A stretch of 64,000 nt of DNA from Syntrophales bacterium. GTDB lineage: Bacteria; Desulfobacterota; Syntrophia; Syntrophales; PHBD01. The translations under genes and the position numbers were made by a program. The DNA is taken from assembly GCA_963668175.1 (NCBI GenBank), contig OY764159.1:4256001-4320000 (forward strand), given 5' to 3'. Shown here in pieces: positions 1 through 64,000 of this stretch (within the stretch, counting starts at the first letter, position 1; the number at the start of each line of letters is the position of its first letter). The notes below the pieces were generated by a model. That model made no database searches. It was not told the DNA's origin and saw only the letters and a list, made by a program, of their open reading frames with translations.

Positions 1-1015
1 TAAAAGTGCAGATTTTATTCGCTAATTCGTCAGGCGAGACCGGATCAAAATAGACCACGGCATCACCGCCGAACTCAGGCATCGGCGGACGGTCAGAAAC
101 AACCAAAGGCCTTCCGGCACCCAGAGCCTCAAGAAGAATATTCGGACAATTCTCACACTCCGACGCAAAAATATTAACTTTTGCGTGATAATAGACGGAC
201 GGTAGGTCTTCGTAGGGAATATTCCCGGGAAGCAGAATATCGCCCTGTAGCCGGAGTCTTTTTATTTCCTCAATCACTCGTTTTCCATAATCCGTCGAAT
301 GGACGCCTGCCAGGACCAATTTTTCCGATGTCTTCCGGAGTTGTTTAAGACGGTGAAAACCCCTGACGACTTCCATCTGATTCTTATAAACATCAAAAAT
401 GGAAACATAGAGCAAATAACCTGCGCCATCCTCGGGCAGCCATGACAGCCTTTGCGGCACTTTCGCATCATCTATTTTGAAACGCTCCGTAAGTCCATGA
501 TTGATGGTTATGGCTTTCTTCAATCGGCCTCTCAATCGGTCCTCAATAAGCTGGCGCGGATAATCCGCAATGAAAATGACAAGATCGGCATTTTGCATGC
601 TTCGCAACATAGCCTTTTCAAGTATCCAGTTGCGCAGACGTTCCAGCCCCAAAGGATATTTGGCCCGCTGAATATAATCGAACGGAAGCATGTTGCGAAA
701 CATCGTAACAGTCTTGCAGCCGGGCGGCGGCTTTGTATTGATAAGCCCTCCGGGGCAGAAAAGCACGTCAGCCTTCAACTCTTTCAGCAACCGGGGAAGC
801 ATCATTTTTTCCCAGCATGCCCTTAAGAGAGGATTTTCCGTAGGCCAATCGATCGGCAACCTGATGATCCTAGGTGCTGCCGGGATAGAGAGGGAATCTG
901 GCACCAATACAAAGAACATCGCATCCTGGAAATCTTCCGTATATCTCAGCAGATTAGCCAGATAGGTCTGCCCGCCTCCTCGGCGGGCAGAGAAGGCGTT
1001 TATGATGATATTCAT
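1..1015 (-). CDS. GT4-family glycosyltransferase (3' end truncated by window edge)
   Basis: Not in the ORF track. Hand translation from ATG at 1015 gives MNIIINAFSARRGGGQTYL..., and the same frame near the edge gives ...FASECENCPNILLEALGAGRP (E-x7-E motif of GT4). Confidence 0.88.
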   Translation of the reverse strand, partial: MNIIINAFSARRGGGQTYLANLLRYTEDFQDAMFFVLVPDSLSIPAAPRIIRLPIDWPTENPLLRACWEKMMLPRLLKELKADVLFCPGGLINTKPPPGCKTVTMFRNMLPFDYIQRAKYPLGLERLRNWILEKAMLRSMQNADLVIFIADYPRQLIEDRLRGRLKKAITINHGLTERFKIDDAKVPQRLSWLPEDGAGYLLYVSIFDVYKNQMEVVRGFHRLKQLRKTSEKLVLAGVHSTDYGKRVIEEIKRLRLQGDILLPGNIPYEDLPSVYYHAKVNIFASECENCPNILLEALGAGRPLVVSDRPPMPEFGGDAVVYFDPVSPDELANKICTF

Positions 1016-1032
1016 AGATGCCTCTCTTTTGC

Positions 1033-2898
1033 CTAATTTGCCGATCTCGCCCTGCTGCGAAAATCGAGCAGCATGAGAATAGCCCACAATAACGGATGAA
1101 CATTCCGCTTGCCGGATTGATGCAAGCTCCACAGATTGAGAACCGAATCCTGATTCAGAGGCAGCGATTGAAAGAGCGACGTATCCTGAAGTCTCTCTTC
1201 ACCCCAATCCTTGAGAGGACCTCTCAACCAGGCATCAATTGGCACTGCAAATCCCATTTTAGGACGGTCCAGCAATTCTTTCGGAACAAATCTATAAGCC
1301 AATTTTCTCAACAGATATTTGTTTACGCCGTCTTTCAATTTCCATGAGACAGGGAGCTTCATCGCCCAGTCGACCAAGTCGTGCTCCAAGAGAGGATCTC
1401 TCGATTCAAGAGAAAAGGCCATGCTTGCAACATCGACTTTCTGGAGATAATCGTCCGGCAGCGTGAAAAGAGCATCCAGCCGCATTCCCTTTTCGCTTGG
1501 ATGCAAATCATCGGAGAAATCTTTCTCGGCGAGCTTGAATAATTCACGTATGCCATGGGTTTTCTTCAATACGTCATCATTGAAAAACCCCGAGAAATCT
1601 TTTGCAATGCTCCGCGAAAATGCGAACGCGGTTACAATATCCGATTGAGAGAGCGCTCCCGCCAGCAGTCTCAGCTGATGCATAGGAAGCAGACCGATTG
1701 CTGAACTTGCGAGACGGCGGAAGGCATCCGGCAGTCCGTATAAGAAATGAATTTTCTCGATGATCTGATAATAATGATAGCCACCGAAAAGTTCATCCCC
1801 GCCGTCGCCGGACAGACTGACGGTAACGTGCTTTCTGGCCAGGCGGGACACCGCCATGACAGGAAAAGCTGAACTGTCAAAGAACGGCTCGTCGAATTCT
1901 TCAACAAATGTCGGCATCAGAGCAAGCAACTCGTCAATGTGCAAGTTTTCCGATTTATGATCGGTTTCTAAATGATTTGCCACTTCCGATGCAAAACCGC
2001 TTTCATCGTACTGCTTCTCGGAAAAACCAATGGTAAACGTTTTCACCGGCCGGTTGCTGTGTCTTCTCATCATGGCCACAACCAGCGAACTGTCAATCCC
2101 TCCCGACAGAAAGGCCCCCAAGGGAACATCGCTTATCATACGGGATTTGACACTTCTTGATATGATCTCCTCCAATTCTTCGAGTAAGTCCTCTTCGCTT
2201 CTATTGACCCATGATGTTTCCGGCCTTATTTTTCTGAAATCCCAATAGCGTTCGATTCTGAGGCCTTTTTCATCGATCATCAGGAAATGAGCCGGCGGAA
2301 GCTTCTTTACCGACTTGTATATGGAATACGGTGCAGGGATATAGCCGCACTCAAGATACAACCGGAGCGCCTGCTCATCTGTATCTCTTGACAAGGATTT
2401 ATCAAGGGCAAAAAGGGCTCGCGGCCTGGATGAAAAAATGAAACTGCTTGCCGAGTGATGGTAATAAAATGGCTTGACCCCCATGCGGTCCCTTGCGGCA
2501 AAAAGTCTTTTTTCCAATCGGTCCCATATTGCGAATGCAAACATCCCGTGAAAATATTGAAGGCATCCCGAACCCCACTTTCCAAATGCCGCAAGGATGA
2601 CCTCGGTGTCGCTGTTGCTCCGCCATTGCCCACCAAGATTCTTACGCAATTCCTGGAAATTGTATATCTCCCCGTTGAAAACAATGACATATCTCCCGTC
2701 GTCCGAAATCATGGGCTGATGTCCCGTTTCGGTTAAATCAAGAATGGCAAGCCGCCGGTGCCCCATGCCGACATATTCATCATGCCAAGCGCCTGTATCG
2801 TCTGGACCTCTCTTTTGCAGCATTTCTGCAGCTTTCAGCAAGAGATCGGCATCTCCGCGGAACCCCTTGCTCTGATAAATACCGACGATGCCGCACAT
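1033..2898 (-). CDS. asnB: AsnB-like glutamine-hydrolysing amidotransferase (sugar amidation)
   Basis: MCGIVG N-terminal Cys, RGPD, HRRLAILD, FNGEIYN, RDRMGVKP, LSGGIDSS, SGDGGDELFGGY. Confidence 0.92.
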   Translation of the reverse strand: MCGIVGIYQSKGFRGDADLLLKAAEMLQKRGPDDTGAWHDEYVGMGHRRLAILDLTETGHQPMISDDGRYVIVFNGEIYNFQELRKNLGGQWRSNSDTEVILAAFGKWGSGCLQYFHGMFAFAIWDRLEKRLFAARDRMGVKPFYYHHSASSFIFSSRPRALFALDKSLSRDTDEQALRLYLECGYIPAPYSIYKSVKKLPPAHFLMIDEKGLRIERYWDFRKIRPETSWVNRSEEDLLEELEEIISRSVKSRMISDVPLGAFLSGGIDSSLVVAMMRRHSNRPVKTFTIGFSEKQYDESGFASEVANHLETDHKSENLHIDELLALMPTFVEEFDEPFFDSSAFPVMAVSRLARKHVTVSLSGDGGDELFGGYHYYQIIEKIHFLYGLPDAFRRLASSAIGLLPMHQLRLLAGALSQSDIVTAFAFSRSIAKDFSGFFNDDVLKKTHGIRELFKLAEKDFSDDLHPSEKGMRLDALFTLPDDYLQKVDVASMAFSLESRDPLLEHDLVDWAMKLPVSWKLKDGVNKYLLRKLAYRFVPKELLDRPKMGFAVPIDAWLRGPLKDWGEERLQDTSLFQSLPLNQDSVLNLWSLHQSGKRNVHPLLWAILMLLDFRSRARSAN

Positions 2899-2916
2899 AA
2901 TGGTTATCTCTATTCC

Positions 2917-3966
2917 TCAGTTGAGTGAATCCAACACGATTTTCATTCTGTGATACCAGGTATGTTCTTTTCTGACGCGCTCGTATCCTTGCTCCGCAAT
3001 CTTCAGTCTCTCCCGATCGTTTTTGATATAAAACCTGATCTTATCCTTCAATTCGTCCATATTTTTATAGCAAACGATCTCTTCTCCTATGTTAAACATC
3101 TCCTCCAGCCCTTCTTTATAATCGACCATCGAGAAAGCCCTACAGGCCGGTATTTCGAACGTCCTTGTATTCACACCATAGAGAGACTGTGGATGATTAA
3201 TATTCAAATTTATTTTCGATGCGCAGTATATCTTCTTCACGGTTTCACCCGACGCTTTCCCGCGATAGTAATCACCTTTCATCTTATCCTTGTGTCTGTC
3301 CCAATAGTCCCCAAACACACCAATCCGAACATTATTCAGTTCATTAAAGAGATTGATTCTGTTTTGAAAAGGCATGCCGACAAAAGATACATCAAACGCA
3401 TACCGGCCTCTCTCTTCGTCGGTTAACTGGACATTCCTGTATATTTCATCATCGGCAGCCAGAGGAAGATAGGCCACATTTGAAATACCTCTTCTTTTAA
3501 CGACGTCTACATAGTGCTTGTCGAAAACGAAAATACGGCTGTAATGCTTCATTCCCCTTTCAAAATTGTTTGTCCTGAATTCATCTCCCGCGGTCACGCC
3601 ATCACCTGAATAGAACGGATCGTCCCATTGATATGAGATGCATGGAATTTCGATCTTTTTTAAACTTTGCAGTGTCTGCGGTAGAATACTGTCTCCCTTC
3701 ACAATAAAAATTAGAGCGGGCTTTATTTGCTTCGCATTTCGCAGGTATCTTCTGTTCTCATGTCTCAGGGCCGCAAGTAGCAGCGGATTCAGTACACTCC
3801 TTGTCATTCCGTACATTCTCGTGATTTTACCTAACACTCTTTCCCAAATCTGCATGTTCAGGCCAAAGAGGGTGCTTTCATAACCCAGCCTTTCGAAGGC
3901 CCTTTTGATGGATTCATCCAAACCGTAATACTGGGGTGCTAAGATAATAACGCTACGGCTTTTCAT
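2917..3966 (-). CDS. CgeB-like glycosyltransferase (Glyco_trans_1_2 type)
   Basis: YLPLAAD, DVSFVG, SKINLNI, NTRTFEIPAC, HTWYHRM motifs. Confidence 0.8.
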   Translation of the reverse strand: MKSRSVIILAPQYYGLDESIKRAFERLGYESTLFGLNMQIWERVLGKITRMYGMTRSVLNPLLLAALRHENRRYLRNAKQIKPALIFIVKGDSILPQTLQSLKKIEIPCISYQWDDPFYSGDGVTAGDEFRTNNFERGMKHYSRIFVFDKHYVDVVKRRGISNVAYLPLAADDEIYRNVQLTDEERGRYAFDVSFVGMPFQNRINLFNELNNVRIGVFGDYWDRHKDKMKGDYYRGKASGETVKKIYCASKINLNINHPQSLYGVNTRTFEIPACRAFSMVDYKEGLEEMFNIGEEIVCYKNMDELKDKIRFYIKNDRERLKIAEQGYERVRKEHTWYHRMKIVLDSLN

Positions 3967-4873
3967 TCCAGATTCTTTCCGTCTCCTTCATCTTGAGCAA
4001 CCCCTCCTTGATGCCCAACGGCATTAACTTAAGTTCATCCTCCATCTTTCTTGTTCTGTAGGACGTATCCTTGGGCCTAGGAACCATGCCCTTGAAGAAA
4101 TCATGACCGACCGATTTGACCATGTTGTCATCCAAACCGAAGACTTGAGCTGCGGTTCGTATGAACTCAAAAATGCTGACGCGATCCCGCCCTGCAATAT
4201 TAAATGTCTCCCAACGGCTCTCATCGACTATTTTTCTTATAGCCTCCGCGCACTGCTCAACATACAGAGGCATGACATAGACATCTCCATAGCCCATGAA
4301 CGTATCGCCGTGTCTCAACTTCTCAACAGCCATGGTTACAATATTGGATCTTTCCGAAGGATTATGCCATCCATACAATATATTCGGCCTTATAATTGCC
4401 GACGTTATTTTTCTGCCTTTAATGATCGTTTCACCTGCTAATTTGATTTCTCCGTAATAATTGACCGGTTTCGCTTCATCCGACTCACCGTAAGGAGCGC
4501 AATTTCCATCGTATATGCCGTTTGAAGAAATATACACGTACTTTGCCCCGTACTCTTCGCAGAGCGAGACAATTTTCTCTGTTCCGCCGATATTGATATC
4601 CCAGGTAATTTGTCTGTTATTTTCCGCATAATCCGGACTTCCGATACTTGCCGTATGGATCACGACATTCGGCTTAAAAGATTTGAATAGTCTGCTGTAG
4701 CTATCGTGATCCCTGATATCCATTTTTTCATAACGAACGGCTTGTGTATGCTCAACCTTATAGTCGCCCACATACGTCGAAACGATCTCGTGATCGACCC
4801 GGAATTTCCCGATCAGAGAGTATCCCAAAAGCCCGGTTCCACCTGTAATTAATATCCTGCGTTTATCTTCCAT
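3953..4873 (-). CDS. RmlD-like NDP-4-keto-sugar reductase (extended SDR)
   Basis: ITGGTGLLG, YISS, PVNYYGEIK (YxxxK), PRPKDTS. Confidence 0.8.
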   Translation of the reverse strand: MEDKRRILITGGTGLLGYSLIGKFRVDHEIVSTYVGDYKVEHTQAVRYEKMDIRDHDSYSRLFKSFKPNVVIHTASIGSPDYAENNRQITWDINIGGTEKIVSLCEEYGAKYVYISSNGIYDGNCAPYGESDEAKPVNYYGEIKLAGETIIKGRKITSAIIRPNILYGWHNPSERSNIVTMAVEKLRHGDTFMGYGDVYVMPLYVEQCAEAIRKIVDESRWETFNIAGRDRVSIFEFIRTAAQVFGLDDNMVKSVGHDFFKGMVPRPKDTSYRTRKMEDELKLMPLGIKEGLLKMKETERIWNEKP

Positions 4874-5110
4874 GTACAGAATCTCTCATCAGAATGTATT
4901 ATCGATTATCGTTCTTATCTCTCGTCGACCAGAACCGCTTGACGCTCCGCAAATTCATTTTCGTTCCGGCATCGAATCAGCAACGCTCGTTCTGCTTAAT
5001 TCACGATACGCCACGCTTTTTATTACAATAAAGAACTGGAGTTGGGATGGATTTCTGAATTATCGATGGTCAAAGAAAGATGAACCTGATCGACTGTTCC
5101 TCGCTTATTG

Positions 5111-6991
5111 TCAATTCAGTGGTGGATCAGCCGAAACCGATTCCAGACATTTTTTCCAGCGCGGCATTTTTCTATCGAGGCAGAAATACGGCTCCACTTT
5201 ATCAATATCATCACATTCCAGAACGCTGCGAAGAGCCTGTGCCAATTCCTTATGATTCGTCACGTATGTCACATTCCGCAAACCGCGCAACGGACTCAAA
5301 TTCAAGGCATTGCCGTCCAGCATCGAAACGACCGGAATTCCGGCACAATACGCGTCTACGGCCCCAGAGGTTATGTTGCTTGAATAAACAACGTCACATT
5401 GATGGAGCAAATCCGCCAATGGCAATGAGAGGTCCTGCAAGTGTAACGAAGGATAATCACTTTCCTTTACGGGGCAGTTAGGATGTGACTTAATAATATA
5501 ACAGGTATCAGCCGGCAATAAAGAAGCTGCGGCAGTCAACCATTGCATTTGCTGACGGGTGATAGGAGCCGAATAATCCCCTAAGATGAGAACACGTCTC
5601 GACATTAATGCCTTTGGCTTCTTGGCACGCTTTTCTTTCATATCCGCAAGATAAAGGTACCGTAAAGCCTCTGCTTCCATAATCTGATCCATCGGATACG
5701 CACTTTCTTGATAGCATTTCATGGCTGCCGGACCATTAAGAACCACTCTATCCGGCAGAGGTAAAGCATTCTTGCCAGTCGGTCTGTAACTGCGTGGATC
5801 AAAGAAATAACGTAAATCCCAATATCGGATCGTTGAATGCGGGACGCCGATCAACGTCCCATGCCCGGCAGCCCGCCAGGCATGAATAAATCCCATTTCC
5901 CAACCCTGATTTTCCTGAAGATAGACACCTAGTTTCTGGGGCGGTAAATTTCCAATCGTTCGCTCGAACAGATTCAGGCATAAGCAGTTTAATATCGCGA
6001 CCGGGCCTCGCATCGAATTGAACCATTCCTGTTTAAATAGCGGCCATAAATCTAGTTTTGACCCGGTGGGGCAAAAGTGGGTATTGATTCCAGCCAGCCA
6101 TCGACTAATCCATACGAGGCGACTATAATCAGACAGCGAGGCAAACACTGCAGAAATGCTGAGTGCGCTATCCAGACAGCTATGGGATTGTCCTTTGACA
6201 CCGCACTGATTGAAACGCGCGATTACGTTCCTCGCCTCCTTGGTAGATGCAACAGCATTATGTTGAATATAATGATGGAGCCAGTTAACCTTCGATCCTG
6301 ACTGATCGAGCACATCGATCAGATCCGTCCAGAAATTGGACGCAAATTTGCCAGTCGTCAAAGCTTTTTGGTCCAGATGAATGAGATAGTCGACGAAAGT
6401 CATTTCACTTCCGCCGCCCACGGTTTGCTTCCTCAAAGGCCAGCGTTTCCAAACATAATGTACCAGTGTTATGAACGCCTGAATCAGATTGGGCAATGAG
6501 CGATATACTCTTTTAATCCAATGGTCAGATTCAACCTGCTTCTCTAATGGGCGCCATTCAAATGCCAACCCGGCACGATGGCACCATGATCGAAAAGTCT
6601 TCACCAATGCTTTATTACGACTTGCCAAGATAATTCTGGTAACTTGATGAGCAGCTACCAGTTCTTCAAGCACTAGCAGTTTAAAAACATGTATTACATG
6701 AAATGATTTATATGCATTGCATTTCTCGGAAATTAAGGTCATCCACCAATAACTGAAACCTGGACGAAGCTCCAAATGATCTATTAACCGTTTACCGTTG
6801 ACATGCGACTCTCCTAAGTCATAAATCCAGGCAAGGTATCGCTTCTTCAGTACATCGGCTCGCTGTTCCACGAGTCTGGGGAGTGAATATGTCGAATCGG
6901 CATTATCCCCATAACTCCGCCAGAGAACAGGAATCCACTTCCCTTCCGGGGGCAAGCCTTCAGTGTCCCATATAATCCATGTCTTTGTCAT
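5111..6991 (-). CDS. Surface carbohydrate biosynthesis protein (resembles TIGR04326/LIC13510 family), GT-B-like C-terminus
   Basis: 626 aa; YLQENQGWE, GVPHSTIRYWDLRYF, IKSHP, SNITSGAVDAYCAGIPV; family recalled from memory, not searched. Confidence 0.65.
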   Translation of the reverse strand: MTKTWIIWDTEGLPPEGKWIPVLWRSYGDNADSTYSLPRLVEQRADVLKKRYLAWIYDLGESHVNGKRLIDHLELRPGFSYWWMTLISEKCNAYKSFHVIHVFKLLVLEELVAAHQVTRIILASRNKALVKTFRSWCHRAGLAFEWRPLEKQVESDHWIKRVYRSLPNLIQAFITLVHYVWKRWPLRKQTVGGGSEMTFVDYLIHLDQKALTTGKFASNFWTDLIDVLDQSGSKVNWLHHYIQHNAVASTKEARNVIARFNQCGVKGQSHSCLDSALSISAVFASLSDYSRLVWISRWLAGINTHFCPTGSKLDLWPLFKQEWFNSMRGPVAILNCLCLNLFERTIGNLPPQKLGVYLQENQGWEMGFIHAWRAAGHGTLIGVPHSTIRYWDLRYFFDPRSYRPTGKNALPLPDRVVLNGPAAMKCYQESAYPMDQIMEAEALRYLYLADMKEKRAKKPKALMSRRVLILGDYSAPITRQQMQWLTAAASLLPADTCYIIKSHPNCPVKESDYPSLHLQDLSLPLADLLHQCDVVYSSNITSGAVDAYCAGIPVVSMLDGNALNLSPLRGLRNVTYVTNHKELAQALRSVLECDDIDKVEPYFCLDRKMPRWKKCLESVSADPPLN

Positions 6992-7057
6992 TTATTTTGA
7001 CGGAAGAAAAATTCTTGAGAGAATGTTCAAGTCTTGATAAGCCCTTTTCTTGAAATA

Positions 7058-7693
7058 TCACTCGCAGAATTCATGAAGTCGCTTAAGATCCTTTATGACC
7101 TCAATATCGGGAGGAAATAGACCTCTGCCTTCGCTGCAGCGGCCGACAAAACGGACTCCGGCGAATCGTGCCCCATCGTAATCTGTCATTGCGTCACCGA
7201 CCATCATCACCGTGTTGCGATCAAATTCATGGGTATTGCATATTCGATTAATGATATCTTTCTTGGTTGACGGAGCACCATGTACCGAAACAAAAAAATG
7301 ATCCATTCCCCTGCATTCCACGATTTCCCTAATTTCTTCATCTGGCGTTCCGGAAGCGACAAACAGGGCAATCCCTCTGTAGAATTCGGATAAGAATTCA
7401 AACGCTCCCGGCACCCAAGGAGCATTTATCACGGCATCCTTCACCAAATTGGAAAATGTTTCTCCCAATGCTTTTTCTTCTTGTAAAGAAAGAGGTTTTT
7501 TTAAGATTACTTCATGAAAATACCTGAATTTCTTCAGGCGTGAAACGCCTCCATTCGCCAAGTGATAATCGATTACCTGGCGGACGACATCGTCACCATA
7601 CCGAGCATACATATCAGCAAAAGCCCTCGTTTTTACATCGACTGATTCTACCAGGACACCATCAAAATCGAAGATAATCACCTTTGTTTTCAT
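7058..7693 (-). CDS. HAD-family hydrolase/phosphatase
   Basis: FDFDGV motif I, VASGT motif II, MVGDAMTD motif IV. Confidence 0.88.
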   Translation of the reverse strand: MKTKVIIFDFDGVLVESVDVKTRAFADMYARYGDDVVRQVIDYHLANGGVSRLKKFRYFHEVILKKPLSLQEEKALGETFSNLVKDAVINAPWVPGAFEFLSEFYRGIALFVASGTPDEEIREIVECRGMDHFFVSVHGAPSTKKDIINRICNTHEFDRNTVMMVGDAMTDYDGARFAGVRFVGRCSEGRGLFPPDIEVIKDLKRLHEFCE

Positions 7694-8352
7694 GATTCAT
7701 CAATCCATGCCACGACTGAGCAGGGAGCGGCATCGGCCTTTTCAAATCTCATAGGAAGAGCGACGATTTGAATCAAACGTTTCGTATCATCAATTTCGTC
7801 AAGGCTCATGTCTTCAATAAGAACGATATCTCTCTCCAGAAACGCGCGATGCGCATTTCTCCCTTCCTCTCGGTTTGTCAAACTGGAGATGGATATAAAG
7901 TCGATCCCGATTGCTTTCAATTGAGGGTATAGTCTCTTTAAATATATTGCCAGGCTGGATGACAATCCTGGCCCATTTCGCCAGTAACAATCGCAGCCGC
8001 GTTTTTCTTCGAAACCGGTCTTAAGTAAAATAATATCCACCGCAGATGATAGACTCCTTTTCAGCAGATCGTCCGGAGTAATCAACATGCCGGGAGTTAC
8101 AGAAAGACTTACCAACGCTGGTGATTCAAATATCCAATAGTCGGGCGGATAGTCATCTAATGTTCTTCCTCGCTGCAGAAAATGATAGGGCGCGTCGATA
8201 TGCGTGCCAGCGTGATTCGGCAGATTCAAAATGGCAGTATTGCAACTATCTCCTGAGACGATTGATCTATGGGAATTTATACGGAAGTCTTTTTCTCCTC
8301 CGTAAAGGGGGGTGGAGGAAGATAGTATATGTGACAGCCAGACGAGTCTCAT
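7690..8352 (-). CDS. Cyclase-family (kynurenine formamidase-like) metal hydrolase
   Basis: HAGTHIDAPYHF (HxGTHxDxPxH), GIDFIS, LIEDM; 4-bp overlap with next gene. Confidence 0.85.
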   Translation of the reverse strand: MRLVWLSHILSSSTPLYGGEKDFRINSHRSIVSGDSCNTAILNLPNHAGTHIDAPYHFLQRGRTLDDYPPDYWIFESPALVSLSVTPGMLITPDDLLKRSLSSAVDIILLKTGFEEKRGCDCYWRNGPGLSSSLAIYLKRLYPQLKAIGIDFISISSLTNREEGRNAHRAFLERDIVLIEDMSLDEIDDTKRLIQIVALPMRFEKADAAPCSVVAWIDES

Positions 8353-8412
8353 AGGTGAATATGAATAAATACGCTATTGCCGATCGCACTATGACTGATA
8401 GTAAATCAGCCC

Positions 8413-9294
8413 TTACGCTTCTCTACCATTATAGACCTCCTCGATAAGATCTAGAATCCCCTGACCGATATCGACGAACACACTGGGCACCATCTTTTTA
8501 CCTTCCCGAGGAGTGAAACGATAAGGGGTCATGTCGTAATGTGCCGAATCGCGTCCCTCTTTCTTAAAATCTATACTTATCTTCTCTCCGAGTATTTCTT
8601 GGATCATTCTGAGAAGTTCTCGGGAATTAAGTGCATGTGTACCGGTAATTGTTAATCGTTCATTTGCAAACTGCTGTTCCAGAGCGACAACGCTCAGTTC
8701 GGCCGCATCCTTCACGTGGATGTATTCACGCCTCTCATCACCACTCCCGGGATATATGATACGACCTTCACGGACTGCTTGAGTTACATACTTCTTCATG
8801 CCATTCCATTCCTGCGATCTCGGTCCATAAAGTGAACCGTAACGGAGGATTGTATAATCAAGACCGAATTGCTCATGATATGTATCAAGCATATGCTCGA
8901 CAGCTTGCTTGCTGACCCTATAAAATGATCCTTGCTGGCTGTATACATATATCGTCGAGGCATATATGAGACGCTCAACACCCGCCTTCAAAGAAGCGTC
9001 AAATACGATGGAACTGCCTATAATATTCTGTTCCAGTGTTTCCCTGGGAGAGGTTACCGCCATGCCAATATCAGCGATACCAGCCATATGGTATACGAAG
9101 CGAGCATCTGCCAGACAATTACTGATACTCTCCTCATTCATGATATCGCCAATGACCATCTCCTGCCCGGGACGCAGCCAAGCCGAGGGTCGCACGTCAA
9201 ATATGCAGACGTCATAACCGTTATCTGTCAATGCATCTGCAATATGACTCCCGAGAAAACCTGAACCACCTATCACGACCACCTTATTCTTCAT
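8413..9294 (-). CDS. NAD-dependent epimerase/dehydratase
   Basis: GGSGFLG, ASTIYVY, FYRVSK (YxxxK), LRYGSLYGP. Confidence 0.88.
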   Translation of the reverse strand: MKNKVVVIGGSGFLGSHIADALTDNGYDVCIFDVRPSAWLRPGQEMVIGDIMNEESISNCLADARFVYHMAGIADIGMAVTSPRETLEQNIIGSSIVFDASLKAGVERLIYASTIYVYSQQGSFYRVSKQAVEHMLDTYHEQFGLDYTILRYGSLYGPRSQEWNGMKKYVTQAVREGRIIYPGSGDERREYIHVKDAAELSVVALEQQFANERLTITGTHALNSRELLRMIQEILGEKISIDFKKEGRDSAHYDMTPYRFTPREGKKMVPSVFVDIGQGILDLIEEVYNGREA

Positions 9295-10217
9295 ATCAAA
9301 CCCGACTCCTTTAATCCGATAAACAGATTCGCAATTGCATCTCTTTCCATTTTTATTCTTGCCTCGCGGGCATAGGATCCAATGTGAGGAGTCAGCAAAA
9401 CCCGCTCAGAATCCATAAGACAACCATAATATGGTTCCTCATTAAATACATCAAGACAAGCAAAACCGATCTGCCCGTCTGACAGGCACTCCCGCAGGGC
9501 CTGTTCATCTATTAGACTTCCTCGAGCCGTATTCACCAACAGAACACCCTTCCGGCAGGCCCTCAATTCTACTCTACCGAGAATCACGTTCTTGCCGCTC
9601 GCATGCAGAGAGACAATATCCGACTTTCCGAGAAGCTCGACCAATGATACGGGCCTTGCATCTTCAGATTCAGTCATCTGTTGAGGGTCATAATATATAA
9701 CATTTGCGAAGAATGCCCGAACCAGTGATCCGACCCGCTGTCCTATCTCGCCGAATCCGATAATCCCGACAGTTTTTCCCTCCAGAAGTGACCCCATATG
9801 TTTTTCCCATTTATTCTCACGAATAAGCCTGTCATGCAGGCTTATTTTCCGCAGGGCGGACAGGATCAGTCCCAAGGTAAGTTCGGCAACCGACTGCGTC
9901 AGTACCCCAGTTGTTCTGTAAACACGAATGCCGAAGGATCCCGCCGCATCTCTATCAACATTGTCCCAGCCAACACCAACCCTGGAAATAACCTTCAGAA
10001 ATCCACATGCCTTTTCGATCGTGCCCCGGGTAATTGATTCAGTACCTGCCAACATTCCGATAGGCCGATACTGCAATAGAAGCTCCATGAGTTCCTCTTC
10101 CCGGAGCGCTCTCTTATGATGATTCAATATAGGATTACATCCGACATCGCGGAGAGAATCAAGCATTTCTGGTATTTCTAATCCGAATGACGATGTTGTT
10201 ATCAGTATATTAGGCAT
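9291..10217 (-). CDS. D-isomer-specific 2-hydroxyacid dehydrogenase (phosphoglycerate dehydrogenase-like, no ACT domain)
   Basis: SRVGVGWDNVD, GIIGFGEIG, NTARG, DVFNEEP, TPHIG. Confidence 0.88.
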   Translation of the reverse strand: MPNILITTSSFGLEIPEMLDSLRDVGCNPILNHHKRALREEELMELLLQYRPIGMLAGTESITRGTIEKACGFLKVISRVGVGWDNVDRDAAGSFGIRVYRTTGVLTQSVAELTLGLILSALRKISLHDRLIRENKWEKHMGSLLEGKTVGIIGFGEIGQRVGSLVRAFFANVIYYDPQQMTESEDARPVSLVELLGKSDIVSLHASGKNVILGRVELRACRKGVLLVNTARGSLIDEQALRECLSDGQIGFACLDVFNEEPYYGCLMDSERVLLTPHIGSYAREARIKMERDAIANLFIGLKESGLI

Positions 10218-10231
10218 GAGATAATTTTCAG

Positions 10232-11092
10232 TTACCAGCTCCTGTAATATTTTGAATCGTCGCTACTCTTTTTCAAAATAACACCGTAAAATCCTTCAAA
10301 GTCAAGTCTCCGCCATAGGTATTTTGTCCAGGAGAGGAGACCCGACGAAGGGTATTGTTTGTAAAGATCACGGGCGGCAACCTCCCAGCCGGAGAAGCGA
10401 AAAATCAGGTCCCAATCTCCAGGACAGAGTTCAAAAATATGGGTATTTTCCGCCCATACCTCCTGCTGCAAGTTGTTTCTGAGATGATGGAGACCAACCC
10501 TACTCGTCCTTAAATAAGGAACGGTAATAACGAAATAGGAACAGGCAGCGTGCACGGCCATTGAATGCAGAAAGCTTACGGGATCAAAAAGATGCTCCAG
10601 CATTTGAAAAGAGAGGAATACATCTGCCGATACGCCTCCGTTTACCAGATGCAGCTCTTCCGCACGGCATTGCATGGCATCAAGCCCCTGAGCCTTGATC
10701 TTCCTGACTGCCTCCGGGTCGAGATTAACGGACATCGATTTTAGCTCTATGCTGTAATTTTCTTTCAGACCTTCCAAATATCGCAAATGCGTGCCGGATG
10801 AGTCGCCTATATCGACAATCTTTATCTTTCGTTCGCATGTCTTGTTAATGAGCAATTCTATTGCCTTCAAGGTCAGACTTGTTTGAAATGTGTGCTGGGC
10901 GCGAACCTTGGTATTTATATAATTGTCTTTACTGTCTATGCGAAATGTTGTGTACTGCTCAGATATGTCTGGTACGATTGATGTTAACCTGTTTTTCAGG
11001 CTGGTCTCGCCTCGCTCTTCAGTACTCTGCACAAGCGAATGGATTAGGATATTATGGATTCTCCCTGCAATAGCCTTTTTAATGGATCGCAT
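10232..11092 (-). CDS. Putative class I SAM-dependent methyltransferase-fold protein
   Basis: IVDIGDSSG (degenerate motif I), SFQMLEHLFDP, ITVPY; ATG at 11092 preferred over TTG at 11098. Confidence 0.6.
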   Translation of the reverse strand: MRSIKKAIAGRIHNILIHSLVQSTEERGETSLKNRLTSIVPDISEQYTTFRIDSKDNYINTKVRAQHTFQTSLTLKAIELLINKTCERKIKIVDIGDSSGTHLRYLEGLKENYSIELKSMSVNLDPEAVRKIKAQGLDAMQCRAEELHLVNGGVSADVFLSFQMLEHLFDPVSFLHSMAVHAACSYFVITVPYLRTSRVGLHHLRNNLQQEVWAENTHIFELCPGDWDLIFRFSGWEVAARDLYKQYPSSGLLSWTKYLWRRLDFEGFYGVILKKSSDDSKYYRSW

Positions 11093-11117
11093 AACCAATT
11101 AAATTTACCACAAAAGT

Positions 11118-11183
11118 CTAATCACTGCCAGCAACTGTAATTATCTCGCCTGTCACGAAGCCCGCGGTCTCTGACATGAGATG
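11118..11183 (-). pseudogene. 3' remnant of a classical SDR oxidoreductase gene
   Basis: Hand translation HLMSETAGFVTGEIITVAGSD* resembles the classical SDR C-terminus (FLxSxxAxFITGxxIxVDGG); in-frame TGA at 11199-11201 upstream. Confidence 0.55.
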
Positions 11184-11462
11184 AGATCTTTGCACAACTC
11201 ATCATTTATTCATTCTCACTTCACGAATCTGATGTTTCATGACTTGTCCTAATGAACATATCATATTGATTTATGTGGCATATTTTCTTCATATTTATCT
11301 CACCGGAAGAAATCGCGGCTTCAAGAAAATGAAAAACAACCTCACATTCTCATGTGCTGCAACTTTCAAGGGAGCGGTTTGCCTTTTGATAAACAGCGGC
11401 CTTAACCACCAGCTATCAGCTTTGATCATCAATCGCAGCATTGCGTTTTTGTTATAATACTA

Positions 11463-12242
11463 TCAGCAGTTCTGCTTCAGATATAAGTTCCTTAACTTAT
11501 CTCCTGCCATCAGCTGTTCTACTTTTTCCAAATCAGCTTGGTTATCAACGCTTAACGATTCCGCATCCGTCATTACCATATGTACATGTTCTCCATGCTC
11601 AATGATTCTCATCATATCAACAGATTCAATTTTCTCTAAAGGCGTTGGAGGCATCGAATTGAATTTCAGCAGGTAATCCCTCCGAAAAGGAATAATGCAA
11701 ACCTGTTTAAGCATCGGGACATCCGGAACCCCTTTTTTCCTGGACGGAATAGGCTCACGTGAAAAATAGAGTGCGGTACCGTTCATTCCGACTACCACCT
11801 TAACTTCGTTAGGATCTTCAAACTCCGCCGGTGACTTAATCGATGCCATCAAGTTAACGACGTTGATGGAAGAATCTTTGAGCATCGGCGTAATAGACTG
11901 TTCTATCATTTCCGGTGTGACCATAGGTTCATCGCCTTGAACCATCACTACTATATCCACTTTGCCTCCGATATCTGCCTCAATCTTGAGCATGGCCTCG
12001 GAAGTTCGATCCGTACAGCGCTCATGCGTATCGGCAGTTATAATGGCTTTTCCTCCAACGCTCTCAATATAGTCATATATCTCCCGATCACAGGTTGCTA
12101 TATATGTTTCTGTCAACAGCTTACACAAACGTGTCCTAAAATATACATGCCCGATCATGGGCATCCCATGAATGAGCGCCATAGGCTTTCCCGGAAAGCG
12201 CGAAGAGGCCATCCGAGCAGGAATAATGGCTACGATATTCAT
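11463..12242 (-). CDS. kdsB: KdsB-like CMP-ulosonate (CMP-Kdo synthetase family) cytidylyltransferase
   Basis: IIPARMASSRFPGKP, VQGDEP, DPNEVKVV, ALYFSREPIP, LEKIESVDMMR. Confidence 0.85.
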   Translation of the reverse strand: MNIVAIIPARMASSRFPGKPMALIHGMPMIGHVYFRTRLCKLLTETYIATCDREIYDYIESVGGKAIITADTHERCTDRTSEAMLKIEADIGGKVDIVVMVQGDEPMVTPEMIEQSITPMLKDSSINVVNLMASIKSPAEFEDPNEVKVVVGMNGTALYFSREPIPSRKKGVPDVPMLKQVCIIPFRRDYLLKFNSMPPTPLEKIESVDMMRIIEHGEHVHMVMTDAESLSVDNQADLEKVEQLMAGDKLRNLYLKQNC

Positions 12243-12518
12243 ATGCCTCCTTTCATTTTTCTAATTTTATTATTTACAACTTAACGCTGTACTTCTCATG
12301 CACAAGAAGTTCTAAGTCTATTATATAAAACGGATTTTAGCATGTGCCGCATTGTTTACAGTGTTCCATACATGACCGGATTCATTTGATCTTTAATTTA
12401 TTATATAAGATTCATTAAATCACTATAAGAAGATACTTCATTCTGATGTTAAGAATGCCTTTAATGAAAATATTATATACCTGCAATCTTGCTTAAGGAT
12501 AATTTTTGTATCACGATA

Positions 12519-13895
12519 CTAAAATACAGGTAAGTTTGCTGCGGTCACCCGTGGGTCCTTGCGGACTGAAGTCGGAACAGGAAAGCCATTTGCTCTTAAA
12601 TGATCCTGGATCTCGTTTTCAGCTTTTTCCTTTAATGTGAATAATTCCTCATTAGACATATCCGTTAAATTAACTAAAAAGTCCCTGACTTCACCTACAA
12701 GTTCCAGATAAACATCCTCGTTTTTAATCAGTCCCTTTTGTCGAGCATAATCATAAAGGGTGGTTCCTGGAATTGGCGTCACAAAAAAGAATTCGCCACC
12801 CACCATATTTTCCTTGCAAAACTCTACAGTTTCCTGAAGAGTCTGTGGCGTCTCACAGGGCATCCCGATCATGAAATAAGCTCTCACCTCAATGCCGGCT
12901 TCTCGTGTCCAGCGGATTGCCTTACGCGCTTGCTCTGGCGTAACGCGTTTATCCATATATTCGAGGACTTCAGGGCTAGCACTTTCTATTCCGTAAGCCA
13001 AGAAAATACATCCTGCATGTCCCATGCGCTGCAACACTTCTTTGCGCACAAAATCGGCACGTACATTAGCCGACCAAGTAATGCGTGGAAACCGTTTCTC
13101 AAACATGTCGCAAATCTCTTCTGTGCGGGAAGTGGATGTAACAAATGTATCATCTAGAAAATGAATGTGCTCTATACTATAAGTATTTATGAGATATTCG
13201 ATTTCACACGCTATATTTTCAGCAGACCGCATTCTTAAACGCCGTCCGAAATTACACATGCAATATATGCATTTGCCGGGGCATCCGCGTGTAGAAAAGA
13301 TGCTCATTCCGTTCTTGCGACCGCAACGGAACAAGAAATTCTTTGTATAAACTGGCATTTGATCAATCAGATGCCAGGCAGGCAATGGAATCACATTGAT
13401 ATCCGCAATAGGAGTTCGTGGCGCCGTATGCATGATTAAACCATTACCCTTGTTAAAAACAATGCCTTCGCAAAATTCTAGCGAATCATTATCGTCGATT
13501 CTTTGCACCAATTCCTTAACCGTCTCCTCACCTTCCCCCACAGTCACAATGTCTGCGGAACAATGCTGTAAATACATCTCTGGCATAGAAGTCGGTCCCG
13601 GACCTCCCATAACCAAAGGAACTTTCGGTGCCACAGCCTTTAAAATCCGTCCCAAGTCTTTAACTTTTCGATATTGCGTAATTATACTGGATACCCCAAT
13701 CATCCCAAGATTCTTTTCTTTCTTGATGGCATCAAGTAGCTGCGCTTTGCCGTTATCCCTGTTTAAATTCAAGTCAAATATCCTTACTTTATGCCCAGCA
13801 GCAGACAAACTAGCCGCAATATATGCCAGACCTAATGGCGGCATAGATGGCGGCATAAATTCACGGTCAATCGGATAAATTAGAAATACTTTCAT
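12519..13895 (-). CDS. B12-binding-domain radical SAM protein
   Basis: PPLGLAYIAA N-terminal cobalamin-binding-type domain; RGCPGKCIYC (CxxxCxxC); FLDDTF; GIESAS; ATG 13895 (alt GTG 13904). Confidence 0.88.
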   Translation of the reverse strand: MKVFLIYPIDREFMPPSMPPLGLAYIAASLSAAGHKVRIFDLNLNRDNGKAQLLDAIKKEKNLGMIGVSSIITQYRKVKDLGRILKAVAPKVPLVMGGPGPTSMPEMYLQHCSADIVTVGEGEETVKELVQRIDDNDSLEFCEGIVFNKGNGLIMHTAPRTPIADINVIPLPAWHLIDQMPVYTKNFLFRCGRKNGMSIFSTRGCPGKCIYCMCNFGRRLRMRSAENIACEIEYLINTYSIEHIHFLDDTFVTSTSRTEEICDMFEKRFPRITWSANVRADFVRKEVLQRMGHAGCIFLAYGIESASPEVLEYMDKRVTPEQARKAIRWTREAGIEVRAYFMIGMPCETPQTLQETVEFCKENMVGGEFFFVTPIPGTTLYDYARQKGLIKNEDVYLELVGEVRDFLVNLTDMSNEELFTLKEKAENEIQDHLRANGFPVPTSVRKDPRVTAANLPVF

Positions 13896-14056
13896 AAACC
13901 TCACACTATCAGCAGGAATAACAGGAACGATCTTAATAAATCATTCCATAAAAAATCAATACCTCGATTTTTACCAGACTTCCCATTCAATCAACCAGTA
14001 AAACTTTCCAATAAATTTTGATTAAACAATCTCCGCACCGATAACTACAAAATAAT

Positions 14057-14821
14057 TCAATTGCTTCCCTTTAGTGAATTTAATCCTTCGCGGCAAGCAC
14101 ATTCAAGCATCCTGATATCAAGACTGTATGCTATAAATCTGTAATTATCTTTAATTCTCTCTTGAAGCTCAACTACATCCGGTTCAATAACATGAATGCC
14201 AGGTACCTTTCCGGAAGCAACTCCGTCGCGTCTTATTATGCCCATCGCTTTCTTCATATCTGGATGTTCAAAATCTCCCGGTATACCCAATGATCCCGAT
14301 AAATCGTAAGGTCCTACAATAAAGCCGTCTACACCGTCAACAGCCAGAATCGCAGACAGATTTTGTACAGCCTGAATATGCTCAATCTGTACAATTACGA
14401 TTACTTTACTTTGCAACCATGCCTTATATGAACCAAAAGCTGCGCCATAACCCTGCGCCCGCGCCAATCCTACACCTCTTTTTCCCTGCGGAGGATAACG
14501 AACGGAAGCAACAGCCTGCTCTGCTTCTGCAACGGAATTCACCATGGGCACGATAACGCCGTGAGCACCTGCATCCATGACTCTTTTTATCTGCACAGGA
14601 TCATTTTTTGAAAGGCGAACGAGTGGCGTAACATCACAAAGATCAATTATACGGATCAATTCTTCGGCTTCGCGTATTGTTATTACGCTGTGTTCAAGGT
14701 CAACAGCCAGCCAGTCAAAACCGGCCCTAGCCATTATTTCCGCTATCGCCGGATGGGCCAAAGTTATCCAGGAACCGACGGCGGGTTTTCCGCTACTCAT
14801 TTTTTCTTTTAAATCTTTCAT
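14057..14821 (-). CDS. HpcH/HpaI-family class II pyruvate aldolase
   Basis: GFDWLAVDLEHS, PLVR, RYPPQGKRGVG, VQIEH, VGPYDLS. Confidence 0.9.
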   Translation of the reverse strand: MKDLKEKMSSGKPAVGSWITLAHPAIAEIMARAGFDWLAVDLEHSVITIREAEELIRIIDLCDVTPLVRLSKNDPVQIKRVMDAGAHGVIVPMVNSVAEAEQAVASVRYPPQGKRGVGLARAQGYGAAFGSYKAWLQSKVIVIVQIEHIQAVQNLSAILAVDGVDGFIVGPYDLSGSLGIPGDFEHPDMKKAMGIIRRDGVASGKVPGIHVIEPDVVELQERIKDNYRFIAYSLDIRMLECACREGLNSLKGSN

Positions 14822-14956
14822 TTTATTCTTTCTTTAAAATTTATTTTTTATTAAATAAGGAACAGCTAATATTACCTCCGCTGTTATCCTATAACTTTTC
14901 CTTCGCCAACATGCAATTTCAATTTCTCCAATAGCTTAACTTTTTGAAATCTCCTC

Positions 14957-14982
14957 TTGAGAAATCGGTTTGAGAAATCGGT
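14957..14982. repeat. 13-bp perfect tandem duplication TTGAGAAATCGGT x2, followed by partial inverted copy (AAACCGATT)
   Basis: Read directly: 14957-14969 and 14970-14982; intergenic between wzx and the aldolase gene. Confidence 0.8.
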
Positions 14983-15058
14983 CCCAAAACCGATTCTTGC
15001 AAAATATACTGTTGTTCGAAGGTCTCATGCAGTCACCTTTTCATCAATTTCATAAAAT

Positions 15059-16543
15059 TTAAATAGCCTCGCGCCTGATACCATTAATAATTGTACACCT
15101 GATTTGCCAGTACCGCATATTCTTCTTTTTAAAAATTGTATCTAATAATACTATATATATCATAATCAAGCTAATTTTAATCATTATCATTAATGTCATA
15201 TGCACTTGGATCTTTTGAAGTATAAATATAGCTATAATAACCGCTACAAGTGGAACAGCATTAGCCATAATGGCATATTCTGTTTTATGTAGTTTTTGTG
15301 ACATATAATATGTAGTAAACAGAATAACGAGCTCAGAGCACACCTTTGCATATGCAGCACCATACATATTGTATTTTGGTATAAGTATATAATTCATATA
15401 ACCATTGAGAAATGCCGCCAAAATAAAAGACAAAGGAAACCACACCGTTTGATTTTTATAAACAAATTTCAGCTGAAAAAAACCCGTCAGCTCCGCGAAA
15501 ACAATACTTAGAGTGAATATGGGTACTATCTTATAACACTCATGAAACCTCTGGTTCATTAGAATCGAAACAATTTCTTTACTGAATAAAGAAATCAGAA
15601 AGTATAATAATATGGATATCTGAAAGAACAAAGCAAAAGATTCCTGAATATCCTTCTGTATTCTTTCGTGATTTGAGTCCAATCTCTTGCTTATCTCCGT
15701 TTTCATCGTGATTGCTATAGGCCTAGAAAAAAATGAATACTGATTCGCCAGATTTGTCCCAGCCGTGTAGATGCCAACTGAGCTTATGGAATGAATATTG
15801 TTAAGAAATATCTTATCTATTCGATCCTGAATCCACCCAGCAAAATTCAGCGGCACAAGCGGCAACGAATATACCATCGCTTCCTTGAATATTTTCATTT
15901 TCTCCAGCCGGAAGGACAGCCATTCCCTTAAACTCCACAGAGCATATATCGTAACGAATACTTGAACCATTAGCTGGAGAACCAGGATATCCCAAACGCT
16001 AAATCTAAAAATTGTCAATCCGACTATTTGGGCCGGCATAAATAGAATAAAATTTGCCATATCGATAAAAAAGTATTTTTTATTGAGCTGCAAGTTCAAC
16101 AGAGTACCCGTTGCGTATCCTTGAACACTCATTAGAAAGCCTGTCGCTATGGGAATATAATAGAAAATGTGTCTCGGCGGATCAATCGTTCCTATTACCA
16201 AATCCGCAATTTCTTCCATGAATATCGACGCGATGATGGACCCTACCAAAGAAAACATTATTGTGTACGCCAGCAAAGCACCGAGTCGCTCTTTACACTC
16301 TTTCGGATCTGTTCTTTCATACTTAAAAATCATCCGGCCGGCGAAAGAATGCAGTCCCATTCCGAAAGTGCCGCTCAGCAGCGCCTGGACGACGGTAAAG
16401 ATCGCGATAATCCCGAAGTCTTTAGGGGAAAGATAGTACGTAATGACCGGTAACAGAAACAGTGATACAATCTTAATCATTACCTGAGATGCAGTCAGCC
16501 AGGCAAAATTCTTTATGTGAAAAGTGAAGTTTTTAATATCCAC
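15059..16543 (-). CDS. wzx: Wzx-type polysaccharide flippase
   Basis: 494 aa, many hydrophobic segments, LPVITYYLSPKDFG, YSLPLVP...IDKIFL...VGIYT, LIPKYNMYGAA; AT-rich. Confidence 0.88.
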   Translation of the reverse strand: MDIKNFTFHIKNFAWLTASQVMIKIVSLFLLPVITYYLSPKDFGIIAIFTVVQALLSGTFGMGLHSFAGRMIFKYERTDPKECKERLGALLAYTIMFSLVGSIIASIFMEEIADLVIGTIDPPRHIFYYIPIATGFLMSVQGYATGTLLNLQLNKKYFFIDMANFILFMPAQIVGLTIFRFSVWDILVLQLMVQVFVTIYALWSLREWLSFRLEKMKIFKEAMVYSLPLVPLNFAGWIQDRIDKIFLNNIHSISSVGIYTAGTNLANQYSFFSRPIAITMKTEISKRLDSNHERIQKDIQESFALFFQISILLYFLISLFSKEIVSILMNQRFHECYKIVPIFTLSIVFAELTGFFQLKFVYKNQTVWFPLSFILAAFLNGYMNYILIPKYNMYGAAYAKVCSELVILFTTYYMSQKLHKTEYAIMANAVPLVAVIIAIFILQKIQVHMTLMIMIKISLIMIYIVLLDTIFKKKNMRYWQIRCTIINGIRREAI

Positions 16544-16567
16544 TCTACTAAATGCTCATGAAAACGT

Positions 16568-18415
16568 CTAGATTCGGTTCAAGTATGCGACTATTCTCTT
16601 GCCCGCCGATCCGTCCAATATATGCATGTATTTTGATGAATGATTATCGTGGAAGGCATGCATGAAATGATTCAATTCAGAAGGGTTCTCTCTGTTTCTT
16701 TTTACAATATCAATCAGTTCTTGCGAAGAGGATGCTCTTATCACATGTTCCCAATTAGTTCCATTCAATGGTGGATAAAATGTATCGGAATTGAAATGCG
16801 GTTCCAAGAATATGACCGGCACTCCGGCGGCCAATGCTTCATAAAAGGTATTCGAAATATTGCATATCAGCAGATCGACATCGTATATCAATTCACAAAA
16901 CGGAATGGCAAAGTCACTCATTTGCACTGCCGCAATGTCGACATCGTAACGCTCGAACATGTATTGATGGTAGGCCATGTTCTCATGGTGCGTACGATAA
17001 AGGATATTCATACCCATATCAAGCAGCCGCGGTATCGACATTATTAATTCCTTGAAATAGAGCTCCTGATACTGGAATCGGTCCAGCCTCGCATAAAAAT
17101 TGTCCGAATAGGTGTGCATCAAGATTTTCTTTATCGACGTGATGTTTTTACGCTTTTTCTCCGTGTAGTGGTCTGTACTCGGATTGCCCAGTTGTACCGA
17201 CTTCGCCTTTATCATATAAGGATAATTATCCGATTGCGTATCAAACACATCGGGTTTTATGATTAAATCCGGATTGGATCCCCTGGAGGCCTTCTGAGCG
17301 AAGCGGTACCCCATGATCCCGTGGTCGACAAACACGCTCCTGCATCCCGAATTCCTGCAAGCCTCAACAACGGTTTTCCCCCTTTCCGTCATCACATCCA
17401 CCAGAACCGTTTTCTCGATGTTGAAGTCGCCTATCCCCTTTTGGACTCGACGATAATACTTGAGAAGTTCCGGGATATGCACGGATACGATCCTCTGAAT
17501 GACGTTAAGATAAAAACGAGAGTAATCGATGTGATTATACGTGAAGCGCGTTTCATAATTCGGCGGCCTGGAAAGAATGAAGTTCTTTCGAAGCGTTTCC
17601 AGGTATTCCTCTTCCCGCCTATCGAAATCATAACGAACGCGATCGAAATCAAGTATCTTGACCAGTGCGGACAAACTCTTCCAGGCTGCCGCAGAAAATA
17701 TGTAACCGTTCTGCGTGTGCTCCAACAGACTATCGATGTTGAAATAGCAGAATAAATAGACCTTCTTTTCATTGCTCCGCAATATATGATGAACCTTTTG
17801 GAAACACTCCAGGATAATCGATTTGATGATATTTTTTATGCCGCCCACTCCTGCTTGACCGTTTATCAAACCCGTAAACACCGGCGGGATCATCTTTTCC
17901 GGCTTTATATAATAGTTCGGAATCTCCCCCAATTGCCTCAGAACATCCCTTATGAGACCTTCTTTATCGAAATATTGACCCTTGTCGTCCTCGTAGTAGA
18001 AAAATGAGTTGCTTGCATTTGAAAGATCGTAATATACGCTTTCGACATTTGGATATTGCTCAATGATTTTTCTGACAACTTCGCCATATTTCACCAAAAT
18101 ACTTTGCAGATAGGTCCTCGAAAACAGAATCTGGGTTATATCTCCAAAGGATACATTTTCAATAAGCGTCAAATCCTTTCCGTCAATCATATACCACTGC
18201 CGCGCAAACTCATCGGTTACTTCGTGGAGGTTTTTATAATCATCATCCGACAGATACTCTTCAATAAAATGGACTCTATGTCCTCCTGCTTTGCTGACCA
18301 GTTTATCGAAAGGCAGATAATTGAAGCAGACGACAAGATCATTCGCCGCATCAAATGATCCCGCCGAAATCATCCGGTCGATGCTGGCATCATTTTCGAT
18401 AAGGTATAAATTCAT
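16568..18415 (-). CDS. Orphan GT-B-like protein (candidate glycosyltransferase)
   Basis: 615 aa; FVDHG, LGNP, DLLICNISNTFYEALAAGVPVIF C-terminal motif; 4-bp overlap with upstream gene. Confidence 0.5.
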   Translation of the reverse strand: MNLYLIENDASIDRMISAGSFDAANDLVVCFNYLPFDKLVSKAGGHRVHFIEEYLSDDDYKNLHEVTDEFARQWYMIDGKDLTLIENVSFGDITQILFSRTYLQSILVKYGEVVRKIIEQYPNVESVYYDLSNASNSFFYYEDDKGQYFDKEGLIRDVLRQLGEIPNYYIKPEKMIPPVFTGLINGQAGVGGIKNIIKSIILECFQKVHHILRSNEKKVYLFCYFNIDSLLEHTQNGYIFSAAAWKSLSALVKILDFDRVRYDFDRREEEYLETLRKNFILSRPPNYETRFTYNHIDYSRFYLNVIQRIVSVHIPELLKYYRRVQKGIGDFNIEKTVLVDVMTERGKTVVEACRNSGCRSVFVDHGIMGYRFAQKASRGSNPDLIIKPDVFDTQSDNYPYMIKAKSVQLGNPSTDHYTEKKRKNITSIKKILMHTYSDNFYARLDRFQYQELYFKELIMSIPRLLDMGMNILYRTHHENMAYHQYMFERYDVDIAAVQMSDFAIPFCELIYDVDLLICNISNTFYEALAAGVPVIFLEPHFNSDTFYPPLNGTNWEHVIRASSSQELIDIVKRNRENPSELNHFMHAFHDNHSSKYMHILDGSAGKRIVAYLNRI

Positions 18416-21054
18416 ATCGAATCAATATGGGGAAATACAGGATTGGGGCCGGGCGGGAGCAGGTCATGCATTCTAAGAAAATCGCTGAACCGGAACAGCA
18501 ATCCGTCGTTATATCTGCGTGCTGCAAGCTGCAAACCGAACGGCATTTTCCGAGGCGACACAAAAACAGGAGCACTTATAACCGGAAGATAGGTCATTGT
18601 CCACATAAGCGCAGGGTCAGGCGTTTCCCTGATTTCTCTCTTGGGTGCATCACCGGCGGTACTCAACGTGATCATGATGTCAACGCCTTTCATGAACTTT
18701 TCCATCTCTGAAACCATCTTCTCCTGCGTCTTCAAGGCCGATTTGAATGTCTCCGGATCGATACTCAAGCCGTGCTGGATTAATTCATTCATGATCGGCG
18801 AAACGAGTTCGCGCCTGTTGAACTCATCTTTGAAATAATTCGACAACATTTTGTCGTAAATGATGCCGTGTATTTCGTGCGCTCTTTGCATAATATAGGG
18901 AGGGTCTATTTCGATGATCTCGACTGCCCCCGTCTTATCCAGTTTCTTCATCCACCGACTCAAGGCATCCTTTGCATAATCTTCCGCATATTCCCAGGTA
19001 TGCGTTCTGGTAAATGCAACACGCCAAGGACGATTGTGGGGTCTGCCTTGTCTTTTGCCTTCATTCATGGCCTTGTTTGAAATAGGGTAATTCTCCCCGC
19101 GTACGCGGAGCAACTCGAACATCGGCTCCATATCTTCATAATGAAGGACGAAATATCCCACCGTATCGAGACTGTCCGTCGTCTTCAAAATGCCCGTCCT
19201 GGGTATCAAGCCGAATGACGGCTTACAGCCGTAAATGCCGCAAAAACTGGCCGGACGGACAATCGATCCCGCCGTTTGCGTCGCGAGCGCCACAGGGACC
19301 ATACCGGTGGCTACCGCCACGGCTGAACCGCTTGATGATGTTCCGGGTGTTCTTGAAACATCATGGGGGTTGTTGGTCTTCCCCAACGTATGTACTGCAA
19401 ATTCCGCCGTCACCGTCTTGCCCGGGACCACCATCCCCAAATCCCTCAAATTAAAAACGACGCGGGCATCGTTACCGGGAATGAAGCCTTTCCAGAGAGG
19501 ACTTCCCATCTCCGTAGGATAATCGGTCGTGTTGAATATGTCCTTAACGCCGACGGGAATACCTTCCAAAGGTCTGCACGCATTTCCTTCCTTAAGCCTT
19601 CGTTCCGATTCCTCCGCCTGTTCCATGAGCTTTACGGGATCAAATATCTGCCACGCCTGGTATCTTTCTTCGTAGCGCTCAACCGCCTCAACGCACCAGC
19701 GGGCGATTTCCACAGGACTTATATGCCGCAATGCAACGAATGATAAGAGCCCGCTTATACTGAGATCGTGAAACGAACGGGGTTTCTCGATAGCCGTTTT
19801 CCTCAGCTTCTCTGCTTTTAAATCAGCGGATGCAGAGGAGGAGATTGGGTTGATCCCCCTGTGCTTCTCAATAATCTGTTGAGCAAACGGACGTATGCGT
19901 TCCTTGTTGCGTCTCTTCTTTGGAAACACCGGAAGATCGGCTTCTTTGAGTTCCTTTCTTCGCAGCTTCTTCATCGTTTCATAAAACTCGTCTTCCGACA
20001 TACCGGTGATCTCGAGAAAGTAATCGAGGGCCTCCGGACGGACAGGATCGAATCGACGCACAAGTTCATAACCTTCATCCCTCGACAACAGGCCGTTTCT
20101 GACATCCAGATTGGCATGGAACGTGGCCCGCCCATAGCCCCTCTTGAGATAACAAGTGAAATCGTGCATTCCCGGCATCATGCACTCGGCGCTCTTGTAG
20201 TGTTTGTATGTCTGCTCGATTTCGGTCTCTTTCCAATTAAAATGGTCCCGCACAAATTCCGTCTGTCTTTCATCGTCCCAAAAGTAATAATTGCCGATAT
20301 GGATGAACTGAACCCCCGCTTCGTCGAATTCTTCCTGGGACGGCAATTCAAATGGATAAACGTCCTTCCTTGTTATGTAATCGCACACCATGTCGTTAGG
20401 ATAGAACTTAGCGGACACATCGTAAAAATACTCTCTCCTGACAACCATAGGATTCGAATAGGAACTCATGCCATGCCCCTCCGCCGGCGGCTCACCGTAA
20501 ACGACAAGGGGTATTTTAAATTTCGTGGCGATGTGCAGCGGGAAAGCCCCCACTCCGGCGTGACAATGCCAGCAGGTATCTCCCAGGAGACCTAATGATC
20601 TTTTGGCCAATCGATTTACGAGGTCTCTGTTCGGCGTAAACATGATGTGGTCGACATTGAACGTCTCGAGCGAATTTACAAGGTTGTACCAACCCGTTTC
20701 ACTGTACCAATTATGATTAAATGTAACCGCGAGGGGCTTCATATGATGAATGTGACACAGGATATATAGCTGGAAGATGCTGTCCTTCCCTCCGCTGATA
20801 GGAACAATGCAATCATAATTTCCGTCTTCCTTGACCTTCGCTTTCGCGCTGTCCAGGATCACCTTCAACTGCTGCTGCCTTTCCTGCCAGTTGATGTGCA
20901 TTTTTTCTTCCGATGATCGGCAGGCCTGACAGATTCCCAATTCATCGAAAGTTGTTCCCTCTTCCGTCTCGGGAATACAGCAGCGTACGCAATAACGCAT
21001 GTGTTTATCGAATAAAGGTTTTCTGTTCTTCTTCATATATGTTTTTTGTTTCAT
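18412..21054 (-). CDS. Fusion: N-acetyl-sugar amidotransferase (WbuX/PseA-like) plus amidase-signature (GatA-like) domain
   Basis: N-half: YCVRCCIP, CQAC, YDCIVPISGGKDS PP-loop, CWHCHAG, YLKRGYGRAT. C-half: GIPVGVKDIF, GKTVTAEFA, TPGTSSSGSAVAVA, TQTAGSIVRPASFCGIYGCKPSFG, PFGLQL. Single uninterrupted 880-aa ORF. Confidence 0.88.
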   Translation of the reverse strand: MKQKTYMKKNRKPLFDKHMRYCVRCCIPETEEGTTFDELGICQACRSSEEKMHINWQERQQQLKVILDSAKAKVKEDGNYDCIVPISGGKDSIFQLYILCHIHHMKPLAVTFNHNWYSETGWYNLVNSLETFNVDHIMFTPNRDLVNRLAKRSLGLLGDTCWHCHAGVGAFPLHIATKFKIPLVVYGEPPAEGHGMSSYSNPMVVRREYFYDVSAKFYPNDMVCDYITRKDVYPFELPSQEEFDEAGVQFIHIGNYYFWDDERQTEFVRDHFNWKETEIEQTYKHYKSAECMMPGMHDFTCYLKRGYGRATFHANLDVRNGLLSRDEGYELVRRFDPVRPEALDYFLEITGMSEDEFYETMKKLRRKELKEADLPVFPKKRRNKERIRPFAQQIIEKHRGINPISSSASADLKAEKLRKTAIEKPRSFHDLSISGLLSFVALRHISPVEIARWCVEAVERYEERYQAWQIFDPVKLMEQAEESERRLKEGNACRPLEGIPVGVKDIFNTTDYPTEMGSPLWKGFIPGNDARVVFNLRDLGMVVPGKTVTAEFAVHTLGKTNNPHDVSRTPGTSSSGSAVAVATGMVPVALATQTAGSIVRPASFCGIYGCKPSFGLIPRTGILKTTDSLDTVGYFVLHYEDMEPMFELLRVRGENYPISNKAMNEGKRQGRPHNRPWRVAFTRTHTWEYAEDYAKDALSRWMKKLDKTGAVEIIEIDPPYIMQRAHEIHGIIYDKMLSNYFKDEFNRRELVSPIMNELIQHGLSIDPETFKSALKTQEKMVSEMEKFMKGVDIMITLSTAGDAPKREIRETPDPALMWTMTYLPVISAPVFVSPRKMPFGLQLAARRYNDGLLFRFSDFLRMHDLLPPGPNPVFPHIDSI

Positions 21055-21079
21055 CTCGCCCCAGCCATTTACTTTATTG

Positions 21080-21616
21080 TCATACTATATCTTCCCTGAA
21101 CAAAGCAGCATGAACCATGTCAACCTCTAAACCTTCAAACAGCATATGCCGGACTCTCCTTCCATCCTCGACCATGCCGGTACTTCTCATAATTCCCAGC
21201 ATGGCTTCATTGTTCGATATCGTCCCGGCCGTGACTTTGCGAACGCCAACCAAACGGAAGAGATATCCGCACACGGCGTTCCATGCCTCCGCGCCGTATC
21301 CTTTCCGCCATGCTTCACGACAGCCGATCAGGATTCCCATATCGGCAGTGTTGTTTATGACGTCGACATATGCGTTTATATTTCCCAAGTGCAGCCTGTC
21401 GCTCTTGCGAACTATCGCCCAGAAATAGTTGGGCGTACCGTCGAACGATTGTAAGTATTCTCTGCATGAATCGAGGGTGTGACGACGAAATCTCTGCTCG
21501 CTGTAGCGCACGACCTCCGGATCACTCAGCCAACTGACATAGGCCATCGTAAGGAATTTTTCGGAAAACGGCTCCACATATAGCCTTTCGCTCTCTATCG
21601 TATCGGATACGGCCAT
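21080..21616 (-). CDS. GNAT N-acetyltransferase (RimJ/PseH-like)
   Basis: YVSWLSDPEV, ADMGILIG, WRKGYGAEAW, NEAMLG; ATG 21616 preceded by GAGAGGGG. Confidence 0.82.
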   Translation of the reverse strand: MAVSDTIESERLYVEPFSEKFLTMAYVSWLSDPEVVRYSEQRFRRHTLDSCREYLQSFDGTPNYFWAIVRKSDRLHLGNINAYVDVINNTADMGILIGCREAWRKGYGAEAWNAVCGYLFRLVGVRKVTAGTISNNEAMLGIMRSTGMVEDGRRVRHMLFEGLEVDMVHAALFREDIV

Positions 21617-21629
21617 CCATCCCCTCTCA

Positions 21630-22748
21630 TTATGAATAATGTTTCTCAAGAATATCGGTCAAAAATGTGAGGCATTTTTCCGATGAACCTTCCACGAACG
21701 CATCCGCTACTTTCGCGGCCTCCGGCGGACAAGGAACGCTTCTATTTTTGATTGCGAACTTTAATTCATCCCTGGTAAAGAAATACGGCGTAACGCCGTC
21801 TCTCGCGGACGCGAGCCACTCCTTTTCCAGAGGCCTGGGCAAAATGGAGAGAGTAGCCCGCCCCATAAGAACCGCCTCCACCAGCAGCATGGAGGTCATA
21901 CCAACCACGAAATCGGAACCGTAGATCACTTCGAGGGCATCTTCGTCTTTGCTTATGTAATCAAAGTGTTTTATAAACTCGCTGAATTCGTCAACCGTGT
22001 TTTTGGGATGGAGTCGCATGACGAGATAAGGGCGTTCGGCAAGCTCCGATAGACTGTCGAGAAATTCCTCCAAGACGATTTTCGTCCTTTCCGTATAACG
22101 CCCCGAGCCTTGCAGGGTATATTCCGAAGAATGGTGAAATTGCCCGGGTTCGAAGCCTGTCGATATCTCGGAGGCAAAAAGCCATATAGGTTGCCCCTTT
22201 GACCAGCCCGGAAAAAGCGTCGTACGCAGGTCATCGAGATTTTTCCTCTGCCATTCTTTTAATGCGGACCGGACATAGTCATAGCGAGGATGCCCACACA
22301 CGACCAGCCTTTCCTTTTGGTATCCAAGCGTCGTGAATCGATCGGCCGTCCAGCGGTCGGGAACCAGCAGCCAGTCGGGTGCGAATCTGAGCGGCTCCTT
22401 CGATGTTCCCCGGAAACGATACTCCGCATTGATGCCAGCGTCCACAACGCCGACGGATACCCTATCGGCCCTCTTGGCCGAATCTATAAGCTGGAGGCCT
22501 ATGGTTCTCGGATTCTCGGCCGTTCCGACTAACAAAACCCTGGGATTGTATTTTTTAAAAATTGCTGCGGCATCTTCTCCGAAAGGAACCCGCTCCGAGT
22601 CCACATGTAACCTATCCAGATAATCGCCTGCAATCCCCTGAGACAATAATTTCACTTTCAAGCCACGTCCCGAAAGCATCTCGGGGAACGGCTGCACATA
22701 GTTGGCGGCACCGGGATCTTCAACGAATATGAGTACGTCAATGTTCAC
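21630..22748 (-). CDS. Orphan GT-B-like protein (paralog of 51076..52227)
   Basis: EDPGAAN, LVVCGHP, MRLHPK, SDFVVGMTSMLLVEAVLMG. Confidence 0.5.
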   Translation of the reverse strand: MNIDVLIFVEDPGAANYVQPFPEMLSGRGLKVKLLSQGIAGDYLDRLHVDSERVPFGEDAAAIFKKYNPRVLLVGTAENPRTIGLQLIDSAKRADRVSVGVVDAGINAEYRFRGTSKEPLRFAPDWLLVPDRWTADRFTTLGYQKERLVVCGHPRYDYVRSALKEWQRKNLDDLRTTLFPGWSKGQPIWLFASEISTGFEPGQFHHSSEYTLQGSGRYTERTKIVLEEFLDSLSELAERPYLVMRLHPKNTVDEFSEFIKHFDYISKDEDALEVIYGSDFVVGMTSMLLVEAVLMGRATLSILPRPLEKEWLASARDGVTPYFFTRDELKFAIKNRSVPCPPEAAKVADAFVEGSSEKCLTFLTDILEKHYS

Positions 22749-22769
22749 GTATCGTACGCCATGACCCGA

Positions 22770-23780
22770 TCAGGGCATTGTAACAGATTTTTGTGAGTCA
22801 CGGGCAGAGTCCAATATGGCATGCAGTACTTCCGTTGTTCTTAAAGCCGAATCCCCGTCGCTCCATAGCGGTTTTGCTTCGGTAACGGCGTCCGCCAGGT
22901 TTGAATACATATGATACAAAGCATTTCCAATCGTTGACTCGATCTCGGCTAACCGATCGGACGCTATTTCTTTCTCCCCGCCGACGGCCCTGTTGCCGGA
23001 CAGGGGATAACGATAGATGCCCAGGCCTTCCTGCAGGATTGAAAGTCTTCCCATATCTCCCCAGATATCGAGGCCGTTCTCTCTGTAAAAAGCAAATGAC
23101 ACCGTGTTCATGGTAACAAGGAGGCCGCTTCGCATCCTGAGAGCAAAAGGCACATGGAAATCATTCGCCCCGAAAGGCTGGATATTTCCCAGCGCCCTGA
23201 CCGAATCGATCTCGCCGAAGAGCATCCTGACAAGATCGACCATATGGGAGCCGTTATTGAGCAGACCGTTCCCATACAAGCCGAAGACCGCCTGGGGATT
23301 GCCGATAATGTCATGCATCCCCACTGACGCCAGCGCTCTCAACCGCTCATCCGCTCTTCGCACGAAATTGACTTGGAGCAGGATATTTCTGCGCCTGCAG
23401 ATCTCGACGAATTTGCGGGCGTCATGGAGACTTAAGCCCAGGGGCTTCTCGGCAAGGACAGCCTTCAAGGAGGGCAATTTTTCTATGAAATGAAGCCGCG
23501 TATCCGGGGGTGTCGCAATGATGGCCACATCGGGCGCGTGGTCGGCAGCAAAATCATCTATGCTCGCGTTTACGCAATTTACCTGCCATTCCGTCGCGGC
23601 CTGCCCCAACGCACCTTCGGAGGGATCGATAACGGCTTCCCAGTCGAACAGGGGATGATCGCGCAAGACCTGGGCATGGGTGGCATAAGGAAAATGCTTC
23701 GCCATGATCTCGTCGCCGGCGTATCCGGCGGCGATCTTGCCAAAACCGACAAGGACGGTCTTCAACGGGGAGATTTTCAT
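22770..23780 (-). CDS. Gfo/Idh/MocA-family oxidoreductase
   Basis: LVGFGKIA, IATPP, LAEKP, VNFVRR, NNGSHMVD; ATG 23780 gives ATGA overlap with upstream stop. Confidence 0.88.
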   Translation of the reverse strand: MKISPLKTVLVGFGKIAAGYAGDEIMAKHFPYATHAQVLRDHPLFDWEAVIDPSEGALGQAATEWQVNCVNASIDDFAADHAPDVAIIATPPDTRLHFIEKLPSLKAVLAEKPLGLSLHDARKFVEICRRRNILLQVNFVRRADERLRALASVGMHDIIGNPQAVFGLYGNGLLNNGSHMVDLVRMLFGEIDSVRALGNIQPFGANDFHVPFALRMRSGLLVTMNTVSFAFYRENGLDIWGDMGRLSILQEGLGIYRYPLSGNRAVGGEKEIASDRLAEIESTIGNALYHMYSNLADAVTEAKPLWSDGDSALRTTEVLHAILDSARDSQKSVTMP

Positions 23781-24517
23781 CGGGTAGGTTTTTCTTCGCA
23801 ATCCCGATTGATTTCGAGCAGCGCCGGGTCCTGTCTCAGCAATTCCATGATTTCCTCAATACCGAAAACATCGCCGAATTTGGGTTGAAGGCGCCGATAG
23901 ATCTCGGTGATGAACCGGTGATCCTCCGGATAATCCAGTTGAAAACGGTAATCCGGGCCATGCCATCTTTCCGGCGCAAAAAGATGAATGATGCGGTACT
24001 TCTCGGGATGTTCATAGAAATACAAAGAGACATGCTCTCGGACGGCCGGGTCCTTGACATCCTTGTCTATTTTTTCAAGCTCGCCGAAAGAAAACACTTG
24101 AATGTCTTCACCCATCGGAAACGACAATTTGCTCACGTTGGCAACGACGTCGCAGTCGTTTTCAAGAAACGTTTTCACTCCCATATCGATCAAACCGGGG
24201 TCGATCAGGGTACAGTCCCCCGTAACCTCGACAATGATATCCGACCCCATCGTACGGTGCGCCTCCACAACCCGCAGCAGGACATCTTCCTCGCTGCCGC
24301 GATAAAAGGGCACTTTCTCTTTTTTGGCCCAGGCTTCCAGGGCATCATCGGCCGATGCGACTGACGTGGCCAATACGATCCCATCCAGCAGTTTGCAGTG
24401 TTTCAGCCTTCTCGCCAGTCTTGTCAAAGCGGGTTCGCCGTTGATATCCGCCAGCACCTTACCCGGAAATCTTGAAGATCCCATGCGCGCTTCGATACTG
24501 GCTACAATCTTTGGCAT
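23777..24517 (-). CDS. SpsF-type cytidylyltransferase (EARM variant)
   Basis: SIEARMGSSRFPGKVL, RGSEEDVL, VTGDC, REHVS, QLDYPED. Confidence 0.85.
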   Translation of the reverse strand: MPKIVASIEARMGSSRFPGKVLADINGEPALTRLARRLKHCKLLDGIVLATSVASADDALEAWAKKEKVPFYRGSEEDVLLRVVEAHRTMGSDIIVEVTGDCTLIDPGLIDMGVKTFLENDCDVVANVSKLSFPMGEDIQVFSFGELEKIDKDVKDPAVREHVSLYFYEHPEKYRIIHLFAPERWHGPDYRFQLDYPEDHRFITEIYRRLQPKFGDVFGIEEIMELLRQDPALLEINRDCEEKPTR

Positions 24518-24526
24518 ATTGACCTC

Positions 24527-25792
24527 CTACTCCAGTGAATTGAGTTCCAATCTGTGACGATGGACTTTTCTGATGGCCTCAACCATCAATTCCAAGACCT
24601 CAGGCGAAATATCATACATGCATGGTTCGTAAACAAGCAGCTCCTCTGAGTGCATGCGTTCGGCCACCGGACATGCACCCTCTTTATAATCGATCGTAGA
24701 GAGGTTGAAAGGATACGACCCCAGGGCTATTTTCTTTTGAAACATGGGCAGCATATACAGCGGTCGCACATATCCCGTCGAGTGCGGAAAGCCCTCCGCC
24801 TCCAGGGCACGGCTGAACTGCCGGCGCGAAACACCCAGCGCATCGCCGTCGACTTTCATGCCCCAGACATAATAAACATGCCTGCAATCCGACCTCACTA
24901 CCGGAGGCGTTAGACCCGCAAGACCCCGAACACCCTGCGACAGTCTTTCGGCGACTGTCGTTCTCGCCTCCACATGCCGGTCTATTTCCTTGAGTTGTTC
25001 AATACCAATGGCGGCACTCATTTCAGTTAAGCGGTAATTGAAACCGATGATGCCGCTGATATTCTCGACTTCCATCGGACCGACGACGTTTTCACCGTGA
25101 TTCCTTATCATCCTCAGACGAAGAGCCAGATCGTCGTCATCGGTCACGCACATCCCACCCTCGCCCGTATGGATATGCTTGTGGTAGTTCAGGCTGAACA
25201 CGCCGATATGACCGATCGTCCCCGCATACCGGCCTTTTTCTCCGGCAAGAGGTCCCTGCGCGTTGTCCTCGATGAGATATATCCCGTGCCGATCCGCCAT
25301 CGATCTCAGCCTTTCGAGCTGCGCCGGGTGTCCGAAGAGATTGACGGCGATGATGGCGCGTGTGCGAGGCGAAATCAGGCCTTCTACACACTCCGGATCA
25401 AGACAGAACGTATCCGGCTCGATATCGGCAAAGACCGGGATCCCGCCGTAAACGACCGGGGCAACGACCGTCGCCGACATGGTCAAAGGAGGAACGATCA
25501 CTTCGTCGCCCGGCTTTAAATCCACGGCACCCATGGCGGCGAACAATCCGGATGTCGCCGAGTTTACGGATATCGTATGCCTGATTTTGAAACGTTCGCT
25601 CCACATCCTTTCAAACTCTTTAACTACGGGTCCCCCGAGATACTGGTCACCCGGGCTGCCATAGAAGCCCGAGAGCGTCCCGGATCGAATAACAGAAGCA
25701 ACGGCGTTGAGTTCCTTATCTCCTATCGAATTGTACTTGGGCAGTTCTTGCTTCAGGACCGGCTCGCCGCCCAGAATGGCCAATTGTGACAT
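24527..25792 (-). CDS. DegT/DnrJ/EryC1/StrS PLP aminotransferase
   Basis: VNSATSGL, GDEVIVP, IEDNAQ, FSLNYHKHIHTGEGG (PLP Lys), GFNYRL. Confidence 0.92.
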   Translation of the reverse strand: MSQLAILGGEPVLKQELPKYNSIGDKELNAVASVIRSGTLSGFYGSPGDQYLGGPVVKEFERMWSERFKIRHTISVNSATSGLFAAMGAVDLKPGDEVIVPPLTMSATVVAPVVYGGIPVFADIEPDTFCLDPECVEGLISPRTRAIIAVNLFGHPAQLERLRSMADRHGIYLIEDNAQGPLAGEKGRYAGTIGHIGVFSLNYHKHIHTGEGGMCVTDDDDLALRLRMIRNHGENVVGPMEVENISGIIGFNYRLTEMSAAIGIEQLKEIDRHVEARTTVAERLSQGVRGLAGLTPPVVRSDCRHVYYVWGMKVDGDALGVSRRQFSRALEAEGFPHSTGYVRPLYMLPMFQKKIALGSYPFNLSTIDYKEGACPVAERMHSEELLVYEPCMYDISPEVLELMVEAIRKVHRHRLELNSLE

Positions 25793-25795
25793 TTG

Positions 25796-27652
25796 TTATC
25801 CTCGGCTGTTTTCGATGAACTGGAACCAATATTCAAGATTCAGCAACTGCCAGAGAAACATCATGTGGTTTTCCTTCGTCTCCCGGTTTTCAACGATTCT
25901 CTGGTGCTCCCTGACGATATTCATAACTGCGGATATATTATAAACGCCTCTCTCCTGGAAGCGTTTCGTATGGATCATATCCATCAGGAGTTCCTGACCT
26001 CCGTTTGAGAACCAAACGTGAGCCGGAGCGTTCCATCCGGTCTTTTTTATCCTGCATCGCGTGGTTTCCGGCAGAATGTCCTTCATCGCCTCCCTTAAAA
26101 GTATCTTGGTGACCCCGTCCCTGATCTTTAGCGCTCCGGGGATGCGAAACATAAACTCGACGAGGCGGTAATCCAGAAAGGGTTCAAAATGGGAAAGCCC
26201 GGCAGCCTCGGCCTGCCTGTCCTCCGCCCTCAGGCAGCACGGCATTGTTTCCCGGGTTATATCCTGGAACGTCCTGTTCTTCAGAAAACTTTTAAAGGGA
26301 TGTTCCATCACCGGCTCAAATTTTTCGAGCGGATAATAATCCCTGTTGACCGTATGGACATATTTATTCATCCGGTTGCGTTCCGGCTTGCATGTACCAG
26401 GAAGAGACAGGTCCGTACATCTGGAAAGGTAATCATTGACGACGGATTCGTTTTTTCTGAATATCGGATGATCATGATACTCCACCCATTTGCCGATTTC
26501 CCTCGACAGCTGCTCTTCCTCGCCCCGCGTTTTCAGGTCGGCAAAATGGTAGAAGAAGTATTCATACTCGCCGGCGTTCAATTCATCTCCGCCGAGACCG
26601 CCGAACAACGATCCGAATCCCTCCTCCGCTGCCTTCCCGCATAACAGGAAGTGGGAAAGCCATGTGGCCGTTGCAACGGGTTCGTCGTTTGCGGCTATCA
26701 TTTTCGGGACCACATCCCGAAGGTCCGGGATACCGATTTCGATGGAGTACCATCGCTCGACGTATGACTCCAGGATTGTCCGGATATCCTCCGACTCATC
26801 GTAGGTCTTGTCTTCGTACGTAGTCGATAACGCCATCTGTTTCCTGCCGTTTATCCGTGATGAGGCGGCAAGTATCGAAGAAGAGTCCATGCCTCCGGAT
26901 AAAGTGAAGGCAGGCTTATGGGCCTTGGCGTACCTTATCTTTACGGCATCGAAAAGCAGGGAGCGATACTGTTCCGCAAGATCCTTTTCCGTCCCGGCAA
27001 AATCGGGTACTTCATGCAATATCCAGTAGCGTTCCGTTTCGATGCGTGTTCCATCCCATTTCAGAATTCTACCGGCCGGCAGCTGCCTGATTTCTTCGAA
27101 AGGTGTACCTTCCTGATCGTTATCGAAATATCGATAGTGCGACCCGGCGAAAAGTGCGACATATTTTCGGTTTGCAGCACAATTGACGCCAGGCAGCCCC
27201 AGAAACGACGTGAGTCGGGAGGAGAAAGCCAAGCAACCGTTTTTTTGTAAGTAATACAGTGGCTTGATGCCAAGCCGATCCCGCGCCAGCCACAGGAGCC
27301 CTGTGTCTGCATCATACAAGGCAATGGCAAAATCCCCGTTGATCCGTTCCGCGGCATTTCGAAATCCATGCTTCCTGTAAAGCTCATAGAACAGAGCGAC
27401 ATCCGGTTCCGTCCCATATTCATCAAATTCACGCGCGTTGTATATATAGCCGTCCATGGCGATGATCACGCCGTCTGAGTCCAGCGGTCGGCATCCCATC
27501 TCCAATCCGGACCAGCCGAAGGAGGCGCATTTAGACGCCATCGTTTGTCGTTTTTCGGCGGGTTGCTGACGGACCCTTTGCATCATGAGTTGGAGCGCTC
27601 GTGAATTGCGCTCGGGCCCTTCTTCACTCACGTAACCGTATATTCTCGACAT
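25796..27652 (-). CDS. AsnB-like ATP-dependent amide synthetase with degenerate glutaminase domain
   Basis: Starts MSRIYG (no Cys); retains DGYIYN, RDRLGIKPLY, LSGGMDSS, GLGGDELNAG, PFLDYRL. Confidence 0.85.
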   Translation of the reverse strand: MSRIYGYVSEEGPERNSRALQLMMQRVRQQPAEKRQTMASKCASFGWSGLEMGCRPLDSDGVIIAMDGYIYNAREFDEYGTEPDVALFYELYRKHGFRNAAERINGDFAIALYDADTGLLWLARDRLGIKPLYYLQKNGCLAFSSRLTSFLGLPGVNCAANRKYVALFAGSHYRYFDNDQEGTPFEEIRQLPAGRILKWDGTRIETERYWILHEVPDFAGTEKDLAEQYRSLLFDAVKIRYAKAHKPAFTLSGGMDSSSILAASSRINGRKQMALSTTYEDKTYDESEDIRTILESYVERWYSIEIGIPDLRDVVPKMIAANDEPVATATWLSHFLLCGKAAEEGFGSLFGGLGGDELNAGEYEYFFYHFADLKTRGEEEQLSREIGKWVEYHDHPIFRKNESVVNDYLSRCTDLSLPGTCKPERNRMNKYVHTVNRDYYPLEKFEPVMEHPFKSFLKNRTFQDITRETMPCCLRAEDRQAEAAGLSHFEPFLDYRLVEFMFRIPGALKIRDGVTKILLREAMKDILPETTRCRIKKTGWNAPAHVWFSNGGQELLMDMIHTKRFQERGVYNISAVMNIVREHQRIVENRETKENHMMFLWQLLNLEYWFQFIENSRG

Positions 27653-27655
27653 GTC

Positions 27656-28351
27656 TCAACCTGTGTTCTTTCTTGCAATCAAAAATTCCCAATAGTGAGG
27701 GTAATCGATCACCATTTGCGGTTTTCCGCCTGAAAAGCGGTCCTCGGCAAATTCCACGGAAAAACAGTAGGACTCTATGAAGGTTTTTAATTCCATCCTC
27801 GGGTAGGCGTTTATATGAACCTTCAGTTCCACGTCGCCATCGAGGTATTTATCCACGACGTATAAATATTCCGGAATCTCCTTAATCGACTCGCGAAGAA
27901 CGACCGTCTTTCTTGCACATTTCAACATCCGTTCAAGATAACGCGGGTAGTTGTCCAGGTAAGTCAGAACATTGATGCAGACGATGTGATCGAACGACTC
28001 ATTCAGATCCTCTATTCTCATCAACTGGAGATTCTCCGCCGGAAGCCCGTACGAAGGCATCACCTTTTTACCGATCTTGATGAGTGATGCCGCTGCGTCT
28101 ATCCCGAAATAAGCTGCCAAAATGTTTCTCTTTCGCAGCGAATGGTAAAAATAGCCGCCGCCGCATCCGACATCAAGGAGGGTATCGCCCTTTTCCATAT
28201 GAGGCATCAGAAGCTCCAGGGCCTGCTGATGACACGTCATCTCCTCGGCCTCAAGACGGCAGCGTCTCGCATAGAGTTCCCGAAGGCTCCGGCTGTTCTC
28301 CCAGGTGGAGTATTTGGCCCAGCCCTTTTTGTTTATGGTCTTTCCGGCCAT
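27656..28351 (-). CDS. Class I SAM-dependent methyltransferase
   Basis: LLDVGCGGG, YFGID, FDHIVCINVL. Confidence 0.82.
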   Translation of the reverse strand: MAGKTINKKGWAKYSTWENSRSLRELYARRCRLEAEEMTCHQQALELLMPHMEKGDTLLDVGCGGGYFYHSLRKRNILAAYFGIDAAASLIKIGKKVMPSYGLPAENLQLMRIEDLNESFDHIVCINVLTYLDNYPRYLERMLKCARKTVVLRESIKEIPEYLYVVDKYLDGDVELKVHINAYPRMELKTFIESYCFSVEFAEDRFSGGKPQMVIDYPHYWEFLIARKNTG

Positions 28352-28357
28352 CGAGGT

Positions 28358-29164
28358 TTAAACTAAAAATGCCCTGATCGTATATTTCGTGCTGGGTTCC
28401 TGAAGTCTCACGACCGTCAAAGGAGTGAAACCGGCCTTCTTCGCCATGAGCACCGTTGAAGCAAAACTGAACACATGGATGTGATCAATGAAAAATTCTT
28501 CCCGGCCTTTTCCCTCCCGCGCAGCCATTTCGCCATCCGGCACTTCGACATAGACGAAGCCCCGAGGGGCGAGATATTTCTTCGAGTGATTCAGCATGCT
28601 GATCGGGTCATCGACATGCTCAAGGACCTTGTTGAAGGAAATGGCATCATAACACTCCGAAAGTTCTGCCGTCATGAAATCGCACTGAATCGCCCTTACA
28701 CCGACATTGGCAACGATATGCTCTACCGCCGACTTGTCCGGATCAATCGCCGTACAATTCCAGCCCGCATGTTTTATTCCATGGGGAAAAATACCCAACC
28801 CCGAACCTACATCCAGGATATGCTTTTCTGATTTTCCTCCATTCCATAAAGCATCGGCAAATTCGCTGACGGCCTTCACGCGGCCGTGATTATCGGAACG
28901 CGATGGATCGAGAGAAACGATGCGGTCGAAAGTTCGTTTGATTCCGGAACTATCGCTGTAATTTGCGTTAACGTAATTTCCTGAATAAAGGGCCTTCGTA
29001 TCCATTTTGAAGTCCGAAAAGAAGTGACCGCAGATATTGCATTGAAGCATCCGGCGAAAATAGTCTTGCCTGCTGCCGAAATCGAATCTTATTTCGCCGT
29101 CGGGCGGAGTGTCATATTCGAAAACGACCGACATGTTCTCGCTGCTGCAGATGGGACAGCTCAT
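28358..29164 (-). CDS. Class I SAM-dependent methyltransferase with N-terminal Zn-ribbon
   Basis: CPIC...CNIC, ILDVGSGLG, NKVLEHVDDP, YVEVPD. Confidence 0.85.
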   Translation of the reverse strand: MSCPICSSENMSVVFEYDTPPDGEIRFDFGSRQDYFRRMLQCNICGHFFSDFKMDTKALYSGNYVNANYSDSSGIKRTFDRIVSLDPSRSDNHGRVKAVSEFADALWNGGKSEKHILDVGSGLGIFPHGIKHAGWNCTAIDPDKSAVEHIVANVGVRAIQCDFMTAELSECYDAISFNKVLEHVDDPISMLNHSKKYLAPRGFVYVEVPDGEMAAREGKGREEFFIDHIHVFSFASTVLMAKKAGFTPLTVVRLQEPSTKYTIRAFLV

Positions 29165-29562
29165 GGCGCCTCGGTCTGTATACCGTATTCTTTGATTTTC
29201 GTTTCCAGTTCTCGAAGGTGTTCCTCATTGTCCAGCCAGCATATGATCTCCAGCGGTTCCTTGCCGGCATAATCGAGGAAGAGGTCTTCCTTGCCTTCCT
29301 CGACGAGAAGAATGAAGAAGCGGTCGATCCTGTTCTTTACCAGAACCGCTTTCAAGCCGAAACTCTGGAGCCTCCCGTTTAAAGACGGCGTCGCGTAATA
29401 TCCCCACGACTTTCTGACCACGTCGTATTCCCTTCCTGCGGAAGTTACGAACGTCACTTGCTCGTCGGGTTCGAGTTGAATCTCGCCGCAGTCGCTGATC
29501 TCGATCTTCACGTCGAAACCCGCTTCGAACTTTCGCGGAGGAATATTTTGTTTGAACTTCAT
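29161..29562 (-). CDS. Hypothetical protein (about 133 aa), translationally coupled on both sides
   Basis: ATG 29562 (MKFKQNIPPRKF...) overlaps upstream TGA (ATGA); its TGA overlaps the next ATG. Confidence 0.75.
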   Translation of the reverse strand: MKFKQNIPPRKFEAGFDVKIEISDCGEIQLEPDEQVTFVTSAGREYDVVRKSWGYYATPSLNGRLQSFGLKAVLVKNRIDRFFILLVEEGKEDLFLDYAGKEPLEIICWLDNEEHLRELETKIKEYGIQTEAP

Positions 29563-30680
29563 TGCCACGTCCAGTCTTCTATGAGAAAATCCGGCATCTT
29601 CCATACGCCGTCGACATATTTCCAGATGGTTGTGTTCCTGAATTTCTCGATTGTCCGGAAGAATTTCTCCGTTGTTATGCCCGCAAAAATACAGAATTTC
29701 TCGATGTCGCCGTATGGTGTCTGATCGCCCTTCCGGCGAATGATATCGATTGCATCGTCCCGGCTTAACCGCCCGTTTCTGATTTCCAGAGACAGGTTAT
29801 CAAAAAGCCTCGTAAACCCGAATTTATACCACTTCAGATAATGATGGATGGAAATGAAATCGTCATCTATATCCGCATAGTCATAGTATCCTGTTTTGGG
29901 ACCCTCCAGACTGCTCTTAAAACCATGCTCCTTCGCGACACGATACGTCACTTCAGGGTCCCACGGAAAATAATATCCTAAAAAGACGGCAAGGACGTTT
30001 TTTTCTTCAAGTTCGGAATCGCCGGGGCCAAAGTACGGAGTCAATTCCTTCTCCGACAGCTGATCATCTATCCAATCGTGTGCCGTGGTGCCATGCGACA
30101 CGCCGAATTTCTTAAGCCAGTTGCTGTCCAGCTTAAAACCCGTCAGCTCTTCTTCATCCGTTCCGTATTCAAATGCCGAATTTTCACCCCAAACGACAAG
30201 GGGAATATCGAACTTAACCGCAATCTTCAACGGTATATTGAAGAGCGCAAGGTGCATTGGAATGGCCGTACTGCCGAAGCGTTCCAGCGCCTTGAGCATG
30301 AACTTCTTTTCCACGTTCGGATTGATGCTGTAATCGATATGATCGACGCCGAGGCTTATCAGATTCTCCAGGTTCTTGCGCCCGACTACCGTCCTTGCCG
30401 GCGTCTTCCATGTAACGGCCAGAGGATGCATACCGAATTCGAGGCAGCGGACGACCTGCCACGTACTGTCTTTACCTCCGCTGACAGGTATCACACAGTC
30501 GTAGCCGCTTCCTCTTCTTTGAGCATTGCGGACGACCTCACGGAACTGTTTTTCCCGTCCAGCCCAATCGATGGTATCGTATTTTGAACCCGAACTTTTG
30601 CACGCATTGCAGACCCCGTCGTTTCCAATAATCAAGCCTGGTCTCGTGTCGGGAAGGACACATTTTAAACAATACTTCAC
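29559..30680 (-). CDS. N-acetyl-sugar amidotransferase (WbuX/PseA-like, stand-alone)
   Basis: YCLKCVLPDTRPG, CNAC, YDCVIPVSGGKDS, WGENSAFEYG, YLKWYKFGFTR. Confidence 0.9.
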   Translation of the reverse strand: MKYCLKCVLPDTRPGLIIGNDGVCNACKSSGSKYDTIDWAGREKQFREVVRNAQRRGSGYDCVIPVSGGKDSTWQVVRCLEFGMHPLAVTWKTPARTVVGRKNLENLISLGVDHIDYSINPNVEKKFMLKALERFGSTAIPMHLALFNIPLKIAVKFDIPLVVWGENSAFEYGTDEEELTGFKLDSNWLKKFGVSHGTTAHDWIDDQLSEKELTPYFGPGDSELEEKNVLAVFLGYYFPWDPEVTYRVAKEHGFKSSLEGPKTGYYDYADIDDDFISIHHYLKWYKFGFTRLFDNLSLEIRNGRLSRDDAIDIIRRKGDQTPYGDIEKFCIFAGITTEKFFRTIEKFRNTTIWKYVDGVWKMPDFLIEDWTWQ

Positions 30681-30692
30681 GCGGCTCCCTCA

Positions 30693-32513
30693 TCATCCGT
30701 TGATTTCATAAAACATCTTTGCATTGATAAAGCTGAACATAAACTTACTGTGGCTGTTTGGAAAGAAATCCCGATCAATCAAAGACTCTATACAATCTCT
30801 TTTGATGATATCGTAAATGGGGTTGTCTTCCAGCAAGTAATTTCGCGTATCTTCATCCTTGAAGTCGATTATCGAGTCGATGGACGCGTTAAAGCCCTTT
30901 TTCTGCCTGTCCAGACGGACTTTATCGTTCAGAATCCCTTTCATGGCTTCCCGCAGGATGTATTTCCCGAATCCGCCGACAATGAGATATTCTGCGGGAA
31001 TAGAATAAGCGAAATCAAAAAGCCGCGAGTCCAGGTACGGACTGCGGTTCTCAATGGAATATTTCATTGAATTCAAATCGTCTTCATGCAGTATCACCCG
31101 CGTTGCTTCGTGAAACAACTCATTCATCATCCTATTACGAAGAAGCGAATCACAGAAATGATGCTCCGTAAACGGTTCAAAAAAATCCCGCGTCAAATAG
31201 GTCTGAAATTCTTCACTCTCGTCAAACACATGCTTACGCATGTTCCGATCTTCCATGTAGAGATTCGGATTTCTCAAGAGCGGATTCCGGACAAATACCT
31301 GAATATTCCTTTGCCAATCCGACAGGTATTTCCCGTAATCCGGATGATTTCGTATTTCATAAAGGTGCAAAATAAAATGATCGTAATATCCCGTGAACAA
31401 TTCATCGGCGGCTGTTCCGGAAAAAGCCACACGGTATCCGCTGCCGGATATGGCTTCAGACAGCAGGGAATGCACAAAATACGTAATCGTTGCGACGGGA
31501 ACATCGTGGTATCGCACCAATTCGCGAAGTCTGCTCAACGATTGCTCATGATGAAGTTCGATCAGGGTATGCCTGCAGCCGAGGTCATTGACCGTAGCCA
31601 TAATGTTGTCATACTCGTTGTATCGCTCGTCACTCTCGATGATGGAAAAAGAGGCGATATCGCAGCCGAATTCCTTCACAGCGATCGAGACAAGGGACGC
31701 CGAGTCAATTCCGCCGCTGAGGCAAAACGCCAGGGGTACATCGGATCGAAGTCTGATTTTCACGCTTTCGATGAGCCTTTGTCTCACCCCTTCAACTGCT
31801 TCTTCAATGCTCATCTTCTCGGGGCGACATGAGGGCTCCCAATATTTCCTGAAGCTCATCCCCAGTCGCCGGTCTATTGTGAGGTTCGTCGCGTACGGTA
31901 TTTCCTCTATTTCGTTAAAAAAGGTCTCATTCTTCTTGTAAAGGGATTTGTAGCCGTTCACCAGATACCGAAGGATCTGTTTCGTATTGACGGTAAAGCT
32001 TCTCCCGGAAAGCAATTTCAGAAATTTTATCTCTGAAGCAAAATAAACGGCGTCGTCCGTCCTATAGATATACAGAGGTTTTTCGGCAAAGCGGTCTCGA
32101 GAGAGAAAGAGTGTCCCGTCTTTTTGATTGTAAATCGCAAACGCCCACATACCCTCAAAGAATTCAACGCACCGCGTTCCGTATTCCATATAAGCGCGCA
32201 ACAGCACTTCCGTATCCGATGTCGTGTTAAATTTTACGCCCTTCTTCTCCAGTTCATCCTTTATTTCCACATAATTGTATATTTCGCCGTTATAGACGAC
32301 AGCATAGTCGCCTATCACAAAAGGCTGATTGGATCGCACATCCAGGTCGATAATACTTAGTCGGGCATGCAGAAGCGCTACATTCATTCCATCGCGACCG
32401 AACGACATGAACTGTCGGCTGTCCGGCCCTCGATTCTTCATGATATCGAGAGTCTTGAAAACGCGGGCTTCATCAATCTTAGCTTTGCCTATATATCCTG
32501 CAATTCCACACAT
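30693..32513 (-). CDS. asnB: AsnB-like glutamine-hydrolysing amidotransferase
   Basis: MCGIAG, NRGPD, HARLSIID, YNGEIYN, LSGGIDS, SGTAADELF. Confidence 0.92.
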   Translation of the reverse strand: MCGIAGYIGKAKIDEARVFKTLDIMKNRGPDSRQFMSFGRDGMNVALLHARLSIIDLDVRSNQPFVIGDYAVVYNGEIYNYVEIKDELEKKGVKFNTTSDTEVLLRAYMEYGTRCVEFFEGMWAFAIYNQKDGTLFLSRDRFAEKPLYIYRTDDAVYFASEIKFLKLLSGRSFTVNTKQILRYLVNGYKSLYKKNETFFNEIEEIPYATNLTIDRRLGMSFRKYWEPSCRPEKMSIEEAVEGVRQRLIESVKIRLRSDVPLAFCLSGGIDSASLVSIAVKEFGCDIASFSIIESDERYNEYDNIMATVNDLGCRHTLIELHHEQSLSRLRELVRYHDVPVATITYFVHSLLSEAISGSGYRVAFSGTAADELFTGYYDHFILHLYEIRNHPDYGKYLSDWQRNIQVFVRNPLLRNPNLYMEDRNMRKHVFDESEEFQTYLTRDFFEPFTEHHFCDSLLRNRMMNELFHEATRVILHEDDLNSMKYSIENRSPYLDSRLFDFAYSIPAEYLIVGGFGKYILREAMKGILNDKVRLDRQKKGFNASIDSIIDFKDEDTRNYLLEDNPIYDIIKRDCIESLIDRDFFPNSHSKFMFSFINAKMFYEING

Positions 32514-32521
32514 ATCGTAAT

Positions 32522-33427
32522 CTACACTATCGCTATTCGTTTAAGATAAAACAGGTCCGTATCGATATCATTATCGCCGTCGATTGCCGTTGGGCAACAG
32601 ATGATACCGAAGTTCTTGAGAACGGATATGACGTTTTCATTGAAGCAGTATTCCATACCCTCGGGATACGAATAATGCTTTGTCTCAATATCAGCTCTTG
32701 CTTTTATCAACTCCAGACTTCGCGCTATTTCTTCTACCAGGCCGTCGCCGCTGAGAAACCCCAGATTCTGATGCCTGTGCGTGTGCCCTCCAATAGTGAA
32801 GAGCTTGTGTTCACTCAATTCCCTCACTTGATTCCAGTTCATCTTCAGGTCGATCGGTTCATTGCTGGTTTCAATTCCCTCCATCTCACATTGCGCGAAT
32901 ATCAGCTTTACCAACTCCTCTGTATCTATAGATGCATCACGCTTCACATACTGCCTCAGATATTCGAGAAACAAAATTTTTTCCTTCACGGAATCCAACC
33001 GAAACGGCTTTGCTTCCCATGGAAGCAAGACGACTTTATTTTCGACGTGCTCACAGCAGAACTCTATCCTGTCGATCCACGACATATGATTGTTCTCGAT
33101 AAAATCAGTAGTTATATAAAATATCGCCGGAATATTGAATTTCTCGAGAATCGGCGCAGCCACTTCATAGTTGTTATGGAATCCGTCGTCGAACGTGATT
33201 ATGAATGCCCTCGGAGGAAAGGGTTCCCTGTTGTTGATATGCCGAACGGCGTCCTCAATGCTTAAAGCCGTCCCCGCGCCGCTGACTGCTTGCAACACGT
33301 TGACGAAATAGTCCTTCGATATGTGCTTACGATTATAATTTCTGACTTGGTAGTCAACATCGTCTACAACCCCGTGGCAGAGGAAAATAGCTAATGTATC
33401 TTCCTTCAATCTATCTGCAAAATTCAC
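32522..33427 (-). CDS. Polysaccharide deacetylase (CE4/NodB-type)
   Basis: ITFDDG, GGHTHRH, YSYPEG; GTG 33427 gives GTGA overlap (ORF track start 33466). Confidence 0.85.
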   Translation of the reverse strand: MNFADRLKEDTLAIFLCHGVVDDVDYQVRNYNRKHISKDYFVNVLQAVSGAGTALSIEDAVRHINNREPFPPRAFIITFDDGFHNNYEVAAPILEKFNIPAIFYITTDFIENNHMSWIDRIEFCCEHVENKVVLLPWEAKPFRLDSVKEKILFLEYLRQYVKRDASIDTEELVKLIFAQCEMEGIETSNEPIDLKMNWNQVRELSEHKLFTIGGHTHRHQNLGFLSGDGLVEEIARSLELIKARADIETKHYSYPEGMEYCFNENVISVLKNFGIICCPTAIDGDNDIDTDLFYLKRIAIV

Positions 33428-34140
33428 GCAATACCCGCCGTATAATTTCTGAATTTTCTCACGCAAATATCTTTAAGTGAAGACGGCATAAACGAATAAT
33501 ATCTCCCTTTCGCGCGCTGGGGAGTCGAAATGAAGCGTCCGAAGCGACTGAACATGTCGAGGGCCGACAGAACGAGCATGATACAGGCTTCTGTATTGAA
33601 TCTTCGTAATTCGTAAAGTTGCATATCCTTACGCAGCTCAACGGGCGACTGGAGGATGATCTCTCCGTCGTCGAGGCTTGCATTCACTCTGTGCAGCGTA
33701 CAGACGATACTTGAATAATCGTCATGATAGACGGACCATAAATGCGAGTCCAATCCCCTGTACCCCTCGGGATCGCCGCCATGGAGGTTTATCGTTCCTT
33801 CGGGACATATCGATAAAATGTCTTTCTTCAGCAAGCCTGTTCCAAAAACGACGATCACGTCCGGATCGACAGATTTGATATGCTCAACCGCAGGAACGCT
33901 GTTAACGGATCCGATCTGAAACGTTTTCGCGAAATCTTTAATAAGTTTTTTCTGTTTACCGAAAAAATGATCCTCTTCATAGGTCTCACGGATCACTTCA
34001 AACTCATGCCTTACCTCAAAATTTGGCGCATGGACATCCGTCTCCAAGACCACGTTCGCAAGCTCGTGCTTTTCCGATAACTTCTTCACGAAATAAGCGT
34101 GATGCAGCGTTTCCGTCGTGAGAACGACAATTTTCATCAT
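33424..34140 (-). CDS. Formyltransferase (N10-formyl-THF dependent)
   Basis: PDVIVVFG, INLHGG..YRG, LDDGEIILQ (N-x-H...D catalytic residues). Confidence 0.82.
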   Translation of the reverse strand: MMKIVVLTTETLHHAYFVKKLSEKHELANVVLETDVHAPNFEVRHEFEVIRETYEEDHFFGKQKKLIKDFAKTFQIGSVNSVPAVEHIKSVDPDVIVVFGTGLLKKDILSICPEGTINLHGGDPEGYRGLDSHLWSVYHDDYSSIVCTLHRVNASLDDGEIILQSPVELRKDMQLYELRRFNTEACIMLVLSALDMFSRFGRFISTPQRAKGRYYSFMPSSLKDICVRKFRNYTAGIA

Positions 34141-35159
34141 TCAATTTCCCCGAGGTCCGCCAAACGGATCTGTTCCCCTTTACTGATGGGCCTCTTGGCT
34201 CGCCGGCCAATTACCAACGCTTCCCGCCCCGGCGGTAAACCGCCCCCGGGCCGGACCCACGTTATGTCCTCAATGGTTATCTCTTTTCCTTTCGGCACGT
34301 TATGCTTCGCCACGATCGATCTGCGGACTTGATCCATGATGTCCAACTCGGACAGTTGCGGTTTTTTAACGCCGGAACCCAGCATAATCCGTGCTTCCCT
34401 TATTTTCCTGACCAAAAGGGACATCTCAGCCGGGTCCGCGGAAATCTGGTGATCACGAAACGAAGAATAGTTCTTGTCTATCGTGAAATGCTTTTCAACG
34501 ATTCTGGCGCCTAATGCGACCGACAGCAAGGCTGCGTCGATGCCCATCGTATGATCCGAATAGCCTATATGGCACGCCTTAAATTCTTTCTTCAACTGCG
34601 TGATGGCGGCTAAATTCGCCTCCTCCGGATTCACCGGGTAACTTGTAACGCAATGCAGAATCGCCAATTCCTGTTCTATCCTTTTTTTGCGCCAAATATC
34701 CCGCACAAATTGTTCCGCACGCTTCAGCACGGGAATATCGGCGAGCCCGCTGGAAATAATCATCGGCTTTCCCGTTGCTGCAATTTCCGCGAGGAGAGGA
34801 TAAAAAGTATTATCACCCGAGGCTACTTTGAATACGGAAACATACTTATTTAAATATGACGCGCTCTCCAGATCGAAGGCTGTCGATATGAACAATAAGC
34901 CTTCGTCCTGGGCTATCCGGCTTAATGTCCTGAATTGATTTTCCTTGAATTCAAACGATCTCAGACGGTCGTATCTTTCCTTGTTGCTCTTGCTGACATA
35001 ATATTGTGTTTTGAATGCCTGAAACTTGACCGCGTTCGCACCTGCTTCCCTGGCAAGTACAATCAGCTTCTTGGCCAGCGAGAAGTCTCCTTCGTGGTTG
35101 TTCCCTATTTCGGCGACAACCAGTATTTCCTTATCCAGATCGAAATCGGCGATTTTCAT
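34137..35159 (-). CDS. neuB: NeuB-family nonulosonic acid synthase with C-terminal SAF/AFP domain
   Basis: AEIGNNHEGD, AVKFQ, KVASGD, LHCVTSYP, GYSDHT, IVEKHFT, RRSIVA. Confidence 0.92.
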   Translation of the reverse strand: MKIADFDLDKEILVVAEIGNNHEGDFSLAKKLIVLAREAGANAVKFQAFKTQYYVSKSNKERYDRLRSFEFKENQFRTLSRIAQDEGLLFISTAFDLESASYLNKYVSVFKVASGDNTFYPLLAEIAATGKPMIISSGLADIPVLKRAEQFVRDIWRKKRIEQELAILHCVTSYPVNPEEANLAAITQLKKEFKACHIGYSDHTMGIDAALLSVALGARIVEKHFTIDKNYSSFRDHQISADPAEMSLLVRKIREARIMLGSGVKKPQLSELDIMDQVRRSIVAKHNVPKGKEITIEDITWVRPGGGLPPGREALVIGRRAKRPISKGEQIRLADLGEIE

Positions 35160-35168
35160 TTTTCCAGC

Positions 35169-35894
35169 TCAATTCATATAATGAAAGACATACTGCGAAC
35201 TTACATATCTGAACCCGATATTCTCATAAAACCTTATGGATTTCGCATTGACAAGCTGCGTTCCCACGCGGATTGTCCGGAAATCGCCGCAATGACTTCC
35301 CGCGAAGTCGATCATATCACGCGCCATTCCCCGTTCCCGATGCGCTTTATCCACGGCTATCAGATCGATGACAAGCTGATGGTCGTTTCCTTTGATCAAT
35401 TGAAGAAAACCCGTCATCTCTTTGCCGTTTTCCGCAACGACCATGAAGTCCCCGCGGCGTCCCCGGAAATAGTTTCTCGCCCATTCGCCCTTGATTCGGT
35501 TCGCCGTAGTGTCAGAGATATTCTCATCCCGATGAAATCGGCTGAGCGTAAACGCACTCTCTGCGATCCTTGCCACGGCATCTTCGTCGTCACTTCCCGC
35601 GAATCTGCTCATCTGAAGCGAAACTTCGCCATGGCTCAACGATATTTTTTTCTCGAATACGACGTTTGTATCGACAAGATAGAAACCGCTGTCATTCAGG
35701 AAACCAATACCGTTCAGGTCATCACATGAAACCTTGGAATACAGGAACACTCGGCTTCGTTGCAGATCTTTCAAGCTTTTTGGGCCGGTCCCACCTGTAA
35801 AGGCGCTGTCGAGGATCACGGCATAGACGTCATGCCCGAAGATGCCCGACAGCCATTCGTCTTTGATAATATTTTTCCCGGGTGTTTTCGTCAT
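35169..35894 (-). CDS. GNAT acetyltransferase (WecD-like)
   Basis: SRFHRD, IDLIAVD...RERGMA, VGTQLVN..SIRFYENIGF; ATG 35894 preferred. Confidence 0.8.
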   Translation of the reverse strand: MTKTPGKNIIKDEWLSGIFGHDVYAVILDSAFTGGTGPKSLKDLQRSRVFLYSKVSCDDLNGIGFLNDSGFYLVDTNVVFEKKISLSHGEVSLQMSRFAGSDDEDAVARIAESAFTLSRFHRDENISDTTANRIKGEWARNYFRGRRGDFMVVAENGKEMTGFLQLIKGNDHQLVIDLIAVDKAHRERGMARDMIDFAGSHCGDFRTIRVGTQLVNAKSIRFYENIGFRYVSSQYVFHYMN

Positions 35895-35898
35895 TAAT

Positions 35899-36906
35899 TT
35901 AGGACGTGAGGGACCTGTACCAGTCGACGTATCCGTCAACGCCTTTCTCTATGGGAAACTTCGGATCGTAACCCAGCATCTTCTTCGCCTTATCCACCGA
36001 CAGGGTTCCGCGATCAGGCATAAGATTGTCTTTCGGCACATAATTGACTTTGATCTCCGGGAAGTGTTCCGTAATAATGGAAGCAAGTTCACCGATGGAA
36101 CGCGATTCGCCGTATGTCAGGTTGAATATTTGATTTCTTGAATTTTCATTTTCTATTACTTTGGTCACGCCTTGGGCCAGATCTTCGATATACGTAAAAT
36201 CCAACCGGTCGGAACCGTCGCCGTTGACGGTTATACCCTTGCCCTGTATGGCATTTTCGATAAAGATCTGAATGATCCGGCGGCTTACGCAACGTTCGCC
36301 ATAAAGAGCGGAAGGCCGGATGATCGTATAGGGCAGTTTAAAAACCTGATTATAGGCGATGACCAGCTTTTCCCCGCCGAGCTTGAGGGCGCCATAGATA
36401 CCGAGCGGTTCACAATACGTCTCCTCTGTGACGAAGCCTCCCTTGAAGTGCCCGTAAACCATGCTTGACGAAAAATAGATAAAATGCTCAACGTTATCCC
36501 TTGAACAATCCAGCGCATTTTCAAGCGTCCTGAAGCTGTGATCAAACGTGCTGTATGGATCTTTGTTTGAGATGTTCGCGTGCGCAACGGCGGCCAAGTG
36601 AACGACCGTCTGCGGCTTCAGCTTTACGATCAGGTCCGTCAACATGTAATAGTCCCGGGCATCGTGTATATAGATCGGAATATCGGCCCGCTCGAGCAAC
36701 TCTACCCTTTGGTGCAGAATTTTCATATACAGCTTATAATTCGGCTCCTTATTATGCGCCGACCGGAAGGAAAGGAAATTGTTGACGTGCAATCCGTCAA
36801 TAATCGATACTTCCGCCCCGTGTTTTTTTAATTCAAGAGCCAGATTATGACCTATAAAACCTGCCCCCCCTATTAACAATACTCTTCTTCCTTTTAAAGG
36901 GATCAT
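35899..36906 (-). CDS. NAD-dependent epimerase/dehydratase
   Basis: GGAGFIG, HLAA, SSSMVYG, YGALK, RPSALYG. Confidence 0.9.
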   Translation of the reverse strand: MIPLKGRRVLLIGGAGFIGHNLALELKKHGAEVSIIDGLHVNNFLSFRSAHNKEPNYKLYMKILHQRVELLERADIPIYIHDARDYYMLTDLIVKLKPQTVVHLAAVAHANISNKDPYSTFDHSFRTLENALDCSRDNVEHFIYFSSSMVYGHFKGGFVTEETYCEPLGIYGALKLGGEKLVIAYNQVFKLPYTIIRPSALYGERCVSRRIIQIFIENAIQGKGITVNGDGSDRLDFTYIEDLAQGVTKVIENENSRNQIFNLTYGESRSIGELASIITEHFPEIKVNYVPKDNLMPDRGTLSVDKAKKMLGYDPKFPIEKGVDGYVDWYRSLTS

Positions 36907-38052
36907 CTATTTGACCTCCAATATAGCACTTTTTATATTTTTAACGATGTATACCATATCATCAATATCAAGATGGGGACCAACGGGCAGTGCAATGGAG
37001 TTTTCGCTGATCCGGGTCGCCACAGGATACGATGAATCCTCATAACCATATTTCTCTTTATAATAGGAGAGTTTTGGCACGGCCCGGGGATAATAGACGC
37101 TTGTCCCAACCCCGTTCTTCTTGAGATATTCCACAATCTCAAATCTCTTGGGTGCCAGAGAATCCTTCAACAGGATCGACATGCAATAGTAACTGCTTCT
37201 GTATTCGTCATGACTTGACCGGAAAAGGTCAATCTCATCAATCTCCTGAAAACCGCTCTCAAGATATTCGTAATTCTCTTTCCTTTTCGCCAGAAAACCA
37301 TCTATTTTTTTCAATTGCTGTGTGCCCAGCACCGCCTCGATTTCATTCATGCGGTAGTTGTATCCCAGCATGGTGACGTCATATACGCCCGGCACACTCC
37401 TCTCGCTCGGCGTCCGGTCGACGCCGAATGCTTTTTGCCGGGTGATCTTATCCGCCATTTCCTTGTTTTGCGTAATGAGCATTCCTCCTTCGGCGGTCGT
37501 CATGTGCTTAACCGGATAGAATGAGAAACATCCCGCGTCGCCCAATATGCCGGCATGAACACCCTTGAAGTATGTGCCTATGGCGAGCGCACAATCTTCC
37601 ACCACAAACAGGCCGTATTTTTTTGCAACGGCATTAACCTTGTCCATGTTAACCGGCATCCCCAGATAGTGGACTACCGATAGCGCCTTCGTTCGATCCG
37701 TTATAAACGTTTCTATCTGATCCGTGTCGATGTTCCCCGTTTCCTGTTCCGCATCGACAAAAACAGGTTTTGCTCCGCATAATTCGACGGCATGGGCTGT
37801 GGCAGTATGAGTCATCGCAGGTACGACAACCTCGTCTCCCTCATGTAAGCCCATATAGAAATACGACAGATGCAGTGCGGCGGTGCACGACGATGCTGAA
37901 ACCGCGAACTTGGCGCCCGTATAGGCAGCGAATTCAACTTCAAATTCCTTGGCCCGCGGTCCATGCACCAGTATATTACCCTCCAGGACTTCTGCTACGG
38001 CCCTTTTCTCCTCATCACCAATGATTGGCCTGCCAAAGGGAATCGCTCTCAT
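36907..38052 (-). CDS. DegT/PseC/Per-like PLP aminotransferase
   Basis: SSCTAALHL, VEDCA, FSFYPVKHMTTAEGG, GYNYRM. Confidence 0.92.
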   Translation of the reverse strand: MRAIPFGRPIIGDEEKRAVAEVLEGNILVHGPRAKEFEVEFAAYTGAKFAVSASSCTAALHLSYFYMGLHEGDEVVVPAMTHTATAHAVELCGAKPVFVDAEQETGNIDTDQIETFITDRTKALSVVHYLGMPVNMDKVNAVAKKYGLFVVEDCALAIGTYFKGVHAGILGDAGCFSFYPVKHMTTAEGGMLITQNKEMADKITRQKAFGVDRTPSERSVPGVYDVTMLGYNYRMNEIEAVLGTQQLKKIDGFLAKRKENYEYLESGFQEIDEIDLFRSSHDEYRSSYYCMSILLKDSLAPKRFEIVEYLKKNGVGTSVYYPRAVPKLSYYKEKYGYEDSSYPVATRISENSIALPVGPHLDIDDMVYIVKNIKSAILEVK

Positions 38053-38063
38053 CTTGCCTCCTA

Positions 38064-39074
38064 TTATATATATTTCACCGGCAACGATTTGCCGACTTTT
38101 GCAGATTTCTCGATGGCAAAGCAGACCGACATCGTTTTGAAGACATCGTCTTCAGATATTTCCGGTGCTCGACCTTCATGGATTGCGTCTATAAAATCCG
38201 AAAGCAGGTTGCCTTTACCTACACCCGGGTACTCACCCTGAATCAGTCTCGGAATATCCTCCGGATTCCTTGAATTATATATGATTCCTTCTTTCAGATT
38301 GTTCTCGAACGTTGCCTCCGTACCGTATATGGCAAGCTTATGGAAATGCGGATAGACACATCCGAAATTCGCCGATATCTTTCCAACGATACCGTTATCG
38401 AACTTCATGGCGGAAACAACCATGTCATTATATTTAAAATCGCTTCCTGTTGAACATATGTTATTTCCAAACGCTGCAACTTCAACGACACTCGTACCCG
38501 TCAACCAGATCAGAAGATCGATAATATGGACGCCCCCCCCGTAAACAACCGAGTAAAAATCAATTTTGCCACGCCATCCGTCTGTGATTTTGTTCAGACG
38601 CCCATAATTATAGTCACCTTCTACGTAGAACAATTTGCCCATATCACCGTTGGCGATCATGTCCTTTAGTTGGATGAATCTCGGATATTTTCTCAAGATG
38701 AGATTCGAAGAAAGCCTGATTCCGGGTTTCGCTCTAAGGGCGTTACGTATGTCCCTTGCATCCTCTTCATACAAACATAGAGGCTTTTCAACAAAGACAT
38801 GTTTATTATTTCCGACGGCCCGTATAATCTGCTCGTAATGGCAATCATCGTAGGAAGCGACAACAACTAGGTCGATCTCATCATGATCGAGGATGTCGGC
38901 GGCATTCTTTGTAATTAAAACGTCTTTATATCTTGACCTGGCCCGGACAATCTTTTCCTCATCGATATCGCAGACGCCCACCAGACGGCACTTTGGATTT
39001 CGAGACAATGCTTCCGCATGGGCTTCTCCTACGCCGAAACCGATGACACCGACTCTGATATCGCCGTTACTCAT
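38064..39074 (-). CDS. Gfo/Idh/MocA-family oxidoreductase
   Basis: GVIGFGVG, HVFVEKP, GGGVHIID. Confidence 0.88.
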   Translation of the reverse strand: MSNGDIRVGVIGFGVGEAHAEALSRNPKCRLVGVCDIDEEKIVRARSRYKDVLITKNAADILDHDEIDLVVVASYDDCHYEQIIRAVGNNKHVFVEKPLCLYEEDARDIRNALRAKPGIRLSSNLILRKYPRFIQLKDMIANGDMGKLFYVEGDYNYGRLNKITDGWRGKIDFYSVVYGGGVHIIDLLIWLTGTSVVEVAAFGNNICSTGSDFKYNDMVVSAMKFDNGIVGKISANFGCVYPHFHKLAIYGTEATFENNLKEGIIYNSRNPEDIPRLIQGEYPGVGKGNLLSDFIDAIHEGRAPEISEDDVFKTMSVCFAIEKSAKVGKSLPVKYI

Positions 39075-39763
39075 TCTCTGCCGGATAATGCATCATAGAG
39101 CTTCAGAATTTCTGCCAGATGATACGACCAGTGCGGCCTGTCCATCTGCGATATCAATTCGTCGAATAATTTCATGTCTTCTTCCGTGTCAATCGACAGT
39201 TGCATGCCGGACCGGTCTTCATTCGACAGCATATTGAATATCTTGAATTCATCTGCGTTTTGGTAAAAGAACCGCGTAACATGCTCCATGTCATCCTTCG
39301 TCACGATTCTCTCTGCTGTATCCTTAAAGGTTTTACTATTGACCACTTCGACGGATTGCCCCTTGGGATACGATCTCGGAAACACATTGGTCACTAAATC
39401 ATAGCTGCCCTCGTTAAATATCTCCATTCCCTCTTCTATCAGGTCGCTGTCGATGAGCGGACTGTCGCCGTTTACACGGACAAAAGCGTCCATCGGATAT
39501 TGATTCAAGGCGCCGCAGAATCTGCCCACGACATTATCCAGACTGCCCCGATAACATTCTATTCGATGTTGTCTGCAAAATTTCTCTATAAGATCATCTT
39601 GACCGTCTTTCGAAGTGCTTACGACTATCTGCTTTAGATTCGCTGTTCTCTGTAATTTTTCGATGATATACATCAGCATCGGCTTCCCGTTAACGTTGCG
39701 GAGTACTTTACCGGGACATCTTTGCGAGCTCATTCGAGCCTGGATAATCGCGCCAACGTCCAT
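39071..39763 (-). CDS. SpsF-type cytidylyltransferase (QARM variant)
   Basis: IIQARMSSQRCPGKVL, RGSLDNV, RVNGDSP, EHVT, SIDTEED; ATG 39763 preferred. Confidence 0.85.
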   Translation of the reverse strand: MDVGAIIQARMSSQRCPGKVLRNVNGKPMLMYIIEKLQRTANLKQIVVSTSKDGQDDLIEKFCRQHRIECYRGSLDNVVGRFCGALNQYPMDAFVRVNGDSPLIDSDLIEEGMEIFNEGSYDLVTNVFPRSYPKGQSVEVVNSKTFKDTAERIVTKDDMEHVTRFFYQNADEFKIFNMLSNEDRSGMQLSIDTEEDMKLFDELISQMDRPHWSYHLAEILKLYDALSGRE

Positions 39764-39833
39764 CAGGGGATTTCGCAACCTGTTTTCGTAACATCTATAA
39801 CATTGCATTTGCAGATGTTGTCTTTATTGATAT

Positions 39834-41756
39834 TCATTCTTCCCACAAATTATCCGTCATTTGAAAGAATTCTTCGTTGATATGATTCTTTTCGATATAT
39901 CGACTCACTGAGAATTTCAAAGACTCATGCACATCACTACTACACTCACACCGATCAAGATAATCATTAAAGAACTCTCCGACTCTTCTACCTGCCTCAA
40001 AATCATCGTTGAAATTAAGTCTTTTCTTCCACGAGCTCAAATCCCCTATAGACTTATCTCCCTTTTCCGCCAGGATGACGGCATCCTCTATTTCATCCAG
40101 CGTTCTATAAACTATCTTCTGTGATCTATCTTTGTAGAAAGGATGCTTCGACACCCATGAGCAGTCCCAATGTACCGATCTCCCCCCATATAACGCAGAT
40201 ATTACACCGGCTGAATTGATCCCATAACACACACAGAGATCGCTATTTCTTGAAGCCACCATCGGCAGAACACTGTAATCAAGTGCAACCAATCTCTTCT
40301 CTTTAATCAGAGTATTCATTCGATTTACTATCTGCCGTCCTTCTGGCAGATAGGATAGTTCTTCGATATTCTGACCCTTACATTTCGCGACGGCTCCCCA
40401 GTGCGGATTTGCATCCAATATATCCAAAATTCTTAAATAGAATCTCGACAAGCTCGCAGGCGTCTGGTGCAAATGATTCGCTACGCTGGAATCGAATATC
40501 GTGAATACAAAATCGAGACCTTTCAGTCCACTATCATTAAGAAAACCGTTATTCTTCGGCGTTATCCATACCCCGGAAGGCAAGACGTAATTACACGTAT
40601 TATAGCCTGAATTTATAACATCATGGAATAACTTTCCCCACACGAAGAAAACATGGAATGGAAAAAGATGAATTGGCGTAAGAACAACATGATAGCTCGA
40701 CCAATGAAAGCCGACGGAAATACCTCCAACGGCTTCAATTGCATTCCTTTGTACTTCCTGTTTCCAGGATACGTCCTGATGCTGAATAAATATTTTCACC
40801 TTATACCGCGAAAACAGCATTTTATAGATGTGCAGCCAGTATTCGTATTGAAAGTGAAGCAGTCTTAGAAATAGAGGCGACCCTTTGTGATGAAATTCGA
40901 TGCACCGGATAAAAATATTTCTTATCGACCCCCATCTGAACGCTACCGAATTGAGGTTTGCAGCATGTCCGCCATCAATCCATCCGATGTTATCATATTT
41001 CTCCTCTATTTCTTTCAATACTTTGCTATTTGGAGGCGAATCCGGTCTATCAAGATAGCAGACGCAATCGTATTTTCCTCTATCTAAGTATTTCATCCAA
41101 AAAAAGAAATCTACATTATCACCGGCTGCGTATTCAACCCATACGGATGGCCTGATCGCCTTGATATTTGTTTTGACCTCCTTTTTTGAAATCCTTGTCA
41201 AAAATACGCGTAGCGAATAATATATGGGTACGAGGAATAATCTCAAGTGCTTCAGATTAAATGACTCTTTTACAAGAAAACCCTTTTCCTTCCAAAAATC
41301 CTTCATCGCAATATTATGAGGATCTTTTTCAAAAATGATGATATTCGTTTGATCGTTAATCTGATCTCTTGTGTTATGATCCACTATGGTGGCGAATCGC
41401 GCTCTTCTTTGAAGATTCGCAGTCAAATAGCATTTGATCATATTCTGATAACCTGACGTCTTATCGTTTAAATACGTCTTGCAGAACTCCTCAAGAAATT
41501 TTCTCATATTCGCATCTAATTGATAATATAAGCTGCACCCGGAGCCATCCTTCATATCGCGCAAGAACGGCTCGCACGAGAAATACTTATCTTGATTGTA
41601 TCTTTTCAAAATGGAGAGGGTTTTTTTAGCAATTCGTGTTACCAGAAGCATATCGTAATAAATAATCGTATTTCTTTTCATCATCACGGATAGCAGTGAA
41701 AGCATCAAACGGACGATACCGAGTCTCTCTATCCAGATTGTCTGTCTCTTCGCCAA
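39834..41756 (-). CDS. Large orphan polysaccharide-biosynthesis protein, possible GT-B fold
   Basis: 640 aa AT-rich ORF; FFVWG, IFDSS, SDLCVCYGINSAGVISALYG; function not assignable by eye. Confidence 0.45.
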   Translation of the reverse strand: MAKRQTIWIERLGIVRLMLSLLSVMMKRNTIIYYDMLLVTRIAKKTLSILKRYNQDKYFSCEPFLRDMKDGSGCSLYYQLDANMRKFLEEFCKTYLNDKTSGYQNMIKCYLTANLQRRARFATIVDHNTRDQINDQTNIIIFEKDPHNIAMKDFWKEKGFLVKESFNLKHLRLFLVPIYYSLRVFLTRISKKEVKTNIKAIRPSVWVEYAAGDNVDFFFWMKYLDRGKYDCVCYLDRPDSPPNSKVLKEIEEKYDNIGWIDGGHAANLNSVAFRWGSIRNIFIRCIEFHHKGSPLFLRLLHFQYEYWLHIYKMLFSRYKVKIFIQHQDVSWKQEVQRNAIEAVGGISVGFHWSSYHVVLTPIHLFPFHVFFVWGKLFHDVINSGYNTCNYVLPSGVWITPKNNGFLNDSGLKGLDFVFTIFDSSVANHLHQTPASLSRFYLRILDILDANPHWGAVAKCKGQNIEELSYLPEGRQIVNRMNTLIKEKRLVALDYSVLPMVASRNSDLCVCYGINSAGVISALYGGRSVHWDCSWVSKHPFYKDRSQKIVYRTLDEIEDAVILAEKGDKSIGDLSSWKKRLNFNDDFEAGRRVGEFFNDYLDRCECSSDVHESLKFSVSRYIEKNHINEEFFQMTDNLWEE

Positions 41757-41757
41757 T

Positions 41758-42636
41758 TTAATGCGTCCCTCTTCTCGCCAAGATAATCAGCCGATCTGCT
41801 TTATTAATATCTATTCCGGTAATATCCTGGAAAGCGATTCTATAAGATAATTCGGCAAGTCTCTTCCATGGGGCTCGCTTCATACTATTCAGGGGGGCGG
41901 GAAGTAAGTCAATTGAAGTTTCCCCCGTAATTTTGATAATTTTAAAACCACTTTTCAAAAGGATGTGCTTCATCGAATTCAGAGTAGGAGCTCCCTGCAA
42001 GAAATCATTATATCTTGAGAAATACGAATTGTTATTTACATAGTACCTTGATAATCCCTGATGACATTTGATGAGCAAATATCCATCATCTTCAAGCATG
42101 TCTCTGAGTAATCCCAGGCACTGCGCCAGATTCGTAAAATAGTATATAGTCTCCAATACGGATATGATTTGATACTTCTGCCGCTTTATGACTTCAGGCA
42201 TATCATCCGGAAACATTCCGTTATATACCCGCAGTCCTTCGCTTTGAGCAAAGGTCACAGCATTCTGTTGGGGTTCAATACCAAACGATTCAAAACCGAG
42301 CCGTTCCAGGATATAACAGTAATTGCCGTCATACGCTCCGATATCCAGGGCTTTCCCAGATATTTTATCAATATTCTTCAAGATTATCCGTACGACCGGA
42401 TCGAACCCGCTAATTGCAGCCTTTGGATCTTTAAATACCTGGCCATCTTTATTTGTATAAAATGCGCCCAGATATCCACCATCGTCATCCTTATCAAAAC
42501 GCGGCCGGGGATAGAGTATGCCGCAGTCTCTACAGCAGTATATATCGCGAAGATAATCTTTCCTTCTCAGTCCGGGATTATTCTTCCGATATAAAGTCGC
42601 ATTTTCGTGATGACAGAAAGGACAGTCGTTATACAT
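41758..42636 (-). CDS. Class I SAM-dependent methyltransferase with N-terminal Zn-ribbon
   Basis: CPFC...CRDC, ALDIGAYDG, GIEP. Confidence 0.8.
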   Translation of the reverse strand: MYNDCPFCHHENATLYRKNNPGLRRKDYLRDIYCCRDCGILYPRPRFDKDDDGGYLGAFYTNKDGQVFKDPKAAISGFDPVVRIILKNIDKISGKALDIGAYDGNYCYILERLGFESFGIEPQQNAVTFAQSEGLRVYNGMFPDDMPEVIKRQKYQIISVLETIYYFTNLAQCLGLLRDMLEDDGYLLIKCHQGLSRYYVNNNSYFSRYNDFLQGAPTLNSMKHILLKSGFKIIKITGETSIDLLPAPLNSMKRAPWKRLAELSYRIAFQDITGIDINKADRLIILARRGTH

Positions 42637-42891
42637 AAATCCCTTTTCTTGCTATAATATTCTGAAACAAGAATCCTCATCGCTACAAGATCCGAATCAA
42701 CTCACTCTATTCTGGTTCTTGCTTCTGGCTTTCTTCATCTTCAGTTGATCTAAGTGAGTATTTAGGATAATGCTTTTTTATACAGATTTCTCGCATGATA
42801 CATTCTAACAGCATTATTCTAGGAAGAATCCGATATGCCTCTATGTTGGATAATGTCCAGCCGTAGCATACCGAATACGTGAATAGGCGGA

Positions 42892-43650
42892 TCACGAAGT
42901 GACGGGCATTCTGTCGTTAGTCATAAGCAGCGTTGAATAATAATCCTTGATTTTCTCAATTTCGATTTCTAATTGTCTTCCCTCTATATCTCTTTTAAAT
43001 GCCCTTCTCAGTATGGCCATTGAGCAGTTATACTCCGACATGATTTTAAGAATTTCCTTCGTTCGTAACGGACTGCCGCCACCGATGACAGTGAGACCCC
43101 CAAATCCAAAAGGACGGTCTGGTATTGATCTTCTTATCCGCCAAACGATATCGTGTTTAAGAACATCATATGCAAATGACAAATTATAATCGATCGCCAT
43201 GTCATTAAGACCGACATAATATTCGTCGAATCCTAAATCCTTCAAATCCGCCGCGATATCCACGGACGCTCTTGTTTCAAAGAGCAGACTTTTTTTGACG
43301 CCATTTCCGGCGAATTTTATAAAGCTTGCGACTTCTCCCGTTGTATGAAACATGGGGAGTATGACAATATCCGCTCCTTCAGAAGCAATCGCATGAATCT
43401 CCGCTTCACTTTCAGAATGTATCGGATTTGTTCGAGCCAAGATGGGAATGTGCACCGCCTTCCTTATTCTTCGCAGGTCCTCAAGCGATGCCTTATTGAC
43501 TTCGAGATGATACCCAGACTGCCTTTCGGATTTTCCTCTAAACTCGAAATCGACAACGATACGATCTATGCCGGCATCTTCAGCCCGTTTCGCCAGTTCT
43601 GGATCATGGGTGAATAGCATTAATGATGGCAATCGTGAGTACATCGGCAT
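42892..43650 (-). CDS. Aldolase/citrate-lyase (HpcH-like) fold protein
   Basis: DRIVVDFE, ARTNP, ILPMF, LLFET, YVGLND (metal-binding E and GxxD). Confidence 0.7.
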   Translation of the reverse strand: MPMYSRLPSLMLFTHDPELAKRAEDAGIDRIVVDFEFRGKSERQSGYHLEVNKASLEDLRRIRKAVHIPILARTNPIHSESEAEIHAIASEGADIVILPMFHTTGEVASFIKFAGNGVKKSLLFETRASVDIAADLKDLGFDEYYVGLNDMAIDYNLSFAYDVLKHDIVWRIRRSIPDRPFGFGGLTVIGGGSPLRTKEILKIMSEYNCSMAILRRAFKRDIEGRQLEIEIEKIKDYYSTLLMTNDRMPVTS

Positions 43651-43746
43651 TAAGATAGATATCGTCTGGGAGTTTCTTAAAAGATCTATTCCTGCTGGGT
43701 GAGTATTCTGAAATTACCAATTGGCAACTCGAAGGCCAAATGGAAT

Positions 43747-45462
43747 TTATGATGGCAATTTTGGCACCCATCCATATTTTCTTTCGATGAAGATATCATG
43801 CCAGTCTGAATATACGGCATCTTTATATCCTGAACGATCATATTTTCCATTGTTCCCCCATCCAAACCATATATTCACGGGCGCCATAAATCCTTTCTTA
43901 TCCTTTCGCTCCACAATCCCCGCTGGAACAAATTTCCGAGCAATTTCTTTAATAATGTACTTCGTTATACCGTCACGTATTTTATATTTATCAGGAAGTC
44001 CGAAACCAAACTCAAGTAATCGGTGGTCCACAAAAGGAGCTCTATTTTCGACACTGTATGCCATACTCATCCGATCGGACATATGGAGTATAATCTGAAG
44101 GGTCGTAAAGAAATCCGTCAAACCCATGCCGTGAATAACGCTTCCCGTAAGCTCAAACCAAGTGCTAATCTTATCATGTAAATATCTATTGTTACGTTCA
44201 TTATAAATGTCAGTGCTGCGGTTGATAAGTCGCATATAACGATCAACAGGACTGCCATAATATTTCTCTATCAGATAAGAATATTGATTCATCGCATCCA
44301 GTTTATATATCTGTTGATCGTTATTCAACAAATGATAACGGTGGTATCCTCCGAATATTTCATCTATACCTTCTCCCGTCAGAAAGACCCTGCTATGCTT
44401 GCTCAGCTCCTCCAAAACACAGAACATGCTGAAGCTTGTCCAGGTCGCCGGCAGATCAAGGTGATATGCGATCTTTCGACGATAGCGCATAAAATGCTCG
44501 GACGTAGGACGCACGATATGCAATTTTTTCCCGATATGCTTGGCTACCATTTCAGCATAGCCCAGCTCGCAATAGTCATCTCCATATTGGTCGTAAGTTG
44601 TTGTGTATATGAACTCAGGTTTCGAGATCGCCGCAACGATAGCACTGTCAACACCGCCGCTCACGAGGCAGGCATAATGATGCGCCGTATTTTTTGTTCT
44701 CAGTTCTATTGCATCGACTAAGAGATCGGTTAATTCTCTAACAATCCATGCTTCATCATCCGGAATGTTATTTATGTTTTCCGTAACCGTCCAGTAAAAA
44801 CCTTTTACAACACCCTTTTCGGAAACCTTAAGATATTGACCCGGCAGCAGGCAATATACATTCTTGAAAAGAGTCAATTCATCAATACATACTTCAAAAA
44901 CATCATATGATGGACATTCTTGATTCAGTTCGGGATCAACTGCACATAATATGCTTTTTATTTCACTTGCAAAATAGAAACGTTCACCGTCATCATAATA
45001 GAAAAGCGGTTTCTCGCCTACCTTATCTCTGACAAGAACGAGTTCGCGTTTGTTAAAATCATATAACGCATATGCATACATGCCGTTAAAATCTTTCGCA
45101 CCGTCGACGCCCCTTTCCTCATAGGCATGCAATACAACTTCAGTATCTGACAGCGTCTTAAATCGGTGTTTATTCTTCAGATTCGCTTTTACATCTTTGT
45201 AGTTATAAACTTCACCGTTGAATACCAGAGCCAGAGAGTGGTCTTCGTTAAGGTATGGAATCGGCTCTTCATTGGTGTTGATGATTGAAAGCCGGTTCAT
45301 ACCCAATCCACAGATGCCATCCGTGAAATGCCCTGTTTGATCAGGCCCCCGATACGACACAATATCGAGCATATTCTTTAAAAGGTTATCGGCTTTCTCA
45401 AGCCACCCCGCCGGAATTTGGGCAATGTTTTTCTTTAAATAAAATCCTGCTATGCCGCACAT
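43747..45462 (-). CDS. asnB: AsnB-like glutamine-hydrolysing amidotransferase
   Basis: MCGIAG, RGPD, NRLSII, FNGEVYN, VSGGVDS, TGEGIDEIFGGY. Confidence 0.92.
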   Translation of the reverse strand: MCGIAGFYLKKNIAQIPAGWLEKADNLLKNMLDIVSYRGPDQTGHFTDGICGLGMNRLSIINTNEEPIPYLNEDHSLALVFNGEVYNYKDVKANLKNKHRFKTLSDTEVVLHAYEERGVDGAKDFNGMYAYALYDFNKRELVLVRDKVGEKPLFYYDDGERFYFASEIKSILCAVDPELNQECPSYDVFEVCIDELTLFKNVYCLLPGQYLKVSEKGVVKGFYWTVTENINNIPDDEAWIVRELTDLLVDAIELRTKNTAHHYACLVSGGVDSAIVAAISKPEFIYTTTYDQYGDDYCELGYAEMVAKHIGKKLHIVRPTSEHFMRYRRKIAYHLDLPATWTSFSMFCVLEELSKHSRVFLTGEGIDEIFGGYHRYHLLNNDQQIYKLDAMNQYSYLIEKYYGSPVDRYMRLINRSTDIYNERNNRYLHDKISTWFELTGSVIHGMGLTDFFTTLQIILHMSDRMSMAYSVENRAPFVDHRLLEFGFGLPDKYKIRDGITKYIIKEIARKFVPAGIVERKDKKGFMAPVNIWFGWGNNGKYDRSGYKDAVYSDWHDIFIERKYGWVPKLPS

Positions 45463-45466
45463 AATA

Positions 45467-46813
45467 TTACTTATTCCATCCTGGTATACCTATTTGGCGA
45501 TATGATATCTTGTTTTCATCCCATGGTTTGTTTTTCCAGATTCCCATATTGTCTATAATCAAACGGCAGTTCTTCATTTTTTCCCTTAATATGCTCCAGG
45601 AAATCCGCTTGAAGTCTCTGTGTCCGACAGTAACTACTACAGCATCAAAGTCGGCAAGACCATCAGGATAATCGAAGATATCCAAACCAACGATCGTTTG
45701 AACTTCATCTTTGGAGAAGAACGGGTCATAACACATGATTCTAGATACTTTACCCTTTAAATATTGGGCAATCCTCAAGGCGGGGCTCATGGTGGCAACC
45801 TTGATATTCGATTTGTACGAAATTCCCAAAATGCCAACACGTTCTGCCTTGTTGTGTAAAAGAACATCGGCAATCATTTTCGGCATACTCAGATCTGCGT
45901 AATTTGTTTCACGAAAGATTGACAGGTATTCTGGAGAATTCGCTCCTTCCATAACATATTGAGCTGCGGAAGGCACATCGTAACCACCGGAACCGAAACT
46001 GGGTTGGAAGAGGGGTATTTTGCTCCGCATGGATGCCAGACGCAGGGTCTCTTGGATATCTAAGTCGGGAAAGGCCAAAGCCAACTGATTTGCCATGGTC
46101 ATACCCATTTGCGCATAGCTGTTTTCGACACTTTTCACTAATTCTGCGACGTGATAGTCTGAAGTCTCTATAACATCAACACCGATGATTTCCATTACTT
46201 CTACAACAGTATTGATTGCGTCTGACGTGATGGCCGAGGCAATGCGCGGGGCATCAAACAACCTGCCGTTTTCGTCAAACCAGTCTGTACGTGAACATAT
46301 GCCGATGTTGATGTTATCACCGGGAATGAGTCCATTTTCCTTCAAAAAGGGAATGATCAATCTGTCTAAAGTTCCCGGAATTAAGGAGGATTCGATAATC
46401 AACAGGGGCGGAATCTTCTTGTGAAGATCTTTAATGCCAATAAATACCTTCAATGCATCCATGATCCATTTATTGGAAGGTGTGCTCTCTGATTGCGTTG
46501 GAACAGATATGATATGTACTAGGATGGCGGGATCAACAAGCCCTTGATAGTCGCTTTTGACTTCCAGGCAATGAGATATATCTGAATTCGTAGGAACAAA
46601 ACCCAGATATCCGCGGAGAATGTCAGACGGCATAAACTCGGATTTCAGCCGTTTCAATCTTTCCGGGCTATAGTCGGAAACGACGCAATGAATTCCATTG
46701 GCGATATACTTTGCCAAATCAGAATATCCCAGATATCCTATTCCCCATATTCCAAGTTTCGCATCCCCGGACAACAGCAGCTCACTGTATTTGGTCAGCA
46801 TATCTTTCTCCAT
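45467..46813 (-). CDS. UDP-glucose/GDP-mannose dehydrogenase-family protein with catalytic Cys replaced by Asp
   Basis: GIWGIGYLG, ISVPT, IESS, AELVKSVENSY, SFGSGGYDVP (canonical GGxC), ILGISYK, YDP. Confidence 0.8.
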   Translation of the reverse strand: MEKDMLTKYSELLLSGDAKLGIWGIGYLGYSDLAKYIANGIHCVVSDYSPERLKRLKSEFMPSDILRGYLGFVPTNSDISHCLEVKSDYQGLVDPAILVHIISVPTQSESTPSNKWIMDALKVFIGIKDLHKKIPPLLIIESSLIPGTLDRLIIPFLKENGLIPGDNINIGICSRTDWFDENGRLFDAPRIASAITSDAINTVVEVMEIIGVDVIETSDYHVAELVKSVENSYAQMGMTMANQLALAFPDLDIQETLRLASMRSKIPLFQPSFGSGGYDVPSAAQYVMEGANSPEYLSIFRETNYADLSMPKMIADVLLHNKAERVGILGISYKSNIKVATMSPALRIAQYLKGKVSRIMCYDPFFSKDEVQTIVGLDIFDYPDGLADFDAVVVTVGHRDFKRISWSILREKMKNCRLIIDNMGIWKNKPWDENKISYRQIGIPGWNK

Positions 46814-46849
46814 TAAGGCTAATAAAGAGTTTCTAATTAAGAACGGATT

Positions 46850-47884
46850 CTATTTCTTAACGAGACTTAACCTAACCTCTCCTTCATCGCCCCAGAATTC
46901 CTTGCCGTAAGGTTGACTTAAAAGATCTTTCACATCATCGTCCCCTGTGGCGCCCTTGAGAACATGATGCTCGTATTTACAGTATCTGGACAACATGGCA
47001 TGCACCTCCGAATAATCATAATATTTTCTTATAGGGACATAAACATTGTCAGAAAATAAGTAGAATTTATTCTCCCTGAGGTGAAATTGCCGCAATATTC
47101 GAGTTGCCGTGGAATAACTCACATTCTTCAGCGCGTCCTTGAAAATATCATACATCTCCCAGAAGATTCCGCCTTTTCCATAAAGGTAGAGCCAGAACGA
47201 GCCTCCGTGCTTAAGTACCCTCAGATGCTCACTCAATCCCTTTTCTGTATTTTCGATGTGATGCAAAACGCCGTTGGAGATGACGACATCAAAATAATTA
47301 TCTTCAAAATCCATACGATCAACACTCATCTCGCGGAAGGATACATTGTTCAATCCCAGTCTTTTCTTTTGTTTATCTGCAAAAAAGATACTACGAGTTC
47401 CTATATCTACCCCAACTGACTCTGCCGCTCCTAATTGCGCCATGGCGATGGCAAACCGTCCGGTTCCGCATCCACCATCCAGACATCTCTTCCCCTTGAA
47501 GAAATAGGCGTCCATTCCGTTGGCTGCGAGACGTTTATGAATCAGTACCAGCGACTCATCATAGGTCTTTTCCGAATAGCTGGTCCAAGCCGTCTCGTAG
47601 AGCTCTTTTACGGACAAAGTGTGTTCTTCATCCATGTCTGCAAATGAACGATTATCAAATATTGGGTACGCCAGGAATAAAGCCATATTCTCCGACTGCT
47701 TGAGCAATGCGTCTGTCAGAGTCGTATAAGGGTTTCTCTTGCCGGACTCAAATTCGTGCAGATGTTGACTTATAACTGCTACGTTCAAGACTTTAAGATA
47801 GGCACCTGCTCCTGAATCTGAAATGGAATCCATCTTTTTTTTCCATTCGACGAGTGCGCCATAAAATTTATCTTTATCGTTCAT
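46850..47884 (-). CDS. Class I SAM-dependent methyltransferase
   Basis: CLDGGCGTGR, GVDIG, FDVVISNGVLHH, RVLKHGG; ATG 47884 avoids the long overlap of the ORF-track start (48061). Confidence 0.85.
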   Translation of the reverse strand: MNDKDKFYGALVEWKKKMDSISDSGAGAYLKVLNVAVISQHLHEFESGKRNPYTTLTDALLKQSENMALFLAYPIFDNRSFADMDEEHTLSVKELYETAWTSYSEKTYDESLVLIHKRLAANGMDAYFFKGKRCLDGGCGTGRFAIAMAQLGAAESVGVDIGTRSIFFADKQKKRLGLNNVSFREMSVDRMDFEDNYFDVVISNGVLHHIENTEKGLSEHLRVLKHGGSFWLYLYGKGGIFWEMYDIFKDALKNVSYSTATRILRQFHLRENKFYLFSDNVYVPIRKYYDYSEVHAMLSRYCKYEHHVLKGATGDDDVKDLLSQPYGKEFWGDEGEVRLSLVKK

Positions 47885-47954
47885 TTTTCTATCGTCACTT
47901 TCATAGTCTGTTATTACACCGATATGTTTCCTGCCATTTAAGAGGCTATCTTCC

Positions 47955-49742
47955 TTAGGAAATCTTTTCGAGTAAGAAGGTCCCCATCTGCAGTGCGTCA
48001 AGTTCAGAATTTTCGAAGACATGCAATGCATCGGTTGGTGTATTGACAATGGGAAATCCATGCAGATTGAAAGATGTGTTCAGAATTCCATAGACACCTG
48101 TATGATCGCCAAACGCTTTTATAAGCGCATGATAGTCACTATTCGTTTTACTCGAGACGATCTGTGGTCTGCAAGTCTTGTCCATTGGATGCAGAGCCGC
48201 TTCGAGGGCCCGTCGACCTTCTTGCGTCGTATCGAACGCAACTGTCATGAATGGTGCTTTTAGGTGCTTTGGGTTTACTAAATATGTATCCGCATACTCT
48301 TCTATGATCGAGGCGGCAAATGGCATCCAGAAATCCCTGTTTTTTATTTTCTCATTGATTATTCTTACAATCTTGTCATCCATCGGATTTGCTAATATTG
48401 ACCTGTTTCCCAATGCTCTGGCGCCAAATTCCATCCGTCCGTTAAGACGACCAATAATCTTCCCATCTGCCAATAATCGAGCGATCAGATTATTGCCGGC
48501 ATTCGGCGTTATCCTATATTTATTTCCGACATGATACCGATCCATCGCGGTCTTAATATCAGCATCATCATATTCAGGCCCTAAATAGACATGTTCCAAA
48601 ACGGGAATGTTGTTCGCCGACATATCGTTGTTTTGACAGTAATCATAAAATGCGGCATAAGCGGCACCAATTGCCAGAGATTCATCACCGCCGCTAGGGG
48701 CGACAAAATAATCCTCTACTTCCTCCAATTTACTGATTTGCATACTGGCTTTAACATTCATGGAAACACCCCCGCTGAAAACCACACTTCTGACACCTGT
48801 TTTCCGTATACCATTGACGATCCACGCAGTCAGAAGCTCTTCCACGTATTTCTGCAATCCTGCCGCGATGCCGTCAAAACGATATCCCTCCAAGCGGTCC
48901 CGATAATAGAAGTACATATCCGGCGGGCGATTCATGTAGGTGAAGTCCAGATCATCAACTCTCATTGATTCCCTGAATACTTCATATGGGCCCCTATATA
49001 TCGGCTCAAGGGCATACGGTGCCAAGCCCATTACCTTGTATTCATGTTCACCGGGTTTCATCCCCAGAAGCAGAGTTATATATCTATATAACCGGCCTAT
49101 GTTGCATGAGGCGGAAGAGAAGATGTTTTCAAGCTTACCGCCGCGGAAAGCGCTCACTGTTCCGTTAGAGGTTTCACCGAATCCATCTGCGGTGTAAACC
49201 AAAACATCTCTATCCCGGAAAGGACTGCCGAAAAGAGCATACATGGCATGGCACAAGTGGTGCTCAAAAAACTTTATCTTTTGTGCGGGAATACCGGTAT
49301 GTCTTTGAACGGCATTTCGTCGGAAGTCCCGGTAAGATATATATTTATCCGGAGAGTAGTAGGATATCGAATTCCAACCTCCTGGCGGCATGTCATAATC
49401 GATTTTATCCGGAAACACGTCAAGATAGTTTTTGTCTATCCCTTCGTAAAGCCTCGGATACCAATACTCTTTCTGTTCACGTATACTATCCTTTATTGAA
49501 AAAGACCCCGCCGCGCTTTTGGTTACTATCCTGTCTGGGTCCATGTCAATCGTGGCAATCGCAACTAAATCAATATCATCCCGGTTAACACATGATAAGC
49601 AGTAATCTATTGCCTTCATAGGATATCCCATTTCGTTTTTAAGCCGGGTGAAACGTTCTTCGCTCGCACAGGCCAGTATTTTACCATCATGCATAACGGC
49701 CGCTGTGCAACTGGTTCCCATTGTGATACCAAGTATGTTCAT
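47955..49742 (-). CDS. O-carbamoyltransferase (NodU/CmcH/TobZ family)
   Basis: SEERFTR, EHHLCHA, ADGFGE, EYKVMGLAPY, SGGVSMN, EFGARALGNRSILA, NTSFNLHG. Confidence 0.92.
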   Translation of the reverse strand: MNILGITMGTSCTAAVMHDGKILACASEERFTRLKNEMGYPMKAIDYCLSCVNRDDIDLVAIATIDMDPDRIVTKSAAGSFSIKDSIREQKEYWYPRLYEGIDKNYLDVFPDKIDYDMPPGGWNSISYYSPDKYISYRDFRRNAVQRHTGIPAQKIKFFEHHLCHAMYALFGSPFRDRDVLVYTADGFGETSNGTVSAFRGGKLENIFSSASCNIGRLYRYITLLLGMKPGEHEYKVMGLAPYALEPIYRGPYEVFRESMRVDDLDFTYMNRPPDMYFYYRDRLEGYRFDGIAAGLQKYVEELLTAWIVNGIRKTGVRSVVFSGGVSMNVKASMQISKLEEVEDYFVAPSGGDESLAIGAAYAAFYDYCQNNDMSANNIPVLEHVYLGPEYDDADIKTAMDRYHVGNKYRITPNAGNNLIARLLADGKIIGRLNGRMEFGARALGNRSILANPMDDKIVRIINEKIKNRDFWMPFAASIIEEYADTYLVNPKHLKAPFMTVAFDTTQEGRRALEAALHPMDKTCRPQIVSSKTNSDYHALIKAFGDHTGVYGILNTSFNLHGFPIVNTPTDALHVFENSELDALQMGTFLLEKIS

Positions 49743-49755
49743 ACCTCTCCTTTTG

Positions 49756-51045
49756 TTAACTATTTATCGAGGCTTCTTTCAGGTAATCGATCTGCTCAAA
49801 TACCTTTCGGAAAGCCAGAATCATCTCTTCTATATCTTCAAACGACTGCGGAGGCCGGATGAGTTCGGAAGAGAGGGTCGCGCTAACCATTTTCTCGGCA
49901 ACGGGAAGGTGTTTCATCGAATAATCAACATTTCCGGCATAAAAGGGGCATGAAAAAGGACACCCTTTATTGCCATAACCGACTCTTTTCTGGTAAAGCG
50001 GATATAAATTCAAAGGAATATAATCCGCGTTAAAAGGTATCCCCTCCGCATTTAGTGCCTTTGCAAGGATATTTGCCGGCACCTTTATCTTACCAGTATC
50101 CAAACGGATAGTGTACCTGTAGTAAGTATGTGTACAGTCCCGCTTCACGACCGGCGGAATCAGACCTTCGATATCCCGTATGCCCCGTTCAAAATGATCG
50201 ACGAGTGCCTTTCGCTTTATCAGCATGTCGTTCAATTTATCGGTTTGAGCCATCATGATCGCTGCTTCAATTTCATTCATGCGGTAATTCCATCCAATGA
50301 TGTTTGTAGGGTCGCAAACTGTCATGCCTGTGGCAACAACCGCCTCTCCATGGTTTCTTATCAACTGAAGCCGCTTGGCAAGCTCATCATCATTCGTTAC
50401 GACAGCACCGCCCTCGCCGCATTGGATGATCTTATTGCAGTTAAAACTGAAGACACCCATATGACCTATGGTGCCGGTCAGTTTTCCCTTGTAATATCCT
50501 CCCGGCGACTGCGCTGCGTCTTCAATGACCGTGAGGTTGTGCTTTGCGGCAAGTTCCATGATCGGGTCCATGTCCGCAGGATGACCATAGATATGAACAG
50601 GCATCAGTGCCTTGGTATAAGGAGTGATAAGCCGTTCAACCGACTTTGGGTCCATGCAGAAGGTATCTTCCTGAATATCGCAGAAGACAGGTACGGCATT
50701 GAAGGATAAAATGGCTGTCGCCGTTGCCGTCATGGTCCAAGGCGTAACGATAACTTCATCGCCGGGCCCTACACCGGCAGCCCCAATGGCGGCATAAAGC
50801 CCTGATGTCGCCGAGTTGACACTGACCGTATGTCGAACACGGAATCGTTCGGACCACTTCCTTTCAAAAGCTTTGACATACTCGCCGCCCAGAAAATGTT
50901 CGTTGTTGGATCCCATGAATTCCGAAAGGATGCCGGAGTCCATGACCTCCATAACCATTTTCTTCTCCTCCTCTCCGGTTGTCCGGTGGCGAGGGAAAGG
51001 CGTCCTTCTTACGGGATTACCGCCAAATATTGCCAATTTTTCCAT
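49756..51045 (-). CDS. DegT-family PLP aminotransferase (close paralog of 24527..25792)
   Basis: MEKLAIFGG, VNSATSGL, IEDAAQ, FSFNCNKIIQCGEGG, RNHGE, GWNYRM; ATG 51045 preferred. Confidence 0.92.
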   Translation of the reverse strand: MEKLAIFGGNPVRRTPFPRHRTTGEEEKKMVMEVMDSGILSEFMGSNNEHFLGGEYVKAFERKWSERFRVRHTVSVNSATSGLYAAIGAAGVGPGDEVIVTPWTMTATATAILSFNAVPVFCDIQEDTFCMDPKSVERLITPYTKALMPVHIYGHPADMDPIMELAAKHNLTVIEDAAQSPGGYYKGKLTGTIGHMGVFSFNCNKIIQCGEGGAVVTNDDELAKRLQLIRNHGEAVVATGMTVCDPTNIIGWNYRMNEIEAAIMMAQTDKLNDMLIKRKALVDHFERGIRDIEGLIPPVVKRDCTHTYYRYTIRLDTGKIKVPANILAKALNAEGIPFNADYIPLNLYPLYQKRVGYGNKGCPFSCPFYAGNVDYSMKHLPVAEKMVSATLSSELIRPPQSFEDIEEMILAFRKVFEQIDYLKEASINS

Positions 51046-51075
51046 ATGCCCAACCTGCATCAACAAGAATTCATT

Positions 51076-52227
51076 CTATCGCCGCTTTCTCGAATCGACG
51101 ATCTTCCAGATACGTTTATCAGCATCCTCCATGACAGGGTAATTCTTTATGCCTTCTGCGTAACTTTCCCTGTAAGACGGATCATTCAGTAATCTGTCCA
51201 GCAACTGGCTCATTTCTGTGCGTGTCGAAATAAATGGAATAATGCCTTGATTTACGGCTTCACACAAGTCCGTCTGTTTTGCACCCACCTGAATGCTTAT
51301 CGTAGGCCTGCCCAACGCGACGGATTCCATCAGCATTATGGAAGCCATACCGACAACAAGATCCGAAGCCTGCAGTAGCGGCACTTTATCAATCTCATCC
51401 GTGATAAAGACGGGCGCCAACACTTTCCAGCTTTGGGGAAATTCCAATTCGAGCTCATGGAATGCATCAGGACTGTCTTTGGGGTGTTTCTTAATTACTA
51501 ATTTCATCCTATGCTTGCCGTCGAAGAGCGCATCCCTGCTCTTAAAATAAACCAACAATTCCTTCAGAATAGATAATTCCGTATATCCGATTTTATCTCC
51601 ATAAGAAGATGTGAAAGGTTCTGAAATGAACGATATGATTTTCTGATTATCTTCTAACTTCAACGTCCTTCTGATAGCCTCGATTTCCCCGGCATCTACC
51701 TTCGTCATCATCCGCCTTAACCTCGATAGACTGGGATGCCCTGTTATGATAATCCGGTTTTCAGGTATTCCGTCCCGAATCATGCCTGAACGGGCTGATT
51801 CATCCATGACACAGATGACATCCGGCAAATATCCGTTAATTTTCTCACCGTGCGGCCCGCTGAATCGTTCTTTATAGTTCTGCCACTGGTCCAATATCGC
51901 AATGCTAGGAACCTTTCTTATCGAGGCCCACTGCCACATATACTTTTCGGTCATATCTTGCTCGGGTATGCTCGACGCGGAAGTCAGCACCGCTTCCGCG
52001 GGGATAAGTTTCTGAATGTCATCCAGATAACTGTTCAGATCTTTTTGCTGAGACCCGCTATATCGAGCGAAAGACAGATCATGGGAAGCAAATACTTTAC
52101 AGGCATATTCTTTACCTATCAAGACATATAAACTATCAGGCTGATTCTTCAGCACGAGCGCTAACGCCTCCGCGCCCCCCGGCTCCCGGGCAAAGCAATA
52201 CACTTTTCCATTCTTTTTTTCAGTCAC
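51076..52227 (-). CDS. Orphan GT-B-like protein (paralog of 21630..22748)
   Basis: REPGGAE, IIITGHP, IKKHPK, SDLVVGMASIMLMESVALG. Confidence 0.5.
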   Translation of the reverse strand: MTEKKNGKVYCFAREPGGAEALALVLKNQPDSLYVLIGKEYACKVFASHDLSFARYSGSQQKDLNSYLDDIQKLIPAEAVLTSASSIPEQDMTEKYMWQWASIRKVPSIAILDQWQNYKERFSGPHGEKINGYLPDVICVMDESARSGMIRDGIPENRIIITGHPSLSRLRRMMTKVDAGEIEAIRRTLKLEDNQKIISFISEPFTSSYGDKIGYTELSILKELLVYFKSRDALFDGKHRMKLVIKKHPKDSPDAFHELELEFPQSWKVLAPVFITDEIDKVPLLQASDLVVGMASIMLMESVALGRPTISIQVGAKQTDLCEAVNQGIIPFISTRTEMSQLLDRLLNDPSYRESYAEGIKNYPVMEDADKRIWKIVDSRKRR

Positions 52228-52300
52228 GTTTCTGTATTAAGGCGCTCAGGGGACATCTATGGTGAGACATCCGGGTTGTACGCTTGGAATCGATATGGTA

Positions 52301-53053
52301 TCAAGTCTTACTATAGGCGCAAGACTGTTTTTTCATTTTACGCATTTTATTAATTTCCAGAAGTCGATCATTCTTTTCCAAATACTTTATAATATCGATC
52401 GTCCGAAAAAAATCATTCCCGAGGCCCTTTGCCAGCTCATTCAACAAAATCAAGTCTTCCGGATAATCTACGGTAAGCCTTATGTCCGGCCTCCTCAATT
52501 CAGGAGGGGGAACCAAGTTATAAACCCTGTAATCGCCCACATGGTCCCATATATAAGTTACAACATTCTCTCGATCCTTCTGGTGCGTTGCCAGTTTCTC
52601 TACACCATGTAATGTCTCGGCAGATAGAATATGAATATTGACTCCCACCGGATAGCCTTCTTCAAAATCATTGCACACATAATCATAACGACCGGTTACA
52701 GTTATTTCGATCATTTGGTCGATGATATCGGGATCATAGAACGGGCAATCGGCCCCGGCCTGAACAATGATATCTGCGTCCAGCATTCGGGCGGCTCTTG
52801 TTACTCTGTCGAGTACATCTTCTTCACTACCTCTGTAATATGGAAATCGTTTGCGTTCACACAGGTCCGCAATCGGATCATCCGATACGCTTCCCGTTGT
52901 GGCGACGACAAATCCGTCGATCCTTTTCGTCATATTTAGACGACTAATCGTCCATTCCAACACCGATCTTCCCTGCAATGCCTGCAATACCTTGCCGGGG
53001 AATCTTGTCGAAGACATTCTGGCTTCAATTGTTGAAACTACTTTCGGGTCCAT
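52301..53053 (-). CDS. SpsF-type cytidylyltransferase (EARM variant)
   Basis: TIEARMSSTRFPGKVL, RGSEEDVL, GADCP, TVDYPED. Confidence 0.85.
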   Translation of the reverse strand: MDPKVVSTIEARMSSTRFPGKVLQALQGRSVLEWTISRLNMTKRIDGFVVATTGSVSDDPIADLCERKRFPYYRGSEEDVLDRVTRAARMLDADIIVQAGADCPFYDPDIIDQMIEITVTGRYDYVCNDFEEGYPVGVNIHILSAETLHGVEKLATHQKDRENVVTYIWDHVGDYRVYNLVPPPELRRPDIRLTVDYPEDLILLNELAKGLGNDFFRTIDIIKYLEKNDRLLEINKMRKMKKQSCAYSKT

Positions 53054-53056
53054 AAT

Positions 53057-53719
53057 TCACCTGGTTGACAAGCAAGATACGATTTTCATGACTTCAAAGG
53101 ACTCTGCATAACGTACACCTATTCGAACACCCCTTACTCGTGCAAGACTTTCAATAGCATCCCTGGTAAAGTAATCAGCAGAGGTCACGGAAGGATCCTG
53201 TTGTGATCGATATACTTGAATAGCGTCAATCTTAGCCCGCAGAGCAGCTTCATCGATTTCAAAAAATAATGTTGGGATAAAACCTTCGCCGGCATTGATT
53301 ACCTCATATGCCAGCCGCGTCCGCCGGTTGAATGCCTTCTGGGCACACCTGCACACAGTCCTGTGGTCTTGATGGACGTCATTCATGCTTGGTGTGATCA
53401 CAATATCCGGTTTGATCTTTGAGTCGATATGATACATCTCCTCGAGGATCTGCTGTCTATGTTCCGGGAAAAGCTGCCCAGGAATGCCGTCCAGAATGAA
53501 CACATTTTCCCTCTTTACGCCCAGCATCTCGGACGCAGTGTACTGTTCATTAACATCGCGTATCTCCTGTATTTCATAACGCGAATTCTTTCTGTCCCGG
53601 CTCACAACCATGATGAAAATATCGGCCTTGCCTTGCAGTGTTTTTATCAATCCACCGCATCCAAATTCAATATCGTCCATATGAGATGATATACATAGAA
53701 TTTTTTTATTATGAAACAT
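53057..53719 (-). CDS. PIG-L/LmbE-family de-N-acetylase
   Basis: SHMDDIEFGCGG, DVHQDH, YRSQ, YAESF. Confidence 0.87.
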   Translation of the reverse strand: MFHNKKILCISSHMDDIEFGCGGLIKTLQGKADIFIMVVSRDRKNSRYEIQEIRDVNEQYTASEMLGVKRENVFILDGIPGQLFPEHRQQILEEMYHIDSKIKPDIVITPSMNDVHQDHRTVCRCAQKAFNRRTRLAYEVINAGEGFIPTLFFEIDEAALRAKIDAIQVYRSQQDPSVTSADYFTRDAIESLARVRGVRIGVRYAESFEVMKIVSCLSTR

Positions 53720-54735
53720 CAGTGAAGTACACCTCGCTCATACATTTCGTCAATTATTCTGTTCATTCCATTTCCAATATCGTATTCCGACATTTGCCGA
53801 ATCATTTCCTTTCTGAGCTTTCCGTCGGTAATGAGTTTTCCTAGGCTATTCTTGACCGTTTTCCGCTCCGGCAAATATCCGTCATACAGCGCAAAACCGA
53901 GTAATCGGATCAACTGGGCCGTCTCATCTTCAAACGCTTCATTGATCATGATATACATTGGCCTCTTACAGGTGGCAATTTCCCACATGGTTGTCCCGCC
54001 GGCGGTGATTGCAATATCACAACGGCCAATCAAGTCTGCGAGGTTGCCAGGATTCCTATGCATCCTGAATACCGGCTTCTGCGACGCAATATGCTCTATT
54101 TCCTCAATCGCTTCTTCTTTGAATGCCGGACCGATAACAACGTCGACTACAAATCTTTTTCCTATCTCGCTTCTTAAACAGTACAATGCATCCATAAGAA
54201 ACGGCGTTTTGTTCGTAGTATCAGCACCGCCTTGCGTTAAGAGTATCCTCTCAACTTCACGATTAACCGATGCCTCAACAAATTGATAACTTTCGGCAAT
54301 TATGACATACTTGAAGCCCTCGTATAATGCATGATGCATCATCTGCCTTTTGATATCGTCAGGATGGTAATACATGACATTGAATATCATATCGCAATCG
54401 TAGGCGCTGACATCCGTATTATCAAAGGTAACAATTTTGATATTATGTTTCTTTAACGACCTGATATACTCAATGCTTGTTTTCATTATATCCAATATGA
54501 GCAGATCAGGCTTAAACGACTCGATAGATTCATCAATGCTCGCAAGCGTATCGCCATCTATTTGCATGAATATTAAATCGTTTCGAGACAGCAGTTTCGC
54601 AACGGTCCCATTTTTCCTGGTTACAAACATGACCTCGTGATTCAATCTCTTCAATTCTTTCGCAAGGGTCATTTGTTTTGATATATGTCCAAGTCCTCTT
54701 TCAAAACTGCCGTCCGCCCTAATCAGCACTTTCAT
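53719..54735 (-). CDS. PseG/SpsG-like nucleotide-sugar hydrolase
   Basis: IRADGS...GLGHI, LLTQGGAD, VIGP, DIAITAGGTTMWE. Confidence 0.82.
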   Translation of the reverse strand: MKVLIRADGSFERGLGHISKQMTLAKELKRLNHEVMFVTRKNGTVAKLLSRNDLIFMQIDGDTLASIDESIESFKPDLLILDIMKTSIEYIRSLKKHNIKIVTFDNTDVSAYDCDMIFNVMYYHPDDIKRQMMHHALYEGFKYVIIAESYQFVEASVNREVERILLTQGGADTTNKTPFLMDALYCLRSEIGKRFVVDVVIGPAFKEEAIEEIEHIASQKPVFRMHRNPGNLADLIGRCDIAITAGGTTMWEIATCKRPMYIMINEAFEDETAQLIRLLGFALYDGYLPERKTVKNSLGKLITDGKLRKEMIRQMSEYDIGNGMNRIIDEMYERGVLH

Positions 54736-55769
54736 AATTTGAAATGATCCCAGGTCAGAATATCGTCTTCTTCGATACTTTTCGCTATGATCCTTCCGGT
54801 AATCATATCGGCATATTTAGGCTCAATGCCCAAACCCGGCCTCTTGATATCAAAACTGTCTTTCACGATAACATCGCCGGCTTTCAGCGCTTTTTTCATG
54901 ACAATGCTTTTCCTGTTATTCATCCGCGTTATTGATTCGGAAATCGCCGGTCTCTTGATTCCGTTACCCAGCGCGATTTCAATGCTTCGGACTTTTTCCA
55001 CCATTTTCTCGAATTCTTCCGGCAACAGGGAAATGGCATGATCCGGCCCCTCGGCCCCCTTATCATAAGTGAAATGCTTCTCAATCACTCGCGCTCCCAG
55101 CACGACTGCACCGATTACGAGATCATCGTAAGGCGAGTGATCCGAGAAACCGACAGGAATCGGGTAAAATTCGTCGATCATGGTTTTGATAACGCGTAAG
55201 TTGGCCGAATCATAATCAGCCGGATAATTCGTCACACAATGCAAAAGGCAGATATCCATATTACCTGCCCGAAGAATTGTCTCGACTGCTTCTTTGACTT
55301 CACCCATTGTACTCATGCCCGTAGATAACATCACCGGCTTGTGAAGTGTCGATACTTGTTTTATAAACGGTAAGTTCGTTACGTCATCCGAACCGATTTT
55401 ATATATAGGGCAGTTCAACTTTGATAACAACTCACAGTCCGTATAATGGCTCGGTGTCGAAAATAATAGAACGTTTTTTGATTTCGCATACGCGAAGATT
55501 TCCTGCTGGATCTTATCATCAATCTGATATCTTAGAAACGACTCATACTGCGATACGTTACCCGTATATTTCATTCCATCAGCCGAAAACATCGCTTTCT
55601 TACTGGACAGGGTTGATGCTTTATATGTCTGTATTTTAACAGCATTTGCACCAGACGCCACCGCAAGATCCATAAGCTTGATGCCAGTTTCGGCATCAAG
55701 GAAATTCCCTCCAATTTCAGCTATAAAGAATGTCTTGTCGCCTAAAAGTTTATCAAAATAATTGCTCAT
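54732..55769 (-). CDS. neuB: NeuB/SpsE-family nonulosonic acid synthase
   Basis: IAEIGGNF, AVKIQ, KIGSDD, LHCVTNYP, GFSDHS, IEKHFT, GPDH, RKSIV; ATG 55769 (alt 55778). Confidence 0.92.
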   Translation of the reverse strand: MSNYFDKLLGDKTFFIAEIGGNFLDAETGIKLMDLAVASGANAVKIQTYKASTLSSKKAMFSADGMKYTGNVSQYESFLRYQIDDKIQQEIFAYAKSKNVLLFSTPSHYTDCELLSKLNCPIYKIGSDDVTNLPFIKQVSTLHKPVMLSTGMSTMGEVKEAVETILRAGNMDICLLHCVTNYPADYDSANLRVIKTMIDEFYPIPVGFSDHSPYDDLVIGAVVLGARVIEKHFTYDKGAEGPDHAISLLPEEFEKMVEKVRSIEIALGNGIKRPAISESITRMNNRKSIVMKKALKAGDVIVKDSFDIKRPGLGIEPKYADMITGRIIAKSIEEDDILTWDHFKL

Positions 55770-56478
55770 AATTGACATCCTTTAAGAAATTGACGGATTC
55801 TTTGCCGTAATTGAACAGCAGGTCGATGATGCTCATTCCTTCCAGAAAATTACCGTGAAACTGCTCATATTGCGGATGATTGAAATTCTGAAACAACACG
55901 GTAATGCCGTTTTCGGTCATCACTTTATGATCGAGATACACCTTTCCGGATTGCCCTGAGAGATAGGTATCACAGCCGCTCTTCTTGATCAGATCGACTA
56001 GCAAGTATTCTTTGGCAGAAGCCATTGCCAGCTGAGACTGAATGATGACATCCTTATTCATATCCAAATATTTCATAATGGCCAAAATCAGACATATATT
56101 GATATCGCAGAGTTTGTCCGTATTCTGGTTAATGCAGCTTTCAATCATCTCGTAGACTTCCGGAAAAAATTTCGATTTCTGATATGACATTTTCACAGAC
56201 TTCAGCAAGACGTCCTTCCAGCGCTTCTCCCCCTCACTGTTGATATCAACGTCACATATCTTTTGCCCGAATCGCCCCTTCATGAATACCGGAATCTTTA
56301 TCCATGTCCAGCCTTGCTCACTTAGAACCCGTATTTTGTTTCTGTTTTCAAAATGGTTCTTTTTGAACTGAACGTCATCCATAATGATGAACACATCCGA
56401 TTGCCACACCTTGTTAAAGAATCCCAGCCAGGGAATGAATTCCGGCTGATGGATCGTGACTATTCGTCCCTTGTTCAT
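55753..56478 (-). CDS. WbqC-family protein (putative glycyl transfer)
   Basis: IHQPEFIPWLGFF, DDVQF, NRNKI, YLSGQSG, YEQF, SIIDLLFN; ATGA overlap at 56475-56478. Confidence 0.87.
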   Translation of the reverse strand: MNKGRIVTIHQPEFIPWLGFFNKVWQSDVFIIMDDVQFKKNHFENRNKIRVLSEQGWTWIKIPVFMKGRFGQKICDVDINSEGEKRWKDVLLKSVKMSYQKSKFFPEVYEMIESCINQNTDKLCDINICLILAIMKYLDMNKDVIIQSQLAMASAKEYLLVDLIKKSGCDTYLSGQSGKVYLDHKVMTENGITVLFQNFNHPQYEQFHGNFLEGMSIIDLLFNYGKESVNFLKDVNYEQLF

Positions 56479-57152
56479 TTCAGCCTCTCCCAATATTCTA
56501 TGATGTCGTGAATGGTAATGGTCTTTATGTTATCAAAAGAATTGTAATATTTCTCAATGATACGGAAATCGTCGATTGTGTCCAGTGTAATCCGTACATC
56601 CGGCCGATTCAATTCTATCGGTGCGGATAATAGGTTAACCCGGAAATCACTCTCATTTTCCAATATGTATTCCAGGACATGCTCAAAGTGGTTCTGCTTA
56701 TAGGATAACGCATGACATCTCTCCAGTGCCTCGAACGAAACGATTTCTTCCTGCACACCAATAGGGTATCCATCGGAATATGTATAATCGGCAGTTTTTT
56801 CCATGTGACTGTCATACATGGCGTTCAGTAACTCAATGCTCGTGAGGGGATCATCCGCGGTGGCCCGAATAACCTGATCCGCATTGTATTCCTTTGCACA
56901 AAGATAATATCTCTCCAGCACATTATCCTCCGAACCGCGAAATACCTTTACGCCTGCATTTCCGGCTATCGCGCAGGTAAGATCGTCCGCCTCGGTGCTT
57001 GTAGTCGCAACAATAATGTCATCCGCACGGTCGAACATTTTCAGGCGATCAATAACATGCTCAAGCACCGTCCGGCCTTTTAATCTCATGGCAATCTTGC
57101 CGGGCAATCTCGATGAATTCATGCGGGCCTGCAGGATAATATCCGTCTTCAT
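56475..57152 (-). CDS. SpsF-type cytidylyltransferase (QARM variant)
   Basis: ILQARMNSSRLPGK, RGSEDNVLERY, RATADDP, EHV, TLDTIDD. Confidence 0.85.
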   Translation of the reverse strand: MKTDIILQARMNSSRLPGKIAMRLKGRTVLEHVIDRLKMFDRADDIIVATTSTEADDLTCAIAGNAGVKVFRGSEDNVLERYYLCAKEYNADQVIRATADDPLTSIELLNAMYDSHMEKTADYTYSDGYPIGVQEEIVSFEALERCHALSYKQNHFEHVLEYILENESDFRVNLLSAPIELNRPDVRITLDTIDDFRIIEKYYNSFDNIKTITIHDIIEYWERLK

Positions 57153-58234
57153 TATTCACCAATAATTTGAGACCTGTTCTTGTAGTTTTCTATCAGTACT
57201 CTTCTTCCCTTGACATCGGCCTCTTCGTATTCCCTCACGCGCGGTATCTGACATGTCCGGCACGTATAATATTTTTTCAATGCATTGCAGGACGTATGAT
57301 ACTCTCTGATTTCCTCCATCCGTTTGCCGCGCCATAATTCGGATATAGTCATCCCATTTGCATCTCCGATATCCATTTCCCCAAGTTGATCATTGGCGCA
57401 CATCAAGACCTTTCCGTCTGAGGCGATGACAAGGCGCTGAAAAGGTTGATAACAGACGAAGTCGGACATGTATTCTATCTTTTCCGGGTCATCGCAGGAT
57501 AGATAATCCACCAGGGGATTCGTATAAATCAGATCGGATAACGGTGTGAAATAATCAATATAGGCATCAATATTTTGCTTCACGGCAGGCCATATGCCTT
57601 GAATCTTTATTGCCGGTTTCTGATAATTCAACTCCTTCCTGACCCCCATCAGGTTATTCATAGCCCGCATGATCCCTTTGAATGTAACCGGTTTCCTTAT
57701 GCCTTCATATACCGCGTCGACACCGTCAATGGACACGGTAATCCAATCCAGTCCGGCCGTAATCATACTCTTGCAGAAATCTCTGTCTAACAGTTTCTTC
57801 CCGTTCGTTAATGTGGAGACCTCTTTTATGCCTTTCTCTTTTGCGTATTTAATACAATCAATGAACCGCTTGTGAAGGAGTGCTTCTCCCCTCAGGCTTA
57901 AACGAATTGAGAAAACATTACCATCAACACATTCATTTACGATTTTTTTGAAGAGTTCATAGTCCATAAAACCGACGTTTACCCGGGATTTGAAGTCCTC
58001 GGTAATCGTATAACACATGGGACAGCGTAGATTACATATTGAAGAAAGCTCTATATCGACATGAAGTGGATAATCTGAGACGAACCGGCGATCCGGAAAT
58101 TCCTGCCATTCCGCCCGATTCCGCCGATACGCTTCTTCGTTACCGAAGGCCCTTCTCTGGTTGAAGAGGATTTCCCGTTCTTCCGTGTCTATGCTTTGCT
58201 GAACATTGTTTACTTTAAGCTTATCTTTCGCCAT
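57152..58234 (-). CDS. Radical SAM protein with SPASM/Twitch domain
   Basis: CNLRCPMC, GEALLH, TNG, SIDG; C-terminal CYQPF...DGKVLMC...CRTC. Confidence 0.88.
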   Translation of the reverse strand: MAKDKLKVNNVQQSIDTEEREILFNQRRAFGNEEAYRRNRAEWQEFPDRRFVSDYPLHVDIELSSICNLRCPMCYTITEDFKSRVNVGFMDYELFKKIVNECVDGNVFSIRLSLRGEALLHKRFIDCIKYAKEKGIKEVSTLTNGKKLLDRDFCKSMITAGLDWITVSIDGVDAVYEGIRKPVTFKGIMRAMNNLMGVRKELNYQKPAIKIQGIWPAVKQNIDAYIDYFTPLSDLIYTNPLVDYLSCDDPEKIEYMSDFVCYQPFQRLVIASDGKVLMCANDQLGEMDIGDANGMTISELWRGKRMEEIREYHTSCNALKKYYTCRTCQIPRVREYEEADVKGRRVLIENYKNRSQIIGE

Positions 58235-58240
58235 ATCTCA

Positions 58241-59248
58241 TTATTTACACTGGATGCTCTTTCCATTTTGTTTTCCAGATTCGCGGATCATGTCCAAAAT
58301 GGCTATATCCCTTATCGCTTCTTTTGCAAAATCACTCAATCCAACTTTCCCGGCCAGCACACTATCTAATACGTTTCTGAACATATAATTCATGGCAAAG
58401 CTCATGTTTCCCGGAATCGACTCTGGCGCACCCAAGGATCTGAACCCGGGATAAATTGGATATTCTTCAACATGCTGAATAAAGATATCAAAGCCGTTAT
58501 TTTGTATTTTTAATCTTCCTTTTGAACACAGAATGTCTATCTCAAAAATACTGTAACAATATCCATCTTTGTCGCACGCCTGAACTACCGCTTGACATGC
58601 ATTGTCGAAACCCAATATAAAGTCAACGGATTGATCGGAATCATCCGATACGGCGGGCTCCCCCGGAATCGCCGCGACCCACTCCACTTCGCCCAACAAC
58701 ATCCGTAACGTATCGATCATGGTGCAGCCTATATGAAGAAGGCCTTTAACGTAATAAGCAGAGACGGCTTGTATTCTTCCTAATGAACCGCTTCTCAGCA
58801 TCTCGGCGATTTTGAGGTGCGACGGTTCCACTCTTCTCTGATTATTGACCGTAATAAAAACTCTGCTGTTTTCCGCTAGCCTCTCAAGATCGAGGCATTC
58901 TTGCAGCGTCACGGCAAAAGGTTTTTCCACGATCACGGCTTTCAGTTTTCCGGGGCTTCGGAGTATTTGTTTAAGAATAGGGTAATGTGTGTTGTCGGGC
59001 GTACAGATACTGATAGCGTCGAGACTGTCATGGGATAAGAGTTCTTCAATATTATTATAAACGACTTCAACTCCCCAGAAGGCACGGAAAGCCTTAAGCC
59101 GCTCTTCATTTACATCACATGCTGCAACGAGCTCAAATCCATCTAAGGATTTATAAGCTCCTGCATGTGAATATACTCCTTCCTTCTTCTTCTCTTCATC
59201 CTGTTTAGACCCAATCGCCCCTAGTCCGATTATGCCGCCACGTAACAA
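58241..59248 (-). CDS. Gfo/Idh/MocA-family oxidoreductase (same subtype as 22770..23780)
   Basis: IIGLGAIG, YSHAGAY, ICTPD, IVEKP, VNNQRR. Confidence 0.88.
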   Translation of the reverse strand: MLRGGIIGLGAIGSKQDEEKKKEGVYSHAGAYKSLDGFELVAACDVNEERLKAFRAFWGVEVVYNNIEELLSHDSLDAISICTPDNTHYPILKQILRSPGKLKAVIVEKPFAVTLQECLDLERLAENSRVFITVNNQRRVEPSHLKIAEMLRSGSLGRIQAVSAYYVKGLLHIGCTMIDTLRMLLGEVEWVAAIPGEPAVSDDSDQSVDFILGFDNACQAVVQACDKDGYCYSIFEIDILCSKGRLKIQNNGFDIFIQHVEEYPIYPGFRSLGAPESIPGNMSFAMNYMFRNVLDSVLAGKVGLSDFAKEAIRDIAILDMIRESGKQNGKSIQCK

Positions 59249-59291
59249 GTTTAATCCGTTCCCTTCCTGATCTTAAATGAAAATATAAGGA

Positions 59292-60518
59292 TTAATGTTT
59301 CGCTTCTAATAAATCACCGATCAACTTCATACAATTGTCTAAGCCGGTCCCTGCAATTATATTCCCAAAGTAACGCATTCTGTTTTCTTCGATCATCTTT
59401 TTTGTGTGTCCATCTTCAAGCATACTCTTTACGCATTTTTCCAGATCGCTGTAACTTGTCGCCTCCAGACAGACATTGAATCGATACAACGGTATTGGAT
59501 TGGCTATTCCCATAAGATTGAGTTGAATGAGCGGTGTTCCCATTAATATTGATTCAAGCCCAACCGTGGAATAAATCGTAATTGCAATATCAGATACGAA
59601 AATTATCTTCCTTACCGGAATATTTGATAATACTACTCTTGGATGATTTCTCTTTCTCAAAAAATCTATATAAGGCCGGTCGTCGTCACCAGGATGATTC
59701 TTCACAACTAGATAGTGTTCAGGATATCGTTCGAGCAATGCAATCATCATATCAATCATCGCCCACGTGCAGTCCTTTTGCGGTTGTGTTGCCAATAAGA
59801 ATACCTTTGCGTTAGCCGGTAGAGATAACTCCCTGAGAATAGTACCCCGGTCGAATTCCTTCATTTCGTTTGTGATAAGATCAAATACGGGAGATCCTGT
59901 TACTACAATATTGTCAGGAGGATTCCCCTGATTAATCAGATTTTCACGGGTAATTTCGCTAATCACGGCAATCTTGTCAGCCGGAAATATATATTTCTTA
60001 TCAAAACCCAATAAATCATTCAGGCTCAATACTTTGATGCCGTCTTTTCTTGCTACGGTCATTGCCGCTCTTTCCATTCGAGGACAATTGCCGGTAACCA
60101 GCAGATCGGGCTTTTCATAATCCAGAATCCGCCCCATCGTAAATGACGGGATGAAACAATTTTTACCTTCTGTTTCAAGCAGTCGCAAGGCGCGCTCTTC
60201 TCCTTCACTTTGGGCGAGATCGCGCATCGATGATCCGAAGTAGACCACCGTCTCTTCGTACTTTATGCCCTTGCCTTCCACGTGATTCTTTTCTGCCAAT
60301 CTCTTACCAAGAACCCACGCCTTGTCGTCCATGATGATATCTCTGTAATCCAAGAGGGTATGGTGGTTTATACCAGCATTCCGCAAGGCCTCCGAAGCAA
60401 TTGAAAGCGCAAGAATTGACAAGGTTATGTCGTCTTTTTTTTGCAGCTCCTTTATGATGGGTATCATGATATTCACATGACCACCACCGTATGTAACCAC
60501 GAATATCTTTTTCTTCAC
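59292..60518 (-). CDS. GT-B-like protein (NeuC/TagF-like features)
   Basis: TYGGGHV, NIVVTGSP, VKNHPG, SDIAITIYSTVGLESILMG; GTG 60518 or 60527. Confidence 0.55.
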   Translation of the reverse strand: MKKKIFVVTYGGGHVNIMIPIIKELQKKDDITLSILALSIASEALRNAGINHHTLLDYRDIIMDDKAWVLGKRLAEKNHVEGKGIKYEETVVYFGSSMRDLAQSEGEERALRLLETEGKNCFIPSFTMGRILDYEKPDLLVTGNCPRMERAAMTVARKDGIKVLSLNDLLGFDKKYIFPADKIAVISEITRENLINQGNPPDNIVVTGSPVFDLITNEMKEFDRGTILRELSLPANAKVFLLATQPQKDCTWAMIDMMIALLERYPEHYLVVKNHPGDDDRPYIDFLRKRNHPRVVLSNIPVRKIIFVSDIAITIYSTVGLESILMGTPLIQLNLMGIANPIPLYRFNVCLEATSYSDLEKCVKSMLEDGHTKKMIEENRMRYFGNIIAGTGLDNCMKLIGDLLEAKH

Positions 60519-60520
60519 TC

Positions 60521-62029
60521 TTACCACCTGAAATGAATATTATGTAATGGAAGTTTCCGGTTATATTTTTCCCAGAATTTCCAGTACTTCAGAAGCAATT
60601 TCCAATCGATATCAAAAGAATACCAGTTATGGTCAACTCTAAATTTCGCGATGATATGGAAAAGCCTGTATAACCATTTAACATTTCCCTTCATCATCTT
60701 CCTCTTCATGACATCTGAAGGAAAGGCGGCAGGCAAATAGTATTTATCTTTTTTCATTACCTCATCTTCCATCTTTCTCGAAACCCATGGCATACGATTC
60801 TTCCTGGCACTAAAATCTTTCCATCCTTCCAGGGTTTCCGGCTCCTTAAATCCTTGCTGAATAGCTTTTTTGTATAGAGAGCTTATAGGATATGGCGTAT
60901 AAAAGTTGACCGGCACGATAGCCTCCGGGTCTCGTTCTTTTATTTCCTTAACAATTTGAAATACTTTTGAGATTTCTCCTTCTGGCTCACCCGGCATCCC
61001 AATGATAAAACTATAAAGTCCTCTTATATTGTGTCGTGCAAGTTTTTCCACACATTCCATCAAGTCGTCCAACTTCTGGTCTTTTTTTATGTAGTCCATC
61101 ATTTCCTGACTTCCGGCTTCAACACCAGGATGAAGGATATCACAGCCGGATTGCTTTAACAGACTGAGCATTTCTTCATTCATTCTGGCAATCGTTGTAT
61201 ATCGCGCCGTTGCAACCCATTTGACATTCAGTCTTCTGCGAATCATTTCCGTACAGAATTCTTTTAGATGGTTGATTGTCAGTACGAATGTCGGATCCTG
61301 AAAACTAATCTCAGTCACCCCATAGTCATTTACCAGTCTTTCGATTTCATCAACTGTACGTTGAGGTGTGTACCTAACCGATTTTCTAAGATAAACAATA
61401 GGTTCAGCACAGAATTCACATCTAAAGGGACAGCCTTGTTGCGTCCTAATGGTTGTATAGGTATCTGCAGGCGTGCTGGGTCTTCCCGGATATTTTTTGA
61501 GATCGATTAAATGGTAAGCCAAGGAAGGGAATTCATTTATATCCTGCAATTCCCTCATTCCGTTGTCAACAATCACGCCATTCTTCTTATAGAGCAACCC
61601 TTTTATCGAACTTGGGTCTCCATCTTTCTGAAAGACTCTGAGAAGTTCAGTAAACGTTATTTCTCCCTGTCCCCTGACAACATAGTCAATATAAGCATTG
61701 CTCAATGTCTGATGGGGTAAGAGTGACGGATGCCATCCGCCCCAAACGATAGGAATGTTTGGCGCAATTTCTTTTATTTTTCGTGATAGCTCTATACCAT
61801 CAGCAATCTGAGGCCCTGTTAAAGATGTAATCCCTACAGCCAGGCAGTCCTGAAGATCGCCCAATATTTTCTCCTTGGCATCACGGTTGATTCGCTTGTC
61901 ATAAATAACAACCTTAAATCCTTCCTTCTCCAGAAATGCGCCTAAAGCCATTAAGGAAAGAGGCGGTGCGATCATAGCAAGATTTTCTAATGTATCGGGG
62001 AAATATAAAATAACCTTAGAATGATTCAT
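60521..62029 (-). CDS. B12-binding-domain radical SAM protein
   Basis: PPLSLMALG, VWGGWHPS, VRGQGE, QGCPFRCEFC, GVEAGS. Confidence 0.88.
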   Translation of the reverse strand: MNHSKVILYFPDTLENLAMIAPPLSLMALGAFLEKEGFKVVIYDKRINRDAKEKILGDLQDCLAVGITSLTGPQIADGIELSRKIKEIAPNIPIVWGGWHPSLLPHQTLSNAYIDYVVRGQGEITFTELLRVFQKDGDPSSIKGLLYKKNGVIVDNGMRELQDINEFPSLAYHLIDLKKYPGRPSTPADTYTTIRTQQGCPFRCEFCAEPIVYLRKSVRYTPQRTVDEIERLVNDYGVTEISFQDPTFVLTINHLKEFCTEMIRRRLNVKWVATARYTTIARMNEEMLSLLKQSGCDILHPGVEAGSQEMMDYIKKDQKLDDLMECVEKLARHNIRGLYSFIIGMPGEPEGEISKVFQIVKEIKERDPEAIVPVNFYTPYPISSLYKKAIQQGFKEPETLEGWKDFSARKNRMPWVSRKMEDEVMKKDKYYLPAAFPSDVMKRKMMKGNVKWLYRLFHIIAKFRVDHNWYSFDIDWKLLLKYWKFWEKYNRKLPLHNIHFRW

Positions 62030-62203
62030 GACAATACCAGATTGATTACATGTTCAAATAATGCCTGAACTTCAGTGTTCATTGATCACGAGCAGCCTTA
62101 CGGACTATTCGGCTGATACAGCTCCGCCCTCTGGATTACACCAGAAGGCCGCCTCAGCAATCAGCCAGTCAAATGATCGAATCTTTACCAGCACATCTCC
62201 CGC

Positions 62204-62599
62204 TTAAAACGGGATTTTATCCTGCAGCGGTGCCGCTGTTTTTTCGCCAGCACCGACTTCATTCTTCAACTGCCTTATCTCGGCTTCCAGTTTTTCGTAT
62301 TCTTCCATTTTTCTTCGGAGAAAGTGATAGGTCGCCCGTGTTTTTTCTTCAAAGCCACGGGGGGTCAGGAAATAGAGATAGGCACTTTTTTGTTTGGAAT
62401 TCTTGAAGTTTTCCGCCTTGATCAGACCCTTATCTATTAATGCCTTGATAAGGAAATTGATCTTTCCGAGGCTCAATCCGAGACGCGACGACAGCTCCCG
62501 TTGGGTCATTTCCGGATTGGAACCTATTTCCCGGAGTACCCGCAGAGCCTCTTCCGTTTCCAGGTCGGTTTTGACGTTATCAGGCATCAAGAACCCCAT
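62204..62599 (-). CDS. MarR-family EPS-associated transcriptional regulator
   Basis: [30 protein letters not shown]...YLYFLTPRG winged HTH, placed at the head of the glycan island. Confidence 0.88.
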
Positions 62600-62623
62600 C
62601 TGTTCAAGGTGTGAACAGATGGG
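62595..62623. promoter_or_regulatory. Perfect palindrome CCCATCTGTTCA-N5-TGAACAGATGGG; candidate operator of the MarR regulator
   Basis: 12-bp arms at 62595-62606 and 62612-62623; overlaps the regulator's first ATG (62597-62599). Confidence 0.7.
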
Positions 62624-62624
62624 A

Positions 62625-62653
62625 TAACTACGGGATTTCTAAAATATTGTCAA
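62625..62653 (-). promoter_or_regulatory. Candidate sigma70 promoter TTGACA-17bp-TAGTTA
   Basis: Perfect -35 at 62653-62648, 17-bp spacer, weak -10 at 62630-62625, immediately before the palindrome. Confidence 0.45.
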
Positions 62654-62702
62654 GAAAAAAATGGATTTAGCGACGGTCGACGGAAAGGTTATCCATGATA
62701 AG

Positions 62703-63632
62703 TCAGCGTGTGTTGTTGTCAGGCCGTAAATGCCACAGGATAAGACGGGAGTAGACGATCTGTTTGTTCCTGATTTCATTATGCAATCCCATGGTCAGGA
62801 CTGTCGCGGCCGACGTAAGCAGCCAATCGGCGAGGAGACGCATAAAAATGACGCCGGCGACCAGCCGATAATAGGAGAGGGCATGCCATTTATGAAAAAA
62901 CTTGTAACGGGAACGGTAAAATTCAATGCGGGAACGAACGTCCTTGCCGATACTCTGCCCCTGAAGATGGTAGATAAAAGCCGTCGGTACGTGAAAAATC
63001 TTCCAGCCCGCCTTCTTCATCGCATAGGCCCAATCCGTCTCTTCAAAAAAGAAAAAATAACGCTCATCGAGCTCACCCACCTCGTCGACGGCCTTTTTCC
63101 TGACGAGAAGGCAGGCGCCGATCCCGGAATCGACCTCGATCGGCTCCTTATAACGGTGTCTCTTGCTGGGATATTTTCGCGGCAGCAGATACTCGAGCAG
63201 GGGTGTATTCGTCATGAGGGTCAACAGCGTAGGAAAGCAGGCCACGGAATTCTGCTTGCTGCCGTCGGCATTAAGGAGCTGCCCGCAGGCCATCGCCGCC
63301 TCCGGGCAAGTTTCCATAAAGGAAAACAACTCCCGGACGGCGTTTTCCTGAAGAATCGTATCGGTATTTAGGAGCAGGGCGTAACGCCCGGACATGACCC
63401 GGAGGCCCTGGTTGTTGGCCGCGGCGAATCCGAGATTACGGCTGTTTTCGATCAGCCGGACGTGAGGAAAGAAGTTTCGCAGCATGTCGGTGCTGCCGTC
63501 CTGGGACCCGTTATCGACAACGATTATTTCATAGGACAAATCTTTTACCGTCCGCTCTATGGAGACCAGGCAGTTCTTGAGCAGCTCGTTCGTGTTCCAG
63601 TTGACGATGATAATCGAAATATCTTTAACCAT
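62703..63632 (-). CDS. GT2-family glycosyltransferase (WbbL-like)
   Basis: ISIIIVNWN, VVDNGSQDG, NLGFAAANN, LLNTD, GACLL, FFFEETDW; ATG 63632 preferred. Confidence 0.9.
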   Translation of the reverse strand: MVKDISIIIVNWNTNELLKNCLVSIERTVKDLSYEIIVVDNGSQDGSTDMLRNFFPHVRLIENSRNLGFAAANNQGLRVMSGRYALLLNTDTILQENAVRELFSFMETCPEAAMACGQLLNADGSKQNSVACFPTLLTLMTNTPLLEYLLPRKYPSKRHRYKEPIEVDSGIGACLLVRKKAVDEVGELDERYFFFFEETDWAYAMKKAGWKIFHVPTAFIYHLQGQSIGKDVRSRIEFYRSRYKFFHKWHALSYYRLVAGVIFMRLLADWLLTSAATVLTMGLHNEIRNKQIVYSRLILWHLRPDNNTR

Positions 63633-63693
63633 AGAGGTATATCGGCCAGATCCCGGCCCAATGTGCGATAATCGCAACAGAATAGCTGAAAGT

Positions 63694-64000
63694 TCACGCT
63701 TTCCGGCGGTTCTTCCGCACCAATTCGCTCAGTTTGGCATATTTAAAAAATTTGTTCACCGAATCCGTCACCGCAAGCGTCAGTCCCTGAAAACCGTCCA
63801 GCATGCCCAATCGTAAGAAGTAGTTCTGGAAGAAAACGAGGCCGGCGCGCAGGAATGCATACCCGACCGTGGCCCTTTTTCCAGCGGCGAAAGATTCCTG
63901 GGCTCCCAGGGTGGAGTATCGGTCGATTTTAAAGAGAATAGCGGAAAGGCGGCTTTCCGTCAGATGAATGAGGGGAACGTCCAAATCGACAACTTGGCCG
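63694..64000 (-). CDS. GT2 glycosyltransferase C-terminus (KdtX/WaaE-like); 5' end outside window
   Basis: PLIH...KIDRYSTLGA...FFQNYFLRLGMLDGFQGL..A...FFKYAKL. Confidence 0.75.
   Translation of the reverse strand, partial: GQVVDLDVPLIHLTESRLSAILFKIDRYSTLGAQESFAAGKRATVGYAFLRAGLVFFQNYFLRLGMLDGFQGLTLAVTDSVNKFFKYAKLSELVRKNRRKA

What the first reader, a model, noticed from the sequence alone, without database searches (positions are those of the whole stretch)
18412..21054. N-acetyl-sugar amidotransferase fused to a GatA-like amidase: candidate HisH/HisF-independent ammonia supply for glycan amidination
Seen: one 880-aa ORF. Residues 1 to about 400 are a PP-loop (SGGKDS) WbuX/PseA-like amidotransferase. 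A low-complexity linker follows (GINPISSSASADLKAEK, no Met nearby), then a complete amidase-signature domain with all three triad positions present (VGVKD Lys, GTSSSG cis-Ser, AGSIVRP nucleophile). No hisH/hisF paralogs occur in the window, although it has two such amidotransferases. Established: WbuX/PseA-type enzymes lack their own glutaminase and are usually clustered with HisH/HisF-like partners (e.g. wbuXYZ), and GatA is an amidase-signature glutaminase that feeds ammonia to an ATP-dependent partner. Inference: the fused domain replaces HisH/F and channels NH3 to make acetamidino or carboxamide sugars, possibly also supplying the stand-alone amidotransferase at 29559-30680 and the Cys-less AsnB. 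I do not know of a characterised protein with this architecture.
Basis: partly seen in the sequence, partly recalled or inferred. Interest (0 to 1): 0.87.

Follow-up and report, generated by a model that had tools for sequence, protein, structure and literature searches.

The report
Sugar amidotransferase fused to its amidase
One 880-residue protein joins an enzyme that turns N-acetyl groups on sialic-acid-like surface sugars into amidines to a malonamidase-like amidase that most likely makes its ammonia, replacing the usual HisH/HisF-like helper pair.

Summary
Window 18412-21054 (-) is one 880-aa ORF with a complete WbuX/NASAT PP-loop domain (res 19-362), a disordered linker (399-421) and a complete amidase-signature domain (450-853). 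The Lys504/cis-Ser573/Ser597 triad is intact.

The fusion is natural and recurrent: 63 of 120 listed database relatives are full-length. In other phyla the two halves are adjacent, often overlapping genes. All 63 amidase-partnered WbuX sequences, fused or split, form one clade. It is nested among HisH/HisF-partnered WbuX and sits in the same Pse/Leg gene context.

None of 18 amidase-linked loci has hisH/hisF within about 10 kb. Five genomes whose only WbuX is amidase-linked have only the housekeeping hisA and hisF. A controlled complex prediction (0.92 against 0.00) and AlphaFold2 (pTM 0.88) both give a fixed domain interface.

- The amidase is closest to malonamidase E2, not GatA.
- The genome does carry a canonical HisH-HisF2-WbuX triad 135 kb away.
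- Many WbuX genes lack both partners, so missing hisH/hisF alone is weak evidence.
- The window's second WbuX belongs to a separate AsnB-paired clade.

Ammonia transfer is inferred, not shown. The scan has noted this pairing before on other DNA. I found no paper describing it.

The parts
18412..21054 (-). Whole 880-aa ORF (stop codon included): the WbuX-amidase fusion protein P0001
19969..21000 (-). N-acetyl sugar amidotransferase (WbuX/NASAT, PP-loop ATP pyrophosphatase) domain, residues 19-362
   Evidence: TIGR03573 at 319.9 bits against cut-off 203.2, full model. PDB 8wex LpNASAT at 143 bits.
20920..20991 (-). Tetracysteine zinc-ribbon motif C22, C25, C42, C45
   Evidence: Present. Frequency 1.00 in both amidase-partnered and HisH/HisF-partnered WbuX. 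The motif is described for LpNASAT in PMC10607449 (abstract; section 2.3).
20779..20796 (-). PP-loop SGGKDS (S87-S92), ATP alpha-beta cleavage signature
   Evidence: PMC10607449 section 2.3
19792..19860 (-). Disordered inter-domain linker, residues 399-421
   Evidence: AlphaFold2 pLDDT below 50 only at 1-8, 399-421 and 877-880
18496..19707 (-). Amidase-signature domain (Pfam residues 450-853; the fold starts near residue 425)
   Evidence: PF01425 at 237 bits. Malonamidase E2 at 197.8 bits, residues 490-855. Foldseek TM 0.90 to 1obi.
19543..19545 (-). Catalytic Lys504 (aligned to MAE2 Lys62)
   Evidence: Alignment; invariant in 46 of 46 fused homologues
19336..19338 (-). cis-Ser573 (aligned to MAE2 Ser131)
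19264..19266 (-). Nucleophile Ser597 (aligned to MAE2 Ser155)
19255..19257 (-). Arg600 (aligned to MAE2 Arg158). The S-x-x-R-P arrangement is shared with malonamidase E2.
   Evidence: That Arg158 binds the substrate carboxylate is recalled; only shows that an R158Q mutant structure exists.
21080..21649 (-). GNAT (PF13302) N-acetyltransferase directly upstream, the constant neighbour of this WbuX clade; probably installs the N-acetyl group that is then amidinated
   Evidence: Its counterpart in L018 is weakly PseH-like. GNAT-WbuX fusions exist (P0085).
21630..25792 (-). Rest of the conserved cassette: GT-B/PseG-like gene (21630-22748), GFO/IDH/MocA oxidoreductase (22770-23801), CMP-sugar cytidylyltransferase (23777-24517), DegT aminotransferase (24527-25792)
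   Evidence: The same set flanks the pair in L011-L025, L028, L049, L052 and L055. Gene gaps are -25 to +25 bases.

Best explanation
The ORF encodes a self-contained amidine-forming enzyme of a pseudaminic/legionaminic-acid-type sugar pathway.

Shown:
- It joins a complete WbuX/NASAT PP-loop domain to a complete, catalytically intact amidase-signature domain of the malonamidase-E2 kind.
- The two halves are an obligate pair across many phyla, fused or encoded side by side.
- This pair occupies the place that HisH plus HisF2 (WbuY/WbuZ, AglY/AglZ) occupy in otherwise like clusters.

Inferred mechanism:
- The amidase half hydrolyses a carboxyl-bearing primary amide through Ser597/cis-Ser573/Lys504. 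The donor could be glutamine, asparagine or a small omega-amido acid.
- The ammonia released passes across a fixed domain interface, next to the zinc-ribbon side of the WbuX pocket.
- The PP-loop half uses ATP (to AMP and PPi) to activate the carbonyl of a sugar N-acetyl group, probably the one put on by the adjacent GNAT.
- Ammonia attacks that carbonyl and gives an acetamidino group.

The fusion is one of at least two or three independent fusion or fission events within this clade.
For: - Both domains are complete and above family thresholds.
- Triad K504/S573/S597 and R600 are invariant in 46 of 46 fused homologues; the PP-loop and four Cys are at least 90% conserved.
- 63 of 120 listed relatives are full-length fusions.
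- In 12 of 12 genome loci from other phyla that hold both halves, they are adjacent separate ORFs, mostly overlapping. In cultured Sulfurospirillum arcachonense the pair sits in a PseB/C/F/G/I operon followed by a PseD-like gene.
- In an unbiased sample of 401 genomes of the window's phylum, the 5 closest amidase homologues (45-100% identity) are all fused or adjacent to WbuX; the other 12 hits are 31-40% identical.
- On a tree of 112 WbuX sequences, all 63 amidase-partnered rows form one clade (SH-aLRT 100, one label change). It joins, with weak support (81), a HisH/HisF-partnered group with the same NeuB/CMP-transferase/DegT/GNAT context.
- HisH/HisF within about 9.4-10 kb: 0 of 5 amidase-linked against 39 of 50 other WbuX genes (Fisher p=0.0013); 0 of 17 with the loci added (p=6e-9; kin are not independent); 0 of 2 in Campylobacterota.
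- All 5 genomes whose only WbuX is amidase-linked (G354, G378, G191, G401, G575) have just the two housekeeping PF00977 genes; in G191 one of them is split over two contig ends.
- A natural HisF-WbuX fusion exists (L044 15020-17098), so the usual ammonia conduit can be fused to WbuX in the same way.
- Complex prediction with WbuX 1-395 against amidase 425-880: ipSAE 0.92 in three runs, best of 3 controls 0.00, 97-99 contacts, partner pLDDT 92, runs agree in at least 93% of contacts. That mark was reached by 116 of 157 solved complexes and 2 of 215 mismatched pairs. My own alignment was used, so these counts hold only roughly.
- AlphaFold2 on the whole protein: mean pLDDT 89, pTM 0.88.
- Predicted interface positions on WbuX are more conserved within the clade than the rest of the domain (0.80 against 0.71, p=0.013). 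They flank the tetracysteine motif, the pocket side that PMC10607449 (section 2.3) calls conserved and probably catalytic.
Against: - No activity, ammonia transfer or tunnel was shown.
- Absence of hisH/hisF is not specific. 11 of 50 amidase-less WbuX genes in the window's phylum lack them nearby, as do 46 of 91 in Campylobacterota. 7 of 41 and 26 of 67 WbuX-bearing genomes have neither partner next to any WbuX. WbuX can evidently work with free ammonia or an unlinked supplier.
- The Campylobacterota replicate is not significant (0 of 2 against 45 of 91, p=0.50).
- The window's own genome and G061 do carry a HisH/HisF2 pair elsewhere.
- The interface is not significantly more clade-specific than the rest of the domain (0.45 against 0.39, p=0.30).
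- The amidase is nearer to malonamidase E2, a free-standing hydrolase, than to GatA, the only amidase-signature enzyme known to channel ammonia.
- Amidase-signature enzymes can also do other chemistry; the transacylating ClbL is among the PDB hits.
- The rows labelled 'amidase' in the tree were partly collected by similarity to the query.
Confidence: 0.6

Rival explanations
1. The amidase half performs a different step on the sugar or its acyl group. It might remove or exchange an N-acyl group, or hydrolyse or transfer an amide in the way ClbL transacylates. WbuX would then take ammonia from free ammonium or from housekeeping HisH/HisF. The fusion would join two consecutive pathway steps rather than a donor and an acceptor.
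For: - WbuX is also found fused to other pathway enzymes: an N-terminal GNAT in P0085 and a C-terminal formyltransferase in P0090. Fusion therefore does not by itself mean ammonia supply.
- Many WbuX genes have no dedicated supplier nearby.
- The amidase resembles a stand-alone hydrolase, malonamidase E2, more than GatA.
- Amidase-signature enzymes with secondary-amide or acyl-transfer chemistry are among the PDB hits: FAAH, aryl acylamidase, ClbL.
Against: - The amidase takes exactly the slot of HisH plus HisF2 in otherwise like cassettes, and never co-occurs with them at a locus (0 of 18 loci).
- The invariant Arg600 matches malonamidase E2's Arg158, and the nearest relatives (MAE2, GatA, AtzE, allophanate hydrolase) all release ammonia from primary amides.
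- The predicted interface is large and rigid, which is more than substrate hand-over between consecutive enzymes needs.
Confidence: 0.22
2. The pair is an amidase-fed PP-loop amidotransferase as in the best explanation, but the product is not an acetamidino group. It could be a formamidino or other acyl-amidine, or a carboxamide on the nonulosonic acid.
For: - The cassette has extra genes of unknown role (GFO oxidoreductase, second DegT, GT-B-like gene) beyond the canonical Pse set.
- The clade is well separated from characterised WbuX members: LpNASAT scores 143 bits.
- A WbuX-formyltransferase fusion exists (P0090).
Against: - TIGR03573 is met over the full length, above its cut-off.
- A GNAT acetyltransferase is the constant neighbour and fusion partner.
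- In Sulfurospirillum a PseD-like gene follows. That PseD is needed for acetamidino-Pse on flagellin is recalled, not checked here.
Confidence: 0.12
3. The fusion is an assembly or sequencing artefact, or the amidase half is an inactive structural appendage.
For: Most genomes from other phyla encode the halves separately. The only read-level check that covered the junction probably comes from the same sample as the assembly.
Against: - 63 of 120 listed relatives and three further genomes of the phylum sample have the same single frame.
- The genome is one closed 4.57-Mb contig.
- A public-run contig reproduces the junction with 0 differences.
- The catalytic triad is invariant in 46 of 46 homologues.
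Confidence: 0.02

Closest known systems
WbuX/WbuY/WbuZ-type acetamidino systems: NASAT plus a HisH-like glutaminase plus a HisF-like barrel. Examples are E. coli O145 wbuXYZ, P. aeruginosa WbpG with HisH2/HisF2, C. jejuni PseA and Methanococcus AglXYZ. The example names are recalled. The family names 'WbuZ' and 'AglZ/HisF2 family acetamidino modification protein' come from NCBIfam.
   Same: Same synthetase family (TIGR03573 met, PP-loop and zinc ribbon intact), same kind of sugar clusters, same presumed reaction. The window's own genome has such a triad at G000:C1:4120-4122.5 kb.
   Different: No HisH-like or HisF-like partner at the locus. An amidase-signature domain is fused, or adjacent in other genomes, in their place. 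The partnered WbuX sequences form a clade of their own.
LpNASAT, Legionella pneumophila N-acetyl sugar amidotransferase, PDB 8wex (PMC10607449: abstract, section 2.3 and searched passages read)
   Same: Only solved member of the synthetase family. It aligns to residues 35-343 at 143 bits, with the PP-loop and tetracysteine motif shared.
   Different: LpNASAT is a stand-alone 468-aa protein. In the passages I searched, the paper has no occurrence of glutamin*, HisH, amidase or tunnel.
Malonamidase E2 of Bradyrhizobium japonicum (PDB 1ocl, 1o9o and others)
   Same: Best sequence match (197.8 bits, residues 490-855) and best fold match (TM 0.90) to the amidase half. Lys62/Ser131/Ser155 and Arg158 are all matched.
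   Different: MAE2 is a free-standing 414-aa hydrolase with no synthetase partner. Foldseek reports 30% identity, so the substrate need not be the same.
GatA of GatCAB (tRNA-dependent amidotransferase)
   Same: An amidase-signature enzyme that makes ammonia for an ATP-dependent partner. Fold TM is 0.80.
   Different: Not a GatA: TIGR00132 scores 186 bits against a cut-off of 481. The PDB alignment covers only the N-terminal two thirds. The partner is a PP-loop sugar enzyme, not GatB/GatC.
Glutamine-dependent NAD+ synthetase (nitrilase-type glutaminase fused to a PP-loop synthetase) and GMP synthetase (class-I glutaminase fused to a PP-loop); both recalled
   Same: Same logic: an ammonia-generating hydrolase fused to a PP-loop ATP pyrophosphatase that activates a carbonyl for attack by ammonia.
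   Different: The hydrolase belongs to a third, unrelated fold (amidase signature), and the acceptor is a sugar N-acetyl group.

Membership tests
N-acetyl sugar amidotransferase (NASAT/WbuX, TIGR03573) | Full-length match above the curated cut-off | tested here: met
   319.9 bits against 203.2, model 1-344/344, residues 19-362
N-acetyl sugar amidotransferase (NASAT/WbuX, TIGR03573) | PP-loop SGGxDS and tetracysteine zinc motif | tested here: met
[quoted passage not shown]
   Needs an enzyme assay or glycan analysis
WbuXYZ/AglXYZ-type three-protein acetamidino system | HisH-like glutaminase and HisF-like (WbuZ/AglZ) protein encoded with the amidotransferase | tested here: not met
   None in the window and none at 18 of 18 amidase-linked loci. 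The genome's only HisH/HisF2 pair sits beside a third WbuX 135 kb away.
Amidase signature family (PF01425) | Full-length domain match | tested here: met
   237 bits against 27, profile 2-444/445
Amidase signature family (PF01425) | Ser-cisSer-Lys catalytic triad | tested here: met
   K504, S573 and S597 align to MAE2 K62, S131 and S155; invariant in 46 of 46 homologues
GatA (TIGR00132 equivalog) | Score above the equivalog cut-off | tested here: not met
   186 bits against 481.1
GatA (TIGR00132 equivalog) | Partnership with GatB and GatC | not tested
   Not searched for. The domain is covalently joined to WbuX instead.
Malonamidase E2-like amidases | Closest sequence and fold, with the S-x-x-R-P motif (Arg158 equivalent) | tested here: met
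   197.8 bits; TM 0.90; R600 invariant
Malonamidase E2-like amidases | Malonamate as substrate | not testable with these tools
   Needs a substrate screen
Ammonia-channelling amidotransferases (functional class) | Hydrolase and synthetase in a stable complex | tested here: inconclusive
   Prediction only: ipSAE 0.92 against best control 0.00; AF2 pTM 0.88
Ammonia-channelling amidotransferases (functional class) | Internal tunnel and coupled hydrolysis and synthesis | not testable with these tools

The most novel reading that the evidence does not exclude
Amidase-signature hydrolases are a third, so far undescribed class of dedicated ammonia-generating partner for PP-loop ATP pyrophosphatases, beside class-I glutaminases and nitrilase-type glutaminases. 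They would displace HisH/HisF2 in a widespread clade of sugar amidine synthases of bacteria and DPANN archaea. The donor may not be glutamine at all, but asparagine or a small omega-amido acid recognised through the malonamidase-type arginine.
Probability: 0.5. Interest if true: 0.72.

Novelty: new variant of a known kind. Interest (0 to 1): 0.62.

Why it matters
Acetamidino sugars on flagellins, lipopolysaccharides and capsules shape antigenicity, phage recognition and autoagglutination. Even so, the biochemistry of the WbuX/PseA step has hardly been reconstituted, partly because it needs three proteins.

A natural single-chain or two-gene version with its own ammonia source would be a convenient entry point for enzymology and structure work on the whole family. 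It would add a second example, after GatCAB, of an amidase-signature enzyme used as an ammonia generator. It would also be a clean case of non-orthologous displacement of an ammonia-supply module.

For annotation, these proteins are currently named only 'N-acetyl sugar amidotransferase', and the free partners only 'amidase' or 'GatA family'. That hides the link between them.

Tried and rejected
- The TIGR03572 (WbuZ) genome search could not separate WbuZ from housekeeping HisF. Scores nearly overlap and only 150 of about 396 matches were listed. I replaced it by fetching the flanks of every above-cutoff WbuX gene and scanning them locally.
- The Campylobacterota replicate found only 2 amidase-linked WbuX genes, one of them in the seed genome. 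It has no statistical power (p=0.50).
- The clade-specificity test of the interface was not significant (p=0.30).
- Reads: no RNA holder was listed. The raw-read run X13 laid no reads (no test). X5 and X6 gave only a 40-base piece or nothing.
- One search was badly set (min_terms 1) and returned mostly unrelated amidase papers. Its top rows carry no 'WbuX', so no paper held has both words.
- Jones et al. 2012 on AglXYZ (PMC3347211) is not held. I saw only its reference-list entry in PMC10117864, and its content is recalled.
- One search failed because 'of' needs a genome handle. I obtained G401 through a handles search, as the error text advised.
- I considered and dropped three readings: that the amidase is a housekeeping GatA (it is fused and far below the equivalog cut-off), that the fusion is an artefact, and that the fused amidase feeds the stand-alone WbuX2 (no evidence; different clade and partner).
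- Not attempted: tunnel or active-site distance analysis, because no coordinates are exposed.

Full report
**Observation.** The window holds one 880-aa ORF at 18412-21054 on the minus strand.
- Residues 19-362 match the N-acetyl sugar amidotransferase model TIGR03573 (WbuX) end to end, at 319.9 bits against a cut-off of 203.2.
- Residues 450-853 match Pfam Amidase PF01425 end to end, at 237 bits.
- The quoted motifs are all present: PP-loop SGGKDS, four zinc-ribbon cysteines, VGVKD, GTSSSG, AGSIVRP and the Ser/Ala-rich linker.
- AlphaFold2 with a 46-sequence alignment gives mean pLDDT 89 and pTM 0.88. Only residues 1-8, 399-421 (the linker) and 877-880 fall below pLDDT 50.

**Context in the window.** All 53 large ORFs lie on the minus strand and form a very large nonulosonic-acid island. 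It has two NeuB-type synthases, six CTP_transf_3 cytidylyltransferases, four DegT aminotransferases, four AsnB-type genes, methyltransferases, B12-radical-SAM enzymes, a carbamoyltransferase, a flippase and glycosyltransferases.
- The fusion is the last biosynthetic gene of a tightly packed run, with gaps of -25 to +25 bases: Cys-less AsnB, DegT, cytidylyltransferase, GFO/IDH/MocA oxidoreductase, GT-B/PseG-like gene, GNAT (PF13302), WbuX-amidase.
- No HisH- or HisF-like ORF is in the window.
- The genome, one 4.57-Mb contig, does carry a canonical triad about 135 kb before the window: HisH (TIGR01855, 235 bits), AglZ/HisF2 (NF038364, 368.5 bits against 310) and a third WbuX (238.7 bits).

**Is the fusion real and recurrent?** Yes.
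- A search of 5.8 billion clustered proteins gave 220 hits. Of the 120 listed, 63 cover at least 92% of the query at 39-94% identity. Where named, they are called only 'N-acetyl sugar amidotransferase'.
- Free amidases of about 485 aa at 47-56% identity also appear. So do WbuX proteins with an N-terminal GNAT or a C-terminal formyltransferase domain, and forms of about 1150 aa.
- In species-representative genomes, 15 loci were found. They come from Lachnospiraceae, Babeliales, two Woesearchaeota, Gammaproteobacteria, Legionellales, Sulfurospirillum, Acidobacteria, Oligoflexia, Cytophagales, Pedobacter and others.
- In all 12 loci that hold both halves, the halves are separate, adjacent and mostly overlapping ORFs. 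The other 3 are cut by contig ends.
- A public-run contig, probably from the source sample, reproduces the junction without differences.

**Partner exclusivity, first sample.** In 401 genomes of the window's phylum, 55 WbuX genes in 41 genomes pass the family cut-off. I fetched about 9.4 kb on each side of all of them. I scanned them with the genome's own HisH2, HisF2, the amidase half and cassette proteins.
- Five WbuX genes are amidase-linked: four fused (G000, G354, G191, G378) and one split (G061). None has HisH/HisF nearby.
- Of the other 50, 39 do (Fisher p=0.0013). Adding the 12 loci gives 0 of 17 against 39 of 50 (p=6e-9; relatives are not independent).
- Searching the same genomes with the amidase half, the five best hits (45-100% identity) are exactly these five. 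The other 12 hits are 31-40% identical.
- G354, G378 and G191, whose only WbuX is the fusion, have just two PF00977 genes, the number expected for hisA and hisF. In G191 one of them is split over two contig ends.

**Partner exclusivity, second sample, and its limits.** In 301 Campylobacterota genomes, 93 WbuX genes pass the cut-off in 67 genomes.
- Only two are amidase-linked: G401 (S. arcachonense, the seed genome) and G575. Neither has HisH/HisF nearby, and both genomes have only two PF00977 genes.
- Only 45 of the other 91 have HisH/HisF nearby, so the contrast is not significant here (p=0.50).
- Per genome, 26 of 67 have neither an amidase nor HisH/HisF next to any WbuX. In the first sample the figure is 7 of 41.
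- Missing hisH/hisF is therefore common and cannot carry the argument alone. Over all samples, 0 of 18 distinct amidase-linked loci have HisH/HisF nearby, against 84 of 141 others.

**Phylogeny and context.** I built a maximum-likelihood tree of 112 WbuX domains.
- All 63 amidase-partnered rows, fused and split, from bacteria and archaea, fall in one clade (SH-aLRT 100, one label change).
- This clade joins, with weak support (81), a HisH/HisF-partnered group: L033-L037, L041, L043. The loci of that group have the same NeuB, cytidylyltransferase, DegT and GNAT neighbours.
- So GNAT plus WbuX is the constant part, and HisH+HisF2 against amidase is the variable part. That is the pattern of a module swap.
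- Within the clade, fused and split forms need 3 changes on a tree, and well-supported branches force at least 2.
- A natural HisF-WbuX fusion (L044 15020-17098, preceded by HisH) shows that the usual conduit can be fused to WbuX in the same way.

**What kind of amidase?** None of the amidase models shown reaches its cut-off (gatA 186 against 481; PRK06169 200.5 against 506).
- Among solved structures, the best match by sequence is malonamidase E2 (197.8 bits over residues 490-855), ahead of GatA (118.5 bits, N-terminal two thirds only).
- The best match by fold is also malonamidase E2 (TM 0.90), ahead of GatA (0.80).
- K504, S573 and S597 align to MAE2 K62, S131 and S155. R600 aligns to R158, in an S-x-x-R-P arrangement.
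- All four are invariant in 46 of 46 fused homologues.
- The nearest relatives all release ammonia from primary amides. Which amide is used here cannot be read from sequence.

**Interface.** Complex prediction was run with the WbuX half (1-395) and the amidase half (425-880), each with the 46-row alignment.
- It gave ipSAE 0.92 in three runs against 0.00 for the best of three controls, with 97-99 contacts, partner pLDDT 92 and at least 93% contact agreement.
- That mark was reached by 116 of 157 solved complexes and 2 of 215 mismatched pairs. Because my own alignment was used, these counts hold only roughly.
- No like complex is solved, so the pass is unlikely to come from memory.
- On WbuX the interface covers 23-24, 38-41, 49-60, 257-286 and 317-331. 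It flanks the tetracysteine motif, the pocket side that the LpNASAT paper calls conserved, acidic and probably catalytic (PMC10607449, section 2.3).
- These positions are more conserved within the clade than the rest of the domain (0.80 against 0.71, p=0.013), but not significantly more clade-specific (p=0.30).
- Some are strikingly clade-specific: F258, E262, R263, E266, E276, K284, L322.
- I could not measure active-site distances or tunnels.

**Pathway.** In S. arcachonense DSM 9755 the split pair lies in an operon with PseB, PseC, PseF, PseG and PseI, all above their equivalog cut-offs. The operon continues with an unassigned 328-aa gene, a GFO oxidoreductase, a second DegT, a weakly PseH-like GNAT, WbuX, the amidase and a PseD-like flagellin-modification gene. 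This points to an acetamidino derivative of a pseudaminic-type acid. The exact substrate level (UDP-hexose, free or CMP-activated acid) is open.

**Literature.**
- 'N-acetyl sugar amidotransferase' gave 10 papers.
- 'amidase' plus 'acetamidino' gave 2 papers, unrelated by title and abstract.
- 'acetamidino', 'amidotransferase' and 'HisH' gave 2 versions of one Sphingomonas paper, which lists a WbuX/HisF2/HisH trio.
- 'PseA', 'acetamidino' and 'pseudaminic' gave 14 papers. I saw listings only, plus passages of PMC7371886.
- No paper held has both 'WbuX' and 'amidase'.
- None describes an amidase partner. Subscription journals are mostly not held.

**Earlier notes of this scan.** The scan describes the same pairing on other DNA and reaches the same reading. 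These are AI notes, read after my own reading was formed, and are not independent evidence.

**Verdict.** This is a real, recurrent fusion of a known synthetase with an unusual partner. The best-supported reading, at about 0.6, is an amidase-fed amidine synthase that replaces HisH/HisF2. It is a new variant of a known kind and directly testable.

Noticed in passing
G000:C1:4120075-4122614 (outside the window; locus L003 861-3400): A canonical HisH, AglZ/HisF2 (WbuZ), WbuX triad behind a hexapeptide acetyltransferase, about 135 kb before the window. The genome therefore has three WbuX paralogs with three different neighbours: HisH/HisF2, amidase and AsnB.
   Followed up: yes
window 29559-32513 (-): The stand-alone WbuX (29559-30680) sits 12 bases behind an AsnB-type gene with an intact MCG start (30693-32513). 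The same orthologous AsnB-WbuX pair, usually behind NeuB, recurs in G049, G148, G041 and G172. These five WbuX form one group on the tree (support 89). Four of the five have no HisH/HisF nearby. G049 and G041 have only two PF00977 genes and G148 has none. This may be a third kind of partner, or simply two consecutive amidations.
   Followed up: partly
window 25796-27652 (-): An AsnB-type protein that starts MSRIYGY, without the N-terminal nucleophile Cys of the glutaminase domain. The other three AsnB-type genes in the window start MCGI. It heads the cassette that ends with the fusion, but it is not a conserved part of that cassette in other genomes.
   Followed up: partly
L044 15020-17098 (= L054 8471-10549) and L051 7557-9245: A natural HisF-WbuX fusion (693-aa open frame; HisF2 208 bits plus WbuX 228 bits), preceded by HisH, and a HisH-HisF fusion next to a WbuX.
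   Followed up: partly
P0022, P0024, P0041, P0043, P0046, P0048, P0051, P0054 (about 1120-1180 aa); P0075, P0082-P0084, P0087, P0104, P0120 and L024/L025 (about 600-650 aa): Many relatives carry a second, degenerate WbuX-like half domain, aligned to roughly residues 60-280, without the SGGxDS PP-loop. It lies between WbuX and the amidase in the long forms and at the N-terminus in the shorter ones. It is possibly a pseudo-enzyme spacer or dimer mimic.
   Followed up: partly
P0085, P0089, P0105, P0110, P0115, P0118; P0090: WbuX of this clade also occurs fused to an N-terminal GNAT (PF13302) and, in one cluster, to a C-terminal formyltransferase domain.
   Followed up: partly
Campylobacterota sample (L078-L170): 26 of 67 WbuX-bearing genomes have no HisH/HisF next to any WbuX and no amidase. 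46 of 91 amidase-less WbuX genes lack HisH/HisF within about 9.4 kb. How these enzymes get ammonia is an open question.
   Followed up: no
window 16568-18415, 39834-41756, 42892-43650 (-): Three sizeable ORFs inside the sugar island (615, 640 and 252 aa) with no Pfam family. The first has only a weak match to TIGR04396 'surface carbohydrate biosynthesis protein', and the other two match no NCBIfam family. The 615-aa gene overlaps the stop of the fusion by 4 bases.
   Followed up: no
window 1-64000: Every ORF of 150 aa or more that got a family match lies on the minus strand. The island holds six CTP_transf_3 cytidylyltransferases and two NeuB synthases, which suggests several distinct nonulosonic or related activated sugars made from one locus of 60 kb or more.
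   Followed up: no
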